This document shows positions 1 through 64,000 of a stretch of 64,000 nt of DNA, piece by piece. The stretch spans positions 93,944-157,943 of the forward strand of contig JBLNBN010000039.1 of NCBI GenBank assembly GCA_050260015.1, given 5' to 3'. A program made the position numbers and the translations under genes. Positions within the stretch are counted from its first letter, which is position 1. The number at the start of each line of letters is the position of its first letter. Below the pieces are notes generated by a model, which worked only from the letters and a program-made list of their open reading frames with translations, was not told the origin of the DNA and did no database searches. The DNA comes from Chloroflexota bacterium. Its GTDB lineage: Bacteria > Bacteroidota > Ignavibacteria > Kapaibacteriales > UBA2268.

Positions 1-534
1 GGGAAATATTCCGTAGATTTGCGAAAGGGGATCGAGTACATTGTTACGGCGGAGGGGCGCGACGTCTTTTACCGCAACCGGAAAGTCTTTGTGCCGCGCG
101 GCGACACGCTAAAAACAACAGGCGCGGACTTTGCGCTGCCGGAAGTAATTACTCTTCGGATTAACTTCCCGACGGACGTCTACGACGAGCCCTATAGATT
201 TATGCTGGACAGCTCCGGCCTTGAAACCGGGCGCGAATGGAGCGCCGAATTGGACGACCTGGCGCGGAATATACTAGAAAGCGCGCAAAATATAAAGGAA
301 GTTCTCATCGTCGGGCATACCGACGACGTGGCGAGCGACGAATATAACCTTCAGCTTGGACGTAGAAGAGCTGATTTCGTCTTATCGCAATTGCTGGCCC
401 GCGGGGTTCCGGCCCGATTGATAGTCGCGAAATCCGCCGGCGAAAATGAGCCGCTCCCCGCAATCGCAGGCGAGGACCTGGATCTCAAGAGGAAGAGAAT
501 GCGCCGCGTAACGGTTGAAAAGATTCTGAAATAG
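1..534 (+). CDS. OmpA-family protein, C-terminal OmpA-like peptidoglycan-binding domain (5' partial, reading frame open to window start)
   Basis: Frame is open from nt 1 (no stop upstream of the listed TTG at 19). OmpA_C-like signature 'IVGHTDDVASDEYNLQLGRRRADFV'. Stop at 532-534. Confidence 0.6.
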   Translation, partial: GKYSVDLRKGIEYIVTAEGRDVFYRNRKVFVPRGDTLKTTGADFALPEVITLRINFPTDVYDEPYRFMLDSSGLETGREWSAELDDLARNILESAQNIKEVLIVGHTDDVASDEYNLQLGRRRADFVLSQLLARGVPARLIVAKSAGENEPLPAIAGEDLDLKRKRMRRVTVEKILK

Positions 535-589
535 TCGCGGATCCGTATTCGGCCGCGCGTGATTATTTTTATTTTTATGTTGTATTATT

Positions 590-2905
590 GTGTTTTTTAA
601 TCCTAAAATGACGCCAATAAGATATTTAACTATACTATTTATGGGATTTCTCCTGTTCATCGCCATGGTCGCCCTTTATGTGGGCATTGTGACGTCCGAC
701 GGGATGCCTTCGCTCGAGCAGCTTGAAAATCCCAGGCAAAATCTTGCTACAAGAATTATGAGCGCTGACGGGGTCGTGCTCGACCATTTCTTTATTGAAC
801 GAAGAGTATCCCTTTCCTACGACAGCATTCCCAAGAACTTCATAAACGCCCTAATCGCGACCGAGGATAAGAAATTTTGGGATCACTGGGGCGTGCACTC
901 CGGACGAGTTTTCAACGCCTTTATTAAGAATTTGCTTCCTGGGAACGGCCGCGAAGGCGCCTCGACTATAACGATGCAGCTTGCGAGGAATCTCTATCTA
1001 AACTTCGAGAATTCATTAAACAGGAAAATTCGCGAGGCCGTAACGGCGGTGCAAATCGAACGCACTTACACGAAGGAAGAGATAATCCAGCTCTACGCCA
1101 ACCAGGTTGCGTTCGGACGCGGAGCATACGGCATCCAGGTCGCTTCCCAGGTTTACTTCGACAAGCAGCCGACGAATCTAACGCTTTCGGAATGCGCCCT
1201 GCTCGTCGGGATGCTGAAGGACCCCTGGGCGCGCAATCCGGTCTCGGACTTCGACCGCTCGCTTCAACGACGGAACCTCGTGCTTAAGCTGATGCTCGAC
1301 GACGGCTATATCTCCTCAAGCCAATACGCCACGGCGATCGAGGAACCAATTACGGTATACTCGGGCGATCGCATACAGGCTAAAATGCGCTCGATATTCG
1401 GCATTCAAACGGCGCCGCACTTCGTGGAAATGATCCGTCAAACGCTAAGCCACGACGACAATATGAAGCAGTACGATCTCTATCGCGACGGCCTGATGAT
1501 CCATACGACGCTTAATACTAAAATACAGAAATACGCCAACGAAGCGGTCGAGGAGCATTTAAACGAATTCCAGGCCGAATTCGACGCGGCCTGGAACTGG
1601 TCGCGAAACTCCAAGCTACTTTCCTCGCTTATCGCAAAGGCTATAAAGAACCGGCCGGAATACAAGGCGGGCGGCCCCGAACGGCGATCGCAGCTCGAGC
1701 GTTCGCTCCGAAGCAACGTAAGGTTCATCGATTCCGTTAAGAACGCCGCAACGACGATCCAATGCGGGCTGGTAGTAATGGATCCGGCTACGGGCGCTAT
1801 CCTCGCTATGGTGGGCGCTTCGCCAAAATTTATGAAGGAGAATCCCGACGCCAAGTATTCGTTGAACCACGCCTGGCAGATTCGCCGTCAACCCGGCTCT
1901 TCCTTTAAGCCGTTCGTGTATGCCTGCGCGCTCCGGAACGGTATGCACCCAAGCAGCTCCGTGGAATGCGGGCCGTTTTCCTATACCCTGCCCTCCGGGG
2001 AAGTATGGTCGCCCTCCGGCTCGTGCGGCGGCGGCGGCTCGCGCTCGCTTTATTCGGCGCTCGCGTTTTCGATCAATACCGTGGCGGCGCGGCTCATTAC
2101 GCGCAATACTTCGCCGCAGGAAGTTATCGCGCTCGCTCGCCATATGGGCATCGAGTCCCCCCTGAGGAACGTTCCCGCGCTGGCGCTCGGAGCCGGCGGC
2201 GAAGTTTCCCCGCTCGAGATGACGAGCGCGTTCGGCACGTTCGTATTCAACGGAATGCACTCTGCGCCGTACGCTTACTCGCATATAGAGGATCACCTTG
2301 GCACTACGCTTTACGATAAGAAATTTAATGATAATATAGAGGACGCGCTATCTAAAAAAGTCGCGACCCAGATGGTGAAGATGATGCAGGGCGTAATCGA
2401 TTACGGCACGGCGAGCGTTATCCGACGCTACTTTAAGGGCATAGACGCCGGCGGAAAGACGGGCACGACGAACGACGCCGCGGACGCCTGGTTCGTAGGG
2501 TTTACTCCTCAGCTGGTTTGCGGCGTGTGGGTCGGCTTCGACGATAAACGCGTTACGTTCGACTGCGTAGGCGCCGAGGGCTACGGCGGACGCGCGGCGG
2601 CTCCGATCTGGGGAAGGCTTATGGCTAAGATATACTCCGACGTCTCGCTGCCCTACACGCAAAAGAAATTCTCTATGTTCGGCTTAGAGCCGCGCGAAAA
2701 GGAGGAGATAGAGAAAGAAGACTCGATGATCTCCACCGAGATAGAAGGGCAAATGATGGAAGAAGGGCAGGCGCCGCCGCTGAACTCGCCCGAACCGCCG
2801 CAGAGCGATCCGAGCAAGCAGTCGCCGCCGAAAAAACCGGCCCCCGCGTTGCCGCAGCTGCCTAAGCCGAAGGCGAATAAGCAAACCGCCGCGCAGATTA
2901 GGTGA
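590..2905 (+). CDS. mrcA: Penicillin-binding protein 1A (bifunctional glycosyltransferase/transpeptidase), with Pro/Lys-rich C-terminal tail
   Basis: N-terminal TM helix. GT51 motif 'ATEDKKFWDHWGV'. Transpeptidase SxxK 'SSFKP' and KTG 'KTGTT'. 771 aa. Confidence 0.9.
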   Translation: MFFNPKMTPIRYLTILFMGFLLFIAMVALYVGIVTSDGMPSLEQLENPRQNLATRIMSADGVVLDHFFIERRVSLSYDSIPKNFINALIATEDKKFWDHWGVHSGRVFNAFIKNLLPGNGREGASTITMQLARNLYLNFENSLNRKIREAVTAVQIERTYTKEEIIQLYANQVAFGRGAYGIQVASQVYFDKQPTNLTLSECALLVGMLKDPWARNPVSDFDRSLQRRNLVLKLMLDDGYISSSQYATAIEEPITVYSGDRIQAKMRSIFGIQTAPHFVEMIRQTLSHDDNMKQYDLYRDGLMIHTTLNTKIQKYANEAVEEHLNEFQAEFDAAWNWSRNSKLLSSLIAKAIKNRPEYKAGGPERRSQLERSLRSNVRFIDSVKNAATTIQCGLVVMDPATGAILAMVGASPKFMKENPDAKYSLNHAWQIRRQPGSSFKPFVYACALRNGMHPSSSVECGPFSYTLPSGEVWSPSGSCGGGGSRSLYSALAFSINTVAARLITRNTSPQEVIALARHMGIESPLRNVPALALGAGGEVSPLEMTSAFGTFVFNGMHSAPYAYSHIEDHLGTTLYDKKFNDNIEDALSKKVATQMVKMMQGVIDYGTASVIRRYFKGIDAGGKTGTTNDAADAWFVGFTPQLVCGVWVGFDDKRVTFDCVGAEGYGGRAAAPIWGRLMAKIYSDVSLPYTQKKFSMFGLEPREKEEIEKEDSMISTEIEGQMMEEGQAPPLNSPEPPQSDPSKQSPPKKPAPALPQLPKPKANKQTAAQIR

Positions 2906-3006
2906 TTTACAGATAGAGGGCGGCCTGAGCCGTATAAATTAGCGTTTCTTTGTTTTTAGTTGGCTTGTTAATACAAAAGAAGTTAAACAAATTAAATAAG
3001 GGGCTA

Positions 3007-3675
3007 ATGAAAAGCGAATTGAAATTTACGGACGGCCGCTCTCTCGAGCTGGGATCGATATTTTGCATCGGCCAAAATTACGCTAGGCACGCCCGGGAAA
3101 TGGGTTCCCGCGTCTCGGAAGCGCCAACCGTCTTCCTAAAGCCTCCGCAAAGTTACTTGCCGGAGGGCGGGAAGATCTGGCTCCCTGATTTCTCCAATAA
3201 CATCCATTACGAGGTCGAGCTAGTCGTCGTGGTCGGCGAGGAATGCGTCGACGTATCGCCCGGGGATGCGCTTGGTCGCGTCGCCGGTTACGCGGTTGGC
3301 ATAGACGTGACGCTACGCGACGTCCAGGCCGCGGCTAAAAAGGAGGGCGCGCCCTGGACGACCGCGAAAGGATTTCGTACGAGCGGCGCGATCTCGCAAG
3401 TAGTTCCCGCCGCCGCGGTTGAATTGCCGGACGACTTGTCGCTGGAGTTAAATATTAACGGCAAGCTTGCGCAGAGCGGCTCCACATGCGAAATGGAGCG
3501 CGGCGTTTCGGAATTAATTTCCTATATTTCCAGGGTGTTCGGCTTGCGCGCCGGCGACGTTATATTCACCGGGACCCCGGAGGGCGTGGGCAAAATACCG
3601 CCCGCCGCCGAGCTTGAAGCAAGATTATTAACTACGCGTCGCGAGCTTATCGTAAGCGCGCGATGGCTCTCCTAA
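3007..3675 (+). CDS. Fumarylacetoacetate hydrolase (FAH) family protein
   Basis: FAH-fold signatures 'IFCIGQNYARHAREMG', 'IHYEVELVVVVG', 'DVIFTGTPEGVG'. ATG at 3007 preceded by AAGGGG Shine-Dalgarno (listed ORF starts further upstream at 2950). Confidence 0.75.
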   Translation: MKSELKFTDGRSLELGSIFCIGQNYARHAREMGSRVSEAPTVFLKPPQSYLPEGGKIWLPDFSNNIHYEVELVVVVGEECVDVSPGDALGRVAGYAVGIDVTLRDVQAAAKKEGAPWTTAKGFRTSGAISQVVPAAAVELPDDLSLELNINGKLAQSGSTCEMERGVSELISYISRVFGLRAGDVIFTGTPEGVGKIPPAAELEARLLTTRRELIVSARWLS

Positions 3676-3682
3676 CGCAAAG

Positions 3683-5068
3683 GTGACACGTATGGGAAAA
3701 TTCATCGCGCTCGCGATCTTATTGTCCGCTCTAACGCTCTCAAGCTGCGGGTTGTACCAGGTTACCCGCACCGAGCGGGACGTTTACACGAAGACCGTTA
3801 AAGACACCACGCGCCTGACCAATATGCTAAACGCGCCCGGCGCGCGGGATAATGGCACGGTCTATCCATCCTCCCGCCAAATCCTGTTTTCCCGCGAGCT
3901 GACCCAGCAGGATAGTATCATCGAGCGGAATTATCCCGATTTTATACGGCTCGGCCTTTTCGAAGCTATCGGCACGATTAACTCCGGCGACGAGAACGCG
4001 CCCTCGGCGGGACTTTTCGGCCTGTTCCCCGACTTTAAGGAAGATAGAAGCGAGCCGAAGCTATTCCGCGGGGCTATCTACCGGGCGTTCATTTACGAAA
4101 CCCGGCTACGGTGGTTCCGCGACGCCGAAAATTGGACATGGGGAGGCTCGGCCGCCGAGTTTTTCTATTTCGACCGCGACGGTAAAAAGAGCTATATGGC
4201 CATAGCGCCGTTTTACTTGCGAAAGAGATTTTTCCTCTCCGAGGAGATACCCTATCGCTGTATAACCGCCGCCGCCGGCTTCGGCTTATTCCCAAGTCAA
4301 TACATGAATCTCTCGGTTTCCTACGACGTCGGGTCGATCGGCGGGCTGAATCTCCGCGCCTACCTCGGCGCAATAACGGGCTCCACGCTGGGCAGCCTGA
4401 CGCGTCCGGCGTCCCGCGGCGGCTCGACTTATCAAACTAAATTGTATCTTGGGCTCGGCTTCTCGGCGATGGACTTCCATAATCTTCCCCGGGAAACCGA
4501 AGTGGAATGGAAACGCCACGAGCATTCAAGTTGGGAAATCGGGCTTTTGCAGGCGGGATTCGTCAAGGCGTTCGGCGCGAAATCCGTCTTCGGCGACAGC
4601 TTAGGGAACGGGGGCATAGCTTCCGGTTATTACTTTAAATTGATAAACGCGTCGGTCGCCCTTCCGCTGCTCGACTATAAGCTCTACGGCGGAGTTTCCC
4701 TCATTAAGTTCTGCAATTACGCCGAAGGGGAGTACGCCCTGGGCGTTCTGCCTCTCCGGATAGGCTACTGGCAAACCCTTATCCCGGACGATCTAACGCT
4801 CGAGCCGTTCATCGAATGGGCGTATTACCCGGCCAGGTACGTCGATCTCGGCGCGAGGCTAAATCTAAATATAATTGAAAAGTTCGTGCTTTCCTTTACC
4901 CTGGGATTTGCCGGGGGCGAAGCTCTTACGCTCTATCCGCACCTGGAGCCTAATAATGGAAATCCGTTCAAGAGCTTTTCGCATCTTTATATGGGTCTGA
5001 GTTTCTCCCTGTGGGACAGAATATTTTATCCTTCTCAATTGCGCTACAACTTGCCCGAGGAGGATTAG
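3683..5068 (+). CDS. Hypothetical lipoprotein (461 aa), aromatic-rich, no recognisable domain
   Basis: Lipoprotein signal 'ILLSALTLSSCG'. Only an 8-nt gap to the next gene. Confidence 0.5.
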   Translation: MTRMGKFIALAILLSALTLSSCGLYQVTRTERDVYTKTVKDTTRLTNMLNAPGARDNGTVYPSSRQILFSRELTQQDSIIERNYPDFIRLGLFEAIGTINSGDENAPSAGLFGLFPDFKEDRSEPKLFRGAIYRAFIYETRLRWFRDAENWTWGGSAAEFFYFDRDGKKSYMAIAPFYLRKRFFLSEEIPYRCITAAAGFGLFPSQYMNLSVSYDVGSIGGLNLRAYLGAITGSTLGSLTRPASRGGSTYQTKLYLGLGFSAMDFHNLPRETEVEWKRHEHSSWEIGLLQAGFVKAFGAKSVFGDSLGNGGIASGYYFKLINASVALPLLDYKLYGGVSLIKFCNYAEGEYALGVLPLRIGYWQTLIPDDLTLEPFIEWAYYPARYVDLGARLNLNIIEKFVLSFTLGFAGGEALTLYPHLEPNNGNPFKSFSHLYMGLSFSLWDRIFYPSQLRYNLPEED

Positions 5069-5071
5069 AAA

Positions 5072-5701
5072 ATGATGCGGTTAAGAATTTTCACCGCTCT
5101 GATCGCGCTCGCCGGGCTATCCGGATGCAATCCGTACGAGTTCAGAATTATTCCGAATCCGAATTATGTAGTCGAGGGCAAAGCCCTCAGCGGGTTGGAC
5201 ACGTTTAAGAAAATGCAGGGCTCCCGCGTTCGCCTGCGGCCGGGCGGGATAGTCGCCCTGCGGGTAAAGTCGCTTACGCGGTACGAAGCGAAATTCCGAA
5301 TGAAAGTCGTGCATAGCGGCGTCGTCAATATAAACTTCCGCAGCGTTCCAACCGAATTTCCGGCGACAAAGCCGGTAACGTTTAGGTTCGCGCCCAACGG
5401 CTCGTCGCTTACCGGCGAGACGCGGCAGCTTGCCGGCGCGGATATTTCCACGATTCGCATGAACGAAGGCGCCACGCATGATATACTGATGATGAACGAC
5501 GGCAAGCTCTTATCCGTAAAGGTCGATTGCGAGCAGGTCTGGGCGACTACGGAACAGCCTATAACGGAGTGGATAATAGTCGAAGCCATGGACGGCGCGG
5601 ACATCGAACTGTTCGGCATAGAATTTGCTTATTTGGAGCTGGATTCCTATGTCCTTTCCCCGGAAGTATGGGGTTCGGACGGAGAAAAAATAGAATACTA
5701 A
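5072..5701 (+). CDS. Hypothetical lipoprotein (209 aa)
   Basis: Signal peptide with lipobox 'LAGLSGCNP'. Immediately upstream of fliC. Confidence 0.5.
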   Translation: MMRLRIFTALIALAGLSGCNPYEFRIIPNPNYVVEGKALSGLDTFKKMQGSRVRLRPGGIVALRVKSLTRYEAKFRMKVVHSGVVNINFRSVPTEFPATKPVTFRFAPNGSSLTGETRQLAGADISTIRMNEGATHDILMMNDGKLLSVKVDCEQVWATTEQPITEWIIVEAMDGADIELFGIEFAYLELDSYVLSPEVWGSDGEKIEY

Positions 5702-5742
5702 AGTTTTTTAAAATTGCGTCGAAAACTCCTGTAGTTAGGAAA

Positions 5743-5768
5743 CTAGAAATGGCAGGACGCCCGAAATA
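5743..5768 (+). promoter_or_regulatory. Possible sigma-28 (FliA)-type promoter upstream of flagellin
   Basis: 'CTAGAAAT-N10-CCGAAATA' loosely resembles TAAAGTTT-N11-GCCGATAA. GGAGG Shine-Dalgarno at 5782-5786. Confidence 0.25.
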
Positions 5769-5794
5769 ATCTTAATCTACATGGAGGTTTTTCA

Positions 5795-6748
5795 ATGGCT
5801 ACAGCTATTTCCGGCGGTGGTAGAATCCGCAACAACACGGCAGCGGACAACGCGTATAACTCGTTGATGATCGCTAACCAAACAATCGCTGAAAAGCAAT
5901 TACGGCTTTCGACTGGAAAGCGCATTAACTCGGCGGCAGACGACGTCGCTGGCTACATCACCAGCCGCGCTCTCGGCGCACGTACGTCTTCGTTAAAGAA
6001 CGCGCTCAACGCGGTCGGCGAGGCAAGAAACGTAACGTCGATGGCTTTAGACTCTCTTGATAATGTCGGCAATCTGCTCAACAAGATCAAGGACGCTACG
6101 GCAATGGCATCCACGGGCGCTCTCGGCTCCGACGAAAAAGTGGCTCTCGCTAAGACGGCTTATCGCCTCACTCAGCAGATCCAATCTATCGTCGACACGA
6201 CCGTTTTCGGCGGACGTCAGCTCCTCGGCGGAACTTATTCCGGCGATTGGACAATTGGTTACAAATCCGACGATTCGGCGGAGCAAATCTCTCTTAACTT
6301 AAGAGAAGACGCTAAAACCGAATACAACATTACCGACAGCGGCGTTAAATTTAACCTTAACGCAACTTCGGACGTAAAATCCCAAAATACGTTCGCAGGC
6401 GTTTCAGGCCTTTCGATGAACAGCTTGAACAGCATTACGACCAGCAATTTGGGCATTTTCGCCGAAACCGCAATCGGCGCGACGCTGACCAGCTTAGCGG
6501 ACGCTATCAACAATATCGCGAAGGTATCGGCTTACATCGGCGGTATCGACAACAGACTTTCTTCGCAGGAAGAGCTTCTCACGTCGCAGATCACCAACTA
6601 CAAAGCCGCTACGTCGAGAATTGAAGACGCCGACGCAGCCAATGAGCAAATGGAATTGATGAAATTCCAATTCTTGCAGCAAGCTTCGTTGATCTCTTCG
6701 ACGCAAGCAAACCAAGCTCCGCAAGCGATGATGCAACTCTTCCGCTAA
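5795..6748 (+). CDS. fliC: Flagellin
   Basis: N-terminal 'LSTGKRINSAADDVAGY' and C-terminal 'LISSTQANQAPQAMMQLFR' flagellin D0/D1 signatures. 317 aa. Confidence 0.9.
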   Translation: MATAISGGGRIRNNTAADNAYNSLMIANQTIAEKQLRLSTGKRINSAADDVAGYITSRALGARTSSLKNALNAVGEARNVTSMALDSLDNVGNLLNKIKDATAMASTGALGSDEKVALAKTAYRLTQQIQSIVDTTVFGGRQLLGGTYSGDWTIGYKSDDSAEQISLNLREDAKTEYNITDSGVKFNLNATSDVKSQNTFAGVSGLSMNSLNSITTSNLGIFAETAIGATLTSLADAINNIAKVSAYIGGIDNRLSSQEELLTSQITNYKAATSRIEDADAANEQMELMKFQFLQQASLISSTQANQAPQAMMQLFR

Positions 6749-6865
6749 GAGCGGCAACGCTGAAAGCGGTTTGGTTAAAGCGAAATTGATCCGGAAAATA
6801 TAAGGGGCGGGGCGAAGGAACGCGCCGCCTCTTATTAAATTCAAAATTCAAAAATTGAGGAAGCA

Positions 6866-7228
6866 ATGGCTTATTCAGCTCAACAAATTGCAGCCAATAG
6901 GGTTTACGGGGCAAAGACGCTCGACGGAAAACCAAAGATCCCGGCTTACATGGAGCAGGAAGTTCTCTCCTGGAGCAAGGAAAAGATAATTCTTAAGATG
7001 TACGATTTGTTTATCGTTAGCTGCAAGAAGCGCGATACGAACAAAATGAGCAGGGTGCTTATCGAGCTAATGGGCGCGCTCAATTTCGAATACGAAGAAA
7101 CGGCGACGAGACTTTACAGGCTTTATGAATACAGTCAAAGACTTGTATTTCAAAAAAAATACGACGAGGCATATAAGATTATAGCCGAGCTCCGCGCCGC
7201 ATGGGCGCAGGCTTTTAATTTAGAATAA
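6866..7228 (+). CDS. fliS: Flagellar export chaperone FliS
   Basis: 120 aa helical protein. C-terminal 'RLYRLYEYSQRLVFQ...AELRAAWAQAF' matches the FliS 'LYdYm..rL....l.eAW' pattern. Sits in the flagellar filament locus. Confidence 0.65.
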   Translation: MAYSAQQIAANRVYGAKTLDGKPKIPAYMEQEVLSWSKEKIILKMYDLFIVSCKKRDTNKMSRVLIELMGALNFEYEETATRLYRLYEYSQRLVFQKKYDEAYKIIAELRAAWAQAFNLE

Positions 7229-7255
7229 TTTCCTTTTTAGTTAACGGAGGACCGT

Positions 7256-8695
7256 ATGGCGGACTTGCTTAGTCAAAATCTTTCGACGACCGGCACGAGC
7301 TCGACGAATCAGCTCGAGGCGCTCGTTGAAAGCTTCCGCAATACAGAGCAGCCAAAGCTCGACTCGCTTGCGGTAAGGAAGAAGGCTCTTGAGTCCAAAA
7401 GGCTCTTTTTTACTAATTTAGCGAATAAGATAGATAACCTCTATTCCTCGTTCGATAAGTTCGGCTCCTTTAACTCCTCGGTTTATACGAAAAACGACAC
7501 GATCGACTCTAAGTTTTCCGCGCGAAGCGTTACCTCCTCCAAAAGCGAAGTAATGACGGCGACCGCCGACGGGACCGCGACGCTAACCTCCACAAGCGTA
7601 AGCGTTACGCGCGTGGCTACGAGCGACGTGTTAATATCCGATCGAAAAACTCTCTCGACAAGCTTCGGCCTTTCGGGAACCTACGCGTTCGACTTAACGA
7701 TAGGAACGAAAACGACGAATATTTCCGTCTCTCTCGACGCCGCGGAAACAAACGAAACCGCGATGAAAAAAATATCCGACGCGATTAACGCGGCGACGGA
7801 CGTCGGTATGAAATCAATCGTTATCAAGGACACCACCTCGACCGCAAAGATGTCCTGGACGGCTACGAACAGCGGCGGAACGAACAATATTAAATTCACC
7901 GATTCGCCTATCTTAAACGCTTTAGGCATTACGACAGGCGCGCTAAAACCAGGCCTGACAAATAGAAAAGCTGCGACCGCTACGGGCGCGGGTTTCGGCG
8001 AAGCCGACTATAACGATCTCGACGCGTTGATCAACATCAACGGGATCGATATTACGCGTTCATCGAATACCATCAACGACGTTATTACCGGCGTAACTTT
8101 ATCGCTGCTTAAGCCCCAGGAAACTGGCGACGCCCCTGTCACGCTTACGACAGGCGTGGATATAAAGGCAATTAAGGATATGTTCACCCCGATAACGCAG
8201 GCATACAACGAATTACAGAAGTATTTAAATGAGAATAAAAAACTTCAACGCGACGACTCCTCGATATCCAGCTTAGTCTCCAGGCTTCGCTCGACTATAT
8301 CGGGAGGCTCGGCCAACGCCGGGACGCTGCGCACCTTGATGGATATAGGATTCAAGGTCGGCGACGACGGCACGTTGATGTTTAGCGACGACACAAAGCT
8401 TAAAAAAGCGCTGGAAGAAAGGCCCACGGAAGTAGCAAGCCTTTTTACGGCGTCTGACGGATTTGTTTCAAGAATAAATTCAGCGATGTACAATCTCCGG
8501 GGGGATAAAGGGCTTATCGATTCGCGTCAGAATTCGATAACGTCCCAATTGGATACGAATAAGACACAGACTTCAAGAATGCAGGAGAGGATAGATTCCC
8601 AGGCGAATAATTTACGTAAACAATACAGCTCTTACCTAAAGACGTACTACCAGGCCCAAGGGCAGTACCAATGGGTAATGAGCACGACAGTTTAA
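7256..8695 (+). CDS. fliD: Flagellar filament capping protein FliD (hook-associated protein 2)
   Basis: 479 aa, Ser/Thr-rich. C-terminal 'RIDSQANNLRKQYSSYLKTYYQAQGQY' resembles the FliD C-terminal coiled coil. Position between fliS and flaG. Confidence 0.65.
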   Translation: MADLLSQNLSTTGTSSTNQLEALVESFRNTEQPKLDSLAVRKKALESKRLFFTNLANKIDNLYSSFDKFGSFNSSVYTKNDTIDSKFSARSVTSSKSEVMTATADGTATLTSTSVSVTRVATSDVLISDRKTLSTSFGLSGTYAFDLTIGTKTTNISVSLDAAETNETAMKKISDAINAATDVGMKSIVIKDTTSTAKMSWTATNSGGTNNIKFTDSPILNALGITTGALKPGLTNRKAATATGAGFGEADYNDLDALININGIDITRSSNTINDVITGVTLSLLKPQETGDAPVTLTTGVDIKAIKDMFTPITQAYNELQKYLNENKKLQRDDSSISSLVSRLRSTISGGSANAGTLRTLMDIGFKVGDDGTLMFSDDTKLKKALEERPTEVASLFTASDGFVSRINSAMYNLRGDKGLIDSRQNSITSQLDTNKTQTSRMQERIDSQANNLRKQYSSYLKTYYQAQGQYQWVMSTTV

Positions 8696-8716
8696 TACCA
8701 TAAACCGGACATTGTT

Positions 8717-9118
8717 ATGATAAGCGCTTTAACGGGACTGCCGCCAATTACTATAAATCGGCAGGACGGCGTTAGCGACGACTCGTCAAAGAACGCCGGG
8801 CCGCAATTCTCCGGCTCGGACAGTCGCGCTGCGGCTAAACCCGACAAGCCAAAAGGCGAAACGTCCGCCGATAAAGACGAGCGCAAAGGCGCGAACTACG
8901 AGCATTTGGCGAAAAAAATCTCGCAGGCGTTGAATAAAAATAACGATTTGGCAATTGAATTCCGGCTGGACGAGGAGTCCAATAAGATGATAATGCGGAT
9001 AATCAATTCCCAAACCCGCGAGGTCGTCGAGCAGTATCCCCCGGAAGTGTCGTTGAAAGTGGCTAGATTGGTTTCGAACCTACTTGGAAACGGCTCAGTA
9101 ACGGACGCGGTAGTATAG
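8717..9118 (+). CDS. flaG: FlaG family flagellar protein
   Basis: C-terminal 'IEFRLDEESNKMIMRIINSQTREVVEQYPPEVSLKVARLV' matches the FlaG motif (..vD.eTgevIRQIPpEe.l.la). Confidence 0.7.
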   Translation: MISALTGLPPITINRQDGVSDDSSKNAGPQFSGSDSRAAAKPDKPKGETSADKDERKGANYEHLAKKISQALNKNNDLAIEFRLDEESNKMIMRIINSQTREVVEQYPPEVSLKVARLVSNLLGNGSVTDAVV

Positions 9119-9122
9119 CCAA

Positions 9123-9470
9123 ATGAGCGTATTGCTGGAAAATGCCGAGCGCCTATTAGAGATATCAAAAAATATCTCTCTTTTGCTTTCGAGCGATCTC
9201 GAAGGCGAAGGGGAGAGCGCGCTTATTGAGCGGCTCTACGGGAGCCGCTCTTCTATTATTTCCTACCTCCGGTCCGAATTCGAAACTGAGGCCGGGCGCC
9301 GCGAGCTTGACGAGGAAAATTCCCCCCTGAAAAATAAATTGAAAGAGATCGCTAAGCTTGAGGAAAAAAATCTCGATTTGCTGAATAGGCGCGTTAAGCT
9401 CAAAGGCGCCGAACTAGCGGAGCTAACGCGAAAAAAATCTCTTTTCATTTATACCAAAGACAATAAATAA
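9123..9470 (+). CDS. Hypothetical coiled-coil protein, possibly FliT-like flagellar chaperone
   Basis: 115 aa, helical and charged. Starts 5 nt after flaG in the same operon. No diagnostic motif. Confidence 0.35.
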   Translation: MSVLLENAERLLEISKNISLLLSSDLEGEGESALIERLYGSRSSIISYLRSEFETEAGRRELDEENSPLKNKLKEIAKLEEKNLDLLNRRVKLKGAELAELTRKKSLFIYTKDNK

Positions 9471-9625
9471 CCTAAATGCAGCATTAAATTTGCATTAAAA
9501 ATTAAAAATTGGTTTATTTGAATTATCTTTCATAATTTCCAATAGTTAAAATGCGGACAAGTTAAATATTATCTTATAATTTGCCCCGCTCCATGTTGGC
9601 GCGGCGGGCGATAAGGAGAGGTTGA

Positions 9626-10075
9626 ATGCGATCGCTGAACAAAGTCATGATGATTGGCAACGCCGGCAAGAAACCGGAATTAAAGATTACGGCCGGGGGT
9701 ATTGCCGTTGCGACTTTCAGGCTCGTTACTACCGAAATATGGCGCGACAAGGACGGAACTTACCAGGAGCAGGCCGATTGGCATACCGTCGTAGCTTGGC
9801 GCGGGCTCGCCGAGATCTCTCATAAAATTATTAACAAAGGCTCCCGGCTATATGTCGAGGGCAAGCTTCAGAACCGCATCTGCGACGATAGCCGCTTCCC
9901 GGGCGGCAAGCGACTTACCCCGGAAATTGTCGCCGACAATATTATCCTGCTCGACGGTAGAAGGGAAACAAAAGAGGAAGACGGCGCGCACGAGGAAACC
10001 GCCTGCCTTCAAGCCGAGCTAACCGACGGCGCCGGCGACTTCAGCTCGCTCGTGGAAGACGATCCGTTGTTTTAG
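9626..10075 (+). CDS. ssb: Single-stranded DNA-binding protein
   Basis: OB-fold N-terminal 'MMIGNAGKKPELK...FRLVTTE'. Acidic C-terminal tail ending 'EDDPLF'. AAGGAGAGG Shine-Dalgarno. Confidence 0.85.
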   Translation: MRSLNKVMMIGNAGKKPELKITAGGIAVATFRLVTTEIWRDKDGTYQEQADWHTVVAWRGLAEISHKIINKGSRLYVEGKLQNRICDDSRFPGGKRLTPEIVADNIILLDGRRETKEEDGAHEETACLQAELTDGAGDFSSLVEDDPLF

Positions 10076-10098
10076 CCGCGATCAAACAATCCTGAATA

Positions 10099-10140
10099 AA
10101 AAGTATGCCGGGCGAACGTTCGGCATACTTTTTATTTTTC
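10099..10140 (+). terminator. Rho-independent terminator after ssb
   Basis: Stem AAGTATGCCG (10101-10110) / CGGCATACTT (10121-10130), followed by TTTTATTTTT. Confidence 0.6.
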
Positions 10141-10272
10141 CGGGTATCGGGAGTTGGCGCCTCCTTTAATTAATCAATTTACGGCCCTTTCGTACGTTAA
10201 AATCAATATTCATATAAGAATTATTGAAATTTACTTATCTTGCAATACATTTATTGCATCAATCGGCGAAAG

Positions 10273-11217
10273 ATGAAAAAAAACAGGCAGAACGAAATTA
10301 AAGTCGGGTTAGTAACAATTTCTTCGATATTGCTCTTTATTATCGGCATTTCGCTAGGCAAGAGCTGCAGCGTCTCGGTGTCCGACCAAACGATTAAGAT
10401 GAGATTCCCAAATTCGGGCGGATTAAAGTCCTCCGATCCCGTCGTCGTCAACGGCGTGCGACGCGGCACGGTAACGGCCGTTCGCAACGAGGGCGGCGCA
10501 GTGCTCGTCGAAGCGACGCTCGACGATACGCGAGATCTCCGGGGAAACCCTACCGCCAAAATTACAATCCTGGAAATAACGGGCGGAAAAAAAGTTGAAA
10601 TCTTTCCCGGCGACAAGGGCGATTTCGATATAAATAAGGAAATTAAGGGCGAAACGCCCGCAGACCTCGCGGAATTAGTCGCCCTTGTCGGAGAAGTAAG
10701 CGGCGACGCCACTCGCCTTGTTCGCAGGCTCGATACGATAGCCGACGCGGGAACGAACCTGCTTGCCGACGGTAAGGTTGTCGCGGACCTTCGCAACGCC
10801 GCCGACGGGGCCTCGAGAATGGTGGCCAGCCTAAATAGATTAGTCGAGAGCAACTATTCCACGATTAATTCCAGCCTTGCGGACGTTAAGGCGATAACGA
10901 CCGAATTGCGCCTTGCGATAAGGGACAATAAACCGGGAATAGAACGACTTATAAAACAGCTCGACGTTACGGTCAACCGCGCGAATAACTTAATGATCGG
11001 CGCCGATACGGCCGTCGTCCAGGTGAATATGCTTCTTAAGGACCTAAATAGAATTACCGGCGACGTGCGCGGAGGCTCCGGGCTCGTTACTAAGTTGCTC
11101 TACGATGCGAAATTCGCGGCTTCGCTCGATTCGACCTTAACGCGATTATCCCTGTTCTTAAACAAAGTGGACGAGAACGGCATAAACGTGAATGTGAGAT
11201 TAGGCACCAGACCATAA
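10273..11217 (+). CDS. MlaD/MCE-family periplasmic substrate-binding protein (single N-terminal TM)
   Basis: N-terminal basic segment plus TM 'VGLVTISSILLFIIGISL', then an MCE-like region 'PVVVNGVRRGTVTAV'. ATG at 10273 (listed ORF starts at TTG 10240). Confidence 0.6.
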   Translation: MKKNRQNEIKVGLVTISSILLFIIGISLGKSCSVSVSDQTIKMRFPNSGGLKSSDPVVVNGVRRGTVTAVRNEGGAVLVEATLDDTRDLRGNPTAKITILEITGGKKVEIFPGDKGDFDINKEIKGETPADLAELVALVGEVSGDATRLVRRLDTIADAGTNLLADGKVVADLRNAADGASRMVASLNRLVESNYSTINSSLADVKAITTELRLAIRDNKPGIERLIKQLDVTVNRANNLMIGADTAVVQVNMLLKDLNRITGDVRGGSGLVTKLLYDAKFAASLDSTLTRLSLFLNKVDENGINVNVRLGTRP

Positions 11218-11227
11218 GGAAAGAAAT

Positions 11228-11890
11228 ATGTCTTATTCGATAACTCCCGTCCAGGGGGCGCTCGCGGAATACGTCCTGGAGAACTTTAGCTGCGAGGACG
11301 CATTATTAAAGGAATTGACCGCGCGATCGCTCGAAGCGAAGATGCCCCAGATAAATATATCACCCGAGCAGGGGCTTTTTCTTCAATTTTACCTGAAATC
11401 CATAAACGCGAAGCGCGTCGTCGAAATCGGAACTCTCGGCGGATACTCGGCGATAATTATGGCGCGCGCGCTGCCGGAGGACGGCAAGCTTACGACCGTG
11501 GAGATGGAACCCAGGCACGCCGATTTCGCGCGGGAAATGGTCGAACTCGCCGGGCTGGGCGACAGGATTGACGTGGTGACCCAGGACGGCCGGCAGTTCG
11601 TAGAAAATTATTCCGGAGGCGAGAATTCGCTCGATTTCGTATTCGTAGACGCGGATAAACCCTCCTATGCGAAATACCTTGACAAGCTAACGCCGGCGAT
11701 TCGCAAAGGGGGCGCATTTGCCGCCGATAACGCCTTTGCGTTCGGTTTTGTGGCCGACTCGGCGCCGGAGCGCGACCCGAGGGAGATAAAGTCTATAAAG
11801 AGCTTTAACGCGTACTTTAAGAGTAGGAAGGAATTCTTTACAAGCATCGTCGGGGTCGGCGACGGAATAATTATCGGGCTGAAATTGTAA
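11228..11890 (+). CDS. Class I SAM-dependent O-methyltransferase (caffeoyl-CoA OMT family 3)
   Basis: 'VVEIGTLGGYSAIIMA', 'DFVFVDADKPSYAKYL'. 10-nt gap after the MCE gene. Confidence 0.8.
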   Translation: MSYSITPVQGALAEYVLENFSCEDALLKELTARSLEAKMPQINISPEQGLFLQFYLKSINAKRVVEIGTLGGYSAIIMARALPEDGKLTTVEMEPRHADFAREMVELAGLGDRIDVVTQDGRQFVENYSGGENSLDFVFVDADKPSYAKYLDKLTPAIRKGGAFAADNAFAFGFVADSAPERDPREIKSIKSFNAYFKSRKEFFTSIVGVGDGIIIGLKL

Positions 11891-11992
11891 ATTGCCTTTC
11901 CGAATAAGTAGATTAAAAAAATAAGCGCTTAATGCGCAAGGCAAATGAAATGAATAAACGCGGCCTCGTTGTGTAATTTTTAAAATAAGACT

Positions 11993-13411
11993 ATGTCGAA
12001 AATATCTTTTTTTGTCATTCTCCTTGCCGCGGCTCTAGCCGCCGGATGCGGCGCGTCCCGTCCGCGAGGCTATGCGCTAACCGAGGAAAGCGACGAATTC
12101 GATTCGAGCGCGACCGGGATATACATCACGTCAACGTTGCCGATCGATTCGGCCGACGCCTCGAAGCTCGTATTTGATTTCTTTCGTTTAGAGACTAAGG
12201 AATATCCTGAAAACATCAGGATTTTCGCCCGCGTTTACGATTCCTCCGGCCATTTTATCACTAATATGGCCGATCCATACCGGGCCCCGGGGGCTCCAAA
12301 TTATTTCTCAAGCATTCGCGAAGATCTCGGGAAGGTCTACAATACGCGCAGCGAGCAGGTTAACCCGTTTAAGGTGCGCGAATACGGCGCGAAGGATTCC
12401 ATCCCATACAACATCGTTCTCACGATCGACTACAGCGGCTCCATGGCCGGCGTTATGGACGCTATTTACGAGGGCACGGAGCTCTTCGTAAATATGAAAA
12501 TGGATTTCGACCAAATCGGCATAACGACGTTCAATCAAAACGTGGACAGGAAAGTACCGATGAACAGCGACAAGCGAAGCATCATAAATCTATATCGCGC
12601 CAAACGCGACAAGGGATTCGGCCAGTTTTCCGCAGTCTTCGACGCTGTCGCCGACGCCGTATCGCAGTTTGGTCCCACGATTGATTCCGTCCCGAGAGTC
12701 CTTGTGTTGTTTTCCGACGGCGACGAGAATTACTCTAAAACGAAAATCGGCGAGTTGATCGACCAGGCTAAGAAAGAGGACGTGCACATATTCGCCGTGG
12801 GCTTCGGCTATTCGCAGGACGAGAATTTAAAATACATGGCGCAGTACACAGGCGGCAAGTTCTACAAAGCGCGCTCGAAGCAGGAGTTAATCGCCGTGTT
12901 CCGCGATATATACATGAGCCTGCGTTACTATTACCTAATTACTTACGATCCGCCGAATTACTGGGGTTATCACAAGGTAAACGCATACCTGAAGCATCCC
13001 GCCCGCGCGGACAGCCTGCTCGCTACCGGCGAATACGAAACGAGCGGCTTAATGCCCTGGGACAGCATCGGGCGCGCATTTACTCGACCAATCCTCTTCG
13101 ACTACAATGAAGCCACTTTAAAGCCCGAATCGCTGCCTATAATCGACGAGATAGTCGACGCGCTTCTATCCGCCCCGCGCTTAAAATTGGAGATACAGGG
13201 GCATACGGACGACATCGGCGGGATTGAATTTAATATGCGGCTTTCGGAAGCGCGCGCGCAGGCGGTAATGAACGCGCTTATAGATCGCGGCATAGACCCG
13301 AAGAGATTGCGCTCGCGCGGGTTCGGCTTCTCCAAGCCGATCGCGCCCAATACGGACGAGGCCGGGCGCGGAAAGAACCGCCGTACGGAATTCGTCGTTA
13401 TAGCGAAGTAA
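11993..13411 (+). CDS. vWA-domain / OmpA-domain fusion lipoprotein
   Basis: Lipobox 'LAAGCG'. vWA MIDAS 'VLTIDYSGSMAG'. C-terminal OmpA_C 'IQGHTDDIGGIEFNMRLSEARAQAV...NRRTEFVVI'. Confidence 0.8.
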   Translation: MSKISFFVILLAAALAAGCGASRPRGYALTEESDEFDSSATGIYITSTLPIDSADASKLVFDFFRLETKEYPENIRIFARVYDSSGHFITNMADPYRAPGAPNYFSSIREDLGKVYNTRSEQVNPFKVREYGAKDSIPYNIVLTIDYSGSMAGVMDAIYEGTELFVNMKMDFDQIGITTFNQNVDRKVPMNSDKRSIINLYRAKRDKGFGQFSAVFDAVADAVSQFGPTIDSVPRVLVLFSDGDENYSKTKIGELIDQAKKEDVHIFAVGFGYSQDENLKYMAQYTGGKFYKARSKQELIAVFRDIYMSLRYYYLITYDPPNYWGYHKVNAYLKHPARADSLLATGEYETSGLMPWDSIGRAFTRPILFDYNEATLKPESLPIIDEIVDALLSAPRLKLEIQGHTDDIGGIEFNMRLSEARAQAVMNALIDRGIDPKRLRSRGFGFSKPIAPNTDEAGRGKNRRTEFVVIAK

Positions 13412-13431
13412 ATCAATAAGCGTTATATCAA

Positions 13432-13472
13432 TATAAAAAAAAGTCCGCGAGCAGATCGCGGACTTTTTTATA
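13432..13472. terminator. Bidirectional rho-independent terminator between convergent genes
   Basis: A-run, stem AGTCCGCGA (13442-13450) / TCGCGGACT (13456-13464), then T-run. Confidence 0.7.
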
Positions 13473-13502
13473 TATAAATCAATTGATATGAATCGATTAG
13501 AA

Positions 13503-14060
13503 CTAATTATCGTTTACTGAGCGATAGAGGTCCTTAAGTCTCTTGCGGAGATGGAGCACTGCATAGCGTTTGCGCGCTAACAGGGTATTGATGTTAACCC
13601 CGGTGTCCTCGCTCATCTCGCGGAATGAGATGCCTTCGAACTCGTTCTTAACGAAGACGTCGCGTTGCTCGCTCGGCAGTTCGTCAAGGCCGGCTAAGAC
13701 GGATTCCCAAATAGTTTTGCGAATCAGGTCGCTCTCCGGGCTGCTTGAAATGTCGCCAAGAAAGTTTTCAAAAGCGTCTACGCCGTCTTCTGCCTGGCCG
13801 GGCGTCTGCATATCGGAGAATGTTTCGGCGCGCTTCTTCCTGTATGAATCTATAATTCTATTTCTCACTGCCGTAAAAACCCAAGAGGCTATATTTTCAA
13901 TCGGCTTTTGTACGTTGGCCGAGGCCGCAAGCACGTTCGTAAAAACGTCCTGCAAAATGTCCTCAGCCTCTTCCTGGCTGCGAACTCTTTGGCGTATAAA
14001 ACCTAAAAACTTTTTCCGATCGGTGCGGAACAACTGCTCTATTTGCAATGCTAGATCCAT
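13503..14060 (-). CDS. ECF-type RNA polymerase sigma-70 family factor
   Basis: Region 2 'AEDILQDVFTNVL...FTAVRNRIIDSYRKK'. Region 4 HTH 'FREMSEDTGVNINTLLARKRYAVLHLRKRL'. Start set at the Met of 'MDLALQ' preceded by AAAGGGG Shine-Dalgarno (listed ORF extends to 14159). Confidence 0.7.
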   Translation of the reverse strand: MDLALQIEQLFRTDRKKFLGFIRQRVRSQEEAEDILQDVFTNVLAASANVQKPIENIASWVFTAVRNRIIDSYRKKRAETFSDMQTPGQAEDGVDAFENFLGDISSSPESDLIRKTIWESVLAGLDELPSEQRDVFVKNEFEGISFREMSEDTGVNINTLLARKRYAVLHLRKRLKDLYRSVNDN

Positions 14061-14333
14061 TTCGTGCCCCTTTGTAGTTGTTTGCAAATTTTTAACTCTT
14101 TCCCCTGCGCGTGCGGTTTGCTCGCGTTTAACGTTTCTCTTCGTTGCTGCTACTTTCATAATTCACCGTTTTCGTTTACATGACAAATTAAGTAATTAAC
14201 CGTCTATGTATTCCCTCCTAAAATATTTACAATTTGCGCGCAATACTACCCTATAGACATTCAAAAAGCTAAAAGGTTTCAAAAAATCTAAAAGATATAT
14301 CAAAATTTACTTGAAAAACTATGCCACAGAGCC

Positions 14334-16340
14334 TTAAGCGTTAAAAAAGCCGTTAATCAGGTCTTCGTTCGGAATATTTGGCATAGTTACCTGTAATTTT
14401 GGCTCTTTTTCCATAGCTCGTTTAATTGCGAAGATCGCTTCCTTATTCCGCGCCCAGCTCCTGCGGGCAATACCATTGTTTACGTCCCAATGCAGCATTC
14501 GTTCAAGTCGCCTTCTGCAATCGTCGCCGCCGTCGAGGGTTAACCCGAAGCCGCCGTTGATAACTTCGCCCCAACCGACTCCGCCGCCGTTATGGATAGA
14601 AACCCACGTAGCGCCGCGGAACGAATCGCCGATGCAGTTTTGTACTGCCATATCGGCCGTAAAGCTCGAGCCGTCGTAAATATTCGATGTCTCGCGGTAG
14701 GGAGAATCCGTGCCCGATACGTCGTGATGATCTCTTCCCAGAACGATCGGGGCGCTTATCCTGCCTTCCGCTATCGCGCGATTGAACGCGCGGGCGATTT
14801 CAATTCTACCGTCGGCGTCGGCGTAAAGTATGCGCGCCTTGCTGCCGACGACTAAATTATTCTCTTTCGCTTGCTCTATCCAGAGCAAATTATCCTTTAG
14901 CTGCCCTTGAATTTCGGGCGGCGCGCCGGCGAGTAATTTTCTCAATACGTCGGCTGCTATTTTGTCAGTCTCGTCAAGGTCCTCCTGCTTACCGGAGGCG
15001 CAAACCCATCGGAACGGGCCGAAACCGTAATCGAAGCAGAGCGGGCCCATTATGTCCTCGACATAGCTCGGGTAGCGGAACCTACCGTCCGGTCGAAGGA
15101 TGTCGGCTCCGGCGCGGGCGGCTTCCAGTAGGAACGCGTTCCCATAGTCCCAGAAGTACATCCCGTTAGCGGTTAATTTATTAATAGCCGCTACCTGCCT
15201 TCGAAGCGATTCGCGTACGCGCTCGTGGAATTCCTGCGGTTTCGTTACCATTAACTCGTTGGATTCCTCAAGCGAAAGTCCTACGGGATAATATCCGCCG
15301 GCCCATGGATTATGCAGCGAGGTTTGGTCGCTGCCGAGCTCTATCTTGATACCGTCGGCCGCCAATCGTTCCCAGAGGTCGACCACGTTGCCGAGATAAC
15401 CGAGCGAGACGGCTTGCTTTGCCTTACGCGCGCTTTCCATTCTTTCAATGAGCTTTCCTAAATCCTCGTGCACTTCGTCGAGCCAGCCCTGCTCGAGCCT
15501 CTTGTAGAGGGCTTTAGGGTTGATCTCCGCCACGACGCAAACCGCGCCGGCGATGACGGCGGCTTTAGGTTGCGCGCCGGACATTCCGCCCAGGCCTGAA
15601 GTGACGTAAATTTTACCTGCCGCTTCGCCGTCGCCGTGCATGCGGGCGGCGTTCATAAGCGTGATCGTCGTGCCGTGGACGATGCCCTGCGGACCGATGT
15701 ACATGTACGAGCCTGCGGTCATCTGGCCGTATTGCGAGACGCCGAGCGCGTTAAATTTTTCCCAGTGGTCCTTGCTCGAGTAGTTGGGTATGACCATACC
15801 GTTCGTAACGACTACGCGGGGCGCATCCGGATGCGATGGGAAAAGCCCCATCGGGTGCCCGGAGTACATAACGAGCGTTTGCTCGTCGGTCATTTCCGCC
15901 AGGTACTTCATCGTGAGCAAGTATTGAGCCCAATTCTGAAAAACGGCCCCGTTTCCCCCGTACGTAATCAGCTCGTGCGGATGCTGAGCAACGGCGTCGT
16001 CCAAATTGTTCATTATCATTAGCATTATCGAAGCTGCCTGCTTGCTGCGATATGGGTACTCCTCGATATTGCGCGCGAAGATTTTATACTTCGGCTTGAA
16101 TCTGTACATATAGATCCTGCCATAAGTTTCAAGTTCCCGCGCAAATTCTGGCGCTAATTCACCGTGCATTTCCCCGGGAAAGTACCTGAGCGCGTTTTTC
16201 AGCGCGAGCTTCTTTTCCTCGGGAGTAAGTACGTCCATGCGCTTCGGCGCGCGACTTACGCTATCGTCGTATATATATGGTTCGGGCGTTTCCGCGGGTA
16301 TGCCGCGGAGTATCTCTTGTTTAAACGTCAAATTATCCAT
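14334..16340 (-). CDS. hutU: Urocanate hydratase, long (~668 aa) form
   Basis: 'GGMSGAQP' NAD-binding motif and the urocanase core. N-terminal extension typical of the long eukaryotic/Bacteroidetes-type enzymes. Confidence 0.9.
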   Translation of the reverse strand: MDNLTFKQEILRGIPAETPEPYIYDDSVSRAPKRMDVLTPEEKKLALKNALRYFPGEMHGELAPEFARELETYGRIYMYRFKPKYKIFARNIEEYPYRSKQAASIMLMIMNNLDDAVAQHPHELITYGGNGAVFQNWAQYLLTMKYLAEMTDEQTLVMYSGHPMGLFPSHPDAPRVVVTNGMVIPNYSSKDHWEKFNALGVSQYGQMTAGSYMYIGPQGIVHGTTITLMNAARMHGDGEAAGKIYVTSGLGGMSGAQPKAAVIAGAVCVVAEINPKALYKRLEQGWLDEVHEDLGKLIERMESARKAKQAVSLGYLGNVVDLWERLAADGIKIELGSDQTSLHNPWAGGYYPVGLSLEESNELMVTKPQEFHERVRESLRRQVAAINKLTANGMYFWDYGNAFLLEAARAGADILRPDGRFRYPSYVEDIMGPLCFDYGFGPFRWVCASGKQEDLDETDKIAADVLRKLLAGAPPEIQGQLKDNLLWIEQAKENNLVVGSKARILYADADGRIEIARAFNRAIAEGRISAPIVLGRDHHDVSGTDSPYRETSNIYDGSSFTADMAVQNCIGDSFRGATWVSIHNGGGVGWGEVINGGFGLTLDGGDDCRRRLERMLHWDVNNGIARRSWARNKEAIFAIKRAMEKEPKLQVTMPNIPNEDLINGFFNA

Positions 16341-16354
16341 TTATCTTCAGTTTA

Positions 16355-16672
16355 TTAGTCTTTCTTTCCGTGTTTTTCAAAAATTTCCCGCCAAAGCTCG
16401 TAGGTGTAGATGCCGGAGTCGTGCCCGTCCTCCCAGGAAAGGTTAAACCCGTAATTGCCCGTCGGCTCGATGGATTTAATTTTATACATGCCCGGCTTAA
16501 ATTGCATCAGCGCCGGGGCCGTCATGCCCTTGCCGGGTATGTGCTCGCCCTTGCATACGGCGCAGGGGCAATCCTTACGTATGGCTTCGGGCGTAACGAC
16601 GGCGGCGAATCCGTCGCTCCATTCCGTCTTGATCTTTCCGTCCGCCGTTTTTGATATTTTAAGGGGTTGCAT
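16355..16672 (-). CDS. DUF971-like protein (gamma-butyrobetaine hydroxylase N-terminal-like, CxCxxC)
   Basis: 105 aa with 'RKDCPCAVCKGEH'. 15-nt gap to hutU on the same strand. Confidence 0.5.
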   Translation of the reverse strand: MQPLKISKTADGKIKTEWSDGFAAVVTPEAIRKDCPCAVCKGEHIPGKGMTAPALMQFKPGMYKIKSIEPTGNYGFNLSWEDGHDSGIYTYELWREIFEKHGKKD

Positions 16673-17033
16673 AGTAAAAATAAATCCGACTAAAGTAATC
16701 TTATTTATTTACAAACTTACAAAGAATTTCAACAGAAAAAAAATATATTATAATTAAGCATTATTAAATACATTTCATTCTGCGAAACCCTTTTTTCCTG
16801 ATTACTGGAATATTGTTAATATTGATCACGTCAAATTGTCAAAATAACATTGAGAATGAAGGTTTATTAAATTTTGTTAACCACAGCTTCAATTAAAAGT
16901 CATAATAATCAAAAATTAAAACAAGTTCATTCTCACATGCTAAAATACACTTTTTATCTATATCATCCAAATAAAATTTTTAACCGGGGTAAAATAATCT
17001 TGGAGCAGGCGGACGGCTGCCCCAACGGTAGCG

Positions 17034-17804
17034 CTAAGCGCTTTTAATACCAAGCTTTTCCAGCATCCGGAAAATTCGGCGCGGGTCGTCCGTGCCGAGC
17101 GCCTGGGCGCGCAGGCGGATCGATTTCTCCAGGCTCCCAAGAGTTTCCACGCCATAGACGCCGATAATTACGGAATTTTTAACTGCGTTCTCGCTAATGG
17201 CCTCGGTTAATTCCTCGACGTCGCAGATGAAGGCGTCCGCGCCGGTCTGCTGCGCGATTTCTCCGGGCAAACGCTTGTCCGCCGGCGATTTGATTGCGGC
17301 CGTATGCAGCGCGGAGTTCCTGCTTTTTATTTCCTTAAGCAGGGCGCAGTCGAATGAAGCGAAAAGGCAATTGCGGGCGAATCCCTCGCGTTCGACGACG
17401 TCGAGCAGGGCGCTTATTAAGCGTTCCGAATATTTGCTGGGCTTAACTTCGATATTCAGGTAGGCCCTGCCTTTTATCAATTCTATGATCTCCTTCAGGG
17501 TCGGGGGGCGTTCGCCGGAAAACTCGGGGGAGAACCAGCCGCCGGCGTCAAATTTTTTTATATCGGAGTAATTAAGCGAAGTTACCGCGCCGCGCCCGTC
17601 GTTAGTCCTACCGGCTACGTCGTCGTGGTGAGCGAATATCGTGCCGTCCGCGCTCACCTGCACGTCGGCTTCGATCATTTTCGCGCCGATTTGCAGCGCG
17701 CGCTCGAATGCCGAAAGCGTGTTCTCGGGGGCTTCCTTGCTTGCGCCGCGATGCGCGACTACAAAAAATTCCCCGCTGCTTGCAAACTCCCTTAAATCAA
17801 CCAT
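17034..17804 (-). CDS. Glycerophosphodiester phosphodiesterase
   Basis: 'FFVVAHRGASKEAPENTLSAFERALQIGAKMIEADVQVSADGTIFAHHD'. Confidence 0.85.
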   Translation of the reverse strand: MVDLREFASSGEFFVVAHRGASKEAPENTLSAFERALQIGAKMIEADVQVSADGTIFAHHDDVAGRTNDGRGAVTSLNYSDIKKFDAGGWFSPEFSGERPPTLKEIIELIKGRAYLNIEVKPSKYSERLISALLDVVEREGFARNCLFASFDCALLKEIKSRNSALHTAAIKSPADKRLPGEIAQQTGADAFICDVEELTEAISENAVKNSVIIGVYGVETLGSLEKSIRLRAQALGTDDPRRIFRMLEKLGIKSA

Positions 17805-17967
17805 ATTTTATTTACAGTTAAGATTCTTTTCATTTTTATCGCAATATAATCATTTTCATCGCAATAACAAATAGATGAATTTTAGTCTCTCAACTAAAAA
17901 TCCTTGCCTTAAACAAAATAATATGCTATATTTATAATAATTGATTGTTCATATTGCGGAGGGAGCC

Positions 17968-18423
17968 ATGCCTGGTAAAACTACCGTCGCGGACATAATG
18001 ATGAGGGGCGCCTTTACGATCGACGTGCGCGATACGCTACGCCAAGCTGACGAGATCAGGCGACGAGAAGGATTCCGATACATTCCTGCGCTTGACAAAA
18101 CAAAGTACGTCGGGATGATAACCGAACGCACGCTGAGCGAATACTCCCTGAGGGGGATGTACGATTACGAGGACAATTTAGGCGAGGAATCGCAAAATAC
18201 GCTGCTCGACTATGAAAACATAATCGAACGACCGAGCGTGCTCATCTATCCTGAGGATAGCGTCCAGAAGGCCGTAAAGCTAATGGTCAAGCACAACCTT
18301 GATTATTTAGCCGTGGTCGATTGGGAGCAGAATTTCTTGGGGATAGTGACTAGCGCGGAGGTGTTGATGTTCTTCAACAAGAAACTAGAAGAAGAGAGCG
18401 AATCCTCTCCGGCCGAAGAATAA
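17968..18423 (+). CDS. CBS domain pair protein
   Basis: Two CBS-like segments ('TVADIMM...YIPALD', 'YLAVVDWEQNFLGIVTSAEVL'). ATG at 17968 with GGAGGG Shine-Dalgarno. Confidence 0.65.
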   Translation: MPGKTTVADIMMRGAFTIDVRDTLRQADEIRRREGFRYIPALDKTKYVGMITERTLSEYSLRGMYDYEDNLGEESQNTLLDYENIIERPSVLIYPEDSVQKAVKLMVKHNLDYLAVVDWEQNFLGIVTSAEVLMFFNKKLEEESESSPAEE

Positions 18424-18452
18424 ATCTTGCCAATACAAACGGAGCGCATTGA

Positions 18453-19997
18453 ATGTACTCGCTAATTTACTCCGGCTCTACGTACGGAGTCGACGCATTT
18501 ACCGTGGAAATTGAGACGCACCTGGACAACGCGGTGCCGGCCTTCGCCATAGTCGGCCTACCCGACTCGTCCGTAAAGGAATCGCGCGAACGCGTAACGG
18601 CGGCTATAAAGAATTCCTCGTTCGCATTCCCGAGCAAGAAAATAACCGTAAACCTGGCCCCGGCGGACGTCCGCAAGGAGGGTAGCGGCTTTGACCTTCC
18701 GATCGCGCTTGGAGTGCTGACGTCGGTCTCAATTCTGCCAAGGGAATGCTCGGAAAGGACTATATTCCTCGGCGAACTGGCGCTCGACGGCTCCTTAAGG
18801 CCAGTTCACGGCGCGCTGCCAATATCTATTCGCGCCGCCCGCGACGGTTTTAAGAGGATCGTTCTCCCCGTCGAAAACTCCGAGGAAGCCGCGCTGGTCG
18901 GGGGAATTGATTCCATCCCGGTCCGAAGCCTGGAGGAGGCCGTCAAATTTATAACCGGCGAATTAGACATCGCTCCCTGTAAGGTCGATTTAAACGCAAT
19001 CTTCGAGCAGGTCGGCGACGTCCACCAGGTGGATCTCTCGGACGTCAAGGGGCAGGAGAACGTCAAGCGCGCTATCGAGATAGCGGCCGCCGGCGGGCAT
19101 AATATGCTAATGATAGGCCCTCCCGGCTCCGGCAAAACTATGATCGCAAAGCGAATCTCCACCGTTCTGCCGCCTCTCACGCTCGAGGAAGCCCTGGAAA
19201 CCACTAAGATACATTCCATAGCGGGCATGCTTGGCAGCGCCGCGCTCATCACCCGGCGGCCATTCCGCTCGCCTCACCACACGATCTCCGACGCGGCCCT
19301 CGTCGGCGGGGGAGTGAATAAAATCCGGCCCGGCGAAATTTCGCTCGCCCACCACGGCGTGCTGTTCATGGACGAGCTTCCCGAGTTCGCCCGCAATGTG
19401 CTCGAAGTTCTTCGGCAGCCGCTCGAGGACAAGCGCATCACTATCTCGCGCACGAAGATGAATATCGATTATCCTGCGAATTTTATGCTGGTTTGCTCGA
19501 TGAACCCCTGCCCGTGCGGCAACTTTAACGATCCGACCAAGGAATGCTCCTGCACCTCTACCCAGATAAAGCGTTACCTGAGCCGCATCTCCGGGCCGCT
19601 GCTCGACAGGATCGATCTGCACGTCGAAGTGCCCGCAGTTAAGTACCAGGACCTTTCCTCGAAGCGGGTGGGCGAGAAGTCCGTAACGATCCGCGATAGG
19701 GTCGTCGAGGCGAGGAAACGCCAGATAAAGAGGTTCGAAGGCGAAGCGAAGACATTTAAAAATTCGGATATGAGCTCGAAGCAGATGAGGAAATATTGCG
19801 TCCTGGACGATGCGAGCCAGAGCCTGCTTAAGATGGCTATCGAAAAGCTGGGATTCTCCGCGCGCGCTTACGACAGGATAATTAAAATAGCGCGCACTAT
19901 TGCCGACCTCGCCGGTTCGGAGAATATTCGCAGCGAGCACGTAAGCGAAGCGATCCAATACCGCAGCCTGGACCGCGACTACTGGAACGGAATCTAA
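18453..19997 (+). CDS. yifB: YifB/ComM-family Mg-chelatase-like AAA+ ATPase
   Basis: Lon-like N-domain. Walker A 'MLMIGPPGSGKT'. C-terminal Cys-containing region. 514 aa. Confidence 0.9.
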   Translation: MYSLIYSGSTYGVDAFTVEIETHLDNAVPAFAIVGLPDSSVKESRERVTAAIKNSSFAFPSKKITVNLAPADVRKEGSGFDLPIALGVLTSVSILPRECSERTIFLGELALDGSLRPVHGALPISIRAARDGFKRIVLPVENSEEAALVGGIDSIPVRSLEEAVKFITGELDIAPCKVDLNAIFEQVGDVHQVDLSDVKGQENVKRAIEIAAAGGHNMLMIGPPGSGKTMIAKRISTVLPPLTLEEALETTKIHSIAGMLGSAALITRRPFRSPHHTISDAALVGGGVNKIRPGEISLAHHGVLFMDELPEFARNVLEVLRQPLEDKRITISRTKMNIDYPANFMLVCSMNPCPCGNFNDPTKECSCTSTQIKRYLSRISGPLLDRIDLHVEVPAVKYQDLSSKRVGEKSVTIRDRVVEARKRQIKRFEGEAKTFKNSDMSSKQMRKYCVLDDASQSLLKMAIEKLGFSARAYDRIIKIARTIADLAGSENIRSEHVSEAIQYRSLDRDYWNGI

Positions 19998-20019
19998 ACT
20001 TGCCCGTATGATTCTCTCC

Positions 20020-20066
20020 AAAATAAAAAAGGGACGCCCTGGGAAGCGTCCCTTTAATAATTTTAT
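20020..20066. terminator. Bidirectional terminator between convergent yifB and SPOR genes
   Basis: AAGGGACGC (20029-20037) / GCGTCCCTT (20046-20054), flanked by an A-run and a T-rich run. Confidence 0.65.
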
Positions 20067-20080
20067 TCGATATCGAATTT

Positions 20081-20935
20081 TTACTTTTTATATATCACGG
20101 TTTCGCATTTGCATTGCTGCTCGACGAGTATCTTAGCGGATTCGGCGGCTTCGCGGCTTGAATAATTACCTATGATCACGGCCCATCCTCTCGCGCCTTC
20201 GACGTTCTTTTCCTCGATGTCCGCTCGGAACCTAAGCGACTGGAAACGCTGCATCTCCGCTTCGGCGGCTCCGTGCGAATTGAATACGCCCGCCTGCAAG
20301 CCCCAACGCTCTACCGACGAAGCTTTTACCGTTTCGGTCTTGGGCGCCGTCCTGGCTGCTTCGCTCTTAGGCTCGGGCGTTTCCTTTTTCGCGTCAGGCT
20401 TTGCCGTAGTAGCTGAAACTTCTTTTAGCGATACTTTGCTTTGGCCGTCCGGCTTTTCCTCGGGAGTTTTCGCTCTGTCCAGCTTTGTCTTCTCGAGGAT
20501 GATTGCGCTGAAGACTACGTCTGTCGCCGGTCCAAGAAAGGGCGAAGTCGGGAAGCGGCGTCGGAAATTATCTAATTCGTATTGAGCTTTGGGGATGTCG
20601 CCGGTCAGGGCGTGGAACTGCACGATCCTCCAATAGGCGTCGTCCGCCCAGGGACTGTCGGGATGATTCTGAACGATGTCGAGATATATTTCCATGGCCT
20701 TGTAAGCGTCCTCGATGACTACCGCCTGGAGAAGCTTAACCCCGACGTCGTTCGGGTATTGAGCGAGCAGGTCGGCTATCTTAAGCTTTACTTCGCTGCG
20801 CCTGCCGGTCGCGACCATCTTTAGGTACTGCTCTATTTTAGGAGCGTTCTGCTTGGTGTCCTGCTTTTCCGCAGGCGGCGTCGCGCTAAGAATTGTCGAG
20901 CCGAGCCAAATCGCTATTATGATGAGATTTTTCAT
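20081..20935 (-). CDS. Secreted TPR-like / SPOR-domain protein
   Basis: Signal peptide. Helical N-terminal half. C-terminal SPOR-like 'WGLQAGVFNSHGAAEAEMQRF...WAVIIGNYSSREAAE'. Confidence 0.6.
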   Translation of the reverse strand: MKNLIIIAIWLGSTILSATPPAEKQDTKQNAPKIEQYLKMVATGRRSEVKLKIADLLAQYPNDVGVKLLQAVVIEDAYKAMEIYLDIVQNHPDSPWADDAYWRIVQFHALTGDIPKAQYELDNFRRRFPTSPFLGPATDVVFSAIILEKTKLDRAKTPEEKPDGQSKVSLKEVSATTAKPDAKKETPEPKSEAARTAPKTETVKASSVERWGLQAGVFNSHGAAEAEMQRFQSLRFRADIEEKNVEGARGWAVIIGNYSSREAAESAKILVEQQCKCETVIYKK

Positions 20936-21314
20936 GTTCCCCCCGGATTTATTTCGAAATTAGAACTCAAAATTACTAATTTTCTTCATATGTTATAAAG
21001 CAAAATCCATGCCTAAATATTTATTGTTGTTTTTGCCCTGAAATGTAGTAATTATAGCGACTTAAAGAAAATATTGAATAAAATCGCGCCGAAAAAAATA
21101 AAGCTTAATATAACAATAATCATTATTATTGCGTTAACTATTCTTCATAAGAACGCCGTAACTCGTTGATATGGACGGCGTCGCAAAATTAGTTAAATAG
21201 GATAATAATATCTTATTTTATTGTCTTTAAAATAGTTATTTAAGTTTTTGGATAAAAAATTGCAAATTACAATCAAGGAAAAACCACCTTTAATAATAAC
21301 AATTTTGGGTCGAT

Positions 21315-23123
21315 ATGAACAACGTCGCAACTGATATTCTGGTTAAGGACGGCATATTGGAAATTTTGCCGTTCAATGCAGCAATAATCGATAGCCATTA
21401 CCGAATTATACGTGCGAACAAAGGTTTCGAAAATGATTTCGGAGCCTGGGATGGAAAACGATGTTACGAAGCTTGCCGCCGCGAAAAAGCTCCATGCTCC
21501 CACTGCCGCGTTCAAAACGTGCTGCGCGAAGGCAAGAATTACTCGACAAAGGATTCGTTGCTAAATAAAAACTGCGGATTAACCCAGTACTCTATAAGGT
21601 TCTCCCCCCTTACTACTCCCGAGGGCGATTACGTTATGATCATTTACTTTAACGAAAACGAAGAGGCTTTATGGCAACGCGAATACAATTTGCTGTTCGA
21701 GAAAGTTCCTTCAATGATTTCAGTGATCGATCGGGAGTTCAATATCGTACGCATAAACGATAGGTTCCGTTCGTGCTTCGGGGATATGCGCGGTAAAAAG
21801 TGCTTCGAAGCGTACAAGAGGAAAGGTACCGAATGCCTTGGATGCCCCGCCGTGGAAACGTTTAACGACGGCCTGGAGCATACCGGCGCGCTCGCGCTGA
21901 ACAACTTGCGGGGCGAAAAGTCGCAGTTCGTCGTTACGACCGTCCCGCTTGCATACGACGATGAAGGCGTCTCGCTCATAATGGAAATCGGCACGGACAT
22001 TACGGAAATAATGAAGTTACAGGAGCAATTGCGCAATTCCCATGATTTTTGCACTACGCTGCTGAACAACTCCAGCGACGCTATAATCGCGCTCGATAAA
22101 AAGGGCAAGGTCCTTATTTTCAACGACTCGATCCAGGAATTGCTCGACTGGAAACAACCCCGCCGACCGGGCATAAACCAGATCGCAGAAATAATGCCTA
22201 AAGAATTTTTCGACGATCCCGACGAAGACGGGGCAATCGCGCGAGATTTAAAAGCCCTGTTAACGGCTCCTTCCGGCGAAAATATACCCGTCACGCTTTC
22301 CGCTTACGAACTGCGCTACAAAAAGCAGACTATGGGCAGGGTGGCTTTCATTACGGACGAACGCCCAAAGATTGATTTTGAAAAGAGAAAGATTGAGAAC
22401 GAACGCCAATCGCGCGCCCGGATATTCGGCTCGCTGAACGAGAAAATTAGCGGCATGCTTCACGTCATCGACGAGGACGTTAGCTCGCTCGGCAAAGCCA
22501 TCGACGGCGAAGAGCGGGATTGCGAAAAGATAATGACGAGCTACAGGCAATTAAAGAACAATTTTGAAAATACGCTCGACATAGTTGGGATATACATGAA
22601 GTACGCCGAGGACCCGCGTCCAAGATTCCAGCTTATCGACGCGGAAACGCTTATTTACGGCATGATTAATCGGCTTGAGGAATGGCTGCGCAGCAAGAAT
22701 ATTCATATTATTTCAGAGATCCGGCTGCCTATCGAGCCGAGCTATTTTAACATTGAGGCGTTCGAGGATTTCTTTAAGATACTCGTGACAAACGCATGCA
22801 CCATAGCCCCATGGAATTCTAAAAATCCAGTAAGCCTGAAGTTGAGAGTAGTTCAAAAAGGCGACGAGATCCTGATGGACATCTACGAATTGCCCTACGA
22901 GATGGAGGCGAGCAAGGAAATTGAATTAGACAGCTTCCGAAGAGATATCCAGTTCGGTTTAGCGACCGCCGAGCTAATCGCAGGCGACCACGGAGCAATA
23001 CTCGAACGCTCCTCCGACAAAGACTGGAGCAAGCTCTTCCGACTTCGTATATCGCGTAAGAAATCCGAAGAGTTCGCCCGTTACTTTAACGAAATGCGCG
23101 TTAGGGAAGCCGCTCAAGGGTGA
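21315..23123 (+). CDS. Cytoplasmic sensor protein with two tandem Cys-rich PAS-like domains, a third PAS domain and a degenerate GHKL ATPase-like C-terminus (possible atypical histidine kinase)
   Basis: Internal repeat: 'GKRCYEACRREKAPCSHCRVQNVL' (C-x3-C-x7-C-x2-C) and 'GKKCFEAYKRKGTECLGCPAVETF'. PAS 'LLNNSSDAIIALDKKGKVLIF'. G2-box-like 'GLATAELIAGDHGAIL' but no G1 box. Confidence 0.55.
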   Translation: MNNVATDILVKDGILEILPFNAAIIDSHYRIIRANKGFENDFGAWDGKRCYEACRREKAPCSHCRVQNVLREGKNYSTKDSLLNKNCGLTQYSIRFSPLTTPEGDYVMIIYFNENEEALWQREYNLLFEKVPSMISVIDREFNIVRINDRFRSCFGDMRGKKCFEAYKRKGTECLGCPAVETFNDGLEHTGALALNNLRGEKSQFVVTTVPLAYDDEGVSLIMEIGTDITEIMKLQEQLRNSHDFCTTLLNNSSDAIIALDKKGKVLIFNDSIQELLDWKQPRRPGINQIAEIMPKEFFDDPDEDGAIARDLKALLTAPSGENIPVTLSAYELRYKKQTMGRVAFITDERPKIDFEKRKIENERQSRARIFGSLNEKISGMLHVIDEDVSSLGKAIDGEERDCEKIMTSYRQLKNNFENTLDIVGIYMKYAEDPRPRFQLIDAETLIYGMINRLEEWLRSKNIHIISEIRLPIEPSYFNIEAFEDFFKILVTNACTIAPWNSKNPVSLKLRVVQKGDEILMDIYELPYEMEASKEIELDSFRRDIQFGLATAELIAGDHGAILERSSDKDWSKLFRLRISRKKSEEFARYFNEMRVREAAQG

Positions 23124-23478
23124 CGTAAGCCGCGGCGTTAATTTCAGTGTGGGAAAGCGTAACGTGGCACTTCAAGGCGCCGTACTTCTCCCTGGTCTCG
23201 CCTTCGAGAATTGCGTAAGGCTTGCCGCCGGCCTCGTTTGCGATAGAAAAATCCTTGAACTTAAATCCTTTAGTAATGCCCGTGCCGATGGCTTTGCTGA
23301 AGGCTTCCTTCGCGGCGAACCGCGCCGCGTAATGCAAAGCGCTTTTCTCGCCGTAGCTGTCGCAGTAGCTTCTTTCGGCGTCCGTGAATATTCTCGCAAG
23401 AAATCGTTCGCCGTAGCTAATTACGGATTGGCGAATGCGGTCAACTTCGACTATATCAATGCCGATCCCGTATATCAT
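23101..23478 (-). CDS. acpS: Holo-[acyl-carrier-protein] synthase
   Basis: 'MIYGIGIDIVEVDRI', 125 aa. Confidence 0.9.
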   Translation of the reverse strand: MIYGIGIDIVEVDRIRQSVISYGERFLARIFTDAERSYCDSYGEKSALHYAARFAAKEAFSKAIGTGITKGFKFKDFSIANEAGGKPYAILEGETREKYGALKCHVTLSHTEINAAAYVTLERLP

Positions 23479-23531
23479 ACTGATTAGTTCCTTAATAATT
23501 TGTTTCTCTTAAGCGCATAAGCGCGGAACGG

Positions 23532-24290
23532 CTATTGGGCGACGCGATTATTTCTATAATCGACTACGTCCGCTAGCAGCTTTGGTAAAACTTCTCCCGA
23601 CGTCCCCATTAGATGCGCGTCGGCATAGGGAGTTAGTGAAGTCCGGTTTACGTTTATCTCGACGACGAACGCGCCGCGTCTTTTTGCTAGAAGGGGCAAG
23701 CCTGCGGCCGGGTAGACGTCCGCCGACGTGCCTATCGAGAAGAAGACCTCCGCATTTTCCGCGGCGGCTTCCGCTTTAATGAGCGCCTCTTCGGGCAGGT
23801 TCTCGCCGAACCAAACGACGGCCGGGCGGACGAGTCCGCCGCAGCTTTCGCAACGCGGCAAGGAGCCGTCTTCGAAGCGCGTTTCGCCGACGTAGGGCCT
23901 GTGGCATTTAAAGCAGCGATTGTCCACTATATTGCCGTGCAATTCCACGACGTCGTGGGAGCCCGCCCGCGCATGCAGGCGATCGATGTTTTGAGTGATA
24001 AGCGTAAAGCTCTTAAAAAGCTCTTCCATCCGGGCAAGAGCGTAATGCCCTGGGTTCGGGCGGCTTTCGTCGATAACGGAGCGTCGGCTCTCGTACCAGG
24101 CCCAGACGCGATCCGGATTGGACATAAAGCCTTCGATAGAGGCCAGTTCGCGCGGGTTAAACTGCTGCCAGAGCCCCCCGGGGTCGCGAAAAGTTGCTAT
24201 CCCGCTCTCGGCGGATACCCCCGCCCCCGTGAGAGCGGCCACGCGCTCCGCCGAGGCGAGCTTTGAAACTAAAGTTTGATATGAATCCAT
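23532..24290 (-). CDS. cobB: NAD-dependent protein deacylase (Sir2/CobB)
   Basis: 'GAGVSAESGIATFRDPGGLW'. Zn-ribbon 'CFKCH...CESCGG'. 'VVWFGE'. Confidence 0.9.
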   Translation of the reverse strand: MDSYQTLVSKLASAERVAALTGAGVSAESGIATFRDPGGLWQQFNPRELASIEGFMSNPDRVWAWYESRRSVIDESRPNPGHYALARMEELFKSFTLITQNIDRLHARAGSHDVVELHGNIVDNRCFKCHRPYVGETRFEDGSLPRCESCGGLVRPAVVWFGENLPEEALIKAEAAAENAEVFFSIGTSADVYPAAGLPLLAKRRGAFVVEINVNRTSLTPYADAHLMGTSGEVLPKLLADVVDYRNNRVAQ

Positions 24291-24898
24291 AGCGGATACT
24301 TTCTAAAGATTGGACAAAAGCGAAAGCGCTCCAGGAGTAGACGAGCGAGGGCATAGCTTCATTATTGAAAAGACAATAAAAAAACGGTAAATTCTTTTTA
24401 ATAAACTTGACGCTATTATATATGTTAAGGGAGCGCTCATGGCGCCGTAAAATAAAAAATGACAAAACGCATTAATAAATGCGCATTAACTCCGTATGAA
24501 TTTTAGGTGAATCAAAAGGCGAAAAATAATATTTACTTCTAAGTCCTTGTAATGATAACTACTACAAATGAAGCGCGAGTTTAAAAAAAAAAAATTATTG
24601 TTATGAAATTAGAGTGAAACTTATTACTTTTAGAATGGAAATTACACTAAAACATTTAAGAAATCACGAAACCGTTAAAAATCTTTTGCATAATAGCGAC
24701 AATTGAAATAAATTGTAAAGCTATAAAATGCAATATTAAATAAAGACGACAGAATGCGCGGGTCGATGCCCTTCCCGCGCGCAGACTAACGCGGGAAGTT
24801 GGCGCAACCGAAGCGCGCCAACCCATGAAGAAAACAATATATATATTTAATTAATAAACGCTGGCTTATGCCAAAGCCAAGCGAAATGGAGGAATAAG

Positions 24899-27172
24899 AT
24901 GTCAAAAGGCGGTGGAGCAGGCAAGGTGTACTTTGTGCTTTACCTTGCGGTTGTTCTTGAATTGCTTATCATCATCGTCGAGCGCGACGAAGCCGAAGAA
25001 GGCTTGCATAAGAAGCAAAAGGAAACGATGAAAATCGTTGAATCCATTCTCTCCCAGCTTCAGTCGGGCGCAGGAACGGAAGGCATTAACACCCGTCCGC
25101 AAGACGAAATCACCATACCCCCGTCGGGCGTTAACCTGAAGGACGTTATGGGCGCGGATATTAAATCCTTCCGTAAATACCTCGTAGAAGTCGGCGTTAC
25201 CGACGTCAGCGCGGCTATTAAACGTAAAGAGGGCGAAACGGAGAAAGAGCATACGCTTCGTATCCAGAAACTTGTCGAACTCGCTAACGTCGACCAGCTG
25301 CAATATCAAGTTTTCTTTAATTCGAGCCAGGACCCGGCTTCCGCGCCAATATTCCCTACGGAAGAGGCGCTTAAAGACCAGGGGATTGACTTTATGACGC
25401 TCGGCGTTGGAGCTTCCGTTTCCGATCCCCGCGAACCCGGTTCCACGTGGGAATTTATGGGCGTCCAGGAATTACTGCTCGATAAAGAAGCTACTTTTAA
25501 TAATTTAGACTTGAGAAACCTTACGGCTTCTTCTCTCGCACCGATTTACAAATCGAAGATCATTCATGGCCCTTCGTTTGTCCCAAGCGGTCAGGGCGAG
25601 GATAAAGCCTTCTATTATAATGACACCCTTTCGCGCAAGAGCCTTGCCGCGGGTACCAGCATGAAAAAACGCGTATTCGAAGTTAACTTCCAGCCGCCGA
25701 ACAGACCGGGTTGGTACAAGCTTCGCTTCGCTTCGCGCACGAACAGGATCCTCGGTATCAGCGCGGCCGTTAAGCCCGCCGAGCTGAGCGACGAAGCCAC
25801 GGTTAACATCGGCACCGTCCAATTAACCGTTCGCGACCTCCGCCGCGTTCAAAAAGAGCTTTCGAACACCCTGGAGAAATATCAATTACCCGCTGGCGAA
25901 GTTCTTATCGTCGAGCAGAACATTGATAAATTCGAAACTGGCCTCGAACGCTCCCGCAACCTGGCAATGAAGGACGACAACGCTTCGGAAGTAATCGGTA
26001 AGATCAATTTATATGGATATATCATTAAGCTCCTCGCTCCCGGTCAATCGATCAACTTCGAACAGAACAAGGGCGCAATGGAATTCAATATCCGCGTCAT
26101 CACGCCGAAGCCCCAGCTCGCCGAGCCTGCTATCGTTATGCAGACCTACGTAGCAAGCTTCGACAAGGTGGCTGCCGCCTTCGAATTCTCCGTCAGCCCC
26201 TACCAGGAAGGCCAGAACGCAATCGAAGGTCGCGTAATCGATAACAACAAGGCTACGGTAGCCCGCATTACGTTCCAACCCCGCGACCAGATCGCAGGCT
26301 CCGGCGTAACGGCCCCCGTTCGCGGCGGCACGCGTCTCTACCAGGGAACCGTCTCGCAGAATCTCTCGCCGGGCAAGTACCAGATAGAGATCGTTCATAA
26401 GCTGAGCGGAAAGTCCCGCACGGAAGTCGGCGACCTCGAGATCTTCCCGACGCGCCTGACCCCGGAAAGCGAGAAAGGAATAAAAGACCGCTTTAGGGCC
26501 TATACGTTCTATGGATATCCCGTACAGATAAACGCTGTGCCCAGCTCCGGCGGTAAGATCAAGCCTGACCAGTTCAGACTTTACATAACGACGGACAACA
26601 ACTCGCAACGTCCTCCTATACAGGGCCTGGTAACGGAGAAAGACAACGTGCTTACTCTTACTCCGGAGTCGAAGAAGGTCAGCTTGCGCGTAACCTGGAT
26701 ACAGCCGTTCACCGGCCAGGAAGTCGACCTGCTCCCGACTATTACGGAAGACATCAAGCAGGAAGAGCCGAAGATCTCGGTTAGAAACCTCTCTCCGGAC
26801 ATAACCGGTACGGCGGCCACCGTTAAGATCACCGTTCGCGGCATACAGATATCGCCTCCCGGAACGGGCAGCAACAAGGATGCTAACATACAGGTTAGAA
26901 TCGCGGGCGAACCTAAGGTCGACATAACGGGCTACACCTCGAAGATCGAACCTACGATCGACGAAGAAGGCGAAGGCAAGTACACGATCTACCTTGAATT
27001 GGGCGGCAAGCTCGAGCGCGGCAAGGACAAGATAAGCGGCACGGTAATAATACCGATCTCGGCCGTAGCTATCAACCCGATCAACGGCGTTCGAAGCGAT
27101 CCTCAACCGCAGCAGATACAGGTACCGATTAACTTCTCGCCGGACCGCGGCGGACCTCAAAGAAGAAGGTAA
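24899..27172 (+). CDS. Bitopic inner-membrane protein with large periplasmic beta-rich region (757 aa)
   Basis: Single TM 'VYFVLYLAVVLELLIIIV' with an embedded Glu. GGAGG Shine-Dalgarno 8 nt upstream. Arg-rich C-terminus 'PQRRR'. No known domain recognised. Confidence 0.6.
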   Translation: MSKGGGAGKVYFVLYLAVVLELLIIIVERDEAEEGLHKKQKETMKIVESILSQLQSGAGTEGINTRPQDEITIPPSGVNLKDVMGADIKSFRKYLVEVGVTDVSAAIKRKEGETEKEHTLRIQKLVELANVDQLQYQVFFNSSQDPASAPIFPTEEALKDQGIDFMTLGVGASVSDPREPGSTWEFMGVQELLLDKEATFNNLDLRNLTASSLAPIYKSKIIHGPSFVPSGQGEDKAFYYNDTLSRKSLAAGTSMKKRVFEVNFQPPNRPGWYKLRFASRTNRILGISAAVKPAELSDEATVNIGTVQLTVRDLRRVQKELSNTLEKYQLPAGEVLIVEQNIDKFETGLERSRNLAMKDDNASEVIGKINLYGYIIKLLAPGQSINFEQNKGAMEFNIRVITPKPQLAEPAIVMQTYVASFDKVAAAFEFSVSPYQEGQNAIEGRVIDNNKATVARITFQPRDQIAGSGVTAPVRGGTRLYQGTVSQNLSPGKYQIEIVHKLSGKSRTEVGDLEIFPTRLTPESEKGIKDRFRAYTFYGYPVQINAVPSSGGKIKPDQFRLYITTDNNSQRPPIQGLVTEKDNVLTLTPESKKVSLRVTWIQPFTGQEVDLLPTITEDIKQEEPKISVRNLSPDITGTAATVKITVRGIQISPPGTGSNKDANIQVRIAGEPKVDITGYTSKIEPTIDEEGEGKYTIYLELGGKLERGKDKISGTVIIPISAVAINPINGVRSDPQPQQIQVPINFSPDRGGPQRRR

Positions 27173-27183
27173 CGCTTAGAAGC

Positions 27184-27231
27184 GCGCAAAGCGCCCCGAA
27201 TTTGAACGGGGCGCTCTGCGCAGCTTTTTTC
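27184..27231 (+). terminator. Rho-independent terminator after the 757-aa membrane protein gene
   Basis: 14-bp stem GCGCAAAGCGCCCC / GGGGCGCTCTGCGC with one mismatch, followed by AGCTTTTTT. Confidence 0.6.
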
Positions 27232-27309
27232 ATTAGATAACAACTAAAAAATAAACGCTCCGTGTCTTATAAATTTTATAGAACCGTGAAAATTAAGGGC
27301 ATAAATAAA

Positions 27310-29055
27310 ATGACAAAAAAATTCTTAGTTCCCGCGCTACTTGCAGCGATCCTGCTTGCTGCGGCGCCCGGCACGCAACTTCGCTCCCAAGGAGACGAGG
27401 CGTTCCGTATCAAGCTGGAGAGCATTTTTTATAAATTCAAGAATTACCGCTTTTCCACTATCTCCATTTACAGATTGCGCGACATCAAAGACATCCGTAA
27501 CGCAATCAAGGCCAGGGAAGACGCCCAGGCGGGCGGCGGCGAAGTCAAAGAAGGCAACGCCGATTGCGTCAATAAAGCCGACCGGGCTATTACCTCGCTT
27601 GTTGAGAGCGAAGTAAACCAGGGAGCCTCATTCCTCGGAGTTCAACGCGCGTTGCTGACTCGCGGTTTGGACGCCCCTGCGGATTTGCAGTGCATCTACG
27701 ACTACTATATGAGCCGCACGCAAGTCGCCGTTAAGCAGATTAAAAACGTTTACGCAGTTACTACCCGTATGTCCGACCGCGACCAGATGGTGCCGTCGAC
27801 CATTATCGGCGTTATCGTCTCCTACGATGATAACGAAGACATTAAGCGTAACGTCGACCCTGCGAACCCTACAAACATCTTTACGTACCCTGAGCTCGTT
27901 TCCTTCGAACTCGATCCGGGAACGTACCGCGCCAATAATCTTTATGAATTGGTGCAAAACTCTTTCCGCCAGAACAACGTTGAAAATAAAACGCTTGAAG
28001 CCCAGGGAATTGGAACCTTCATGCGTTTCGCTCCTCCGAAGTACGGCACGTCGCTCTCGCTCATTTCCAGCGAAGCTGAAATTACTTCCTACGACGTCCA
28101 GAACTTCATACGCATCAGCGAAGGCCAACCGCAACAAATGACCAAGAACAACGAGGTCATCGTTAGCCCCGACCTTATTAGCTGGCGTCAATACCAGGGT
28201 GAGTACTATACTAACGAAGACGGCACGGTAGACACCATCTCCTCCGTTACCAATCATAACTTGCCGAAGATCGGCGTAGAGCTTCGCTACGGCATCGAAG
28301 AGATTAACTATCCTTCGCTTTGGAGCGAACGCCTCACGTTGTCGGCTCTATGGAAGAACGTAAAATTAGGCTTAATACTTCCCACAGCCGGATGGAGCTC
28401 TATGACGAGCGACCTCTTCGAGGTTGAGCGCAAGCTAACCCACGGCGGAACCGGCGTTGCCGGCCAGGCGGACTTCCCTATGCCCGTCATTCCAAATTCC
28501 GGGATATTCCACTTTAGCTTAGGCTACGTATTCGGCAACGCTAAGCCCGCTTCCTACAAGAATCGCGACTTAACCCCCGATAACTTCCCGACTGGCGGCA
28601 TCGATCCTACTAATCTGTTTTACAACGATTACCTCGTTAGATTTAACGGCCAATTCCACTATACGTTCGGAATCGCAATTGACGACGATTACTTACTGCG
28701 CTTCGGCATCGGCGCTACAGCATACACGATGGAACGTTGGACGGACGCGCTCGAGTTGAATCCTGAAACCGGCGACAAGGTAGTATTCCGTAAAGCTGGC
28801 GAAGAAACCGTCGGCGGTCTCTCCGGGAAAATTGAATTCATGAGCACGAACGTTTCGACTCCTTACGGAGCCTCGGCGCAATACTTTGACGAAGGAATTT
28901 ACGGCAACGTTTGGTTGCAAATTCCGGTAATAGAAAATACGTTTGCGCTTCGTCTTGACGCAAAGGGCTACTTTAAGCCTTTCGCAGACGAACCGCGCCC
29001 ATGGGAAAACGACAGCGTCTTCCTTCCCTCGGCGCGTCTTATAGTCAATTTCTAG
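27310..29055 (+). CDS. Predicted outer-membrane beta-barrel-like protein (paralog 1)
   Basis: Signal peptide 'MTKKFLVPALLAAILLAAAP'. Alternating hydrophobic C-terminus ending 'SARLIVNF' with terminal Phe. Confidence 0.5.
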   Translation: MTKKFLVPALLAAILLAAAPGTQLRSQGDEAFRIKLESIFYKFKNYRFSTISIYRLRDIKDIRNAIKAREDAQAGGGEVKEGNADCVNKADRAITSLVESEVNQGASFLGVQRALLTRGLDAPADLQCIYDYYMSRTQVAVKQIKNVYAVTTRMSDRDQMVPSTIIGVIVSYDDNEDIKRNVDPANPTNIFTYPELVSFELDPGTYRANNLYELVQNSFRQNNVENKTLEAQGIGTFMRFAPPKYGTSLSLISSEAEITSYDVQNFIRISEGQPQQMTKNNEVIVSPDLISWRQYQGEYYTNEDGTVDTISSVTNHNLPKIGVELRYGIEEINYPSLWSERLTLSALWKNVKLGLILPTAGWSSMTSDLFEVERKLTHGGTGVAGQADFPMPVIPNSGIFHFSLGYVFGNAKPASYKNRDLTPDNFPTGGIDPTNLFYNDYLVRFNGQFHYTFGIAIDDDYLLRFGIGATAYTMERWTDALELNPETGDKVVFRKAGEETVGGLSGKIEFMSTNVSTPYGASAQYFDEGIYGNVWLQIPVIENTFALRLDAKGYFKPFADEPRPWENDSVFLPSARLIVNF

Positions 29056-29117
29056 GATAAATCATCGTTCAACTAATTAACTGTATTGTCTATTACTTGG
29101 AAAGAAAAATAATAATT

Positions 29118-30539
29118 ATGAAAAAATACCTCGTAGCCTTATTAGTGATATTGAGCTTTGCCGTTGTGAAGGCTCAAGACATCGTGGACAGACAGGGCAT
29201 AATCGACTCGTTGACGACAATCGACCCTGAAATACAACGTTACTTCCCCCGTTGGAAGGTATGCGAACCCGATTTACAGATACAGATCTGGCAGTCTTTC
29301 GTATACCGCGGCGACGATAAGAGCAAATTAAGCCGGGACAACATTGAAATATTAGCCGCTCCGCGCGAATATGATACCGATCCGTTCGAGATCTTAATGA
29401 TCACTTGCGGACAGAGCTCTATGAATTCCGTCGAGATCGAGGCCACCATGGGCGACATCTTGCTCGGCTTCCTCTCCGGCGACATGGTTTACCAGGGCGA
29501 AATGCGCGGCGAACGCAATAGAGTAGCTAAAAGAGACTATTGCTATACGGACATTCCGATAGACATTCCGCTTACCTCCTCGCAAGCCGAAGTAATAATT
29601 AACTACCTCGAGCCGACGAACGTGACTCACGCTTTCTCGATTTCTCTCTTCGAGCAATCCCTGAAAGTTGGCGAAACTGGCTTCTGGCTGCGCAATCAAA
29701 TCGGTACCGATCGTATCGGCTACCATTTTTGGCAGAGCGGCGAATCCAAGATCGTTCTTCAAAGACCTCTTTACGTAAACGACGACTCGAGAACCCGCGG
29801 CGGCATCCCGTACCTTATCAACGCCTACCTAGGCGGCGCTTACAGGGTTAAGAGCGGTCTCGCTAATTCTACGCCCGTGCTCAGCTGGATCGGCCAGCGC
29901 AAGCTCAATAGCGTATCCGACGGTAAATTTGTCGGCGGCTTTGACTTCCACATGCCGTTCAACCCCGAAACCGGCGTTAGCTTAAATCTTGAATTACCCT
30001 TTAAGAGAGTGCAACCGCAAAATATAGCTCTATCGGAATATTTTGTTTACGCTCCGTTAGAAGATGGCGCAGTAAACCTCTACGACGGCTCTCCCGTCAA
30101 TTTCATAGCTCCCGTTCTTCGTTCCTCCGGCCAATTCACCGGTTTTTACCACTGGTGGTTGGACAGGAAGAACCCCGAAAACTATATCCGCTTCGACGCA
30201 GGTATCAGCTACGCGGAAGTTCGTGAAATGGCAATCGTCGGCGATTCCGTAAGCGGCTCATGGACTATGACCAACGAGGCTACGGGTCTTCGCACCTTCA
30301 AGCCTAAAGAATTCGGCGACTACGTTTACCTTAAGGTAGAATACCGTAATCAAGCCGCTTACCCGTTCGGCATGAGCGCTCAATACTCGAACCAGATCTT
30401 CTTAGGCAGGGTTTACATCCCGCTCTTTAGCAACTGGCTCTACCTCGAGGGCAAGTTCTCGACACCGTTGCGCGGCGTTAGACCCTTCGAGCAAGAGAAT
30501 TTCTTTATGATATCGCCGGTATTAAGGCTGACTATCTAA
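29118..30539 (+). CDS. Predicted outer-membrane/secreted protein (paralog 2)
   Basis: Signal peptide 'MKKYLVALLVILSFAVVKAQ'. C-terminal region is similar to the upstream gene ('GRVYIPLFSNWLYLEGKF...ISPVLRLTI' vs 'GNVWLQIPVIENTFALRLDAKGYF...SARLIVNF'). Confidence 0.5.
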   Translation: MKKYLVALLVILSFAVVKAQDIVDRQGIIDSLTTIDPEIQRYFPRWKVCEPDLQIQIWQSFVYRGDDKSKLSRDNIEILAAPREYDTDPFEILMITCGQSSMNSVEIEATMGDILLGFLSGDMVYQGEMRGERNRVAKRDYCYTDIPIDIPLTSSQAEVIINYLEPTNVTHAFSISLFEQSLKVGETGFWLRNQIGTDRIGYHFWQSGESKIVLQRPLYVNDDSRTRGGIPYLINAYLGGAYRVKSGLANSTPVLSWIGQRKLNSVSDGKFVGGFDFHMPFNPETGVSLNLELPFKRVQPQNIALSEYFVYAPLEDGAVNLYDGSPVNFIAPVLRSSGQFTGFYHWWLDRKNPENYIRFDAGISYAEVREMAIVGDSVSGSWTMTNEATGLRTFKPKEFGDYVYLKVEYRNQAAYPFGMSAQYSNQIFLGRVYIPLFSNWLYLEGKFSTPLRGVRPFEQENFFMISPVLRLTI

Positions 30540-30652
30540 TTTGGCGATTCGAATCTGAAATATTCCCCCAACGATTAATAAATATTATATAGTTGGGGGA
30601 AATTTTTTTATTAATTTTGGACTTTCAGCAATAGCATAATCAGGGATATAGA

Positions 30653-31996
30653 ATGCAGCATTGGACTATAAAGCGCTCGCTTTTTTTACTCGCAGTACTA
30701 GCCGCTACTTTTAACCTTGCGCACGCGCAAAACGATCGAAAGCAGGTCAACGAAGACTCATTGCGAAAAGAATTGCTTGAGGACGCTAAGGTAACGGCAG
30801 CTAGAAAAGAAATTGAAATTACTGTGCGCAGCGTGGATATAAGCAAATTCCCCCAGGTTAAGATCATAATTGAGGCTTATAATAAATTAGGCGAACCCCT
30901 GGATAGTCTTACTAGCGAGAACCTCTGGGTTTACGAGAACGGCGTTCAGAAAAAGGTTCTCGAGGTTAGGAAAATACCCGTTGCGGACCAAATCGCCGTC
31001 GACTTCGTCCTTCTAATGGATAGAACGGGCTCGATGCAACAGAACATTAACGCAGTTCGCTCGAACATATCTACGTTCAGCCGCAACCTTATGAAGCGCG
31101 GTATCGATTCACGCCTGGGTCTTATTATTTTCGGGGATGAAATAGACAAAGTCTATCAACCGACTAACAATATTCTTACATTTCTTGATTGGATATCCCC
31201 GTTGCAAGCGCAGGGCGGCGGCGACGAGAAGGAAAACGCGCTCGAAGCGCTGGAAGCTCTCGCAAAGATCAACTGGCGAAGAGAAGCTATTAAGGTGGCC
31301 GTTCTAATCACCGACGCGCCGTACCACCAGGCAGGCGAAGAGGGGTTCGGGCTAACTAATCAAACGACGAATTCAATAATCGAATTGATGCAGCGCAACG
31401 AAATTCGCGTGTTCTGCATCGTCCCGCCGAGGCTGACCGGCTACCAAACTATCGCAACGAAAACGAGGGGCAGCGCGTTCGATATCGATTATCCCTTTTC
31501 CACTATATTGGATAACTTTTCAAACCAGCTGACAAACCTGTTCTCCTTAACGTACAACTCCGGCCAAAGCGCACTACCGGATTCTATCGAGATAGCTCTC
31601 TTTAATAAAGGCCAGCAACGCCTGGTAAAGAAGACTATTCCTATTGTTGAATTGGGCCGAAAGCTGATCATCGAGAACCTGCTCTTTGAGACTAACAAGT
31701 TTACTCTACCAGATAACGTCGGGGAATTAAATCTTTTGGCTGATTTTCTCCGCGCTAAATCGACGGTGGAGATACTTATTGAAGGACATACCGACAACGT
31801 GGGCAGCGCTTCGGTAAACTTAAAGCTTAGCGAACTGCGCGCGCAGGCGGTAAAGGAATACCTGGTAAAGAAGGGGATTGCGGACGCGAGGATCCAAACG
31901 AAGGGCTTTGGGAAAACTAAACCAATAGCTACAAATAAAACTGAGTTTGGGCGTCAGCTCAACCGTCGAACCGAGATTGTGATACTTTCAAAATAA
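30653..31996 (+). CDS. vWA-domain / OmpA-domain fusion protein (paralog of 11993-13411)
   Basis: Signal peptide. MIDAS 'FVLLMDRTGSMQ'. OmpA_C 'IEGHTDNVGSASVNLKLSELRAQAV...NRRTEIVIL'. Confidence 0.8.
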   Translation: MQHWTIKRSLFLLAVLAATFNLAHAQNDRKQVNEDSLRKELLEDAKVTAARKEIEITVRSVDISKFPQVKIIIEAYNKLGEPLDSLTSENLWVYENGVQKKVLEVRKIPVADQIAVDFVLLMDRTGSMQQNINAVRSNISTFSRNLMKRGIDSRLGLIIFGDEIDKVYQPTNNILTFLDWISPLQAQGGGDEKENALEALEALAKINWRREAIKVAVLITDAPYHQAGEEGFGLTNQTTNSIIELMQRNEIRVFCIVPPRLTGYQTIATKTRGSAFDIDYPFSTILDNFSNQLTNLFSLTYNSGQSALPDSIEIALFNKGQQRLVKKTIPIVELGRKLIIENLLFETNKFTLPDNVGELNLLADFLRAKSTVEILIEGHTDNVGSASVNLKLSELRAQAVKEYLVKKGIADARIQTKGFGKTKPIATNKTEFGRQLNRRTEIVILSK

Positions 31997-32261
31997 AATC
32001 ATCGCCCGTTTCCCGTTCGCGATCAATAAATTCCCGGACGGCGGGCTTGACGAACATATCGTCGCTATTTCCGGCTGAAGCGAGACAACGTGCAAATATA
32101 TTTGCCGCCGCTTCAGCCGATGTGTTTTTGTTCAACAGGACGACCTTTTCTTCGTTAACGTAGCAGAATCCGCTCTTAAATCTACCGGAATCCCGCCTGA
32201 TCTTAAATCCCTGGGACTTTACCAATTCCTCTAATTCGCTGGCTATTTCCTTTATCTTCAT
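31959..32261 (-). CDS. Hypothetical small protein (100 aa)
   Basis: Start codon overlaps the stop of the upstream membrane-protein gene (ATGA). 3' end overlaps the convergent vWA-OmpA gene by 38 nt. Confidence 0.35.
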   Translation of the reverse strand: MKIKEIASELEELVKSQGFKIRRDSGRFKSGFCYVNEEKVVLLNKNTSAEAAANIFARCLASAGNSDDMFVKPAVREFIDRERETGDDFILKVSQSRFDG

Positions 32262-32824
32262 TCGACGATTTCCTTAGCCGCTATCGCTTCGGCTTTGCTT
32301 TGTGAAAGCGGTCGCCATATTACGTAAAGCAAGGCAGTGAGATTTGCCAAAAATGCAAGGCTCGTGCCGGTCGTAAAAGCGACGTTCTTAAATCTCGGTA
32401 TCAGGTAGTTTTGGATCGCCGGATCAGCAAAATCCTTGACGTTTCCATAATATACCGCCAGGCTTAACTTTACGTCCATCCAAAGGAGGTAAAGTTCCAT
32501 CGGCGAAGCTAAAAAGAAAAGTATAAACGCCATAAACAGCCACCCCTCGCGCTTCATTTGCTTTCTTAGCAAGAAGAATAAAACTATCGCTGTAAGGAAA
32601 GCCGCAATATAGGCAACGCCTGGATAGAGCGCGAGCGTAGCGAACAGGTACGCGGAATGCATACGTATTTCGTTCGTATAATGCGTTTTAAGAAGCATAT
32701 CGGCCGTGGGGTAGAATAAGTCGAACCCTACCGCCGAACGTACTAAATTGCCTCCAAACCATATTAAAAAGCCGATTGAAAAAGCAGTGAGCAGTATTTT
32801 TACGAGTTTTGTGTTGTAATGCAT
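32258..32824 (-). CDS. Hypothetical polytopic membrane protein (188 aa)
   Basis: At least 5 hydrophobic helices. No motif recognised. Confidence 0.5.
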   Translation of the reverse strand: MHYNTKLVKILLTAFSIGFLIWFGGNLVRSAVGFDLFYPTADMLLKTHYTNEIRMHSAYLFATLALYPGVAYIAAFLTAIVLFFLLRKQMKREGWLFMAFILFFLASPMELYLLWMDVKLSLAVYYGNVKDFADPAIQNYLIPRFKNVAFTTGTSLAFLANLTALLYVIWRPLSQSKAEAIAAKEIVE

Positions 32825-32907
32825 AGCTACAGTATATATTTCTTTATAGGCAAATTTACGAAATTTACTCTTAATTACTTATTGATTCGATTGACTTATA
32901 TAAGAAT

Positions 32908-34170
32908 TTAAATCAGGTCGGTCCTAACTCTTTTGATGTTGGCGCCGAGGGATTCCAATTTCTTTTCCAGGGCTTCGTAGCCGCGGTCTAAATGATAGAT
33001 CCTGAGCACTTCCGTTTTTCCTTCGGCGACTAAAGCCGAGAGTATCAGGCTCGCGGAAGCGCGTAAATCGCTTGACATAACGATAGCCCCGGAGAGCCTT
33101 TTGCCGCCTTTTATAATCGCCGAGTTGTCGATTACTTCAATGTCGGCGCCGAGCCTTTGCAGCTCGGGCACATGTTTAAACCGGTCGCTGTAAATAGTGT
33201 CCGTCACCCGCGAAACGCCTTCGGCGCATAGCATATAAGCGGTCCATTGCGCCTGTATGTCGGTCGGGATGCCGGGATAAATCGCCGTCGTTATATCCGT
33301 AGGAGTCGGGGCGGCGTCGGATTCAATTAAGATAGTATCGTTGTTAACGTCTATAGCGCATCCCGCGTTCTCAAGCTTAGCGATAACGGACGCGAGGTGA
33401 TAGGGATTGACTTTCTCGAGTTCTACCTTTCCCTTAGTCATAGCTGCGGCAATTAAGAAAGTAGCGGCTTCTATTCTATCGGGTATAACGATTTCGTCGA
33501 CCGGCTTAAGGGAGTCGACGCCTTCGATTTCGAGAACGCTTGTGCCGATGCCTTCAATCTTAGCTCCCATCTTGCAAAGCATCCGGGCGAGAGCGGTTAT
33601 TTCAGGTTCCATTGCGGCGTTAGTAAGCTGCGTAGATCCTTTAGCGAGCGTGGCGGCCATCAGCAAATTACCGGTGGCTCCAACGCTGGAGATATCGAAA
33701 TGGAATTTACCGCCCGACAATCTATCGGCCTCGGCGAGCACGTACCCGCTTTCAAGGGAGATTTTGGCGCCTAACTTTTCAAGACCTTTAAGGTGAAGAT
33801 CCACAGGGCGAGGGCCCCACGCGCAACCGCCGGGAAGAGAGACTTTAGCCGAACCGTACCGCGCTACGAGAGGTCCGAGGACGTAGAAGGAAGCGCGCAT
33901 TTTCTTTACGTGCTCGTACGGGGCTTCGAATTTAGTGATTTCGCGGGAGTCCAAGAAAAGTTCGCCGTCGTTTAGCTCGCTAAACGCTCCAAGTTCCCCC
34001 AACAGGCGGGACATCGTCCAGACGTCGCGTAGATTGGGCACGTTGTCAAGCTTGTAAATTCCCGGGGCTAGGATCGCGGCGGGCATAAGAGCTAACGCGC
34101 CGTTTTTCGAGCCGCTTACTTTTAGCCTACCGCGAAGACGAGCTCCGCCCTCCACTATCAATTTATCCAT
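32908..34170 (-). CDS. murA: UDP-N-acetylglucosamine 1-carboxyvinyltransferase
   Basis: EPSP-synthase fold 'KVSGSKNGALALMPAAILA', 420 aa. Active-site loop 'LPGGCAWGPRPVDLH' carries the catalytic Cys. Confidence 0.9.
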   Translation of the reverse strand: MDKLIVEGGARLRGRLKVSGSKNGALALMPAAILAPGIYKLDNVPNLRDVWTMSRLLGELGAFSELNDGELFLDSREITKFEAPYEHVKKMRASFYVLGPLVARYGSAKVSLPGGCAWGPRPVDLHLKGLEKLGAKISLESGYVLAEADRLSGGKFHFDISSVGATGNLLMAATLAKGSTQLTNAAMEPEITALARMLCKMGAKIEGIGTSVLEIEGVDSLKPVDEIVIPDRIEAATFLIAAAMTKGKVELEKVNPYHLASVIAKLENAGCAIDVNNDTILIESDAAPTPTDITTAIYPGIPTDIQAQWTAYMLCAEGVSRVTDTIYSDRFKHVPELQRLGADIEVIDNSAIIKGGKRLSGAIVMSSDLRASASLILSALVAEGKTEVLRIYHLDRGYEALEKKLESLGANIKRVRTDLI

Positions 34171-34336
34171 TTATTCTCTCTTTTGCTTTTTAAAATACAA
34201 AAATAAGATTAAAAGTAGTATTGTAAAAGGGATATTCTAAGAATGCCTTGCTCCGCGTGAAAAGAGGAATTGTTTTTTCTTTGGTAATTGCGTAATTTTG
34301 CAAATTGAAGGAGTTTAAATTCTCATTAAAATATGA

Positions 34337-35818
<1,482 letters not shown>

Positions 35819-35855
35819 AAGCAGGCTCGAATAGCTGGTTAATTAAGGAGAAAAA

Positions 35856-36122
35856 ATGGACGGCAAGTATTTGAACGTGAATATAATAACTCCTCAAAAG
35901 AAATTTTTCGAGGGCGACGCTCGCTCGATAACTCTTCCGGGCAGCAAGTCCCCATTCCAAGTATTAATAAACCACGCGCCGATCGTTACATCGCTCGAGC
36001 GCGGTAGAATTACCATCGAATCCGACGACGGCGAAAAGCTCTTTTTCGAAAGCGGCGAAGGATTCGCGGAAGTTCGCGAGAATCATGTATACGTTGCGGT
36101 GGAGAGCTGCCGCCAAATTTGA
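35856..36122 (+). CDS. atpC: F0F1 ATP synthase subunit epsilon, short form (88 aa, beta-sandwich domain only)
   Basis: 'LNVNIITPQK...FEGDA'. Directly downstream of atpD. Lacks the C-terminal helical hairpin. Confidence 0.8.
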   Translation: MDGKYLNVNIITPQKKFFEGDARSITLPGSKSPFQVLINHAPIVTSLERGRITIESDDGEKLFFESGEGFAEVRENHVYVAVESCRQI

Positions 36123-36135
36123 GGAATAGATCAAA

Positions 36136-37605
36136 ATGCAGATAAATAAAATAGCTTTCGAGGGGCTGACGTACGACGACGTGCTTCTTTTGCCCGCTTA
36201 TTCGGAAGTTTTGCCGCGCGAGACCCGGCTCGAGACCCGGTTAACGCGGAAAATTCACCTGAACCTACCATTCATCAGCGCTGCCATGGACACCGTAACG
36301 GAAGCCGAAATGGCGCGCGCCGTCGCTCGCGAGGGCGGCATCGGCGTTATTCACAAGAATATGTCGATCGAAGATCAAGCCGACCAGGTAGATCGGGTTA
36401 AGCGCAGCGAAAGCGGCATGATAATGAAGCCGATTACGCTGACCGGCGACAAAACGGTTGCCGACGCGCTCGAGCTAATGGGGAAATTCCATATCTCGGG
36501 CATTCCTATAGTCGACGAGAACAACGTGCTTCGCGGCATAATAACCAACCGCGACCTGCGTTTCCGCCCGCACTCCTCGGAGCGCATCGACGCGATAATG
36601 ACGAAGGACAACCTGATCACCGTGCCAAACGGAACTACGCTGGAAGAAGCCGAAGAATTGCTCCAGCGCAACCGGATTGAAAAGCTCCCCGTCGTGGACG
36701 AAAACTACACGCTGCAGGGCTTGATTACATTCAAGGATATATTAAAGAAAAAGCTCCACCCGATAGCGTGCAAGGACGAGCAGGGCAGGCTCCGCGTAGC
36801 GGCGGCGGTCGGCGTCTCGGGCGATACGCTCGAACGCGTCGCGGCCCTAGTCGAGGTAGGCGTCGACGCCGTGTTTGTGGATACGTCGCACGGCCACAGC
36901 CGCGGCGTATTGGAAACGGTAAAAAGAATAAAAGCTAAATACGGCGAGCTGCAAATTGTCGCGGGAAACATAGTGACGGCTGAAGCCGCCGAAGCTCTCG
37001 CCGACCATGGCGCGGACGCCGTTAAGGTGGGCATCGGGCCGGGTTCTATCTGCACGACGCGCATCGTCGCAGGCGTCGGGGCTCCGCAGCTGACTGCCGT
37101 AATGAACGTGGCGGAAGCGACCCAAAAATTAGGCATTCCGTTAATTGCCGACGGCGGCATTAAGCAAACGGGCGACGCGGCCAAAGCTATAGCAGGCGGC
37201 GCCGATTCCGTTATGATAGGGAACCTCTTCGCAGGCCACGAGGAAAGCCCCGGCGAAAAGCTTATCTACGAGGGCAGAGTCTACAAATACTATCGCGGCA
37301 TGGGCTCGATCTCCGCTATGAAGCAGGGGTCGGCGGACAGGTACTTCCAGGATATGGAAGAAGAAATTTCGAAATTCGTACCGGAAGGCATCGAAGGCCG
37401 CGTACCGTTCAAAGGCAACGTAGCCGACACTGTCTACCAGCTCGTGGGCGGCTTGCGCTCCGCAATGGGCTACTGCGGCTGCCGGACGATCGAGGAAATG
37501 AAGCAAAAAGCCAGGTTCAACAAGATTACCGCGGCCGGATTTAGGGAATCGCATCCTCATACGGTCCAGATAACGAAGGAATCTCCGAATTACTTCGTCC
37601 AATAA
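36136..37605 (+). CDS. guaB: IMP dehydrogenase
   Basis: CBS pair. Catalytic loop '[11 protein letters not shown]'. 'GGIKQTGD'. Confidence 0.95.
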
Positions 37606-37675
37606 TTTTGCGCGAAAATGCGTAAATGTAAAAAAGTAAATGATGATTAATTAAATATATTCACGGAAGCAAAAT

Positions 37676-38788
37676 ATGGCTGATACACAAGCATACCCGG
37701 CGATTATAGACAAAAGGCTGGAACAAGTCCGATTCTCGATGCGCGACGACTTTAAGGTCGACGCGGTCGTTATTACTTACCTGCCCAATATTCGCTATTT
37801 AACTAACTTCTCCGGCTCCGCAGCCACGCTCGTCATTATGCAGGACAAGCTGCACTTCATTACCGACGACCGATACGAGGAGCAAATAAAAGGGGAGCTT
37901 TTTGAACTTCCGGACTTGCATACTCATATTACTCGCGACGTCTGGGGACTCCTCTCCTCGAGCGACGCGTTCGCCGATATTTCTTCGATAGGCTTCGAGG
38001 CGGATAAGATGCCTTACGCCGAAGCCGTGGAAATTCGCAATAAGATTAAGCCACTTAAGTTTAAACCTGCCCCGAACGCGCTCGAACGCTTTACACAGGC
38101 GAAGGGCCCCGAAGAGCTCGAATACGTTAAAAGCTCCTGCGCGATCGCCGAGCAAGTATACAATCATATACTGACTTATATCAAGCCCGGTATTACCGAG
38201 ATGGATATTTCGCTCGAGATCATTTACCAGCTCTATAAATTAGGCAGCGAGGGCCAGGCGTTCGATACGATCGTCGTCTCCGGCGAGCGCGGAGCGCTGG
38301 TTCACGGCAAGCCGAGCATGAAGAAGATCCATAAGAACGACATAATTACGATGGACTTCGGCGCGAGGGTTAACGGGTTCTGCTCGGACATCACGCGCAC
38401 GGTATGCGTAGGCAAAGCCACCAAAGAGCAAAAGGCGGTATACGCGGTGCTTTACAAAGCCCTGAATCACTCGATAGACGTAGTTAAGCCCGGCATGAAG
38501 GGCAAAACGCTCGACTTGGCGGCGCGGAAGGTGATAGAGGACGGCGGTTACGCCGAGCACGTCTACAAGCACTCCCTTGGGCACGGCCTGGGGCTCGAGG
38601 TGCACGAAAAGCCGCTTATCAACTATCGCTACGAGGACGTCCCGATCCCGGACGAATGCGTTATAGCGATAGAGCCGGGCGTTTACATCCCGAACCGCTT
38701 CGGCATCCGCCTGGAGGACAACGTATTCGTAACGCGGCGCGGCGCGCAACGCCTTACGAACTGCCCCCCGGAACTTATTAGCATATAG
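37676..38788 (+). CDS. pepP: Xaa-Pro aminopeptidase (M24 family)
   Basis: 'HSLGHGLGLEVHE', 'DFGARVNGFCSDITRT', 370 aa. Confidence 0.85.
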   Translation: MADTQAYPAIIDKRLEQVRFSMRDDFKVDAVVITYLPNIRYLTNFSGSAATLVIMQDKLHFITDDRYEEQIKGELFELPDLHTHITRDVWGLLSSSDAFADISSIGFEADKMPYAEAVEIRNKIKPLKFKPAPNALERFTQAKGPEELEYVKSSCAIAEQVYNHILTYIKPGITEMDISLEIIYQLYKLGSEGQAFDTIVVSGERGALVHGKPSMKKIHKNDIITMDFGARVNGFCSDITRTVCVGKATKEQKAVYAVLYKALNHSIDVVKPGMKGKTLDLAARKVIEDGGYAEHVYKHSLGHGLGLEVHEKPLINYRYEDVPIPDECVIAIEPGVYIPNRFGIRLEDNVFVTRRGAQRLTNCPPELISI

Positions 38789-38910
38789 TTGGAAAAATTA
38801 AAAAATGTGGAAAAGTATTTTGCTTTAGGAACTTTTTCTTATATTTGTAATCCTAAAGAATTGGAAAATTGAATAATTTATTGAAATAGTTATAAAAGCG
38901 AAGGTGCAGA

Positions 38911-39054
38911 ATGAAAAGAACTTACCAACCGAGCCGCCGCAAGCGCGTCAATAAGCATGGCTTTCGCGCTCGTATGGCGTCGAAGAACGGACGCAAGGTG
39001 TTGGCCCGCAGACGCGCAAAGGGCAGGCACAAACTTACGGTCAGCGACGAATAG
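38911..39054 (+). CDS. rpmH: 50S ribosomal protein L34 (47 aa, too short for the ORF track)
   Basis: Manual translation: [47 protein letters not shown]. Confidence 0.9.
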
Positions 39055-39079
39055 CGGCTCGCGAGCGAGCAATGTATCT

Positions 39080-39127
39080 ATGGGGCTTTCTTTACCTTCG
39101 ATTAAAGGCAGCCCCATATTTTTTATA
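39080..39127 (+). terminator. Hairpin plus T-tract between rpmH and rnpA (possible attenuator)
   Basis: ATGGGGCT (39080-39087) / AGCCCCAT (39110-39117) with a 22-nt loop, then ATTTTTTA. Confidence 0.4.
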
Positions 39128-39145
39128 TGATAACCGCACGACTCA

Positions 39146-39553
39146 ATGCCTAAGTTACTAAAGCCGCTCAAAGGGAAAAAAAACTTTGACGCGCTATTTA
39201 AAGAGGGAGTAAAATTCCGTAGCGGACCGCTTTTCGCAGTTTTCCTGCGAGCAAGCTCCGATACGGTCTCGTTGAATTTCGTAGCGTCCGTTTCGAAACG
39301 AACGGCTAAGAAAGCCGTAGTTCGAAACCGAATAAAAAGACTGCTCCGCGAAAGTTTTCGTAAATTAAATTCTCAAGGGGCGTTCGACTTTGACGGCGCG
39401 CCGGCCGCGCTATTTCTTTCGTGGCAGCTAGCCGCAAAGAAGCCCTCGGAAGTCTCGCTGAAGGACGCCTTGCCGGCGGTCGAAAGAGCGGTGGCTACTC
39501 TTCGAAAGAAAACGGAAAATAAAAATGAAGACGATTGCGATCCTGATCATTAA
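39146..39553 (+). CDS. rnpA: Ribonuclease P protein component
   Basis: '[19 protein letters not shown]'. Conserved rpmH-rnpA-yidD-yidC synteny. Confidence 0.85.
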
Positions 39554-39734
39554 ATTCTATAAAGCGGCGATCTCGCCGTTTTTGCCGCCCTCTTGCCGGT
39601 TTTATCCGACATGCTCGCAATACGCAATGGAAGCTCTTGAAAAGTACGGATTCCTTAAAGGCTCCAAAATGGCCGTTAAGAGAGTCCTGCGTTGCCACCC
39701 GGGCAATCCAGGCGGCTTCGATCCGGTCGAATAG
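39525..39734 (+). CDS. yidD: Membrane protein insertion efficiency factor YidD
   Basis: '[27 protein letters not shown]'. Overlaps rnpA by 29 nt. Confidence 0.85.
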
Positions 39735-39791
39735 ACGTTTCCGACCATGCTTATTAACTAAGAATAATCAGTACTAATTAAATTAGAAAAA

Positions 39792-41657
39792 ATGGACAAA
39801 AGAACTACCGTTGGTTTTGTACTCGTTACAGTAATCATCCTAGGCTGGTTGATGTGGACCTCCACGCATCAGCAACAAATGCCGGAAAAAGAGCGAAAAA
39901 AAGCTGTCGCTCAAAAGGTCGAATCCAAGCAAATCGAGAAAGCAGCAGTCCAACCCGGGGCGGCGACGTCCGAGGTCCTCGCGGCTAAGCTCGGCAGGTT
40001 CGCGGCATTCGCCGGCGGCGAATCCCAAATCATTACAGTGGAAACCGATCTCTACGTGGCGAAGATTTCCTCGCGCGGCGGCTCGATTATGAGCTGGCGC
40101 TTAAAAAAGTACAATAAGTGGGACGGCGAGCCCACGCAACTGATCGATAATCCTTACGGCGAGCTCTTCCTGCAATTCGTTACGCTCGAAGGAAAGAAAA
40201 TCGATACGCGGGAGCTCAATTTCTCCGTCGTCGACGGCGCCGGCAATATTAAAGTTACAGGAAAGGATCGCAAGTCGCTCGCGCTCAAGCTCGACCTCGG
40301 CGCCGGCAAGTCCATCGTACGCCAGTATTACTTCTATGGCGACGAGTACGCGTTCGATAATAAAATTACGTTAAATAATTTAGAAGATATATTGCCTACC
40401 CGCGGTTACGACCTAAGGTGGAACCGCGGCCTGAGATTCCAGGAACGCAACAGCGTCGACGAAGCTACGGAAGCGGTAGCCAGGGTTTCGCAGAACGGGG
40501 AAGTCGCCGAATTGGACGCAGCTTCTTCGCAACGGGAGCTGAGCTCGACCGGACTGCTGGACTACGCCGCAATGAAGACGAAATACTTTACCGCGGCTTT
40601 AATTCCGCAGCCCTGGCAGAGCTTCGACGGAACCGTCGACGTTAACGGATGGCGCGAACCGCGCCCGGACAACGGGGTTATAGAGCGCTACGGCATATCT
40701 ATCCGCGTGCCTTACCGCGGCGGTTCGGATTCCAAAATATTTAAGGCTTATATCGGACCGCTCGATTACCGCATAGTTCGCTCCTACGGATTGGAGCGCC
40801 TGGTTAACTTCGGCTTCCGTATAGGTATTCGCCAAATAGGCGAGTACGTAATGCTGCCGATGTTCAACTTCATCCACGACATCGTTCCCAACTACGGTAT
40901 TTCCCTTATTCTATTCGCGTTCTTTATTAAGCTGCTTCTGCATCCGCTCTCGATACAGCAAATGCGCTCCTCGCAGAAAATGCAGGTCCTCGGCCCGGAA
41001 ATGCAGCGTATACGCGAAAAGTACAAAGACGACCAGGCGAAGCAACAGCAGGAAACTATGAAGCTTTACTCCGAGTATGGAATTAATCCCGCCGGGGGCT
41101 GCTTGCCGCTGCTCGCTCAAATGCCTATCTTCTTCGCGCTTTGGGCGACGCTCCGCTCGGCGATCGACTTACGCCAGTCGCCGTTCATTTGGTGGATCAA
41201 CGACCTATCAGTCCCGGACGCTATCATTACTTTCCCCGGCTCTTTCTTAGGGATTAATCACCTTTCCGGGCTTGCCCTTCTAATGGGCGTTACGATGTAC
41301 TTCCAGCAGAAGATGACGGTTACCGATCCCCGGCAGAAGTCGATGGTCGTTATGATGCCGGTGCTTTTCGTATTTATGTTCTCCAACTTCCCGGCTGGCT
41401 TGAACCTCTACTACTTTATGTTTAACGTGCTTTCCATCGGGCAGCAGGTCTACATGAATAAGTTCTCCAGGAATAAGCCTTCGTTGGATGATTTAAAGAA
41501 ATCTCCCAAGAAGGAAGGCTGGTTGCAAAAGAAAATGCGCGAAGCGCAGGAAATGGCTGCGGCCCAGGGACGCCCCATGCCAGGCCAGAAGCCGCAGAAC
41601 CGCGAGATTAAGCCCGGCTCCTCCGCTAAAGGCGGGCAGGGCAAAAAGAAGAAATAA
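39792..41657 (+). CDS. yidC: Membrane protein insertase YidC
   Basis: N-terminal TM, large periplasmic domain, 5-TM core, C-terminal Lys-rich tail 'GQGKKKK'. 621 aa. Confidence 0.9.
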   Translation: MDKRTTVGFVLVTVIILGWLMWTSTHQQQMPEKERKKAVAQKVESKQIEKAAVQPGAATSEVLAAKLGRFAAFAGGESQIITVETDLYVAKISSRGGSIMSWRLKKYNKWDGEPTQLIDNPYGELFLQFVTLEGKKIDTRELNFSVVDGAGNIKVTGKDRKSLALKLDLGAGKSIVRQYYFYGDEYAFDNKITLNNLEDILPTRGYDLRWNRGLRFQERNSVDEATEAVARVSQNGEVAELDAASSQRELSSTGLLDYAAMKTKYFTAALIPQPWQSFDGTVDVNGWREPRPDNGVIERYGISIRVPYRGGSDSKIFKAYIGPLDYRIVRSYGLERLVNFGFRIGIRQIGEYVMLPMFNFIHDIVPNYGISLILFAFFIKLLLHPLSIQQMRSSQKMQVLGPEMQRIREKYKDDQAKQQQETMKLYSEYGINPAGGCLPLLAQMPIFFALWATLRSAIDLRQSPFIWWINDLSVPDAIITFPGSFLGINHLSGLALLMGVTMYFQQKMTVTDPRQKSMVVMMPVLFVFMFSNFPAGLNLYYFMFNVLSIGQQVYMNKFSRNKPSLDDLKKSPKKEGWLQKKMREAQEMAAAQGRPMPGQKPQNREIKPGSSAKGGQGKKKK

Positions 41658-41673
41658 ATAGCTCCATATAGCG

Positions 41674-41711
41674 AAAAAGGCGGTCTTTCGATCGCCTTTT
41701 TTATTTTTTAC
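41674..41711 (+). terminator. Rho-independent terminator after yidC
   Basis: AAAAGGCG (41675-41682) / CGCCTTTT (41693-41700), then TTTTATTTTTT. Confidence 0.6.
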
Positions 41712-41792
41712 GCGATTTGCCGCTCAATGTTCCCTTAACTTTTGTTATTTTTATATTTTAAAAAAGTTAACAAATATATTTTTGGTGTTTAA

Positions 41793-42947
41793 ATGATATA
41801 TCTCAACAATGCTGCGTCGAGCTTTCCAAAGCCTCCCGAAGTGTTCGAGGCCGTCGCCAACTGTATTAACGTTCCCCCGATGAATCACTCCCGCTCGGGT
41901 TTCGAGGAGGACTTCGAAGACGTTATCTTCGCTACGCGTAACGTAGTCGGAGAGTTCTTCGGCGTTTCTACGCCCAACCAAATGATCTTTACTTCAGGTT
42001 CCACCGAGGCGCTTAACCTCGCTATTCGCGGCGTAGGGCTCGAGGGCGGGCACGTAGTCTCGACCATGGTCGAGCATAATTCCGTTATTCGCCCGCTCAA
42101 GACGATGGAGCAGGAGGGCGCGCTCGAAGTCGACTTCGCCGAGTGCGACGCGACCGGCTTCGTTAATCCGGAAAATATTGAACGGCTGATTAAGCCAAAC
42201 ACGAAAGCGGTAGTACTGAACCACTGCTCCAACGTCACCGGCTGCGTCCAGGACGTCAAAGCTATTTCCGAAATAGCCCATGCTAAAGGCTTGCTCGTGA
42301 TCGTCGACGCTTCGCAATCCGCAGGCGCCGTCCCGATAGACGTGAAGGAATTGGGCATCGATCTCCTCGCTTTTACCGGGCATAAGTCCCTCTACGGACT
42401 GCAGGGCTCGGGCGGCTTATTCGTGAAGGAAGGCATCGATATTAAGCCTATAAAGGTCGGCGGCACGGGCGTAAAGAGCGAAATGCTCACCCAGCCGCAG
42501 GAAATGCCGCTGCTCTGCGAAGCTGGCACGCCGAACACCCCAGGCATCGTCTCGCTCAACGCGGGCATCAATTGGATAAAGAAGACCGGTTTGGATAAGA
42601 TCCACGACCGCAAGAAAGAACTCCTTTCGAGAATATATAACGAACTCTCCGAGCTTCCCGAAGTGCGCATGTACCGCCCCGAGGATAAGTACAACTGCTG
42701 GGGCAACTTCTGCTTCAACGTAGGCGAAATGGTTCCCGAGGAGATTAACTTCATACTCGAGAGCAGCTACGATATCCACGTGCGCTCGGGCCTCCACTGC
42801 GCGCCGCTGATACTCGTTCCGCTGGGCGTTCACCCCTGGGGCACGGTCCGCGCGAGCGTCTCTTACTTCACCGCCGACGAGGAAGTCGAGAAGTTTATCG
42901 ACGCTATAAAGGACATCGTAAAGACGTTCGTACGCAGAGGGAAATAG
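41793..42947 (+). CDS. Class V aminotransferase / cysteine desulfurase-family protein (PLP-dependent)
   Basis: 'FTSGSTEALNLA'. PLP-Lys region 'FTGHKSLYGLQGSGGLFVK'. 384 aa. Confidence 0.75.
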   Translation: MIYLNNAASSFPKPPEVFEAVANCINVPPMNHSRSGFEEDFEDVIFATRNVVGEFFGVSTPNQMIFTSGSTEALNLAIRGVGLEGGHVVSTMVEHNSVIRPLKTMEQEGALEVDFAECDATGFVNPENIERLIKPNTKAVVLNHCSNVTGCVQDVKAISEIAHAKGLLVIVDASQSAGAVPIDVKELGIDLLAFTGHKSLYGLQGSGGLFVKEGIDIKPIKVGGTGVKSEMLTQPQEMPLLCEAGTPNTPGIVSLNAGINWIKKTGLDKIHDRKKELLSRIYNELSELPEVRMYRPEDKYNCWGNFCFNVGEMVPEEINFILESSYDIHVRSGLHCAPLILVPLGVHPWGTVRASVSYFTADEEVEKFIDAIKDIVKTFVRRGK

Positions 42948-42962
42948 TTAAGGAACTAACTT

Positions 42963-43241
42963 ATGCTATGGACATGGATAGCGATAATCGCATTTACATT
43001 ATCTTTTCTTGTCTACATAAAAAATAGAGCAGCATGCAAAAAACGGCAGAAAGCTTACATCTTTTTCGCATCCTTAAACATTATTGGAGCGATGGAATTT
43101 GCAGATATCGCCGTGAAAGCGTTATCCGTCGCCGAACCGGGCGGTATCGCATGGCATGTGTTACGGTTTATTATTATGGGCGTCCTGCACTGGGGGTCTG
43201 TTATAATACTTGACGGCAAAGTAGAAGAAAAACCGGCATAA
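42963..43241 (+). CDS. Hypothetical small membrane protein (92 aa, 3 predicted TM)
   Basis: Hydrophobic segments. 13 nt downstream of the previous gene's stop. Confidence 0.4.
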   Translation: MLWTWIAIIAFTLSFLVYIKNRAACKKRQKAYIFFASLNIIGAMEFADIAVKALSVAEPGGIAWHVLRFIIMGVLHWGSVIILDGKVEEKPA

Positions 43242-43269
43242 AGACAATGAATTTGGTATAGGATAAAAC

Positions 43270-43305
43270 CAAAAGGCAAGGCCAGAAAAGCCTTGCCTTT
43301 TTTAA
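43270..43305. terminator. Bidirectional terminator
   Basis: AAGGCAAGGC (43273-43282) / GCCTTGCCTT (43290-43299), flanked by an A-run and a T-run. Confidence 0.6.
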
Positions 43306-43321
43306 TAGAATTAAATTGACT

Positions 43322-43741
43322 TTACAGCGCGATGGCCCCTGCCATTTCATTGATAAGCCGTCGGCAGGAGTCGGCGCATTCCTGGCAGGCGCGCGCGCAT
43401 ATCTTGCAGTGCTCGTGCATCGAGGCGTGCATGGAGCATTCCTCGCCGCAGAGCTTGCAGGTTTCCTCGCAGAGCTCCAATTGCTTGCGCAGAAGATTTT
43501 CGTCGGTAAAGTGGCCGCCAAGCAGTATTTCCCCGGCTGCTTCGCAAACTATCGAGCATTGCTGGTTTAAACGGATGCAACTCCTAAGCTCCTTTACGTT
43601 TTCCTCCTCCAGGCAGGCGTCGGCGCAAATCGTGCATACGTCGCTGCACTGGAAGCAGAGCTTCATGCACTCCTGTAAATTCTTCAATTCCTGGCCGCCC
43701 TTGTTCGGGTGCGCCGCGTACATTTCGGAAATTATACCCAT
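43322..43741 (-). CDS. Cysteine-rich four-helix-bundle protein (DUF326 / copper storage protein Csp-like), cytoplasmic
   Basis: 18 Cys in 139 aa, arranged as repeated CxxxC motifs within predicted helices. No signal peptide. Confidence 0.65.
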   Translation of the reverse strand: MGIISEMYAAHPNKGGQELKNLQECMKLCFQCSDVCTICADACLEEENVKELRSCIRLNQQCSIVCEAAGEILLGGHFTDENLLRKQLELCEETCKLCGEECSMHASMHEHCKICARACQECADSCRRLINEMAGAIAL

Positions 43742-43956
43742 CTCAACGTTCCCCTCGCATTAAACAAAAACTACGCTATTCATAACGGATTAATTTATGA
43801 TATGTTTTTAATATCGGACAGGGTGACGTGGCTGAGTTTAGTCATTTCCGCGCAGGCGGAAATCCATATTGTCTGAACCATTGATTAATTTGATTAATAT
43901 GATTAATACATGATTGAATAGCCGAAAATAACGCATAAGCGCGTGCAATATAAGAG

Positions 43957-44483
43957 TCTGTCACTCCGAAGCGCAGCGAGGAGTCCAAAGAATTAAATTG
44001 AAGAAGTATCATTAGGGCTAATGCGTCTCCTTTGCGAATCGGGCTACTCTCAACGAATCCGAAGGATTCGAATGTCTATAGAAACGCGCGCTCACCTCCT
44101 CTCCTCGTGGGGCGGAGTCGGGGGCTCGTCCCACAAAGAAATGAACGCGGAGCGTTCTATTCGCATTCCCACGCTGAGCATGGGAACGATTGGGATATCG
44201 CGCCGTACACTGAGCCCCGTCGAAGGGTACGGCTAAGGAAACGCCGGGCGCTTCGACAGGCTCAGCGACCGGCTGCCGGTTACATTTTTCTTAACCCCGG
44301 AGGGATTACAGCTTTGTAACGCGAAGCGCGATTCCCTCCCTTCTCCCCTTGGCGGAGACGCGGGCACGAAAAAAAATCGCGCCGCAAACCCGCGCTGGAA
44401 GCCGCTTTCCCGTAATTTCAGCAAAAAACTAAAAAAACATTGTTTTTGAGTGTTACAAAATCGCATCTCGATTGTTTATATAG
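43957..44483. repeat. Composite dispersed intergenic repeat (modules 1-3) upstream of a T9SS cargo gene
   Basis: Module 1 'GTCACTCCGAAGCGCAGCGAGGAGTCCAAAG'. Module 2 'GCTAATGC...AACGAATCCGAAGGATTCGAATGTCTATAGAAAC'. Module 3 at 44351-44483 is near-identical to 57851-57984. Confidence 0.6.
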
Positions 44484-44518
44484 ATAAATATCTTGACAAT
44501 TTTCAAAAAGAGTAAAAG

Positions 44519-45898
44519 ATGAAAAGTTTCGCCGTCCTATTCTTTGCCGCAGTGTTGTTGCTACCGGGCTTCGGAAAAGCCGTGTGCGCCGATAAATACG
44601 TAAATCCCATAGGAGAGGACTGGATAACTATCGATTCCGCCGATAGGGAATTGGTTCCTGCGGAGGACTGGGTGAATTATTATAGATATCTTGTCTGCTC
44701 AGATTCTCTCAATTGCCTTGGTATGATTGATTTAGGTAATATGTCCCATTACCTCTTTCGAAGAACTACCGACGGGGGCTTAACCTGGGAAAATATTAGC
44801 GTCGATAGCAGCGATTGCATGATATACCCTCATATTATGGCTATGCCGGACAAAAATACTGCTTTATTGCTCGGCGATACCGGAGTCGTTCTAAGATCAA
44901 CTAACGGCGGATATTCATGGAACGCGGCAAAAATACCGGGATTTAATGCGGAAAAGTACTGGTTCAATCATTTATTTATGAAGGGCCCCATCGGAATTGC
45001 TCAATACGGAGCCTCGGATTGCTATATGACCGAGGACGGCGGCGCAAGCTGGAGCAAAATGGAAATTAATGTTGAGCCCGACTTGAAATATTCAATCTCC
45101 CATTTGTCAATACTCGATTACAACAATTTCATTATGTGGGGCATCCACCATGATTATGATAAAGATAGCATAGTGACCGGAGAATTTAGCTGCTATTATA
45201 CTACCTCGGACAGGGGAAAAACCTGGAACCTATTTAAGATGCTACCCTACGACGAGGATCGTTACCACAAATTTACGTTCTTCAACAGTAAAATGGGCTT
45301 TTCCTCTTACCAAACGACAAGAAAAAAAACCAGCGATCAAGAATACGATACAGTGACGACTTATATTTACAAAACACACGATGGAGGAAACGCCTGGAAT
45401 GAGATATTTAGGGATATAAATCCTTACTACGGCTATCAAACGGTCTTTTTCGATTCTTTGCATGCCATTGGCCGCGACAATTACGGGAAGTGTATAATAA
45501 CGAGCGACGGCGGTTACAACTGGAAAAAAACGGATTGGGTTAAATACGAAAACAATCAGTATGGATACTATTCTTTAGCTACGGCATACTTAACGCCGGA
45601 AACTCCATTAATCACTAATGGCGTAAAGGTTCTTAAATACGTAGGGAAGAATAAATCAATTCGCGACGCCGCTCCGCCAAGCGAAACTATCTTCATCAGC
45701 CCAAACCCCGCGTCCGAGTTTATATCAATAACGCCCTCGCCAACCGGCGTGAAGGCGCCTATTGAAATATATTCGAACCTGGGCTTGCTTGCTCTCTCTT
45801 CTCCGAACGAAGCGGGAAGGATAGACGTTGCCCGGTTGCCCGCGGGCGTTTATTTTATCAAGATAGGAACGCAGGTAGCGAAATTTGTGAAGATATAA
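44519..45898 (+). CDS. Secreted BNR/Asp-box repeat (Ycf48/sortilin-like beta-propeller) protein with C-terminal T9SS sorting domain
   Basis: Signal peptide. Six '[ST]xDGGxxW' repeats. C-terminal tail 'ISPNPASEFISI...GVYFIKIGTQVAKFVKI'. Confidence 0.75.
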   Translation: MKSFAVLFFAAVLLLPGFGKAVCADKYVNPIGEDWITIDSADRELVPAEDWVNYYRYLVCSDSLNCLGMIDLGNMSHYLFRRTTDGGLTWENISVDSSDCMIYPHIMAMPDKNTALLLGDTGVVLRSTNGGYSWNAAKIPGFNAEKYWFNHLFMKGPIGIAQYGASDCYMTEDGGASWSKMEINVEPDLKYSISHLSILDYNNFIMWGIHHDYDKDSIVTGEFSCYYTTSDRGKTWNLFKMLPYDEDRYHKFTFFNSKMGFSSYQTTRKKTSDQEYDTVTTYIYKTHDGGNAWNEIFRDINPYYGYQTVFFDSLHAIGRDNYGKCIITSDGGYNWKKTDWVKYENNQYGYYSLATAYLTPETPLITNGVKVLKYVGKNKSIRDAAPPSETIFISPNPASEFISITPSPTGVKAPIEIYSNLGLLALSSPNEAGRIDVARLPAGVYFIKIGTQVAKFVKI

Positions 45899-46270
45899 GA
45901 TTGTCATTGCTGCGAAGAATCCAAGGCGTATTATGCGTTTCGGGTTTGAAGACGGTAACGCCCTGCGCGGGGCGGGTAAGCGAATTGCCGTGAGCTTATG
46001 GATACTCGCCTGCGCGAGCATGGAAAGACTTTCCTGTAACAGCGCTTAGCTCGTAATTTACCAAAATACAATTCCGCCCATCCTTCCCCATCCCGTAAAG
46101 CCTTCTCCAAATAGCTGATCATTAACCATTAAACATTGATAATTGATAATTGATTTTCCGCCTTTCATCCGCCGAAACCCGCCATTCGCCTACATTCGCA
46201 GGGGTATGGAGCGAAACATCCGTAATTTCGCCCTCGTATTCAGCGCATAGAAGAAATTAAACTTAAATAA

Positions 46271-48571
46271 ATGGTGATTGAAGTGAAGAAGATTTTTTGG
46301 ACTCTGCTGCTAACGATGATACTTGCCGGGGGAAGCCAATCGCAGGCGGCTTCGGCCGCGCTCGCCGCAATGGGCGACGGCTCCTCGGCGGCTGGATTCG
46401 TTCGCGACTCCGCAACCGGCGAGACGCTCATTGGAGCTACCGTAAGCATACTCGGCGCAAAACGCGGCGCCTATACGAATAAACAGGGATATTACTCTAT
46501 AACTAACGTTATCCCCGGCGAATATACCGTTAGGGTTACAATGGTCGGATACAAGAACCGTGAAGCAAAATTGAAATTTGAAAAGGGAAATCCCATCCGT
46601 ATGGACTTCGGGCTTTCCTCCGGCGATCTTCGCACTGGCGACGTCGTCGTCTCCGCCGATCGCGATCCTGATACGCGACAAATATCAATTTCAACCGTCA
46701 ACGTGCCGATCGCCCAGATCAAGGAAATCCGTATTGGAGGCGAGAGCGACGTATTCCGCTCGCTGCAGATGCTGCCGGGCGTGCTGACTAGCTCGCAGAT
46801 GTCCAGCGGGCTCTACATACGCGGCGGTTCGCCCGACCAGAACTTAGTCCTCCTGGACGGCGCGACGGTGTATAATCCCTCGCATTTATTCGGCTTTATC
46901 TCGACCTTCAACAGCGAAGCCATCAAGGACGTCGAGCTGATTAAGGGCGGCTATCCCGCCGAATACGGCTCGCGGCTATCTTCAGTAATAAATATCACGC
47001 AAAAGGACGGCAACCGCGAAGAGTTCGGGGGCGTGGCTTCGCTCGGGCTTATATCCTCCAAGATCTCGCTCGAGGGGCCGCTCGGAAATGGCTCGTATTT
47101 TATCGGCGGACGCCGAACGTACTTCGATCTCATTCGCCCGGCGCTCGACAGCGACCCGGAAATGCCTATACCCGACTTTGGATTCTACGACCTGAACGGC
47201 AAGATAACCCAAAACTTCGGCCAGGACGATAAAGTCTTCCTAAGCGGCTTTTTGAGCAAGGACAACTTTAACTGGGGCAGCATGGGGCTGGACATGAACC
47301 TGTTTATGGGCAACCGGGCGGGCTCCGCAGGTTGGACGCATATCTTCGCCGAAGATCTGTTCTCGACGGTTCTCTTCAGCACGAGCTACTACGAGAGCGG
47401 CTTGAACGAAGAGATGAACGGCTTCTTTATCGGCGTTAAAAACTCGATAACCGATTACTCCATAAAGGGCGACCTCGAGTGGTTCCTTTCCGACAACGCT
47501 ACGATAAACTCTGGACTAGAGGTCTCCAATTTTATATTTAATTACGATCAAAACTTTACCGGTTCGAAGGGCGACGCGAAGGAAGGCACTAACGAGGGCG
47601 GCCGCATGAAGCTGCTCTACCATGATTGGGTTTACAGCGGCTACGTCCAGGCGAACTACCGCCCGACGGAGCTAATATCGCTGCAATTCGGCTTGCGCGG
47701 CTCCTGGTGGAATTACTCCGAGCATATGAACGTCGACCCGCGCGCGGCTATTCGCTGGCAGGCGCAGGATAACTTCGCCATTAAGGCCAGCTGGGGAATT
47801 TTCCACCAGTACCTCAGGTTGGCGGGCGACGAGAACTTCTCGCTCTTCGACACATGGCTGCCGACCGACAATACCGTAAAGCCCAGCCAGGCGCAGCACT
47901 TTATACTAAGCTCTGAAACAAAGATAGGCGAATTTGACTTTAACGCGGACGTATACTACAAGATATTGAATAACATATCGGAAGTAAAGACGACGAGCCT
48001 TAGCGGCGAAAGCGTAGGCGACGTATTCTACTCCGGGAAAGGCAAAGCATACGGCGCGGAAATATTCCTCCAGCGAAGGGTTGGAAGATTGGCCGGTTGG
48101 ATCGGATACGGCCTCGGTTGGGTCCGCGCGCAATTCGACTCCGTCAACGACGGCAGGGAATTCAATCCTAAGTACGATCGCCGCCATGACTTCAAGATAG
48201 TAATGCAGTATGAATTAACCGAGAACTGGCAATTTGGCGCGACCTTTATGTTCCAAACAGGCCAGAGCTATACGGGAGCCACTTCGCAGTTCGGCAGCCA
48301 GCTGCCCGGCGAAAACATGCCGACGTTAAAAGTTATCCAGGCGCAGCGTTATGGCTTGCGTTTGCCTCCCTCGCACCAATTGAACTTAAACGTAAATTAC
48401 TCGACAAAGCTCTTTGATCTGCCGTTTAAAATGATACTCGACGTATTCAATGTTTACAATCGTCGCGACATATTGATGCGCGTCTACGACGTAGACTACA
48501 GCAGGATCCACGTGGAGGACGTAAAGCTTCTGCCCGTGCTGCCGACTCTATCGTTCGAGGTTAAATTTTAA
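46271..48571 (+). CDS. TonB-dependent outer-membrane receptor with N-terminal carboxypeptidase-regulatory-like domain
   Basis: 'SATGETLIGATVSILGAKRGAYTNKQGYYSITNVIPGEYTV'. Plug 'DVFRSLQMLPGV'. C-terminal Phe. 766 aa. Confidence 0.8.
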   Translation: MVIEVKKIFWTLLLTMILAGGSQSQAASAALAAMGDGSSAAGFVRDSATGETLIGATVSILGAKRGAYTNKQGYYSITNVIPGEYTVRVTMVGYKNREAKLKFEKGNPIRMDFGLSSGDLRTGDVVVSADRDPDTRQISISTVNVPIAQIKEIRIGGESDVFRSLQMLPGVLTSSQMSSGLYIRGGSPDQNLVLLDGATVYNPSHLFGFISTFNSEAIKDVELIKGGYPAEYGSRLSSVINITQKDGNREEFGGVASLGLISSKISLEGPLGNGSYFIGGRRTYFDLIRPALDSDPEMPIPDFGFYDLNGKITQNFGQDDKVFLSGFLSKDNFNWGSMGLDMNLFMGNRAGSAGWTHIFAEDLFSTVLFSTSYYESGLNEEMNGFFIGVKNSITDYSIKGDLEWFLSDNATINSGLEVSNFIFNYDQNFTGSKGDAKEGTNEGGRMKLLYHDWVYSGYVQANYRPTELISLQFGLRGSWWNYSEHMNVDPRAAIRWQAQDNFAIKASWGIFHQYLRLAGDENFSLFDTWLPTDNTVKPSQAQHFILSSETKIGEFDFNADVYYKILNNISEVKTTSLSGESVGDVFYSGKGKAYGAEIFLQRRVGRLAGWIGYGLGWVRAQFDSVNDGREFNPKYDRRHDFKIVMQYELTENWQFGATFMFQTGQSYTGATSQFGSQLPGENMPTLKVIQAQRYGLRLPPSHQLNLNVNYSTKLFDLPFKMILDVFNVYNRRDILMRVYDVDYSRIHVEDVKLLPVLPTLSFEVKF

Positions 48572-48618
48572 TCGTTAGTGGATATAATACTATTAAATTG
48601 AAATAAACGAGGATAACA

Positions 48619-49497
48619 ATGAAAAATATAGCTTTTAAATTGACTTTAGCGATTGTCGCGTTAGTAGTAATTGGATCCCTGCAGGGCTGCGGCGACGATG
48701 CGCCGAACGATTATCAACCGAAGGTTTACGTCGAGGGCTACTTGATTGTCGATCAGCCTCTCGAGGGGATCAAGGTAACTTATACGCAATCTATACGCGA
48801 TTCGTTCGAGCTCGAGCGCGCAATGATCAAGGACGCCCAGGTAATATTGAAAATAAACGGCGAGCCGCATACGCTTGCTTATCAATCCGGGGAAAAGCCC
48901 GGTTTCGCTCTCGCGGGCGCCGTAGTACTGCCCGAAACGACCTATGAGCTGGAAATCCGCACGAAAGCCGGCGAAGTCGTAACCGGCAAAACGCTCACGC
49001 CCGAGAGAATTCAGTGGACGGTCGAGCCGAAGGCTAATATCCATTACCCGCAGGACACGATGAAGCTTGGGCCCGTGGATTCTCTCGAGATAGGCTGGAC
49101 GCGCGCAAAAGGCATTGATTTTTACCTAATAAGCGTTGAGTGCCTCGATACGTTGAATTATGGTAAATACCTGCCCGCCCCGACAAACGAGATGAACCGC
49201 CGCTGCTACAACTTCAATATTAACGGCGAGGAGGAAATGTACCGCTACAAAACGACATGGGGCTTCATCTCCAACTCGAAGAGCCCGACCGTTTGGACGG
49301 CCTTCAAGTGGTTCGGCCCCCAACGCGTAACGGTCTATGCCGCCGATTACAACATGTGCCAGTGGTTCGTTAATATGTACTTCACCGGGTCGACGGCCAC
49401 CCACGAAAAGACAAATTCCGTTACCGGCGGAGTGGGAGTTTTCGGCTCTGCCGCTTTAGCGACAAAAGACGTATTTTTATATAAAAACCAGCCTTAG
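48619..49497 (+). CDS. DUF4249-like lipoprotein, partner of the TonB-dependent receptor
   Basis: Lipobox 'GSLQGCGDD'. Placed immediately after the receptor, as is typical for Bacteroidetes DUF4249 proteins. Confidence 0.45.
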   Translation: MKNIAFKLTLAIVALVVIGSLQGCGDDAPNDYQPKVYVEGYLIVDQPLEGIKVTYTQSIRDSFELERAMIKDAQVILKINGEPHTLAYQSGEKPGFALAGAVVLPETTYELEIRTKAGEVVTGKTLTPERIQWTVEPKANIHYPQDTMKLGPVDSLEIGWTRAKGIDFYLISVECLDTLNYGKYLPAPTNEMNRRCYNFNINGEEEMYRYKTTWGFISNSKSPTVWTAFKWFGPQRVTVYAADYNMCQWFVNMYFTGSTATHEKTNSVTGGVGVFGSAALATKDVFLYKNQP

Positions 49498-49580
49498 TTC
49501 GCCTTGCGGCAAGCTTTTTGCAATTAATTTACGCATAATAAAATTACGAAACGTTTAAACACAACCCGCGCGGTAAAAAC

Positions 49581-51737
49581 ATGACAACCGAAGAGAGATG
49601 GAAATTTATATTTGAGAATATCCAGGACGTAATCTGGACGATGGACATTCGTACGAGAAAATTCACGTACGTAAGCCCCTCGGTCGAAAAGCTCGTCGGA
49701 TTTACTCCCGAGGAAATGCTCAATATAAGAATAGCCGATTTCGTTACGCCCGACTCCAGGAAAAAGATCGAGGGAATGCTGGAACGCATATTGGAAGGAT
49801 ATTATTCCGGAATTCGTGAAAATCTATATATCGGGGAGATCGAGGAGTACACTAAAAGCGGTTCTACGGTATGGCTCGAAGTCACTATCTCCCTGATCAC
49901 AGACGAAAAGGGCGAATTGACCGAACTCTTCGGCGTTTCGAGGAACATCACCGAACGGAAGAAACGCGCCAAGGAATTGGAGGAGAGCGAACGCCGTTAT
50001 CGCGAACTGGCCGACTTCCTACCGCAGATTATTTATGAATTGGACCTTGAAGGGAATGTGACGTTCGTAAATAAAAGCGGCCTGGCTATGTTCGGTATTA
50101 TGGATGATGAGGTCGCGGAAGGAAGGGTAAACGCTTATAACTTCTTTATACCGGAAGACGTCGAAAGAATGCGTCAAAATCGTGTCTCTATAATGGGCTC
50201 GAATACGGAAACCAGGCTGGAATTCACCGCTAAACGAATAAACGGCGAGACCTTTCCGGTTTCGATATACGGCGCGCCAAAAATTAATGAGAAAGGCGAG
50301 ACGATCGGCACGCGCGGGATCATAGTCGACATTAGCGATTTAAAATCTACGCAGCAAGCGCTCGCCCGAAGCGAGGAACGCTACAGGAAGATGATCGCGA
50401 GCCTGCAGGAGGGGCTTTACGTAATTCGCGACGGGAAATTCGCATTCCTCAACGACGCTATCGTCCAGATAGTAGGCTACCAGGTAGAAGAGCTCGTCGG
50501 GAAATCTTTCCTAGACGTTATCGCGCCTGAATCTCGCGAATTGGTCGCGGGGAATTACGCCAAGAGAATGCGAGGCGAGGATAGCCCTCACGAGTATGAA
50601 GCCATGTTGCTGCATAAGGACGGCGCTCGCGTGCCCGCAATTATTTCCGTAAGCGACGGCGAATACGACGGCGCAGCAGCCGTGATCGGCACGGCGCGCG
50701 ACATAAGCGAGCGTAAGCGCGCCGAGCAGGAGATAATCGATCGCGAACGGCGACTTAACGCAATTCTCGACGCGGCCCTCGTCGGGATAGCGCTTTTCGA
50801 GATCAATGGCGCTCTCGTCGACTGCAATACTAAGTGGCATGAACTATTTGGTTATTCGCGAGAGGAAATGGAAAGAATTACCTACAGGGAATTTACCTAT
50901 CCCGGCGACCTGGAGGAGACCCAGCTCTTTTTAGAAAGGTTGACAAACGGGGAAATCCGTTCCTATCGGCTTGAAAAGCGTTACCTTCGCCGCGACGGGA
51001 AAGTCTTTTGGGGCGAGCTTTCGGTTCGCTCGATAACTAACGGTAAAGGGCAGCCCATCGCGCTCGTCGCTTCGCTGTTCGATTTGACCGAGCGCAAGCA
51101 AATAGAAGAAGAGCTCCGAAAGGCCCAGGAAAAATTAAAGTTCGAGCTCGAAAAGGAAACGATCCGCTCGCAGTTCGAGACGCTGAAGAACCAGGTGAAC
51201 CCGCACTTTTTATTTAACAGTCTCAACGTGCTCACGTCGCTTATTAAGCTCGACCCCGACACCGCGGAAATGTTCACCGAGCAGCTCTCCAAGGTCTACC
51301 GCTACGTGCTGGAGAACAAGGATAAGGACCTTGTAACGCTAGCTACGGAACTCGAGTTTATGAAATCCTATAAATTCCTTTTGGAAATAAGGTTTAAGGA
51401 TAAGGTTACAACTGAGATAGACATAGACGAGAATAAACTCTCGATGCAAACGCCGACGCTTGCGCTTCAACTGCTAATCGAGAACGCGATAAAGCACAAC
51501 TCGTTCTCCAAGCGGCAGCCGTTGCATATTAAGATCTTCGTCGACGAGTTCAATTATCTCAACGTGACGAATAACCTGCAATTCCGCGAAGGAGCGAGCG
51601 TAAGCTCCACCGGCGTAGGACTGAAGAATATAGCCAACAGGTATAGATTTTTAACGAATAAAAAGCCGTTTTTCGGCCCGATAGATACAAAATTCGTCGC
51701 GAAGATACCCTTGCTGGATCGCGACGAGCAAATGTAA
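49581..51737 (+). CDS. Soluble multi-PAS sensor histidine kinase of the LytS/YehU type (His_kinase PF06580)
   Basis: Four PAS segments. LytS H-box 'QVNPHFLFNSLNVLTSLI'. HATPase 'GVGLKNIANRY'. No TM segments. Confidence 0.85.
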   Translation: MTTEERWKFIFENIQDVIWTMDIRTRKFTYVSPSVEKLVGFTPEEMLNIRIADFVTPDSRKKIEGMLERILEGYYSGIRENLYIGEIEEYTKSGSTVWLEVTISLITDEKGELTELFGVSRNITERKKRAKELEESERRYRELADFLPQIIYELDLEGNVTFVNKSGLAMFGIMDDEVAEGRVNAYNFFIPEDVERMRQNRVSIMGSNTETRLEFTAKRINGETFPVSIYGAPKINEKGETIGTRGIIVDISDLKSTQQALARSEERYRKMIASLQEGLYVIRDGKFAFLNDAIVQIVGYQVEELVGKSFLDVIAPESRELVAGNYAKRMRGEDSPHEYEAMLLHKDGARVPAIISVSDGEYDGAAAVIGTARDISERKRAEQEIIDRERRLNAILDAALVGIALFEINGALVDCNTKWHELFGYSREEMERITYREFTYPGDLEETQLFLERLTNGEIRSYRLEKRYLRRDGKVFWGELSVRSITNGKGQPIALVASLFDLTERKQIEEELRKAQEKLKFELEKETIRSQFETLKNQVNPHFLFNSLNVLTSLIKLDPDTAEMFTEQLSKVYRYVLENKDKDLVTLATELEFMKSYKFLLEIRFKDKVTTEIDIDENKLSMQTPTLALQLLIENAIKHNSFSKRQPLHIKIFVDEFNYLNVTNNLQFREGASVSSTGVGLKNIANRYRFLTNKKPFFGPIDTKFVAKIPLLDRDEQM

Positions 51738-51808
51738 AGACAAATGTCAAAAAATAATTAACAATTAACGATAAACAATTATTGATTCTCCGCATAATGG
51801 AGCGCGCC

Positions 51809-52582
51809 ATGAAAGTAGTAATAATTGAGGACGAAGAGCTCGCCGCCGGCAGGCTTGAGCGAATGATTAAGAAATATGATTCCGCGATGGAAATAGTCGC
51901 CAAGATGGAATCGGTCGAGGAGAGCGTCGAATGGTTTAAATCGAACCCATCTCCCGATTTGATCTTCCTGGATATTCATTTGGAGGACGGGCTGTCGTTC
52001 TCCATATTCGAGCAGACGGAGGTTCGCTCGCCGATAATATTTACTACGGCCTTCGACGAGTACGCTATTAAGGCGTTCAAGCTTAAGAGCATCGATTACC
52101 TGCTAAAGCCCATAGTGCAGGAGGAATTGAACAACGCTATAACGAAGTACCGCGACCTGACGGGAGGGCCGCAGAGCGTTACGCTCGACGTCAACTCAAT
52201 TTACGAAATACTTAATAATTCCCGGTCCAACTCGGCGCCTACCTATAAATCCCGTTTCGCCGTTCAAATTGGAACGAAGCTGAAAACCATTCCCACCGAG
52301 GACGTGGCCTACTTCTACTCCGAGGACGGCGCGACGTACCTCGTTTGCCTGGACAAGCATACATATATCATCGACGACAGCCTGGATAAGCTAGCCGCCG
52401 AATTGAATCCCGACGACTTCTTCCGCGTGAACCGCCAGCATCTCGTTTCGCTTACTGCGATCGCTAACGTGCACGTATTTCCCAAGAGCCGTTTAAAGCT
52501 CGACCTCACGCCGCCGCTTGCGAAGGAGTGCTACGTCAGTTTAGACAAAGTGACGAAGTTCAAAGCGTGGCTGGATAAGTAG
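51809..52582 (+). CDS. LytTR-family response regulator
   Basis: REC domain 'MKVVIIEDEELAA...LIFLDIHLEDG'. C-terminal LytTR DNA-binding domain. ATG at 51809 (listed ORF from TTG 51782). Confidence 0.85.
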   Translation: MKVVIIEDEELAAGRLERMIKKYDSAMEIVAKMESVEESVEWFKSNPSPDLIFLDIHLEDGLSFSIFEQTEVRSPIIFTTAFDEYAIKAFKLKSIDYLLKPIVQEELNNAITKYRDLTGGPQSVTLDVNSIYEILNNSRSNSAPTYKSRFAVQIGTKLKTIPTEDVAYFYSEDGATYLVCLDKHTYIIDDSLDKLAAELNPDDFFRVNRQHLVSLTAIANVHVFPKSRLKLDLTPPLAKECYVSLDKVTKFKAWLDK

Positions 52583-52587
52583 GGGCT

Positions 52588-55500
52588 CTACATCCCCCTC
52601 CTATATTTGCCCCCTATCTCATAAAGCGTCGCGGTGATCTCGCCCATAGTCGCGCTTTCGACCGTCGAGAGTAATTCCTCGAAGACGTTGCCGCCCGCGA
52701 GCGCAACCTTTCGAAGCCTCTCTAACGCTTCCGCGGAGCGCTCCGCGTGGCGTCGTTTGTACTCGGCGAGCGTCGCCAGCCGCGCGTTCTTTTCTTCGGC
52801 GGAGGCGCGCGTTATCTCCATCTTATCGTAGTTGTTTTGGCCGTTGGCGGCGACAAATTTATTTACGCCTATTATGGGGTAGTCGCCGCTCTGCTTGAGC
52901 GATTCGTAGTAAAGGGACTGCTCTTGAATCTTCGAGCGCTGGTACTGCCTCTCCATAGCGGCCATAACGCCGCCGCGTCGCGAAATCGCGTTAAATTCCT
53001 CCAATACCGCCTCCTCGACCAAATCCGTAAGAGCCTCGACGTAGAACGATCCCTGGTTCGGATTCTCGTTCTTCAGCGTCCCGAATTCATGCATTAAAAT
53101 CATCTGAATAGCCATAGAACGCCGTACCGATTCCTCCGTAGGGGTCGTGACCGCCTCGTCGTAGGAATTGGTATGAAGCGAATTGCAGTTGTCCGCCAGC
53201 GCTATAAGCCCCTGCAGCGTCGTTCGTATATCGTTGAACTCTATCTCCTGCGCGTGGAGCGAACGGCCTGACGTTTGAATGTGATACTTCAGCTTTTGGC
53301 TTTTCTCGGAGGCGCCGTAGCGGTCGCGCATGGCCACCGCCCAGATCCTGCGCGCCACGCGCCCTATTACGGAGTACTCCGGGTCCATCCCGTTCGAGAA
53401 GAAGAAGGAGAGATTCGGAGCGAAGTCGTCAATTTTCATTCCACGCTGGAGGAAGTACTCGACGTAAGTAAATCCGTTCGCGAGAGTGAAAGCCAGCTGG
53501 GTTATGGGATTTGCCCCCGCTTCGGCGATATGGTACCCGCTGATCGAAAGCGAATAGTAATTCTTAATTTGATTTACCGAAAGGAACTCCTGAAGGTCCC
53601 CGATGAGCTTCATCGCGAAGTCTATCGAGAAGATGCAGGTGTTCTGCCCCTGGTCCTCCTTTAGCATGTCCGCCTGCACGGTGCCGCGGATATTGCGGAA
53701 AATTTCCAGCTTTAGCTTGTCCTTTTCTTCCTGGCTTATGGGCGCGCCGTTCTCGCGCTTAGCCAATTCTCTGTTATACGCCGTAATAAAGAAGAACGCC
53801 ACCATAATCGGCGCAGGCGCGTTTATCGTCATTGAAACGGACGTATACGGATCCATCAAATCAAATCCTTTAAGCAGCTCTTCCATATCGTCCAGCGTGC
53901 AGACGGAGACGCCGCTCTCGCCGATCTTGCCGTAGATATCGGGGCGTTCGGCGGGGTCCTCGCCGTACAGCGTTATGCCGTCGAAAGCGACGGAAAGCCG
54001 CTTCGCGCGGTCCTCCCGCGAAAGGAAATGGAATCTCTTATTAGTTCGCTCCGGCGAGCCCTCGCCTGCGAACTGCCTGCGCGGCTCCTCCGTAGTGCGC
54101 TTGAATGGGAACACGCCGGCAGTATATGGAAATTCGCCGGGCAAATTCTCCAGGAATAGGAATTTTACCAATTCTGCCCATGAGCTAAACGGCGGCAAGG
54201 CGACTTTTGGAATAGACGTGCCGCAGAGCGTTTCCGAATAGCCCGGCATCGTTAGCTCTCGCCCCTGGATGCTGTAAGCGATTTTGTCGGCTGTATAGTT
54301 CTCTTTTTTATCCTTCCAGGATTCCAGCGCGGCGCGCGTTTCCGGGGCGAGCGCGGAGAAGCCCTTCCCGAAAGCGTCGGCGAGATGCTCCTTTGCGGGG
54401 GTGTCCTGGAGCGCTTCCATTGAAATTGCGAGCGCCTGGGCGAGTTCGGCTTTTCTCGATTCCTCCGCGGCTTTCTTTTTGTAATTCCTTACCGTATCCG
54501 CAATTTCGCCGAGATAATTCAATCGCGCTCCGTCTATGAGCCCGAATTTTCCCCCGAGCTCCGTCGGCATTAATTCGATCATGTCGCGCTTGGCGCCGTA
54601 GTCGCCCCCGCGCTCCTCTTCTAGCCTTTGCAGCATATCCCTGAATAGCTTATTGACGCCGGGATTATTGAATTGCGCGCTCGACGCCGCGTAAACTGGC
54701 AACGGCAGGCTTTCGAGCGGTTCGCCCTGCTTGGGTTTTATTCCGCGCGAGCGAATGTGATGGATTATGACTTCGCGCAGCGCGTCCTCCGAGCCGATCT
54801 TCTCAAACTTATTTATAACGGTAAAATCGGCGCGGTCGAGCATGTCTATCTTTTCAAGCTGGGAAGGTGCGCCGAATTCGCTCGTCATTACGTAAACGGA
54901 GCAATCCGCTATGTCGGCCACGCGGCTGTCGCCCTGGCCGATGCCGCTCGTCTCGACGAATATAATATCGAACCCGGCGGATTTCAGTACGTTGATCGAA
55001 TCCCGCACGGCGCGGCTAAGCTCGCTGCCGCTCTCGCGCGTGGCGAAGCTGCGGAAGAATACGCGCGGCGAGAATATATGATTGTACCTAATCCTATCGC
55101 CCAGCAGCGCGCCGCCGGTTTTGCTCTTCGTGGGGTCCACGGCCAGAACGGCTATTGAGACGTTTTCAGTCGTCGAGAGGAAGCGCCCGATAAGTTCGTC
55201 GATCAGGGAGCTCTTCCCGCCGCCGCCCGTGCCGGTGACGCCGACTACGAACGATTTCTGCATATCGTTGCGCAGGTAGAGCTCGCGGTAGGCGGCGATG
55301 CGCTCCTCGTCCTCGCCATGCTTTTCTATAACGGAGATCTGTCTTGCGAGCGAGTAATGGTCCTGCGCGGAATTATTGCGAATGATTTCGCCGGTAATAT
55401 CGTACTGCGACTCCGCTTCGCGGACTTTCTTGCGGGTTGCGATCCGGTTTATAATGTCGTCGGCGATACCGTCGATGCCGAGCGTCATGCCGTCGGAGGC

Positions 55501-55842
55501 GTGGTAGATGCGCTCCACCCCGGCTTTTTCGAGCTCCTCTATTTCGGCCGGCAGGATAACTCCGCCGCCGCCGCCAAAGACTAGCTTATCGCCGGCGCCG
55601 GCCTCGCGCAGCGAATCGACGGCGTACCGGAAGTACTCGTTGTGGCCTCCCTGGTAGGAGCTAATCAGCGCGGCGTCGGCGTCCTCGCTGAGCGCCGCCG
55701 AGACGACCTCGCCGACGGAGCGGTTGTGGCCAAGGTGAATAACTTCGGCGCCGCGCTTCTGCAGCAATCGCCTGAAAATATTGATCGAAACGTCGTGCCC
55801 GTCGAATAGGGCCGCCGCCGTAACCAGCCTGATGCGCTCCAT
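52588..55842 (-). CDS. icmF: Fused isobutyryl-CoA mutase (B12-binding + MeaB-like GTPase + mutase catalytic domain)
   Basis: N-terminal 'DGHDVS' B12 motif. P-loop 'GVTGTGGGGKSSL'. Large C-terminal mutase barrel. 1084 aa. Confidence 0.9.
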   Translation of the reverse strand: MERIRLVTAAALFDGHDVSINIFRRLLQKRGAEVIHLGHNRSVGEVVSAALSEDADAALISSYQGGHNEYFRYAVDSLREAGAGDKLVFGGGGGVILPAEIEELEKAGVERIYHASDGMTLGIDGIADDIINRIATRKKVREAESQYDITGEIIRNNSAQDHYSLARQISVIEKHGEDEERIAAYRELYLRNDMQKSFVVGVTGTGGGGKSSLIDELIGRFLSTTENVSIAVLAVDPTKSKTGGALLGDRIRYNHIFSPRVFFRSFATRESGSELSRAVRDSINVLKSAGFDIIFVETSGIGQGDSRVADIADCSVYVMTSEFGAPSQLEKIDMLDRADFTVINKFEKIGSEDALREVIIHHIRSRGIKPKQGEPLESLPLPVYAASSAQFNNPGVNKLFRDMLQRLEEERGGDYGAKRDMIELMPTELGGKFGLIDGARLNYLGEIADTVRNYKKKAAEESRKAELAQALAISMEALQDTPAKEHLADAFGKGFSALAPETRAALESWKDKKENYTADKIAYSIQGRELTMPGYSETLCGTSIPKVALPPFSSWAELVKFLFLENLPGEFPYTAGVFPFKRTTEEPRRQFAGEGSPERTNKRFHFLSREDRAKRLSVAFDGITLYGEDPAERPDIYGKIGESGVSVCTLDDMEELLKGFDLMDPYTSVSMTINAPAPIMVAFFFITAYNRELAKRENGAPISQEEKDKLKLEIFRNIRGTVQADMLKEDQGQNTCIFSIDFAMKLIGDLQEFLSVNQIKNYYSLSISGYHIAEAGANPITQLAFTLANGFTYVEYFLQRGMKIDDFAPNLSFFFSNGMDPEYSVIGRVARRIWAVAMRDRYGASEKSQKLKYHIQTSGRSLHAQEIEFNDIRTTLQGLIALADNCNSLHTNSYDEAVTTPTEESVRRSMAIQMILMHEFGTLKNENPNQGSFYVEALTDLVEEAVLEEFNAISRRGGVMAAMERQYQRSKIQEQSLYYESLKQSGDYPIIGVNKFVAANGQNNYDKMEITRASAEEKNARLATLAEYKRRHAERSAEALERLRKVALAGGNVFEELLSTVESATMGEITATLYEIGGKYRRGM

Positions 55843-55924
55843 TTCCGCTCCAATTTTAGTCTTTGTTAAATAATAGATTAGAGCGAAGAAAGTTAATTTT
55901 TATTTGGTGTAAATTTATTTTCTA

Positions 55925-56335
55925 ATGCGACGCACAAGCGCGGCCCGGTCATTCCCGACCTGGTCGGGAATCTAAAGTATCTATAGATTCCGGGCGCTTC
56001 GACAAGCTCAGCGACCGGCTTCCGGGTCATTCCCGACTCGATCGGGAATCCAGTTGTCCGAACCTGGATTAAGCTGATTTTTATGATTTAACTGATTAGC
56101 GGGAAAAAATCATAAGAATAAACGCATTAAACGCATGAAATGGATGAGTTTGTCATTCCGATGAACGAAGTGAAGAGGAATCTAAAGGAATTGTGTGAAA
56201 AAATTCCGCTGGCGCTAATGCATTTAAATTTGTATCTCTCCGCCCTTAACGAATCCGCAGGATTCGTATGTCTATAGGAACCCTTGTCCATCTTTATTCT
56301 CCTCACGCGGCGAAGCCGCGGGAGCCCCTGCGAAA
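55925..56335. repeat. Cluster of hairpin repeat modules in the long intergenic region upstream of 56472
   Basis: Two 'GTCATTCCCGAC-N6-GTCGGGAATC' hairpins. 'CCGGGCGCTTCGACAAGCTCAGCGACCGGCTTCCGG' matches 44234-44269. Modules 1-2 at 56151-56335 match 43957-44120. Confidence 0.55.
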
Positions 56336-56471
56336 ATATTATTTGCGATTATTCACATATTTACTTAAGTTTGCTCATATAACATTTAGATAACCCCGGC
56401 TTTATTTATATTTGGGATTAATAGTTAATAAGAATGTTAAATTTTATCCAAATAAAAATTAAGAGTTCTGT

Positions 56472-57686
56472 ATGAAACAATTATTCTTATCTACCCTCGC
56501 GCTTGTTTTCATCCTATTTCTTCCAGCCTGCAACGATAACTCCAGCGATCCGGCAGATAATTCTTCAATCCTTTCCATTTCGAAGCTTGAAATTGTTGAT
56601 GATAACAACGACAATGGCATTGCAAATCTCGGCGAGGAAATCGCTTTCTCAGTTTATATTAAGAACGATGGCGGCGCGGACGCAAAAAGCGTCTATATTT
56701 CCCGCATAAAAAGCTTAACGGACTATATTACAGTCGATAAGAACTACACTACCTTCCCGGGAAGAGTTAAAACAATACCAGCCCATAAGGAAATTTCAAT
56801 GGGATTGGATGCGACCTTTATTGCGAGGATCGATAAATCAATCAAAGGGGACTCGACATATAAATTTTGGATACAGGCCAAAGATGACCTGGGAAATATT
56901 ATTAACGATACCTTGTCGCTTCGGGTTATTAAATCTGATGTGAGTATTATTATCGCAGGAGTAGATATTGAATATGACTCCAATGAAAATGGAATAGCGA
57001 ATCGCGGGGAGCAGCTTAAACTCAATCTCCGCATTAAGAACGTCGGGACGGCCAGGGCCAACTCTCTCAAAGTAATTAAAATGAATAGCTTGTCGGACTT
57101 TATCACTATTAAAGATACCTATTCTTTTCAAAATGTAACTCTCGGCGACATTTTTCCTGGCCAGGAAAAAGTTTGTCCCTTAAAAAATACATATTCCGAT
57201 TGGATTAAGTTTGAGATAAACGAGCTTACTCCCGTTAATGCTGCCTATAAAATTTGGATACAGATGGAAGACGCGGAGGGCGGCGTGTGGAACGATACGC
57301 TAACTTTGCAAGTAGTAAATACCGCGGCTAAAATAATTGTATCGAAAATTTATCTCAAAAACGATCAAAATAACGACGGGAAAGCAAACCCAGGCGAATA
57401 TATTAACATTTTATACGATATAAAAAATAACGGAACGGAACGCGCATGGGGAGTTTTCTTGAAGAATATAAAGTGCAAGTCGAACTATTTAAAGGATTTC
57501 ACATACGGTTACGCTCAATTTGGAGAAATTTTGTCGGGGGTAGAGAAGCATACGGAGTATTCGTCCGCTATTAGCGGGACGCTGGTAACTACCGCTCCCG
57601 TTGGCGCTAAGATTCCATTCGAGTTTACCTTTACCGACGCTAATGGCAACGAATGGACGGATACGGCTGAAATAACGGTGGAATAG
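56472..57686 (+). CDS. Secreted lipoprotein with three tandem CARDB-like repeats
   Basis: Lipobox 'LFLPACNDN'. Repeats each begin 'D(D/S/Q)N(N/E)(D/N)G(I/K)ANxGE'. Low GC (~40%). Confidence 0.55.
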   Translation: MKQLFLSTLALVFILFLPACNDNSSDPADNSSILSISKLEIVDDNNDNGIANLGEEIAFSVYIKNDGGADAKSVYISRIKSLTDYITVDKNYTTFPGRVKTIPAHKEISMGLDATFIARIDKSIKGDSTYKFWIQAKDDLGNIINDTLSLRVIKSDVSIIIAGVDIEYDSNENGIANRGEQLKLNLRIKNVGTARANSLKVIKMNSLSDFITIKDTYSFQNVTLGDIFPGQEKVCPLKNTYSDWIKFEINELTPVNAAYKIWIQMEDAEGGVWNDTLTLQVVNTAAKIIVSKIYLKNDQNNDGKANPGEYINILYDIKNNGTERAWGVFLKNIKCKSNYLKDFTYGYAQFGEILSGVEKHTEYSSAISGTLVTTAPVGAKIPFEFTFTDANGNEWTDTAEITVE

Positions 57687-57756
57687 GGAGCTTTTGGATA
57701 AAGACTTCAGATGGTTTTTATCCTTCTTCTGCGCCATAGATTGAATTAAAAGATGT

Positions 57757-57789
57757 GGGCGGATGCTGAACTTATAGAAGCATCCGCCC
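57757..57789 (+). terminator. Strong hairpin downstream of the CARDB-like gene (10-bp stem, no U-tract)
   Basis: GGGCGGATGC (57757-57766) / GCATCCGCCC (57780-57789). Confidence 0.35.
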
Positions 57790-57850
57790 ATTGACTTTAA
57801 ATAACGCCCGGCGGCCGAACCTTCCGCTAAGCGCCCCCCCTCCTACCCTC

Positions 57851-57984
57851 GGCGAAGCCGCGGGCACGAAAAAAATTCGCGCAGCAAACCCGCGCTGGAG
57901 GCCGCTTTCCCGTAATTTCAGCAAAAAACCGATGGAATATTATTTTTTTGGTGTTACAAAACCGCATCTCGATTGTTTATATAG
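57851..57984 (+). repeat. Conserved ~130 bp element upstream of a T9SS cargo gene (second copy of module 3)
   Basis: GGCGAAGCCGCGGGCACGAAAAAAATTCGCGCAGCAAACCCGCGCTGGAGGCCGCTTTCCCGTAATTTCAGCAAAAAAC ... TGTTACAAAACCGCATCTCGATTGTTTATATAG, about 90% identical to 44351-44483. Confidence 0.65.
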
Positions 57985-58165
57985 GAGAGCGGTGATGCGA
58001 TTTCGGAAAAAGTTCCGGGAAATGACCGGCAGGAGCATTTGCCGAGCGTAAGCGCCGCGCTCCGGCGCGGACAGCGTAACGATGAAAAATTATTTTGTTT
58101 AAATTTCGCATTTTTTTTCGTTTAGATATTAATACCGGGTCAATTACTTTCCAAAAGGTCGCGTT

Positions 58166-59581
58166 ATGAAAAAACTATTCCTTCTTTCCTCGATCGTTTT
58201 TGTACTGCTGAGCGTTATCGCAACGGCGCAGGATATAAAGGTCCTTAACTTTTACGACGGCGATACATACTTCGACGGGCATGTTGCAAGTAAAATGGCT
58301 TATGACCATTATCGGAACAAAGTTTACTGTGTAACAGTAGATACAAAAAATGCTAATCAAAATCGATACTTTTTAAGGATGTTGGAAGACGGGGCTTGGC
58401 AACAAATCAACACTGTAGAGCAGGGGTATCCCTACGGGGATACGCTATTTATTAAGGGAATAGATATTGACAAGCATAGCCGGGTTTGGATAACAACTTC
58501 CGAGGGTTTTCTTAAGTATGAGAATGAGAAGTGGGAAAAAATCGAGACAGAAGATATTGAAGGATTGAAGGTCAAATCATACGTAGCGGTAATTCCTGAT
58601 TCATTAGGAAATGCGTTTTTATATATTAATTATGGCTATTTGTTTTATAGCGGCGGTCCCGTGACCCAGATAATGCGGATGAACTTATATAAATATATGC
58701 CGGAAGGCAACACGCTGATTTACAGTTGCGATTCGGCGAACTATGTTGATAATCCTGTAAGACTTGGTGGCATCTCCCCGCGGGCTTATTGCGCGGACGA
58801 CAAGGGAAATATTTGGCTTGCTAGCGATCAAAATACCAATGGAGAAGACGACTTTCCAAAAATAAAGGGGATGATGCGATATAGCGACACAGAAGGAAAA
58901 TTTGAATTTTTTGAAATGAAGAATTTAAGCAAAAATATGCAGCGTATCATGCCCCAACAGCTTATATATGATAAAGATCATTTATGGCTTGTCAACGGAT
59001 GGAGCTATGCCGGAGGAATCAGTAGAATGAGCCTGCAGACGCAGGAATGGGAACTTTTTGACAGTTTCGACGGAATGAAGGACTTGAGTTCAGCTTTTCA
59101 CAGATTGCAAACAATGGTTCAGGACGGCGATTCTATACTTTGGGGTGGAACATTCGGCTGGGGCTTACTTAAATTCGACCTGAAGGCTAAAAAAGTAGAA
59201 CGAATCAGCTTTGCTGATGTCCTGAATCGCGACGACTTAAGGTATAAATTAAACGAAGTATACAATAGCTTTAAGGATAAAGACGGCAACAACTGGTTCG
59301 TCACGCGGGCTGGAATTATTAAAACGGAAGGAAAGAAGACGACGTCCGCGGATAACGTTGAGGAGCCCAGGTTTGGCGTCTTTCCCAATCCCGCAAGCGA
59401 TCGCATATCAATTACCGGTCTTGATATAAATTTAAGCGGAAAGGTCGCAATCTATTCCCAATTAGGCGTAAAGGCGCTCGAAACATCAGCCGTCGAAGGA
59501 ATGATCGACGTTTCGTCGCTTCCCGCGGGCGTTTACCTATTGCGGGCGGGCGGCGGCGCGGCGAAATTCGTAAAGATATAA
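58166..59581 (+). CDS. Secreted beta-propeller (Reg_prop-like repeats) protein with C-terminal T9SS sorting domain
   Basis: Signal peptide. Repeats 'WITTSEGFLKYE', 'IWLASDQNTNG', 'ILWGGTFGWGLLKFD'. C-terminal 'FGVFPNPASDRISI...GVYLLRAGGGAAKFVKI'. Low GC. Confidence 0.7.
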   Translation: MKKLFLLSSIVFVLLSVIATAQDIKVLNFYDGDTYFDGHVASKMAYDHYRNKVYCVTVDTKNANQNRYFLRMLEDGAWQQINTVEQGYPYGDTLFIKGIDIDKHSRVWITTSEGFLKYENEKWEKIETEDIEGLKVKSYVAVIPDSLGNAFLYINYGYLFYSGGPVTQIMRMNLYKYMPEGNTLIYSCDSANYVDNPVRLGGISPRAYCADDKGNIWLASDQNTNGEDDFPKIKGMMRYSDTEGKFEFFEMKNLSKNMQRIMPQQLIYDKDHLWLVNGWSYAGGISRMSLQTQEWELFDSFDGMKDLSSAFHRLQTMVQDGDSILWGGTFGWGLLKFDLKAKKVERISFADVLNRDDLRYKLNEVYNSFKDKDGNNWFVTRAGIIKTEGKKTTSADNVEEPRFGVFPNPASDRISITGLDINLSGKVAIYSQLGVKALETSAVEGMIDVSSLPAGVYLLRAGGGAAKFVKI

Positions 59582-59597
59582 GAACGTCACGCGAAGC

Positions 59598-59627
59598 GAG
59601 GAATCCAAAGGATATTGTGGATTCCTC
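59598..59627 (+). repeat. Perfect 10-bp hairpin of the GAGGAATCC repeat family immediately after the T9SS gene
   Basis: GAGGAATCCA / TGGATTCCTC, preceded by 'GTCACGCGAAGCGAGGAATCCAAAG' (module 1 consensus). Confidence 0.45.
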
Positions 59628-59979
59628 TTTACTACGTTCATTGGAATAAAAGGTCGTTTCCATTACAGAGAATAACGCGCAAGCGCTTGGTAATAGGAAG
59701 CTTAGTTCTCCCTCTAAAAAGAGGGAGCTAGAGGGTGTGTAATATTTTTCTTTGATTCGTAGGAATTTTCGTTAATAGGACAGAACACATCCCCTAACCC
59801 CTCCTTGATAGAAGGGGAACCAAGTCTTCTATTTTTATAGGTTTAGCGCGTCACATTCGGAAAGTAAGCCTGAGACGCTCCTATTAATTGTTAATTGATA
59901 TTTGACCTTTGATTTACAGTCCCGCAGGGGCGAAACTATCAGTTCCGGTATGCTGTAACGCCGTCCCTCTGGAACTACG

Positions 59980-60018
59980 ATAAAAAAAGCGTCCCGTTTT
60001 GCGCGGGACGCTTTTTTA
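59980..60018. terminator. Bidirectional rho-independent terminator (serves mdh on the minus strand)
   Basis: A7, GCGTCCCG (59988-59995) / CGGGACGC (60003-60010), then T6. Confidence 0.7.
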
Positions 60019-60042
60019 TTTAACTTTCGTCGTAGAAGTAAA

Positions 60043-60993
<951 letters not shown>

Positions 60994-61354
60994 TTAAAAA
61001 GATAGTGCCAGATTTATCAATATTTGTTACTTTTTAGGTATTGATCTTTACCATCCGCAATTTATAACGAAAAAAAGCCATTTTAAATTTAAGTAATAAT
61101 TTATCGAGGAAATAAATTAAAAAAAGGCATAAATAAAAAAGAAATAATTCATGTAAATTCACTTGTGACGATTTCTACTACTTTTTCTACGATTCAAAAA
61201 TTTAACTTATATAATTACGTGTTTATTTTGTAACTTTAACTGCGGCGAAGGGTATATACAGTATGCAGTTAAATAGAATTTATTTTTACTTATAGGATGA
61301 CGCTCGCGTTTTCAGTAACGTCTTATAGTCCAATAAAATAGGAGAAAGCGGACG

Positions 61355-64000
61355 ATGAGCTTTATTATACGAATTTCTTCAGCTCTTACGCTAGCGATAT
61401 TGTGGTTCATGACGGGAGCTTTTGCGCAGGAGATTGATAGCCGCGGAACCGACTTTTGGTTGGCTTTTATGCCGAATTTCCATAATAATTTCGAGTTCGG
61501 GCCCGAAACGCTCGAGGATTCATTGTATATCTTCATTGCCGCGACCGAACCCGTAAGCGGGAAGATAGAATATTACGATCAGTTCGGTGCCCCTCACGTA
61601 CGTAATTTTAGAATATTGGATCCGCGGCAGGTCTATATCTTCAGCCTCCAATTCTACGACTACGAAGTCCGCGGGTACAATCGCAGCGGCGAAAGGACTA
61701 CGCAGCACGACGAAGGCAAGGTGAGCAAGCTGTCCTTCCACGTTACCAGCGATAAAGATATTTCAGTTTACGGTCACAGCCAGGCCAACACTACGAGCGA
61801 GGCGTTTCTCGTTATCCCCACGGACGCGCTCGGAAGGGAGTATTACGCGATGTCGTACTACAGCGACGGCACGTACTCCCCGGGGAGCGGCATGGGAGAC
61901 CATCGCACGCCGTCGCAAATTCTAATCGTCGGCACGGAGGACAATACAAGGGTCACAATATCGCCCTCGGTTAGGACTAATACTCATGGCTCGAAACCGC
62001 ACGATATCACGCTCAATCGTGGCGAAACGTACCTTGAGCAGGCCTACATCGACAATAATAACGAATCGCTGGACCTTACCGGGTCGTATATCAAATCCGA
62101 TAAGCCGGTCGCCCTTTTCGGCGGGCACCAACGATGCCGCGTGCCAATAAGCTGGGGCAATTCCCGCGACTGCCTAATCGAGCAGATGCCCCCCGTCTCC
62201 ACCTGGGGAACGAACGCCGCCCTCGTGCCGTTCGTCAAGCCAATAGACGACCCCTCCAGCGTCGAGGATCGGTATAGAGTGCTCGCAGCCAACGACGGTA
62301 CGGAAGTAACGCTCCCAAATAATGAAAAAATCGTTCTGAACGCGGGCAAGTTCGTCGAGAGAAATTTAAGCCTTACCCAAGGCTCCTACATAACTGCGAC
62401 TAAGCCCATTCTCGTAACTCAGTATAAACGCACGAGCGGCGGCGGAATGAGCAATTCCGTAAACGGCGATCCGCTAATGATGATCATTCCGCCCGTGGAG
62501 CAGTTCAACGATTTTTATAGAATAATAAATGTGCAGGCGTATGAATGGGGCAGCGAAGTTTATATGTATCAATATATTACGGTAGTCGGAACGAAAAGCA
62601 TAATGGGCAAGCTTGTCATCGACGGAGTAAAAGTAGCGGACGACGCATTTAACCCCATTACAAATAGTAGCGATTACGTTTATGCGCACACCCAGGTAGG
62701 CGACGGAGCGCACACCGTTACAGCCGACGGGGAACGCTTCGGTATATACGTTTACGGCTATGGCCGGGCCAATTCCTACGGCTATTATGGCGGTATGAAT
62801 CTTATTAAATTCGATCCGTACCCGCCGCAGCTGCAGGCAGATATCGATTGCTTCGAGGTCCGCGGCGTCATGTCCGACTCCAGCGAAGGGGATAAGGGGT
62901 TGGACACCGTCTTTTTCGATCCCTTAAAGTCTGAAAACGTCGATATCTCCATTAATTCCAAAACGGAAAAATCGGTTCGGTTTACCGCACGCTTAGTCGA
63001 TATATACCAGGACGGCGAATTTACCGTGGAAGCGAGGGACAAGAGCACCCGCGAAACAGTTAGCTCTATCGAGATTCCAGGCTTCACTTTCTCCACGACT
63101 GGAACAAAGGACTTTAAAACGCTCGACTTTATAGATACTCTTGCCGCAGGCGATAGAATTTGCGTTGATATTCCAATAACCAATTATGGAAAGCATAAAC
63201 AAACCCTGACGCGCCTCGGCATGAAAGCGGGCCTGCCCGGGAGTACGTTCGACGGCTTGCCGCTCGAGCTCGGTCCCGGGGAGACGGGAACTCTTCGCTA
63301 CTGCTTCGGCTCGAACGAAACCATGCATTACCTAGACACTATCCGGATCGGCACGGACTGCGCGATGAGAACTTTCGCGACGCTGGATTACCTGATAGCG
63401 AAGGATACCCTGCCGCCTCAATCGCTCGTAGTGGACGACCCATGCCTGAAGAACATCAAAGCCTATATTACTGAAAACTTTAAGTTTGACAAAGGTATAA
63501 AAAGCTATTCAATTAAGGCGGAAAATATGGAGTACCACGTCGACTCCGTTTCCGTAAAACTTATTACGTTTACCGTAGGGATTATAGACCCGATGCTGGA
63601 CGCGTCCCTGGAAATCACTTCGGTCGACAGCGTGGGAAATTCCGTCGTCAGGACGATTAGTTATCCCGGCTTTACGCTTTCGTTCTCGTCGCACTCAGGC
63701 GAAGCTCTTGATTTTGGCGATCGCAAAATCGGCGCGTATTCCTGCGACTCGATATATATCACCAACTATGGCAAGTACCTGATAACTTTACCGGATATTT
63801 ACGTTTACGGCAACGTCAGGTTCTCCGTGCCTCAATCGCAGATGCCTTTAAGGATCGCGCCCAACGAAACCCTCGCCCTGGGCGTCTGCTACCTCCCGCG
63901 GGAGGCCGATGGGGATCGTGACTTCGATTCGCTGCGGATCAGCATGAACTGCGTCGATAGGATCGTTCGATTGCTTGGCGAGCCGACCCCGATTCGTTAC
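61355..64000 (+). CDS. Large secreted protein with IgGFc-binding-like N-terminal domain (3' partial, reading frame open to window end)
   Basis: Not in the ORF track because no stop falls within the window. Manual translation from ATG 61355 gives >880 aa with no stops: signal peptide 'LTLAILWFMTGAFAQ', then 'GTDFWLAFMPN'. Confidence 0.6.
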   Translation, partial: MSFIIRISSALTLAILWFMTGAFAQEIDSRGTDFWLAFMPNFHNNFEFGPETLEDSLYIFIAATEPVSGKIEYYDQFGAPHVRNFRILDPRQVYIFSLQFYDYEVRGYNRSGERTTQHDEGKVSKLSFHVTSDKDISVYGHSQANTTSEAFLVIPTDALGREYYAMSYYSDGTYSPGSGMGDHRTPSQILIVGTEDNTRVTISPSVRTNTHGSKPHDITLNRGETYLEQAYIDNNNESLDLTGSYIKSDKPVALFGGHQRCRVPISWGNSRDCLIEQMPPVSTWGTNAALVPFVKPIDDPSSVEDRYRVLAANDGTEVTLPNNEKIVLNAGKFVERNLSLTQGSYITATKPILVTQYKRTSGGGMSNSVNGDPLMMIIPPVEQFNDFYRIINVQAYEWGSEVYMYQYITVVGTKSIMGKLVIDGVKVADDAFNPITNSSDYVYAHTQVGDGAHTVTADGERFGIYVYGYGRANSYGYYGGMNLIKFDPYPPQLQADIDCFEVRGVMSDSSEGDKGLDTVFFDPLKSENVDISINSKTEKSVRFTARLVDIYQDGEFTVEARDKSTRETVSSIEIPGFTFSTTGTKDFKTLDFIDTLAAGDRICVDIPITNYGKHKQTLTRLGMKAGLPGSTFDGLPLELGPGETGTLRYCFGSNETMHYLDTIRIGTDCAMRTFATLDYLIAKDTLPPQSLVVDDPCLKNIKAYITENFKFDKGIKSYSIKAENMEYHVDSVSVKLITFTVGIIDPMLDASLEITSVDSVGNSVVRTISYPGFTLSFSSHSGEALDFGDRKIGAYSCDSIYITNYGKYLITLPDIYVYGNVRFSVPQSQMPLRIAPNETLALGVCYLPREADGDRDFDSLRISMNCVDRIVRLLGEPTPIRY

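Follow-up and report, generated by a model that had tools for sequence, protein, structure and literature searches.

Tandem PAS domains with conserved cysteine triads joined to a degenerate kinase-like C-terminus: a candidate iron-sulfur or metal-based redox or sulfur sensor

To our knowledge, few PAS domains hold iron-sulfur clusters through cysteine ligands, those of NreB and OrpR being the known cases. OrpR of Desulfovibrio vulgaris Hildenborough is a sigma54 activator that senses redox potential through a [4Fe-4S] PAS domain, with cysteines C52, C61 and C65 and an acidic residue two positions after the first cysteine (C1+2) (PMC8359166). NreB is an oxygen sensor with a [4Fe-4S] cluster in Staphylococcus carnosus and a sulfide sensor with a [2Fe-2S] cluster in Bacillus licheniformis, where Cys63, 66 and 78 hold the cluster and the fourth sulfur ligand is labile (PMC13478379). 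A broad classification of PAS domains names only the NreB-type cysteine motif (PMC10468136).

Here we describe a protein encoded in a 64-kb stretch of DNA (the window, meaning the whole stretch analyzed) that invites comparison with both systems. Similarly to OrpR, it has an N-terminal cytoplasmic PAS domain with three conserved cysteines (50/61/64, against 52/61/65 in OrpR) and an acidic residue at C1+2 (E52 and E165, against D/E54), and both proteins come from anaerobes. The two differ in cysteine spacing, which is C-x8-C-x3-C in OrpR and C-x10-C-x2-C here (a comparison by published description), and in architecture, with a single PAS and a sigma54 AAA+ output in OrpR but tandem PAS domains followed by DHp and CA regions here. 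NreB is likewise a cytoplasmic PAS-histidine kinase, and cysteines located ahead of F-alpha and in the region of E-alpha ligate the iron-sulfur cluster in its PAS pocket; however, its motif order is reversed (CX2C-x11-C(-x2-C) versus C-x10-CX2C), a search of PDB sequences with the profile of the subfamily described below matched no NreB sequence, and NreB is a HisKA_3 kinase whereas the present protein is without kinase motifs.

The open reading frame is real, being present in the ORF list exactly as first delimited, and encodes a cytoplasmic protein of 602 aa with no transmembrane segments and with homologues spanning its full length at 30-40% identity. Its domain architecture (Table 1) is directly supported. 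Pfam models identify three PAS domains, with best stretches at residues 16-107, 134-231 and 248-293 and profile scores all above the curated cut-offs (given in brackets): PAS_4 61.5 bits (23.1), PAS_9 56.2 (27), PAS 31.6 (22.6) and TIGR00229 44.5 (22.9). PAS1 and PAS2 form an internal repeat that aligns without gaps (26% identity, E=3e-13), with their cysteines in register at an offset of 113 residues. The AF2 model of the tandem pair (pLDDT 87.3) shows the PAS-type order of strands and helices, that of a five-stranded antiparallel sheet flanked by helices, twice, a second model (model 2) shows it once more for PAS3, and Foldseek matches the pair to the tandem PAS domains of DosP, NifL, FixL and MmoS with probability 1.00. 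PAS3 ends in a GRVAF.xD motif (G341, V343, A344, F345, D348) that is invariant across all three clades of relatives discussed below. The original prediction of two tandem PAS-like repeats followed by a conventional PAS domain is thus borne out by Pfam, AF2, Foldseek and the internal repeat.

Table 1. Features of the gene, in coordinates of the window.
Feature	Coordinates	Strand	Evidence
Whole gene: PAS-PAS-PAS-DHp-CA(degenerate)	21315..23123	+	ORF list, Pfam, full-length homologues, clade assignment
PAS1, residues 14-115	21354..21659	+	Pfam PAS_4; AF2 PAS-type strands/helices; hmmsearch domain 14-115
Cys cluster 1: C50-Y-E-A-C54-x6-C61-S-H-C64	21462..21506	+	C50, C61, C64 in invariant columns of alignment A3
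PAS2, residues 127-231	21693..22007	+	Pfam PAS_9; AF2; internal repeat with PAS1
Cys cluster 2: C163-F-E-A-Y167-x6-C174-L-G-C177(-P178), canonical subfamily form	21801..21845	+	Alignment, profile matches
Glu224 (I-beta of PAS2), possible fourth ligand or residue of the pocket	21984..21986	+	Conservation; weak LOV alignment
PAS3, about residues 245-350, without Cys motif	22047..22364	+	Pfam PAS; invariant columns; AF2
DHp-like helical hairpin, helices 350-397 and 403-432	22362..22610	+	AF2 model 2; BLASTP vs P0002; alignment A1
His383, aligned with phospho-acceptor His, in predicted DHp helix	22461-22463	+	BLASTP vs P0002; alignment A1; AF2 model 2
Degenerate CA (GHKL) domain	22626..23054	+	Alignments; AF2 alpha/beta sandwich; Foldseek
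N-box Asn493, kept	22791-22793	+	Invariant in alignment A1

The motif cysteines lie at residues 50, 54, 61 and 64 in PAS1 and at 163, 174 and 177 in PAS2, with an aromatic residue directly after the first cysteine in each (Y51 and F164). The spacing first proposed for PAS2, C-x10-C-x2-C with a tyrosine (Tyr167) in place of the second cysteine, is correct, while that proposed for PAS1 (C-x3-C-x7-C-x2-C) was off by one and reads C50-x3-C54-x6-C61-x2-C64. We define the Cys3-PAS subfamily as the PAS domains that carry C-x10-C-x2-C. This core is invariant in 35 of 35 curated aligned domains (alignment A3), and 382 of the 500 domains matched by the profile carry it. The motif is therefore far beyond chance; moreover, the three cysteines are mostly kept or lost together, with all three in 382 of these matches and none in 48. 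The subfamily is large and usually tandem: its profile draws in at least 450 clusters (50% identity) at E<=1e-30, and among the best 149 cluster representatives 144 have the motif, usually in tandem. Position C1+4, occupied by C54 in PAS1, is most often Tyr among the 382 domains (209), followed by Phe (57), Leu (31) and Cys (30), so that the conserved unit is a triad of cysteines and not the four-cysteine site of the original prediction; the fourth cysteine marks particular lineages, occurring in PAS1 of the degenerate-kinase clade and in some intact kinases. No dedicated Pfam model exists for the subfamily, a profile search of PDB sequences yielded no solved member (best match phototropin LOV, E=0.015), and our literature search found no paper on it, with motif strings returning only unrelated proteins (RdhA, FhuF). 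A word-indexed search with the domain profile gave only two matches and was uninformative.

The best sequence matches among solved structures, at E of about 0.02, are the LOV/PAS flavin sensors (phototropin LOV, YtvA, YF1). In this weak alignment the cysteine segment runs without gaps along the E-alpha/F-alpha segment of LOV domains, with C1 on the photoactive cysteine of GxNCRFLQ and the third and fourth motif positions (C3/C4) at the N-terminus of F-alpha, in agreement with AF2 secondary structure, which places C50 and C54 on a short E-alpha helix and C61 and C64 in the loop preceding F-alpha. Unlike LOV domains, with their flavin-binding NCRFLQ, the subfamily has xC[YF]ExYK and two extra invariant cysteines in place of the start of F-alpha. 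The earlier description of the cysteines as an inserted cluster is not supported by this gapless, if weak, alignment, from which they would instead be substitutions within a PAS core of normal length that line the canonical cofactor pocket. Since the three co-occur all-or-none and the weak alignment places them there, we infer that they converge on one site. The combination of a CxxC at the N-terminus of a helix with one or two further cysteines is also compatible with a thiol-disulfide switch and with a Zn or rubredoxin-like site.

A further candidate for the pocket is Glu224, which falls two residues before the I-beta Gln position in the weak LOV alignment and, at that distance, would lie on the same face of the strand. 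An I-beta Glu is found in 84% of Cys3-PAS domains against 6 of 48 (12%) Cys-less PAS domains of the same proteins; the equivalent column in PAS1 is Tyr. Other candidates fared less well. Attachment of c-type haem is rejected, as the motifs are CSHCR and CLGCP and no CXXCH is present. The H-beta His adjoins a pocket-facing position in the weak LOV alignment and should therefore face away, and it is without conservation in PAS2. A compensatory swap of fourth ligands was suggested by an 18-sequence family alignment, in which those PAS1 domains that lack the H-beta Cys (CHY) have the C1+4 Cys, but the two are not mutually exclusive among the 382 domains (both in 4, only the C1+4 Cys in 26, only the H-beta Cys in 18, neither in 334). 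The C1+4 Cys also shows no association with a missing I-beta Glu (Fisher p=0.6), and the swap is discarded.

Pfam HisKA and HATPase_c models find no match in the protein even at E<=10. An intact relative, P0002, aligns to its C-terminal 253 aa at E=2e-17, and this alignment pairs His383 with the H-box His and Asn493 with the N-box. The fold is recovered with confidence by AF2 model 2, except for the lid region at residues 529-544 (pLDDT<50), and Foldseek matches it to VicK 4i5s, YF1 4gcz, ThkA 3a0r, HK853 and DivL 4q20 (E=1e-15 to 1e-10) and also to WalK; on this evidence the C-terminal region does adopt the DHp+CA fold of a kinase, and the overall PAS-DHp-CA arrangement resembles that of YF1 and VicK. 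Its ATP-binding motifs have decayed. The G1 box, DNGxGM in relatives, reads YELPYEM, and the F-box/G2 ATP lid is shortened from FTTFFTTKGxKGTGLGL to SF------RRDIQFGLA, leaving the G2-like remnant FGLATAE; the absence of a G1 box and the presence of a G2 remnant were both called correctly at the outset. The claim that a canonical H-box is missing stands in part: the motif is non-canonical (GMLHVIDE versus GLAHTIKN in intact relatives), but His383 falls directly on the phospho-acceptor His in the alignment, a residue that other members of class B (described below) lack. With the G1 box and F/G2 lid lost, the protein is consistent with the pseudokinase first suggested, and alignments, AF2 and Foldseek support the degenerate GHKL ATPase on which that suggestion rested. 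An ordinary HisKA/HATPase kinase with incidental cysteines can be rejected on both counts, the kinase being degenerate and the cysteine triad conserved. DivL of Caulobacter and the histidine kinase-related domain (HKRD) of plant phytochromes, both among the Foldseek matches, share a DHp+CA fold that has lost catalysis or can do without it, and act by protein-protein contacts; DivL, however, is without the His and keeps an ATP-binding CA, whereas the present protein keeps the His and is without G1 and lid.

Relatives of the protein, whose H-box, G1 and G2 were scored across loci by regular expression, fall into three clades. Class A combines the cysteine PAS sensor with an intact kinase; class B, which includes the gene described here, keeps the cysteines while the kinase is degenerate; and in class C all six cysteines are lost together. 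Sensor regions are about equally conserved in classes A and B (53% and 50%), but the transmitter is conserved at 62% within class A against 26% within class B, where identity of the C-terminal domain to the present protein is only 13-14%, making a specific conserved output function of the class B C-terminus doubtful. Class B is a multi-genome clade with sensor regions that are 40-50% identical and a fixed four-cysteine PAS1.

About 28 of 38 class A loci directly adjoin a dsrN-L-C-M-K or dsrK/M/O/PJ-like operon together with two response regulators. For L008, which at 49% identity is the relative closest to the present protein, the gene is located after sat-dsrC, and a class B gene located after dsrMK (L036) shares one MAG with a class A gene (L020). 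Within the 64-kb window, no ORF matches either response regulator family (RR1 or RR2) at E<=1e-5, no dsr gene or partner kinase was found, and the neighbors are housekeeping genes (SPOR/TPR, AcpS, Sir2, ComM); the link of this gene to sulfur metabolism would therefore be by homology only. A class A kinase and a dsrKMOPJ-like operon lie next to AcpS-Sir2 in a related Ignavibacteria MAG (L044). Three other metagenome samples contain the gene described here with unchanged synteny and only 3 nt of difference, which leaves dN/dS without power.

The original prediction of a metal-binding (Zn or Fe-S) or redox-sensing module is upheld insofar as both PAS domains have a conserved cysteine cluster at a site that would suit such a cofactor, with three cysteines rather than four. 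The triads probably bind an iron-sulfur cluster or metal, and the most likely cofactor, by analogy with the three-cysteine PAS clusters of OrpR ([4Fe-4S]) and B. licheniformis NreB ([2Fe-2S]), is an iron-sulfur cluster. It is less likely, and on balance we judge it unlikely, that each triad binds a single metal ion, a structural Zn2+ or rubredoxin-like Fe held by four cysteines in PAS1 and by three plus Glu in PAS2, which would stabilize the E-alpha/F-alpha region or sense metal or oxidant through thiolate oxidation and metal release. A CxxC knuckle directly before a helix with a further cysteine is classic zinc-knuckle geometry, PAS1 of this protein holds four cysteines within 15 residues, and zinc reportedly regulates the cytoplasmic PAS domain of WalK, albeit through His/Asp/Glu ligands at another site. 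Yet the subfamily conserves only three cysteines, and Tyr or Phe mostly fills the fourth position, an uncommon situation for structural Zn sites; the PAS pocket has room for a cluster; and relatives occur in anaerobes beside Fe-S-rich respiratory operons, although this last point is circumstantial.

Quite improbable, in our estimate, is a switch with no metal at all. The CxxC would then act as a thioredoxin-like redox pair and C1 as a third reactive thiol, and by forming di- or trisulfide bridges the domains would respond to the thiol-disulfide balance or to sulfane sulfur (persulfide, polysulfide or DsrC-trisulfide-like species). The active sites of thioredoxin and DsbA have a CxxC(P) placed in this way, at the N-terminus of a helix, and Pro directly follows C4 in 50% of Cys3-PAS domains. 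On the other hand, protein disulfide partners would have difficulty reaching the buried pocket position indicated by the weak alignment, a cofactor environment is a better fit for the conserved Glu and the aromatic residue beside C1, and we know of no precedent for a three-thiol switch within a PAS core. Such a switch would fit the embedding of class A in dsr clusters beside dsrC and dsrMK, whose chemistry is the reduction of a cysteine trisulfide (PMC6338057). A reading of the gene as an evolutionary relic, left over from a dsr-linked kinase whose partners and catalytic motifs are gone and without any signaling function today, is very improbable. The lack of a response regulator or dsr gene in the window, the loss of G1 and G2, the very poorly conserved C-terminal region and the arrangement in L044, which suggests that the present locus is a remnant, speak for it; against it, the 602-codon frame is intact and has lost neither any of the seven motif cysteines nor the residues of the PAS core, the gene recurs nearly unchanged across samples, class B spans several genomes with conserved sensor regions and a fixed PAS1 motif, and AF2 still gives a confident DHp+CA fold.

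The explanation that we favor, at roughly even confidence, is an iron-sulfur or metal-based redox or sulfur sensor without autophosphorylation, that is, a cofactor-gated pseudokinase. For the cofactor, the signal and the output mechanism we infer the following. The protein would be a soluble, presumably dimeric signaling protein of histidine-kinase lineage, in which each N-terminal PAS may hold a cofactor in the canonical pocket through one cysteine on E-alpha and the CxxC at the F-alpha N-terminus; Cys54 would complete the site in PAS1, and Glu224 or an exogenous ligand would probably do so in PAS2. Redox potential, O2/NO or sulfide/sulfane sulfur would cause the cluster to be oxidized, to be lost or to exchange a ligand, and the PAS conformation would shift as a result; the helices between the PAS domains, and then PAS3, would relay this shift to the DHp hairpin. 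In class A proteins, the relayed change would control whether the kinase autophosphorylates and passes phosphate on to the two response regulators encoded next to it, alongside dsr or DsrMKJOP-like genes. Because its CA lacks the G1 box and ATP lid, the class B protein described here cannot plausibly autophosphorylate; it would most likely modulate a partner kinase or regulator, or accept or remove phosphate in trans at His383.

In its broadest form, the proposal is that C-x10-C-x2-C PAS domains are a widespread uncharacterized class of Fe-S or sulfane-sulfur sensors, which control dsr and DsrMKJOP-like operons in Ignavibacteria, Kapaibacteria and Acidobacteria through a kinase and two response regulators, with the present protein as a cofactor-gated pseudokinase paralogue that tunes or rewires the circuit; we regard this as possible but rather doubtful. 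If true, a distinct and abundant three-cysteine PAS subfamily would widen the known means by which anaerobes sense redox state and sulfur species, and the intact-kinase members, which directly adjoin dsr genes in recently recognized non-classical sulfate/sulfite reducers, would be a concrete candidate regulator of dissimilatory sulfur metabolism in those lineages. The gene described here offers a case of a sensor module conserved after kinase catalysis was lost.

The sensor in the window has the tandem PAS-like domains originally predicted: the best Pfam stretches span residues 16-107, 134-231 and 248-293 (PAS1 to PAS3), the AF2 model of residues 1-245 contains two PAS folds (pLDDT 87.3), and Foldseek matches that model to the tandem PAS sensors DosP, NifL, FixL and MmoS. 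PAS1 and PAS2 align without gaps at 26% identity (E=3e-13), with their cysteine motifs in register, and on sequence grounds are a true internal duplication. The motif cysteines are residues 50, 54, 61 and 64 in PAS1 and 163, 174 and 177 in PAS2. The four-cysteine cluster noted in PAS1 is present, and its pattern is C-x3-C-x6-C-x2-C, so the proposed x7 spacer was one residue too long; PAS2 reads C-x10-C-x2-C with Tyr167 replacing the second cysteine, as described. In the AF2 model C50 and C54 lie on a short helix (50-54), C61 and C64 lie in the loop directly preceding helix 66-72, and PAS2 has the same layout.

Approximately 20 full-length relatives (30-40% identity) were found in Ignavibacteria, Kapaibacteria and Calditrichota metagenomes, along with more distant PAS kinases, and their alignment gives a signature common to both PAS domains, GK-x-C-[YF]-E-x-Y-K-K-x5-C-x2-C. 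In a curated alignment of 35 domains only the PAS Asn and three cysteines (C1, C3 and C4) are invariant. The profile from this alignment, searched against 1.84 billion cluster representatives, matched 37,667 at E<=1e-3 and 450 at E<=1e-30, and the Cys-PAS signature that the original prediction suggested seeking in other genomes occurs, as C-x10-C-x2-C, in 144 of the 149 best-scoring representatives. Among these 149, 290 of 296 motif instances have a spacer of exactly 10; most proteins contain the motif twice, and a single protein can hold as many as five exact copies. Local extraction of 500 domain matches recovered all three cysteines in 382 and none in 48. The 382 three-Cys domains have an aromatic residue at C1+1 (Y 293, F 45, H 39); at C1+4, Y (209), F (57), L (31) and C (30) occur, and Pro directly follows C4 in 50%. 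Of these domains, 84% carry an I-beta Glu (in window PAS2, Glu224), as opposed to 6 of the 48 Cys-less PAS domains that these proteins contain. Because the three cysteines are conserved and C1+4 is seldom Cys, the functional unit, as conservation defines it, is the cysteine triad, perhaps together with the I-beta Glu; the Cys4 site proposed earlier thus holds for PAS1, where C54 is present, as a minority variant. PAS1 also has Tyr in place of the I-beta Glu. An exchange of ligands, with Cys at C1+4 standing in for this Glu, was without statistical support (Fisher p=0.6). Three giant sensors, P0076 (1709 aa), P0090 (1901 aa) and P0097 (1347 aa), match the profile in up to 11 stretches each, and five of those in P0076 have the exact C-x10-C-x2-C, which suggests arrays of cofactor-binding PAS domains.

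A profile search of PDB sequences returned no solved structure of the subfamily; the best matches were phototropin LOV domains, aligned weakly (E about 0.02). In this weak alignment the cysteine region is gapless, with C1 on the photoactive Cys of LOV GxNCRFLQ, C3 and C4 at the F-alpha start, and the I-beta Glu two residues ahead of the LOV Gln position and therefore on the same strand face. The gapless placement argues against the inserted cluster of the original prediction and tentatively favors cysteines substituted into the lining of the classical PAS cofactor cavity. Given the LOV mapping and the all-or-none co-occurrence of the triad, its cysteines would converge on one site within the PAS core.

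By analogy with characterized sensors, each triad would ligate an Fe-S cluster whose state would report redox potential or sulfur species. OrpR, with cysteines at 52, 61 and 65 and an acidic residue at C1+2, binds a [4Fe-4S] cluster (PMC8359166), and Bacillus licheniformis NreB, a sulfide sensor, holds a [2Fe-2S] cluster on three cysteines and a labile sulfur ligand (PMC13478379). The window protein may work like either; membership of the NreB or OrpR families is not supported, because its motif is ordered and spaced otherwise than theirs and no sequence relationship to these families is established. The same triads might instead hold a mononuclear Zn or Fe site, which we consider unlikely though still of some weight, or act as a metal-free thiol/sulfane-sulfur switch, which seems improbable.

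Pfam and NCBIfam detect only PAS domains in the window protein, with no Pfam match to HisKA or HATPase_c even at E<=10. Residues 350-602 nevertheless align to the transmitter of P0002, a relative with an intact kinase (E=2e-17), with Asn493 opposite the N-box Asn. The reported lack of a G1 box is borne out, YELPYEM standing where relatives have DNGxGM, and the F/G2 lid FTTFFTTKGxKGTGLGL is shortened to SFRRDIQFGLA. The supposed absence of a canonical H-box does not extend to its histidine, since His383 aligns with that of GLAHTIKN. The AF2 C-terminal model (pLDDT 80.8) places after PAS3 a DHp hairpin of helices 350-397 and 403-432 and a CA-like alpha/beta domain, the latter with an unconfident lid region (529-544), and Foldseek matches it to WalK, VicK, YF1, ThkA, HK853, the pseudokinase DivL and plant phytochrome kinase-related domains. 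Alignment, model and structural matches agree with the degenerate ATPase first proposed: the C-terminal half has the fold of a histidine kinase, its ATP-binding motifs having been lost.

A scan with one genome for each GTDB species yielded 38 loci of relatives, which kinase-motif scoring, neighbor-gene scoring and an NJ tree built on the sensor region separate into three clades. Class A has two Cys-PAS domains and intact kinase motifs (GLAHTIKN, DNGxGM, GTGLGL), and directly adjoins a dsr-type gene set at about 28 of the 38 loci; there the kinase is directly followed by a pair of response regulators, one of 173-188 aa and one of about 125 aa, a conserved arrangement found in Ignavibacteria, Kapaibacteria and Acidobacteria MAGs. 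The class A kinase with its two regulators is a candidate for the control of dissimilatory sulfur metabolism. Class B (the window protein, L008, L015, L027/28/45 and L036), paralogous to these dsr-linked two-component kinases, keeps both Cys-PAS domains, always with an extra Cys at C1+4 in PAS1, and has lost G1 and G2. L008, the nearest relative of the window protein (residues 1-365 are 49% identical), sits directly downstream of the ATP sulfurylase and dsrC genes; L036 follows dsrMK in a MAG that also carries a class A gene (L020); elsewhere in class B the neighbors are housekeeping genes. Class C, without all six cysteines and the kinase motifs, is a third paralogous clade. In its members (L032-L035, L037, L041-L043; P0018, P0019, P0022) the six cysteines were lost together and CA is degenerate, while PAS3 and its GRVAF.xD motif stay invariant.

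Conservation of the transmitter and sensor region is 62% and 53% in class A, and the reverse in class B (26% and 50%); for the window protein the identities are 13-19% and 39-46%. Judging from this reversal, the sensor has evidently stayed under selection and the catalytic module has been freed from it. That the window gene is a functionless relic seems improbable. The same gene and synteny recur in three other metagenome samples with 3 nt differences. Since ATP binding by the CA domain is implausible, the mode of signalling is probably that of a pseudokinase. The window protein could form heterodimers with, or dock onto, a partner kinase or regulator, or could act via trans-reactions at His383.

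Across the whole 64-kb window there is neither a response regulator nor a dsr homologue; its other genes, for housekeeping, flagellar, T9SS-type and OmpA/VWA proteins, are typical of Ignavibacteria-like genomes. At L044, in a related Ignavibacteria MAG, an AcpS-Sir2 pair (Sir2 60% identical to that of the window) adjoins a dsrKMOPJ-like operon and a class A kinase with regulators, and the window locus may therefore derive from a similar arrangement. The interruptions in L044 reflect either assembly error or pseudogenisation. Large ORFs and VWA-OmpA proteins of the window may form an uncharacterised envelope or surface complex.

Features of the window and of related loci
Feature	Locus	Position	Strand	Remark
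Sensor gene	window	21315-23123	+	602 aa ORF
Overlap of sensor gene 3' end with convergent acpS 3' end	window	23101-23123		23 nt
Sensor gene neighbors	window			SPOR/TPR protein (-), AcpS (-), Sir2 (-), ComM/YifB, CBS protein, GDPD
AcpS-Sir2	window	23101-24290	-	homologues about 1 kb from dsr-like operon in L044
Three successive large ORFs	window	24899-30539	+	757, 597, 480 aa; no Pfam match
VWA-OmpA protein	window	30653-31996		after the three large ORFs
VWA-OmpA protein	window	11993-13411
Flagellin and FliD genes, with a protein bearing a T9SS Por_Secre_tail sorting domain in the same window	window	5795-8695, 44519-45898		fits Ignavibacteria-like organism
Class A kinase, dsrK-like gene	L044	5594-9808		broken by frameshifts/stops
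Class A flank set 1				dsrN, dsrL-like, dsrC, dsrM, dsrK
Class A flank set 2				operon of dsrK(CCG), dsrM-like, dsrO, dsrP/J-like (dsrP-J fusion)
dsr-kinase-regulator module	L001	555-10767		example (range L001-L040)
dsr-kinase-regulator module	L002	2721-10741		example
dsr-kinase-regulator module	L006	992-10775		example

Neither Pfam nor NCBIfam holds a dedicated Cys-PAS subfamily model, and a motif-string and topic search of the literature found no description of the motif; a large PAS classification mentions only the NreB-type Fe-S motif (PMC10468136), and the Ca. Thermonerobacter dsr paper is silent on the kinase next to these genes. The window protein shares the fold of histidine kinases but departs from them in its G1 and G2 boxes and in having no partner regulator in the 64 kb. 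It would be a variant of two known kinds, cysteine-ligated cofactor PAS sensors and pseudo-histidine kinases, and the Cys-PAS subfamily with its dsr linkage is a more promising lead than the window gene itself.

Follow-up and report, generated by a model that had tools for sequence, protein, structure and literature searches.

What are the hairpin-rich repeats that recur in the long spaces between genes at this locus, beside genes for secreted surface proteins? The window (the whole stretch of 64,000 nucleotides that was analysed) holds five long intergenic regions, 43742-44518, 45899-46270, 55843-56471, 57687-58165 and 59582-60042 (IGR1 to IGR5), with bounds exactly as given in the first-pass annotation, which took their contents for MITE- or REP-like modules shuffled between loci. 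In our reading, these regions are probably a mosaic in which short, oriented hairpin repeats from several independent families are combined, the family with the clearest definition being of the NTS/SRM type. The NTS of Neisseria, the Ssn-related motifs (SRM) and the nuclease SsnA were described by Chenal et al. (Nat Commun 2025; PMC11893778). The NTS (CGTCATTCCCGCGMAVGCGGGAATCYRG), which includes dRS3, is bound by SsnA, a GIY-YIG nuclease of ~95 aa that cuts adjacent to the hairpin, on ssDNA only and on the motif strand only, and that lowers the recombination of incoming motif-bearing DNA; the three bases 5' of the palindrome are required for cleavage and the trailing C for binding, and loop identity is dispensable (PMC11893778).

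Repeat modules of the five intergenic regions

The recurring modules are real, non-random and multi-copy, as is evident from repeat pairs, shuffle counts and contig ends. Checking by blastn-short and a repeat search of the window, we recovered 44052-44081 with 56248-56277 (30 nt, 93%; module ii), 44244-44279 with 55990-56025 (36 nt, 94%; module iii), 44346-44483 with 57846-57984 (139 nt, 88%; module v), 55944-55972 with 56022-56050 (29 nt, 86%; module iv), and a pair absent from the first-pass annotation, 56155-56182 with the reverse complement of 59620-59647 (28 nt, 89%). The pattern GTCAYTCC-N4-30-GGARTC occurs 4 times in the window against 0.04 expected; for GTCA[TC] followed by 8 or more perfectly paired stem positions and C, the count is 3 where shuffles give 0.027, and none of 300 shuffles reached 3. 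Several samples yielded short-read contigs that stop at 43834, 43863, 43987, 44074, 44247 and 56166, all of them positions within or bordering a single module; this implies further copies and lends independent support to the multi-copy status.

The features are given below in window coordinates. Hairpins were scored with R1, a covariance model from 106 hairpins that all flank 80 Ssn-type GIY-YIG genes from metagenomes, and those of module (iii) with R2. The training hairpins of R1 were picked for perfect stems, so that its covariation statistics are inflated.

43838-43869 (+): NTS-like hairpin, GTC, stem ATTTCCGC/GCGGAAAT (8 bp, loop GCAG) and C, tail CAT; highest-scoring R1 match of all in this window (34.9 bits, E 2.9e-8); folded as DNA at -8.1 kcal/mol (z -3.5); contig ends at 43834 and 43863
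43869-43946 (+): conserved islands 3' of this hairpin, with TTGTCTGAACC, GATTAA-type short AT-rich repeats and mini-hairpin AACGCATAAGCGCGTGC; colinear with 56054-56140 (alignment A2)
43957-43990 (+): module (i), GTC, 5-bp stem ACTCC/GGAGT with 12-nt loop GAAGCGCAGCGA, and C, tail CAAAG; R1 17.3 bits, E 0.009; weak fold (-2.9 kcal/mol, z -0.1); contig end at 43987
44052-44085 (+): module (ii), hairpin AACGAATCCG-A-AGGATTCG, then ATGTCTATAG, with GCTAATGC upstream (44017-44024); 7 bp here and 8 bp in the copy at 56248; contig end at 44074
44096-44128 (+): module (vi), CTCCTC…GGCGGAGTCGGGGGCTCG, recognised by eye in the sequence and in alignments A2 and A4; comparable blocks lie at 44336-44368, 56300-56330 and 57838-57868, with a 15-nt exact match between 56308-56322 and 57850-57864
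44242-44279 (+): module (iii), stem CCGGGCGC/GCGACCGG, interrupted by a single G·A mismatch, around the invariant loop TTCGACAGGCTCA; R2 43.4 bits, E 1.6e-9; contigs begin at 44247
44334-44483 (+): module (v), 150-nt block opening with a module-(vi) block, 86-93% identical to 57834-57984; ends 35 nt upstream of the start codon of a T9SS BNR protein
45900-45926 (+): truncated module (i), GTCATTGCTGCGAAGAATCCAAGG, directly 3' of the stop codon of 44519-45898; R1 14 bits, E 0.097; in register with 59586, 3' of the conserved T9SS tail
45996-46022 (-): degenerate NTS-like hairpin, CATGCTCGCG-CAG-GCGAGTATCCAT, without the 5' GT; R1 18.9 bits, E 0.0028; same match in a strain contig (L007)
55945-55977 (+): module (iv), copy 1, GTC, ATTCCCGAC/GTCGGGAAT (9 bp) and C, tail TAAAG; R1 21.6 bits, E 4e-4; fold -9.5 kcal/mol, z -2.6
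55988-56025 (+): module (iii), copy 2, abutting the next hairpin; R2 42.2 bits, E 3.7e-9
56023-56055 (+): module (iv), copy 2, GTCATTCCCGACTCGATCGGGAATCCAG; R1 26.3 bits, E 1.4e-5
56149-56187 (+): module (i), long-loop copy, GTC, ATTCC/GGAAT with 17-nt loop, and C, tail TAAAG; R1 18.8 bits, E 0.0031; contigs from three samples begin at 56166
56248-56281 (+): module (ii), copy 2, with GCTAATGC at 56214-56221 and then module (vi) at 56300-56330
57834-57984 (+): module (v), copy 2, 180 nt upstream of T9SS protein gene 58166-59581; 97-99% conserved between strains
59586-59650 (no strand): inverted pair of module-(i) copies that face each other, a truncated one (+; GTCACGCGAAGCGAGGAATCC) and a long-loop one at 59620-59650 (-); fold -12.5 kcal/mol, z -2.8; equal layout in loci L132 and L133

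Some module positions of the first-pass annotation were off by 10-21 nt. Module (iii) does recur, with starts at 44244 and 55990 instead of 44234 and 55969; module (iv) does occur twice, at the corrected positions 55948-55972 and 56026-56050; and the GCTAATGC of module (ii) lies at 44017 and 56214. Module (i), presented as one motif of ~35 nt, fits that motif only at 43960-43985 and is a heterogeneous set: the copy at 56152-56182 has a different loop of 17 nt, those at 45903 and 59586 are truncated, and the supposed variant at 44316 is weak. The shuffling holds only in part, since module (iii) alone changes its relative place; 43841-44130 in IGR1 and 56026-56335 in IGR3 form a single colinear composite of ~290 nt with conserved islands (alignment A2). 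A third copy of module (iii), seen by eye at 44201-44232 on the minus strand, reached E 4.7 with R2 and is unsupported. An insertion with target-site duplication between module (v) and the gene in IGR4 was likewise rejected, the alignment showing plain divergence and not a bounded insertion; the sole bracket found is a 25-nt AT-rich inverted repeat around IGR3, without another copy. Modules (ii), (v) and (vi) appear to be lineage-specific, module (v) possibly being a shared promoter or leader; these modules and the AT-rich islands fall outside the Ssn account.

Nearly every copy had been said to sit next to a gene for a secreted surface protein. Of the seven flanking genes, four bear this out: they encode T9SS C-terminal-domain proteins (44519 and 58166), a SusC-like receptor (46271) and a signal-peptide CARDB-like protein (56472); IGR3 and IGR5 also border icmF and mdh. 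Synteny with a relative is conserved up to ~43.3 kb and ends there, comparison of strains shows T9SS gene 58166-59581 to be a mosaic allele within flanks that are 97-99% identical, and the repeat-bearing region is a segment variable across strains and lineages. This variability may by itself explain the association with secreted proteins. In this the setting of the repeats parallels that in Neisseria.

Probable NTS/SRM-type hairpins and Ssn-type GIY-YIG genes

Module (iv), module (i) and the hairpin at 43841 share a signature of 5'-GTC, an ATTCC…GGAAT palindrome and C. The GTC stands directly 5' of the palindrome and the C directly 3' of it at 43841, 43960, 55948, 56026 and 56152; all five full copies retain GTC, ATTCC…GGAAT and C, and all 7-8 window copies of the NTS-like and module (i) hairpins are intergenic. 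The top R1 matches in the window lie at 43838, 56023, 55945, 45996 (minus strand), 56149 and 43957 (E 3e-8 to 9e-3); at E<0.01 the model found nothing in 725 kb of control DNA from other loci, nor in the conserved neighbouring DNA. The published degenerate SRM pattern, HGTCWYN(0-2)YYVSBRHN(0-5)WNVSBRGN(0-2)RNCYNB, is a hand-made search pattern and not a biological definition. It has no exact match in the window, and with at most one mismatch it has 5 matches against 6.6 by chance (43840-43867 is one mismatch off); as a detector it is non-discriminating here.

We followed the association of gene and motif across the 80 JGI loci that have a gene of the ~95-aa GIY-YIG family. A same-strand hairpin lies at most 150 nt upstream of the gene in 52 of the 80 loci and an inverted one at most 150 nt downstream in 54, and hairpin density falls from 5.6 per kb near the gene to 0.15 per kb at more than 1 kb. 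Ten of the 12 hairpins of the form GTCATTCCCGA…TCGGGAATC in these loci are within 180 nt of the gene; three of them (L141, L168 and L180), flanking it as GTCATTCCCGACTTGATCGGGAATC, differ from the window copy at 56026 by one loop base. The cultured Melioribacteraceae 4301-Me (Ignavibacteriota-class) carries 30 R1 matches of alternating orientation that fill the intergenic regions by two identical GIY-YIG genes, and this array includes long-loop variants like module (i). In all, ~85 loci have a gene bracketed by these hairpins, and the bracketed gene is GIY-YIG (Pfam PF01541). In searches of NCBIfam and PDB there was no named family for these nucleases, and the CDD assignment of family A1 to cd10448 is unconfirmed. 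Their closest solved structures are small GIY-YIG proteins of the UPF0213/YhbQ type (PDB 1zg2 and 1ywl), which have the same single-domain size and a weak sequence match (E 2e-4). We know of no repeat association for that group. In the window itself the GIY-YIG gene is absent, by profile search of six-frame fragments (best E 0.21) and by tblastn (no match).

From these sequence comparisons, it is likely that the GTCATTCC…GGAATC hairpins are NTS/SRM-type motifs of an Ssn system and, less surely, that module (i) belongs to them; module (i) has a stem of just 5 bp and a fold no better than that of shuffles, and its loop GAAGCGnAGCGA is found beside none of the 80 nuclease genes. The repeats would then be a new example of an already known kind of repeat and not a new kind. 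Like the Neisseria motifs, the window hairpins combine a 5' GTC, an ATTCCC… palindrome, a trailing C and an oriented tail (CAG/CAT), are intergenic, and cluster by genes for surface or membrane proteins in variable regions; their relatives likewise bracket small GIY-YIG genes, directly oriented upstream and inverted downstream. Unlike them, the window copies fall outside the authors' degenerate pattern, have an inner stem of CGAC/GTCG or one shifted by one base (ATTTCCGC), include in module (i) a short stem with a long loop, and are mixed with other repeat families in a Kapabacteria-like FCB bacterium, with the nuclease gene absent from the window.

A second hairpin class with a conserved loop

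Module (iii) represents a second, cross-phylum class of hairpins (class iii), in which the stem covaries around an invariant loop, TTCGACARGCTCA. More than 119 stretches contain its 22-mer (Bacteroidales, Microbacteriaceae, Smithella, Fibrobacteria and Chloroflexota), and the class extends from Microbacterium with 70% GC to Bacteroidales and the Kapabacteria-like genome. Among copies chosen by their loop only, the pairs beside the loop are CG (43), GC (35) or AU (13), the covariation score is 0.346 against 0.117 for shuffled alignments (reached in none of 500 shuffles), and pairing at the three loop-adjacent positions is kept in 92-98%, the double changes there numbering 51, 23 and 6. The window copies score 43 and 42 bits with R2. 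Scans of viral contigs gave one match for module (iii) and two for the short form of module (i), and none for the long form of module (i) or for module (ii).

In some Actinomycetota, class-iii hairpins, too, lie beside GIY-YIG genes. In four loci, from Microbacterium and from a strain labelled Micromonospora sp., none of the 16 class-iii loops is farther than 400 nt from such a gene, the loci having been chosen by protein and including 3 orthologous sites, so that independent contexts are few. The layout is repeat-gene-repeat with inverted repeats. The associated protein can be aligned to the Ssn-type profile along its entire length (hhalign, 97.5%), and the repeat of a Nocardioides homolog is another one. 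The link was seen in the Actinomycetota loci only, and no GIY-YIG gene was found anywhere in the loci of ~8 kb around Bacteroidales class-iii copies. Class-iii and NTS-like hairpins did not occur together elsewhere in 725 kb, from which we take the two families to be independent. The link between module (iii) and a GIY-YIG gene is possibly a new lead. As a speculation that we would put forward tentatively, the loop-conserved hairpin TTCGACARGCTCA may be a candidate recognition site of a distinct Ssn-like GIY-YIG clade, such that two or more orthogonal hairpin/nuclease pairs per genome, with sites interleaved around hypervariable secreted-protein genes, might gate the recombination of surface antigens across phyla as a kind of ssDNA 'punctuation'. 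If true, this would account for intergenic hairpins that have long been noticed across phyla and are regularly mistranslated as spurious short ORFs; a literature search with peptide translations of the repeats returned nothing relevant.

Alternative explanations and the proposed role of the repeats

We consider it unlikely that the repeats are decayed MITEs or non-autonomous transposons, or remnants of hairpin-ssn-hairpin cassettes, their mosaics being functionless junk of insertion and deletion. Such decay would fit the truncated copies at 45903 and 59586, the half-site tandems in L142 and L147, the inverted pairs without a gene (59586-59650; L132 and L133), the composite-transposon-like arrangement of L229, where two identical GIY-YIG genes and hairpin arrays bracket an operon, and the identity of 63-85% within the nuclease family across phyla, which suggests horizontal spread. 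The repeats also resemble Correia elements and other bacterial MITEs in being small, abundant, intergenic and able to alter the expression of neighbours, but they lack the defined TIRs, fixed length and target-site duplications of the latter: in the window no TIR-bounded unit of constant length was seen, nor any target-site duplication at the module edges, assemblies break module by module and not where a composite ends, and the gene flanked by relatives of the hairpins is a small GIY-YIG nuclease and no transposase, so that the 'MITE-like' label was not borne out. Moreover, every module repeats independently and in differing company, the enzyme-relevant GTC and trailing C are retained even in poorly pairing copies, and the Microbacterium gene occupies one conserved chromosomal site. 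The 'REP-like' label is more apt, the intergenic hairpins being short, oriented, multi-copy and in mosaic arrangement. Classical REPs carry a 5' GTAG. Like the REP/BIME elements of E. coli, Pseudomonas and Stenotrophomonas, the window repeats are short, imperfect extragenic palindromes with an orienting 5' tetranucleotide, form mosaics with inverted pairs (59586-59650; L133), and are linked to a single-copy flanked gene acting on ssDNA hairpins, an analogy already pointed out by Chenal et al. (PMC11893778). That they are such elements in the strict sense, kept up by a RAYT transposase (Y1, IS200/IS605-like) recognising the hairpins, is nevertheless highly improbable: their 5' signature is GTCA and not GTAG, the gene bracketed in ~85 loci is GIY-YIG and not an HUH/Y1 transposase, no Y1 transposase was found among the scanned window genes (a subset of ORFs), and the class-iii loop is kept across phyla, unlike REPs, which are specific to a species.

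The remaining two explanations start from the neighbouring genes. It is quite unlikely that the basis of these repeats is cis-regulation by RNA structures transcribed within the 5' or 3' UTRs of genes for surface proteins (hairpins for stability or processing, or sRNAs), a reading compatible with our main explanation. The strong copies of IGR1 and IGR3 are all co-stranded with the downstream genes, module (v), common to two T9SS protein genes, stops 35 nt before the start codon of one of them, 43797-43893 has a sub-threshold Rfam match to the Francisella sRNA FtrB (27 bits against a gathering threshold of 66 bits), and, read by eye, the A/G polymorphism of the class-iii loop would keep the U-A/U-G pairing of an inner GCUU/ARGC stem. 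Against this, Rfam gave no match at the gathering threshold in the whole window, FtrB and terminator-like matches being the only ones below it; the hairpins have no T-run 3' and are found in both orientations beside genes of unrelated function in many phyla; and SsnA does not bind RNA (PMC11893778). Nor do they behave as intrinsic terminators: the NTS-like, module (i) and module (ii) hairpins were never called, module (iii) gave weak calls at chance level, and totals were near those of shuffles, the true terminators of the window being 43271-43301 and 59983-60017. Very unlikely, finally, is a local duplication of regulatory regions or gene tails of paralogous T9SS genes in place of repeat families. 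It would suit the copies at 45903 and 59586, which lie in register 3' of the conserved T9SS C-terminal domain (D7 and D8 share the spacing 13683) of proteins that are 43% identical over the T9SS tail, and also module (v) and the 290-nt composite, each present only twice in the window; yet the proteins are unrelated beyond the sorting domain, hundreds of unrelated genomes contain modules (iii) and (iv), assemblies break at modules, and diverged spacers separate the conserved islands.

This leads us back to the NTS/SRM-type mosaic, for which the signature, membership in the family by covariance model, the gene-motif association in other genomes, the multi-copy status and the variable setting are established here. 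We would predict from sequence the presence of the nuclease, its cutting at these sites and its effect on recombination in this organism. A nuclease of the SsnA family would be encoded elsewhere in the genome and would recognise the hairpins of module (iv), 43841 and module (i) in the single-stranded state, as during DNA uptake, replication or repair; the repeats would then act as punctuation marks at the variable surface-protein loci, where they would limit or shape recombination, and we read module (iii) as the target of another such nuclease, orthogonal to the first. The placement of the repeats beside variable surface-protein genes is consistent with such a role in shaping recombination at these loci. 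Repeats of the Ssn/NTS type have until now been known mainly from Neisseria and a few Pseudomonadati; here they would be found in an uncultured lineage of the FCB group, again beside variable surface-protein genes, and a covariance model derived from gene-flanking hairpins finds members that the published pattern misses. The link between class iii and a nuclease, if confirmed, would provide a new enzyme/site pair for ssDNA tools and explain a very common, unannotated intergenic repeat that breaks metagenome assemblies.

Repeat modules and their genomic setting

The five long intergenic regions delimited by the first-pass annotation (IGR1, 43742-44518; IGR2, 45899-46270; IGR3, 55843-56471; IGR4, 57687-58165; IGR5, 59582-60042) were borne out exactly when their sequences were read directly, and the recurrence it had claimed for their modules was confirmed within the window for modules ii, iii, iv and v; its positions for modules iii and iv were shifted by 10-21 nt. 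Blastn-short and repeat finding across the window gave the following pairs, the last being an inverted copy missed in the first pass.

Repeat pairs within the window
44052-44081 and 56248-56277: module ii, 30 nt, 93%
44244-44279 and 55990-56025: module iii, 36 nt, 94%
55944-55972 and 56022-56050: module iv, 29 nt, 86%
44346-44483 and 57846-57984: module v, 139 nt, 88%
56155-56182 and reverse complement of 59620-59647: inverted copy, 28 nt, 89%

Chance matching, which had been named as a refuting outcome, does not account for these motifs: GTCAYTCC-N4-30-GGARTC is seen four times against 0.04 expected. Module i, described earlier as a ~35-nt motif with one variant, has a single full copy, the remainder being one long-loop and two truncated copies. 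By alignment, 43841-44130 of IGR1 and 56026-56335 of IGR3 form a single colinear composite of about 290 nt, with diverged spacers between conserved islands; the proposed shuffling of modules between loci is therefore confined to module iii. The modules are absent from all other long gaps of the window, whose sequences hold small genes (fliS, flaG, ssb, rpmH, rnpA, yidD) or plain AT-rich DNA. The mosaic of IGR3 is bracketed by a 25-nt AT-rich inverted repeat (55893-55917 and 56438-56462, 88%), one arm beside each divergent gene start, with no further copy in the window. Extra small hairpins, CTCCCTCTAAAAAGAGGGAG and CCCCTCCTTGATAGAAGGGG, occur at 59700-59825 outside the earlier list, and a mini-hairpin motif, AACGC(R)YAAGCGC, is repeated at 43930, 55925, 56121, 59673 and 23508.

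The intergenic regions are flanked by genes for T9SS proteins, for a TonB-dependent receptor and for a signal-peptide protein, as had been proposed for nearly every copy, but also by those for IcmF and malate dehydrogenase. A JGI relative (L134) shares 81% DNA identity over 31817-42949 (11 kb) and loses synteny at about 43.3 kb; the end of synteny (L134, 11169-11206) comes just past a common terminator at 43265-43302. On this comparison the repeat-rich segment sits in lineage-variable DNA. Compared with a second strain (L001, 11395-12819), the T9SS gene at 58166-59581 is a mosaic: residues 1-32 and roughly the final 155 match almost exactly, and the middle is about 45% identical. Such an allele inside flanks that are 97-99% identical between strains suggests cassette replacement through recombination. 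The source MAG is listed in NCBI as 'Chloroflexota bacterium' (MGE5480168-181, on a 267-kb contig), a label that looks wrong because YidC (39792-41657) is nearest to Kapabacteria and Ignavibacteria (53-58% identity) and the genes of the window are FCB-like (T9SS sorting domains and tails, a SusC-like receptor, flagellar genes).

Short-read contigs from related samples, with exact copies of window proteins, end at 43834, 43863, 43987, 44074, 44247 and 56166. These ends fall at the edge of, or within, hairpin A (the hairpin at 43841), modules i, ii and iii, and the long-loop copy of module i. Assembly breaks arise at repeated k-mers, so each of these modules is individually repeated elsewhere in those metagenomes.

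The GTC hairpins and Ssn-related motifs

Full-text literature searching with the hairpin sequence identified Chenal et al. 2025 (PMC11893778), who defined the Neisseria target motif (NTS) as CGTCATTCCCGCGMAVGCGGGAATCYRG and reported looser Ssn-related motifs (SRM) in other phyla. SsnA, a 94-aa GIY-YIG protein, binds NTS and cuts a few bases upstream, on single-stranded DNA only and on the motif strand only; three bases 5' of the palindrome are needed for cutting and a C 3' of it for binding, while the loop is dispensable (PMC11893778). The ssn genes carry NTS on their flanks, NTS are clustered near membrane-protein genes, and transformation by NTS-bearing DNA is reduced (PMC11893778). In the window, GTCATTCC…GGAATC hairpins have stems of 8-9 bp at 43841, 55948 and 56026 and of 5 bp at 43960 and 56152; all five retain GTC, ATTCC…GGAAT and C, and stems of at least 8 bp number three against 0.027 in shuffles. 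The published SRM pattern, a degenerate search pattern made by hand by its authors, has no exact match in the window and matches at chance level with up to one mismatch.

Members of a GIY-YIG family of about 95 aa, retrieved with a consensus query, share 63-85% identity across Ignavibacteriota, Kiritimatiellia, Omnitrophota, Thermotogota and CPR. At 80 JGI metagenome loci encoding them the flanks are nearly uniform, with TGTCATTCCCGCGAAAGCGGGAATCCAG directly upstream and its inverse directly downstream. By a purely structural definition, an upstream hairpin is present at 52 of the 80 loci and a downstream one at 54, and hairpins number 5.6 per kb within 200 nt of the gene versus 0.15 per kb more than 1 kb away. 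There are 12 hairpins of the module iv form, GTCATTCCCGA…TCGGGAATC, and 10 of these sit no more than 180 nt from the gene; those at three loci (L141, L168, L180) are one loop base apart from the copy at 56026. The module i loop was found beside none of the 80 genes. A covariance model of 106 flanking hairpins (R1), whose covariation figures are inflated because perfect stems were selected for training, was searched against the whole window with filters off.

Matches of R1 in the window
43838-43869: 34.9 bits, E 2.9e-8
56023-56055: 26.3 bits
55945-55977: 21.6 bits
45996-46022, minus strand: 18.9 bits
56149-56187: 18.8 bits
43957-43990: 17.3 bits
45900-45926: 14 bits

Other than the 56026 palindrome read on its reverse strand, the window holds no further match at E <0.1; 725 kb of unrelated loci gave none at E<0.01, and conserved neighbouring DNA of one relative and one strain gave none. 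A cultured Melioribacteraceae genome has 30 matches, in alternating orientation, in gaps around two identical GIY-YIG genes, including long-loop variants resembling module i. In this genome, Melioribacteraceae 4301-Me (L229, 10001-16739), the two genes and their hairpin arrays bracket a three-gene operon (Fer4/NrfD/molybdopterin oxidoreductase) in a layout resembling a composite transposon, and a Moco riboswitch match close to threshold (15648-15795) overlaps the edge of one array. Two IMG/VR contigs (L132, 11975-12060; L133, 10899-10990) carry the module-i-type hairpin GTCATTCCGAAGCGAAGCGAGGAATC in inverted pairs lacking a gene, with 20-35 nt between the two hairpins; the layout at 59586-59650 is the same.

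Other readings were weighed. Intrinsic terminators are rejected, the hairpins having no trailing T-run, and so are known RNAs, no Rfam family reaching threshold. A sub-threshold match to the Francisella sRNA FtrB (43797-43893, 27 bits versus 66) lies over hairpin A, and a Francisella sRNA paper contains GCGGGAATGAC; the FtrB family may include an NTS-like hairpin. The MITE-like behaviour suggested earlier lacks a bounded unit, and target-site duplications were absent at the modules examined in the window; REP/RAYT elements differ in the 5' tetranucleotide and in the associated gene. Plain duplication explains no more than module v and the copies that lie in register behind the T9SS tails. The intergenic feature is a real, structured hairpin mosaic of multiple families, and its core belongs, as a new example, to the recently described Ssn-motif kind. 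This identity covers the core only: modules ii and vi (a CTCCTC… block), the TTGTCYGAACC island and GATTAA-type repeats have no partner. No GIY-YIG gene was found within the 64-kb window; that a Ssn nuclease acts on these hairpins in the source organism is an inference.

The module iii hairpin

The 22-mer GCGCTTCGACARGCTCAGCGAC of module iii was found in at least 119 stretches in a scan of genome collections, the hosts among the matches listed being Bacteroidales MAGs, Microbacteriaceae, Smithella, Fibrobacteria, Chloroflexota and others. Flanks of these listed matches reveal a single architecture (class iii), a variable stem with an invariant 13-nt loop, often in inverted pairs and adjoining short tandem 7-9-mers. 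Among 102 copies picked by the loop alone, with seed-pattern copies left out, three loop-adjacent pairs are 92-98% paired and covary (one is CG in 43, GC in 35 and AU in 13), and the covariation score is 0.346 versus 0.117 in shuffles (0/500 shuffles). R2, a covariance model built from loop-chosen copies, finds exactly two in the window, 44242-44274 (43 bits) and 55988-56020 (42 bits). Tandem arrays occur in Microbacterium yannicii (L064, 2878-3079; five copies in 30-nt phase, spacings 30 and 60 nt) and in a Muribaculaceae MAG (L044, 5996-6235; three copies, 109-nt period). The class iii sequence was not found in the searchable literature, nor in the Ssn paper's main text.

A GIY-YIG gene (Pfam PF01541) adjoins a class iii hairpin in two scanned loci. 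In a second survey, with loci picked by the GIY-YIG protein and not by the motif, all 16 class iii loops at four loci of about 10 kb are no further than 400 nt from the gene; upstream loops have one orientation and downstream loops mostly the opposite. Of these loci, three represent a single chromosomal site that is conserved in Microbacterium. That gene occupies one conserved site in several Microbacterium species (L215, L227, L228), between DUF1990 genes, a hemW-like gene and lepA. The actinobacterial proteins are annotated with lengths of 93-163 aa, a spread caused by ORFs that extend into the repeats. No nuclease gene was found in loci of about 8 kb around Bacteroidales class iii copies.

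The class iii-linked protein aligns over its full length with an Ssn-type profile (35% identity, hhalign 97.5%). A Nocardioides homolog is accompanied by a repeat other than class iii, its gene (L225, 4700-5700) lying between the pair …GGTTGAGCCGGGCGAGGAACGAGCCCGAGTCGAAACC… and …GGTTTCGACACGCTCGCTGCGCTCGCTGCTCAACC…, which hints at a rule of one repeat per clade. The link between module iii and GIY-YIG genes would extend the Ssn-motif kind to this second hairpin, an extension that can be tested.

What the first reader, a model, noticed from the sequence alone, without database searches (positions are those of the whole stretch)
44351..44483. Near-identical ~130-bp element positioned upstream of both T9SS-tail genes (second copy 57851-57984)
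44351-44429 and 57851-57929 differ at only a few positions: 'GGCGnAGnCGCGGGCACGAAAAAAAwTCGCGCmGCAAACCCGCGCTGGArGCCGCTTTCCCGTAATTTCAGCAAAAAAC'. After a variable ~20 nt both continue 'TGTTACAAAAyCGCATCTCGATTGTTTATATAG'. Copy A ends 35 nt before the start codon of the BNR-repeat T9SS protein. Copy B ends 181 nt before the beta-propeller T9SS protein. The only two T9SS C-terminal sorting domain genes in the window share it. I therefore take it as a candidate common promoter, leader or regulatory-RNA cassette for T9SS cargo. The TTG...TAnnTTTG-like spacing in 'GATTGTTTATATAG' is compatible with a Bacteroidetes-type sigma-A -7 element.
Basis: seen in the sequence. Interest (0 to 1): 0.6.

Follow-up and report, generated by a model that had tools for sequence, protein, structure and literature searches.

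The report
Shared upstream repeat before two T9SS genes
Two secreted-protein (T9SS) genes of an uncultured Kapabacteria-like bacterium are each preceded by a copy of the same ~150-bp non-coding sequence, most likely a copied piece of promoter-region DNA rather than an RNA element, which is a fairly ordinary kind of feature whose function is unproven.

Summary
The repeat is real. Copies at 44334-44483 and 57834-57984 lie on the same strand and are 87-88% identical (blastn E 2e-32). They are the only copies in about 74 kb of this genome that I could read. Each sits upstream of one of the two genes carrying a T9SS type-A sorting domain.

Conservation comes in blocks. Module 1 has 5 differences in 79 nt and module 2 has 1 in 33. 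The 21/22-nt A/T spacer between them has 10 differences in 22 columns (Fisher p=8e-6). Homology stops abruptly after TATATAG.

There is no Rfam match and no excess folding stability on either strand. A strain allele breaks the only G+C-rich stem without compensation, so the regulatory-RNA reading is unsupported.

The organism uses Bacteroidota-type TAnnTTTG boxes, but the element has none.

A third probable T9SS-type gene (from 61355) lacks the element. Both host intergenic regions are mosaics of other dispersed repeats.

Best reading (about 0.4): a propagated promoter-region cassette acting as DNA. Main rival (about 0.3): a neutral low-copy dispersed repeat.

Separately, gene B carries a hypervariable strain allele. 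The left edge of its divergent tract lies at the element.

The parts
44334..44483 (+). Element copy A (whole); ends 35 nt before the ATG of gene A
   Evidence: the repeat finder D1/D5; blastn and nhmmer; alignment. Identical in five Logan samples.
44334..44350 (+). C-rich lead-in of copy A; fuzzy 5' edge; runs into the GGCGRAGNCGSGGG motif
   Evidence: 4 differences in 17 nt versus copy B. The same kind of motif ends the R1 repeats at 44100-44124 and 56291-56322.
44351..44429 (+). Module 1 of copy A (G+C-rich blocks plus an A8 run)
   Evidence: 5 differences in 79 nt versus copy B. Longest exact run shared with B is 44401-44429, 29 nt.
44430..44450 (+). Variable A/T spacer of copy A (21 nt); holds the palindrome AAAAACA-T-TGTTTTT and the -7-like TGTTTTTG (44441-44448)
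   Evidence: 10 of 22 alignment columns differ from copy B, against 6 of 112 in the modules; Fisher p=8e-6.
44451..44483 (+). Module 2 of copy A (TGTTACAAAATCGCATCTCGATTGTTTATATAG); homology ends here
   Evidence: 1 difference in 33 nt versus B and none between B and B'. No significant similarity downstream of it.
57834..57984 (+). Element copy B (whole); ends 181 nt before the ATG of gene B
   Evidence: The strain allele B' (L096/L097) differs at 57845, 57862, 57876, 57909 and 57935.
57851..57929 (+). Module 1 of copy B
   Evidence: A terminator-like hairpin plus T-run on the minus strand (57895-57879) is called here but not in copy A.
57930..57951 (+). Variable A/T spacer of copy B (22 nt); TATTTTTTTG at 57941-57950
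57952..57984 (+). Module 2 of copy B
44519..45898 (+). Gene A: signal peptide, BNR/Sortilin-type propeller and T9SS type-A sorting domain (459 aa)
   Evidence: Pfam PF15902, PF14870, PF02012, PF18962; TIGR04183.
58166..59581 (+). Gene B: signal peptide, Reg_prop/PorZ-like propeller and T9SS type-A sorting domain (471 aa)
   Evidence: Pfam PF18962, PF07494; TIGR04183 and weak NF052228. Similar to gene A only in the sorting domain, 43% aa.
44100..44124 (+). Partial relative of the element's 5' end, at the 3' end of repeat R1 (TCTCCTCGTGGGGCGGAGTCGGGGG)
56291..56322 (+). Partial relative of the element's 5' end, at the 3' end of the second R1 copy; CGGCGAAGCCGCGGG is identical to 57850-57864
   Evidence: blastn 15/15.

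Best explanation
The element is a low-copy, lineage-specific piece of upstream (promoter-region) DNA. It has been copied from one T9SS-cargo locus to another whose gene has an unrelated propeller domain. In the sense of Matus-Garcia et al. 2012 it is a 'propagated' or putative mobile promoter region.

It acts as double-stranded DNA, not as a folded RNA. The inferred architecture is as follows:
- Module 1 (about -170 to -90 relative to gene A's ATG) is an upstream regulator-binding or architectural region with A-tracts.
- The A/T spacer keeps its length but not its sequence. It ends in a T-rich, -7-like box.
- Module 2 is the start of the transcript or an operator overlapping the start site.
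- The cassette therefore stops where gene-specific leader sequence begins.

What is shown: the repeat, its block structure, its position and orientation, and the absence of RNA signals. What is inferred: that transcription starts in or near it, and that it co-regulates the two genes.
For: - Both copies lie upstream of, and co-oriented with, the only two PF18962/TIGR04183 genes among 49 ORFs. The chance of this is about 0.002-0.006.
- Divergence is strongly non-uniform: modules 6/112 against spacer 10/22, p=8e-6, with spacer length conserved to within 1 nt. This is the pattern expected of spaced DNA sites.
- Homology ends sharply 35 nt before gene A's ATG. There is no significant similarity in the remaining leader, the signal-peptide codons or the propellers. 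So the element moved independently of the genes rather than being part of a whole-gene duplication.
- In other genes of the window the -7 box starts at -47 to -16 from the ATG. Gene A has no such box in its 35-nt gap, so its promoter must lie in or upstream of the element.
- The spacer's 3' end resembles a real local promoter context: TATTTTTTTGGTGTT against TATATTTTTGGTGTT at 41775.
- A-B module divergence (5%) is close to the B-B' allele divergence (3-4%). The copy event is therefore recent relative to the unrelated cargo domains.
- Such families are common in prokaryotes: more than 4000 families of 50-100 nt at >=80% identity (PMC3488235).
Against: - There is no exact TAnnTTTG and no sigma-70-type site on the + strand of the element.
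- Copy B is 181 nt from its gene, and a closer -7-like box (TTATTTTG, 58090-58097) lies between them.
- Between alleles B and B' the element (5/151) is no better conserved than the adjacent leader (7/181). Module 1 tolerates G>A and C>A changes.
- A probable third T9SS-type gene lacks the element.
- Only two copies are known, so the association rests on n=2 and was noticed post hoc.
- Both intergenic regions are mosaics of other repeats.
- There are no transcription data.
Confidence: 0.4

Rival explanations
1. Neutral or selfish dispersed intergenic repeat. The element is one more module of the repeat mosaic that fills this genome's long intergenic regions. It has no role in expression, and its position before two T9SS genes is coincidence or reflects the long, recombination-prone spacers next to fast-evolving surface-protein genes.
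For: - The same two intergenic neighbourhoods hold other repeat families in shuffled order. R1 is 43930-44124 ~ 56121-56322 (67% over 203 nt). D6 is 44244-44279 ~ 55990-56025. D12 is 55944-55972 ~ 56022-56050.
- The element's 5' lead-in is itself a generic motif found four times.
- B and B' show no extra conservation of the element over its flank.
- No promoter consensus is present.
Against: - The length-weighted chance of both copies landing co-oriented upstream of T9SS genes is 0.002-0.006.
- Block-wise conservation with a fixed-length variable spacer (p=8e-6) is unexpected for neutral decay.
- There are no terminal inverted repeats or target-site duplications (inspection).
- There are only two copies in about 74 kb. 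Logan k=31 contigs run straight through both copies, but break in the D6-type repeat. This argues against a young high-copy family.
Confidence: 0.3
2. Relic of an old duplication of a T9SS gene together with its upstream region. The ends (upstream element, sorting domain, 3' flank) are kept similar by gene conversion or selection, while the central cargo domain was swapped.
For: - The two sorting domains are 43-45% identical in protein, with DNA stretches of 79-86% (D7, D11).
- Some similarity continues about 50 nt past the stop codons.
- Both proteins share one architecture and size: signal peptide, about 350-aa propeller, sorting domain.
Against: - Homology stops 35 nt before ATG A. The leader, signal-peptide codons and N-termini show nothing.
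- Non-coding DNA at 88-95% against sorting-domain DNA well below that needs extra selection or recent conversion anyway.
- The 3'-flank similarity is largely the generic 'GAGGAATCCAAAG' junk repeat also present in R1.
- Only 2 of the 5 B' changes go toward the copy A state, so there is no clear conversion tract.
Confidence: 0.15
3. Conserved 5' recombination 'handle'. The element, together with the conserved C-terminal third of the gene, provides homology for exchanging variable propeller cassettes of surface-exposed T9SS cargo between strains or paralogues.
For: - Allele P0005 of gene B sits in the same context in L096/L097. It is identical in the first 32 aa and the last ~145 aa, but only about 45% identical in between.
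- DNA divergence jumps from 0.18% to about 4% at 57845, which is the element's 5' edge. The jump follows 1215 mismatch-free bases. Divergence peaks at about 50% in 58300-59100.
Against: - The breakpoint can only be placed within about 75 nt. That interval also contains a terminator hairpin (57756-57790).
- Gene A shows no such allele.
- A and B carry unrelated propellers, so they cannot donate to each other.
- Decay of divergence away from a site under balancing selection explains the pattern without any special role for the element.
Confidence: 0.08
4. Structured RNA: a leader or riboregulator on the + strand, or a small RNA on the - strand ending at the hairpin plus T-run in module 1.
For: - A terminator-like site on the minus strand of copy B, GCGCGGGTTTGCTGCGC followed by GAATTTTTTT.
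- A conserved local hairpin, CUGGARG...UUUCAG, with one A-U to G-U change.
- An A/U hairpin in the spacer with two 'compensatory' pairs.
Against: - No Rfam family at the gathering threshold or at E<=10.
- Folding energies are indistinguishable from shuffles on both strands, and the MFE folds differ between copies.
- The minus-strand stem is weakened to 4 pairs in copy A and is not called there.
- The B' change G>A at 57862 breaks the CGCGGG/CCCGCG stem with no compensation.
- There are effectively two independent sequences, so the 'covariation' is not informative.
Confidence: 0.05

Closest known systems
Putative mobile promoters (PMPs; Matus-Garcia, Nijveen & van Passel 2012, Nucleic Acids Res 40:10032, PMC3488235)
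   Same: Highly similar non-coding DNA (here 139-151 nt at 87-88%) sits upstream of genes whose 5' coding parts are not homologous. The family has two members in one genome. Conservation begins close to the start codon in copy A. There is no transposase and no IS ends.
   Different: Copy B lies at -332..-182, outside the -150..-50 window used to define PMPs. The two downstream genes do share a homologous C-terminal sorting domain. Promoter activity is as untested here as it was for most PMPs.
Dispersed intergenic repeats of bacteria (REP/BIME, MITE-like and the short 'junk' repeats of FCB-group genomes)
   Same: It lies in long intergenic regions that are mosaics of other short repeats (R1, D6, D12). 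Its 5' lead-in shares a generic GGCGRAGNCGSGGG hairpin motif with them.
   Different: It has no terminal inverted repeats, no target-site duplication, no strong palindrome and low copy number (2 in about 74 kb). Both copies have the same orientation relative to the downstream genes.
Bacteroidota primary-sigma promoters (-33 TTG / -7 TAnnTTTG) and the related Chlorobaculum tepidum RpoD motif (TTG-N17-23-TA[ATC][ATC][AT]T; bioRxiv 10.1101/172254)
   Same: The organism shows TAnnTTTG boxes at -47..-16 of several genes. The element carries T-rich, G-terminated near-matches at the spacer's 3' end, followed by GTGTT as in the local promoter at 41775.
   Different: Neither copy has an exact -7 box. 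Position 2 is G or T instead of A. The -33 candidate is TTTC rather than TTG.
PorXY-SigP control of T9SS genes in Porphyromonas gingivalis (PMC4800418, PMC8265659)
   Same: It would be a dedicated regulatory input shared by T9SS-related genes. PorX footprints are A/T-rich. The sigP site tcgaaaaaaatgtttttctttgc resembles the copy A spacer, 15 of 17 positions, reached by 1 of 300 shuffles.
   Different: That system controls machinery (por) genes in a distant lineage. The resemblance is low-complexity A/T sequence, is present in only one copy, and does not survive correction for six comparisons. No PorX or SigP homologue was looked for or seen in the window.

Membership tests
Putative mobile promoter (PMP, PMC3488235) | Upstream regions align over >=50 nt at >=80% identity | tested here: met
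   139 nt at 87.8% and 151 columns at 86.8%.
Putative mobile promoter (PMP, PMC3488235) | The aligned part lies within -150..-50 of the translation start of both genes | tested here: not met
   Copy A spans -185..-36 and so covers the window. Copy B spans -332..-182 and lies outside it.
Putative mobile promoter (PMP, PMC3488235) | The 5' parts of the downstream CDSs (+50..+150) and the upstream CDSs do not align | tested here: met
   Proteins A and B align only in the C-terminal sorting domain. There is no DNA similarity after the element. No repeat joins the upstream ORFs.
Bacteroidota-type sigma-A promoter | -7 box TAnnTTTG, with TTG 17-23 nt upstream | tested here: not met
   There is no exact TAnnTTTG within 130 nt upstream of gene A or inside either copy. 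The best strings are TGTTTTTG and TTTTTTTG, with TTTC upstream.
Bacteroidota-type sigma-A promoter | A transcription start about 7 nt downstream of the box | not testable with these tools
Sigma-70-type promoter | TTGACA-N16-18-TATAAT with >=9 of 12 matches on the gene strand | tested here: not met
   The scans found none on the + strand in either region.
Known structured RNA (Rfam 15) | Covariance-model match at the gathering score | tested here: not met
   0 matches in the whole window. At E<=10 there are only chance-level hits, none shared by both copies.
Novel structured RNA | Folding more stable than shuffles, with a shared structure supported by compensatory changes | tested here: not met
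   z = +0.04, +0.37, -0.75, -0.52. The folds differ between copies. B' has an uncompensated G>A in the GC stem. RNAalifold covariation term is only -0.9 and -0.5 kcal/mol with 3 sequences.
MITE / REP-like mobile repeat | Terminal inverted repeats or a strong palindrome, and target-site duplication | tested here: not met
   No inverted repeat joins the two ends of the element. The flanks show no duplicated target on inspection.
MITE / REP-like mobile repeat | Many copies per genome | tested here: inconclusive
   2 copies in about 74 kb of readable genome. The rest of the 267-kb contig and the MAG could not be read. There was no exact 22-mer hit in 185,579 species genomes and only a chance hit in JGI metagenomes.
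Intrinsic terminator (minus strand, module 1) | G+C-rich stem of >=5 pairs followed by a T-run, in both copies | tested here: not met
   It is called in copy B (57895-57879) but not in copy A, where C>A/G>T at 44384 leaves 4 pairs. No minus-strand gene ends there.
T9SS type-A cargo (the downstream genes) | N-terminal signal peptide plus a C-terminal TIGR04183/PF18962 domain | tested here: met
   Gene A: PF18962 32.9 bits, TIGR04183 36.4 bits. Gene B: 34.8 and 31.1 bits. All are above the cut-offs. The N-termini are hydrophobic.

The most novel reading that the evidence does not exclude
The element could be a dedicated 'front end' for a subfamily of propeller-type T9SS cargo genes in a Kapabacteria-like lineage. 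In this reading it is a conserved upstream cassette that (i) puts otherwise unrelated surface proteins under one regulator and (ii) serves, with the conserved C-terminal third, as a homology arm. The variable propeller cassettes would be exchanged between strains or loci through these arms. The gene B allele, whose divergent tract starts at the element's edge, would be an example.
Probability: 0.1. Interest if true: 0.6.

Novelty: new member of a known kind. Interest (0 to 1): 0.3.

Why it matters
Almost nothing is known about how T9SS cargo genes are regulated outside Porphyromonas and Flavobacterium. No promoter has been mapped in Kapabacteria-like bacteria. If the cassette does drive or co-regulate the two genes, it would give a concrete, testable cis-element for that problem. 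It would also be a clean example of promoter-region propagation between non-homologous genes.

If it is only a dispersed repeat, its value is practical. It marks recombination-prone spacers next to a surface-protein gene that is hypervariable between co-occurring strains. On present evidence (two copies, no expression data, no relatives) it is a modest finding.

Tried and rejected
- **Exact 22-mer scans.** Module 1 gave 0 hits in genome contigs. In metagenome contigs it gave one hit inside an unrelated CDS with unrelated flanks, which is chance. Module 2 gave 0 hits in viral contigs.
- **blastn 'distant' against plasmids and phages.** Only a 25-nt chance hit in Sinorhizobium.
- **Protein search with the spurious minus-strand ORF over the element**, to catch other copies: 0 hits. 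This result is uninformative, because even the known ORFs over copy A are not in that collection.
- **Profile search with the A/B sorting domains**, to find paralogues from the same organism: 3 weak, unrelated hits.
- **Search with the full-length A+B alignment**. It returned the strain allele P0005 and distant (<=38%) homologues. The CTD-only hits come from A+T-rich foreign organisms. The nearest homologue's locus, L100, has no element.
- **Synteny route.** IcmF relatives in 80 genomes are at best 67% identical (Kapabacteria/Chlorobiota). They share no neighbours and no element.
- **Genome walking with Logan contigs.** It added only 3.6 kb on the left and 6.7 kb on the right before all contigs stopped.
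- **Whole-gene duplication.** Rejected because there is no similarity in the leader, signal peptide or propeller.
- **Coding potential.** The five module 1 differences fall in all three codon phases, and the spacer indel shifts the frame.
- **Sigma-54, ECF-type and invertible-promoter readings.** By inspection the -24/-12 and AAC/CGT spacings do not fit. Apart from the A-run/T-run pair, no flanking inverted repeats were found.
- **PorX footprint resemblance.** Too weak and low-complexity.

Full report
**Observation**

I read both regions and aligned them. The repeat is real and slightly longer than reported. It spans 44334-44483 and 57834-57984, both on the + strand. Identity is 86.8% over 151 columns and 87.8% over 139 nt, E 1.8e-32. 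Two 22-mers from it occur exactly twice in the window even with three mismatches allowed, and never in 100 shuffles.

Its anatomy is as follows:
- A C-rich lead-in with 4 differences in 17 nt.
- Module 1 (44351-44429) with 5 differences in 79 nt.
- An A/T spacer of 21 versus 22 nt, with 9 substitutions and one indel.
- Module 2 (44451-44483) with 1 difference in 33 nt.

The heterogeneity between modules (6/112) and spacer (10/22) is significant (Fisher p=8e-6). Homology ends abruptly after TATATAG. A local alignment of what follows, up to and into the genes, is no better than shuffles.

**Downstream genes**

Gene A (44519-45898) is a BNR/Sortilin-type propeller with a T9SS type-A sorting domain. 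Gene B (58166-59581) is a Reg_prop-type propeller with weak PorZ similarity and the same kind of sorting domain. The two proteins are similar only in that domain, at 43%.

Of 49 complete ORFs in the window, only these two match PF18962. An overlapping Logan contig (L085, identical to the window over 7835 nt) adds a caveat. A 986-aa IgGFc_binding protein starts at 61355 and runs off the window. Its C-terminus looks like a T9SS/FlgD_ig-type domain but is below threshold:
- FlgD_ig: 25.4 bits against a cut-off of 27.
- Por_Secre_tail: E 0.25.
- hhalign against the A/B sorting domains: 40% identity over 40 columns.

Its upstream region has no copy of the element.

**Organism and searches for further copies**

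The window belongs to a GenBank MAG labelled 'Chloroflexota bacterium'. Gene A is MGE5480173.1, on a contig of 267,381 nt. The nearest IcmF relatives, however, are Kapabacteria/Chlorobiota MAGs at only 67% identity. The window also carries T9SS sorting domains and Bacteroidota-like -7 boxes. The label is therefore probably wrong, and no close genome is available.

Searches outside this genome found nothing usable:
- The module 1 22-mer gave no hit in 185,579 species genomes.
- It gave one chance hit inside a CDS in JGI metagenomes.
- The module 2 22-mer gave no hit in IMG/VR.
- Plasmids and phages gave nothing meaningful.
- The 80 IcmF-anchored loci share neither neighbours nor the element.
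- A peptide search with the spurious ORF over the element found nothing. It is uninformative, because such ORFs are not in the collection.

Walking along Logan contigs added 3.6 kb on the left and 6.7 kb on the right. In about 74 kb there are just two copies. Logan (k=31) contigs run through both copies. This fits their longest shared exact run of 29 nt. The same contigs break in a neighbouring generic repeat at 44247.

**RNA hypotheses**

There is no Rfam family at the gathering score, or shared by both copies at E<=10. Folding energies equal those of shuffles on both strands (z +0.04, +0.37, -0.75, -0.52), and the minimum-energy folds differ between copies.

A minus-strand terminator-like site is called in copy B only. 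A strain allele of copy B (B', below) carries an uncompensated G>A in the only G+C-rich stem. RNAalifold on A, B and B' finds only an A/U hairpin in the spacer. With effectively two independent sequences, this carries no weight. I reject the regulatory-RNA option (about 0.05).

**Promoter hypotheses**

The window's genes show TAnnTTTG boxes starting at -47 to -16 from their start codons. The motif is four-fold enriched at -60..-3 (6 in 2238 nt against 0.68 per kb elsewhere; p=0.005). The organism therefore probably uses the Bacteroidota type of promoter. This agrees with what is reported for Chlorobaculum.

The best candidates are TGTTTTTG (44441-44448) and TTTTTTTG (57943-57950) at the 3' end of the spacer. 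They are followed by GTGTT, as in the local promoter at 41775. If they are used, module 2 would be the first ~30 nt of the transcript. No sigma-70-type site lies on the + strand.

Gene A has no box in its 35-nt gap, so its promoter must lie in or upstream of the element. Gene B has a nearer box-like TTATTTTG at 58090-58097.

**Context**

Both intergenic neighbourhoods are mosaics of other repeats, arranged in different orders:
- R1: 43930-44124 ~ 56121-56322, 67% over 203 nt.
- D6: 44244-44279 ~ 55990-56025.
- D12: 55944-55972 ~ 56022-56050.

R1 ends in the same GGCGRAGNCGSGGG motif that opens the element. Between the two copies lie a TonB-dependent receptor, a PAS/LytS-type kinase with a LytTR regulator, and IcmF. 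There is no integrase, so the direct repeats do not look like att sites.

**Strain comparison**

Copy A is identical in five samples. Gene B has a second allele, P0005, in L096 and L097, with the same neighbours. Its first 32 aa and last ~145 aa are identical, while the central ~290 aa are only about 45% identical. DNA divergence along the locus runs as follows:
- 0.18% up to 57844, with the last 1215 nt mismatch-free.
- About 4% across the element and leader (57845-58160).
- Zero in the signal-peptide codons.
- About 50% in 58300-59100.
- About 0.3% afterwards.

The left edge of the divergent tract therefore falls within about 75 nt of the element's 5' edge. Allele B' differs from B at 57845, 57862, 57876, 57909 and 57935. 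Module 2 is unchanged, and two of the five changes restore the copy A state. The element (5/151) is no better conserved than the adjacent leader (7/181).

**Interpretation**

The abrupt 3' end and the lack of any similarity in the leader, signal peptide or propellers show that the element moved independently of the genes. Its module divergence (5%) is close to the allele divergence (3-4%), so the copy event is recent relative to the unrelated cargo domains.

Three observations favour a DNA-level cis-regulatory cassette of the 'propagated promoter' kind (PMC3488235):
- Position and orientation before both recognised T9SS genes (p about 0.002-0.006).
- Block-wise conservation around a fixed-length variable spacer.
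- Gene A's need for a promoter in this stretch.

I give this reading 0.4. Against it stand the missing consensus, the 181-nt gap at gene B, the third T9SS-like gene without a copy, the absence of extra constraint between alleles, and the repeat-rich context. Together these keep a neutral dispersed repeat at about 0.3. A duplication relic held by gene conversion gets about 0.15, a recombination handle about 0.08, and RNA about 0.05.

**Comparison with known systems**

The element meets the identity and length criterion, and the non-homologous-CDS criterion, of putative mobile promoters. It fails their positional criterion at copy B. It fails the defining features of Bacteroidota and sigma-70 promoters, of Rfam or structured RNAs, and of MITE/REP elements. 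Its resemblance to PorX footprints is low-complexity and weak.

I file it as a new member of a known kind. It is not a named family member, and its function is untested.

**Verdict**

The finding is modest (interest 0.3). The more surprising thing seen along the way is the hypervariable allele of gene B.

Noticed in passing
window 58240-59130 (gene B), compared with L096/L097 2075-2960: Gene B exists as two deeply divergent alleles in co-occurring, otherwise 99.7%-identical strains. The signal peptide and the last ~145 aa are identical, while the central propeller is only about 45% identical in protein and about 50% in DNA. This looks like long-term diversifying or balancing selection, or cassette replacement, in a surface-exposed T9SS cargo.
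   Followed up: partly
window 61355-64000 (+), continuing to L085 8150: A 986-aa IgGFc_binding-domain protein starts in the window and runs off its end. Its C-terminus is a sub-threshold FlgD_ig/T9SS-like domain. The ORFs I first listed at 62044-62349 and 62785-63183 (-) are spurious ORFs inside it.
   Followed up: partly
window 43930-44124 and 56121-56322: A ~200-nt dispersed repeat (R1, 67% identity) contains the generic 'TGTCAYTCCGA...GAGGARTCYAAAG' junk motif and the conserved hairpin AACGAATCCGMAGGATTCG. It ends in the same GGCGRAGNCGSGGG motif that opens the element.
   Followed up: partly
window 44244-44279 / 55990-56025, and 55944-55972 / 56022-56050: These are short generic repeats (D6, which reads FDRLSDR / SLSLSK in translation, and D12, which contains GTCATTCCCGAC...TCGGGAATC). 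Logan contigs from five samples all break at 44247 inside D6, which suggests many copies in the genome or community.
   Followed up: no
between window 52585 and 52586; L099 8338-10420: One strain (SRR24085902) has a ~2.1-kb insertion between the LytTR regulator gene and icmF. It carries a 429-aa HATPase_c_4 protein that is absent from the window.
   Followed up: no
window 49581-52582: A PAS(x4)/LytS-type histidine kinase and a LytTR response regulator lie between the two copies, next to a TonB-dependent receptor plus DUF4249 pair (46271-49497). The regulator is a candidate for binding the element but was not tested.
   Followed up: no
whole window: The source MAG is labelled 'Chloroflexota bacterium' in GenBank (MGE5480127-187, locus tags ACM3U1_). 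However, the IcmF relatives (Kapabacteria/Chlorobiota, 67%), the T9SS sorting domains and the TAnnTTTG boxes point to a Kapabacteria-like member of the FCB group. The label or the binning is probably wrong.
   Followed up: partly
window 45815-45950 and 59498-59640: The two sorting domains share DNA stretches of 79-86% identity. Similarity continues about 50 nt past the stop codons, partly because both 3' flanks contain the GAGGAATCCAAAG junk motif.
   Followed up: partly
window 44450-44515 and 57951-57995: Module 2 opens a short GTG-initiated ORF, MLQNRISIVYI..., of 21 codons in copy A and 14 in copy B. The ORF in copy A ends 3 nt before the ATG of gene A. The single A/B difference in module 2 is synonymous in this frame (AAT/AAC). 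This is probably chance.
   Followed up: no
L107-L113 (236 nt beyond the metallophosphoesterase gene, 3.6 kb left of the window) and L101/L114 (inside hslU, about 6.7 kb right of the window): All Logan contigs from many samples stop at the same two points. This indicates repeated or cross-species-conserved sequence there.
   Followed up: no
window 5795-8695: Flagellin, FliS and FliD genes are present, so the organism is probably flagellated as well as having a T9SS.
   Followed up: no
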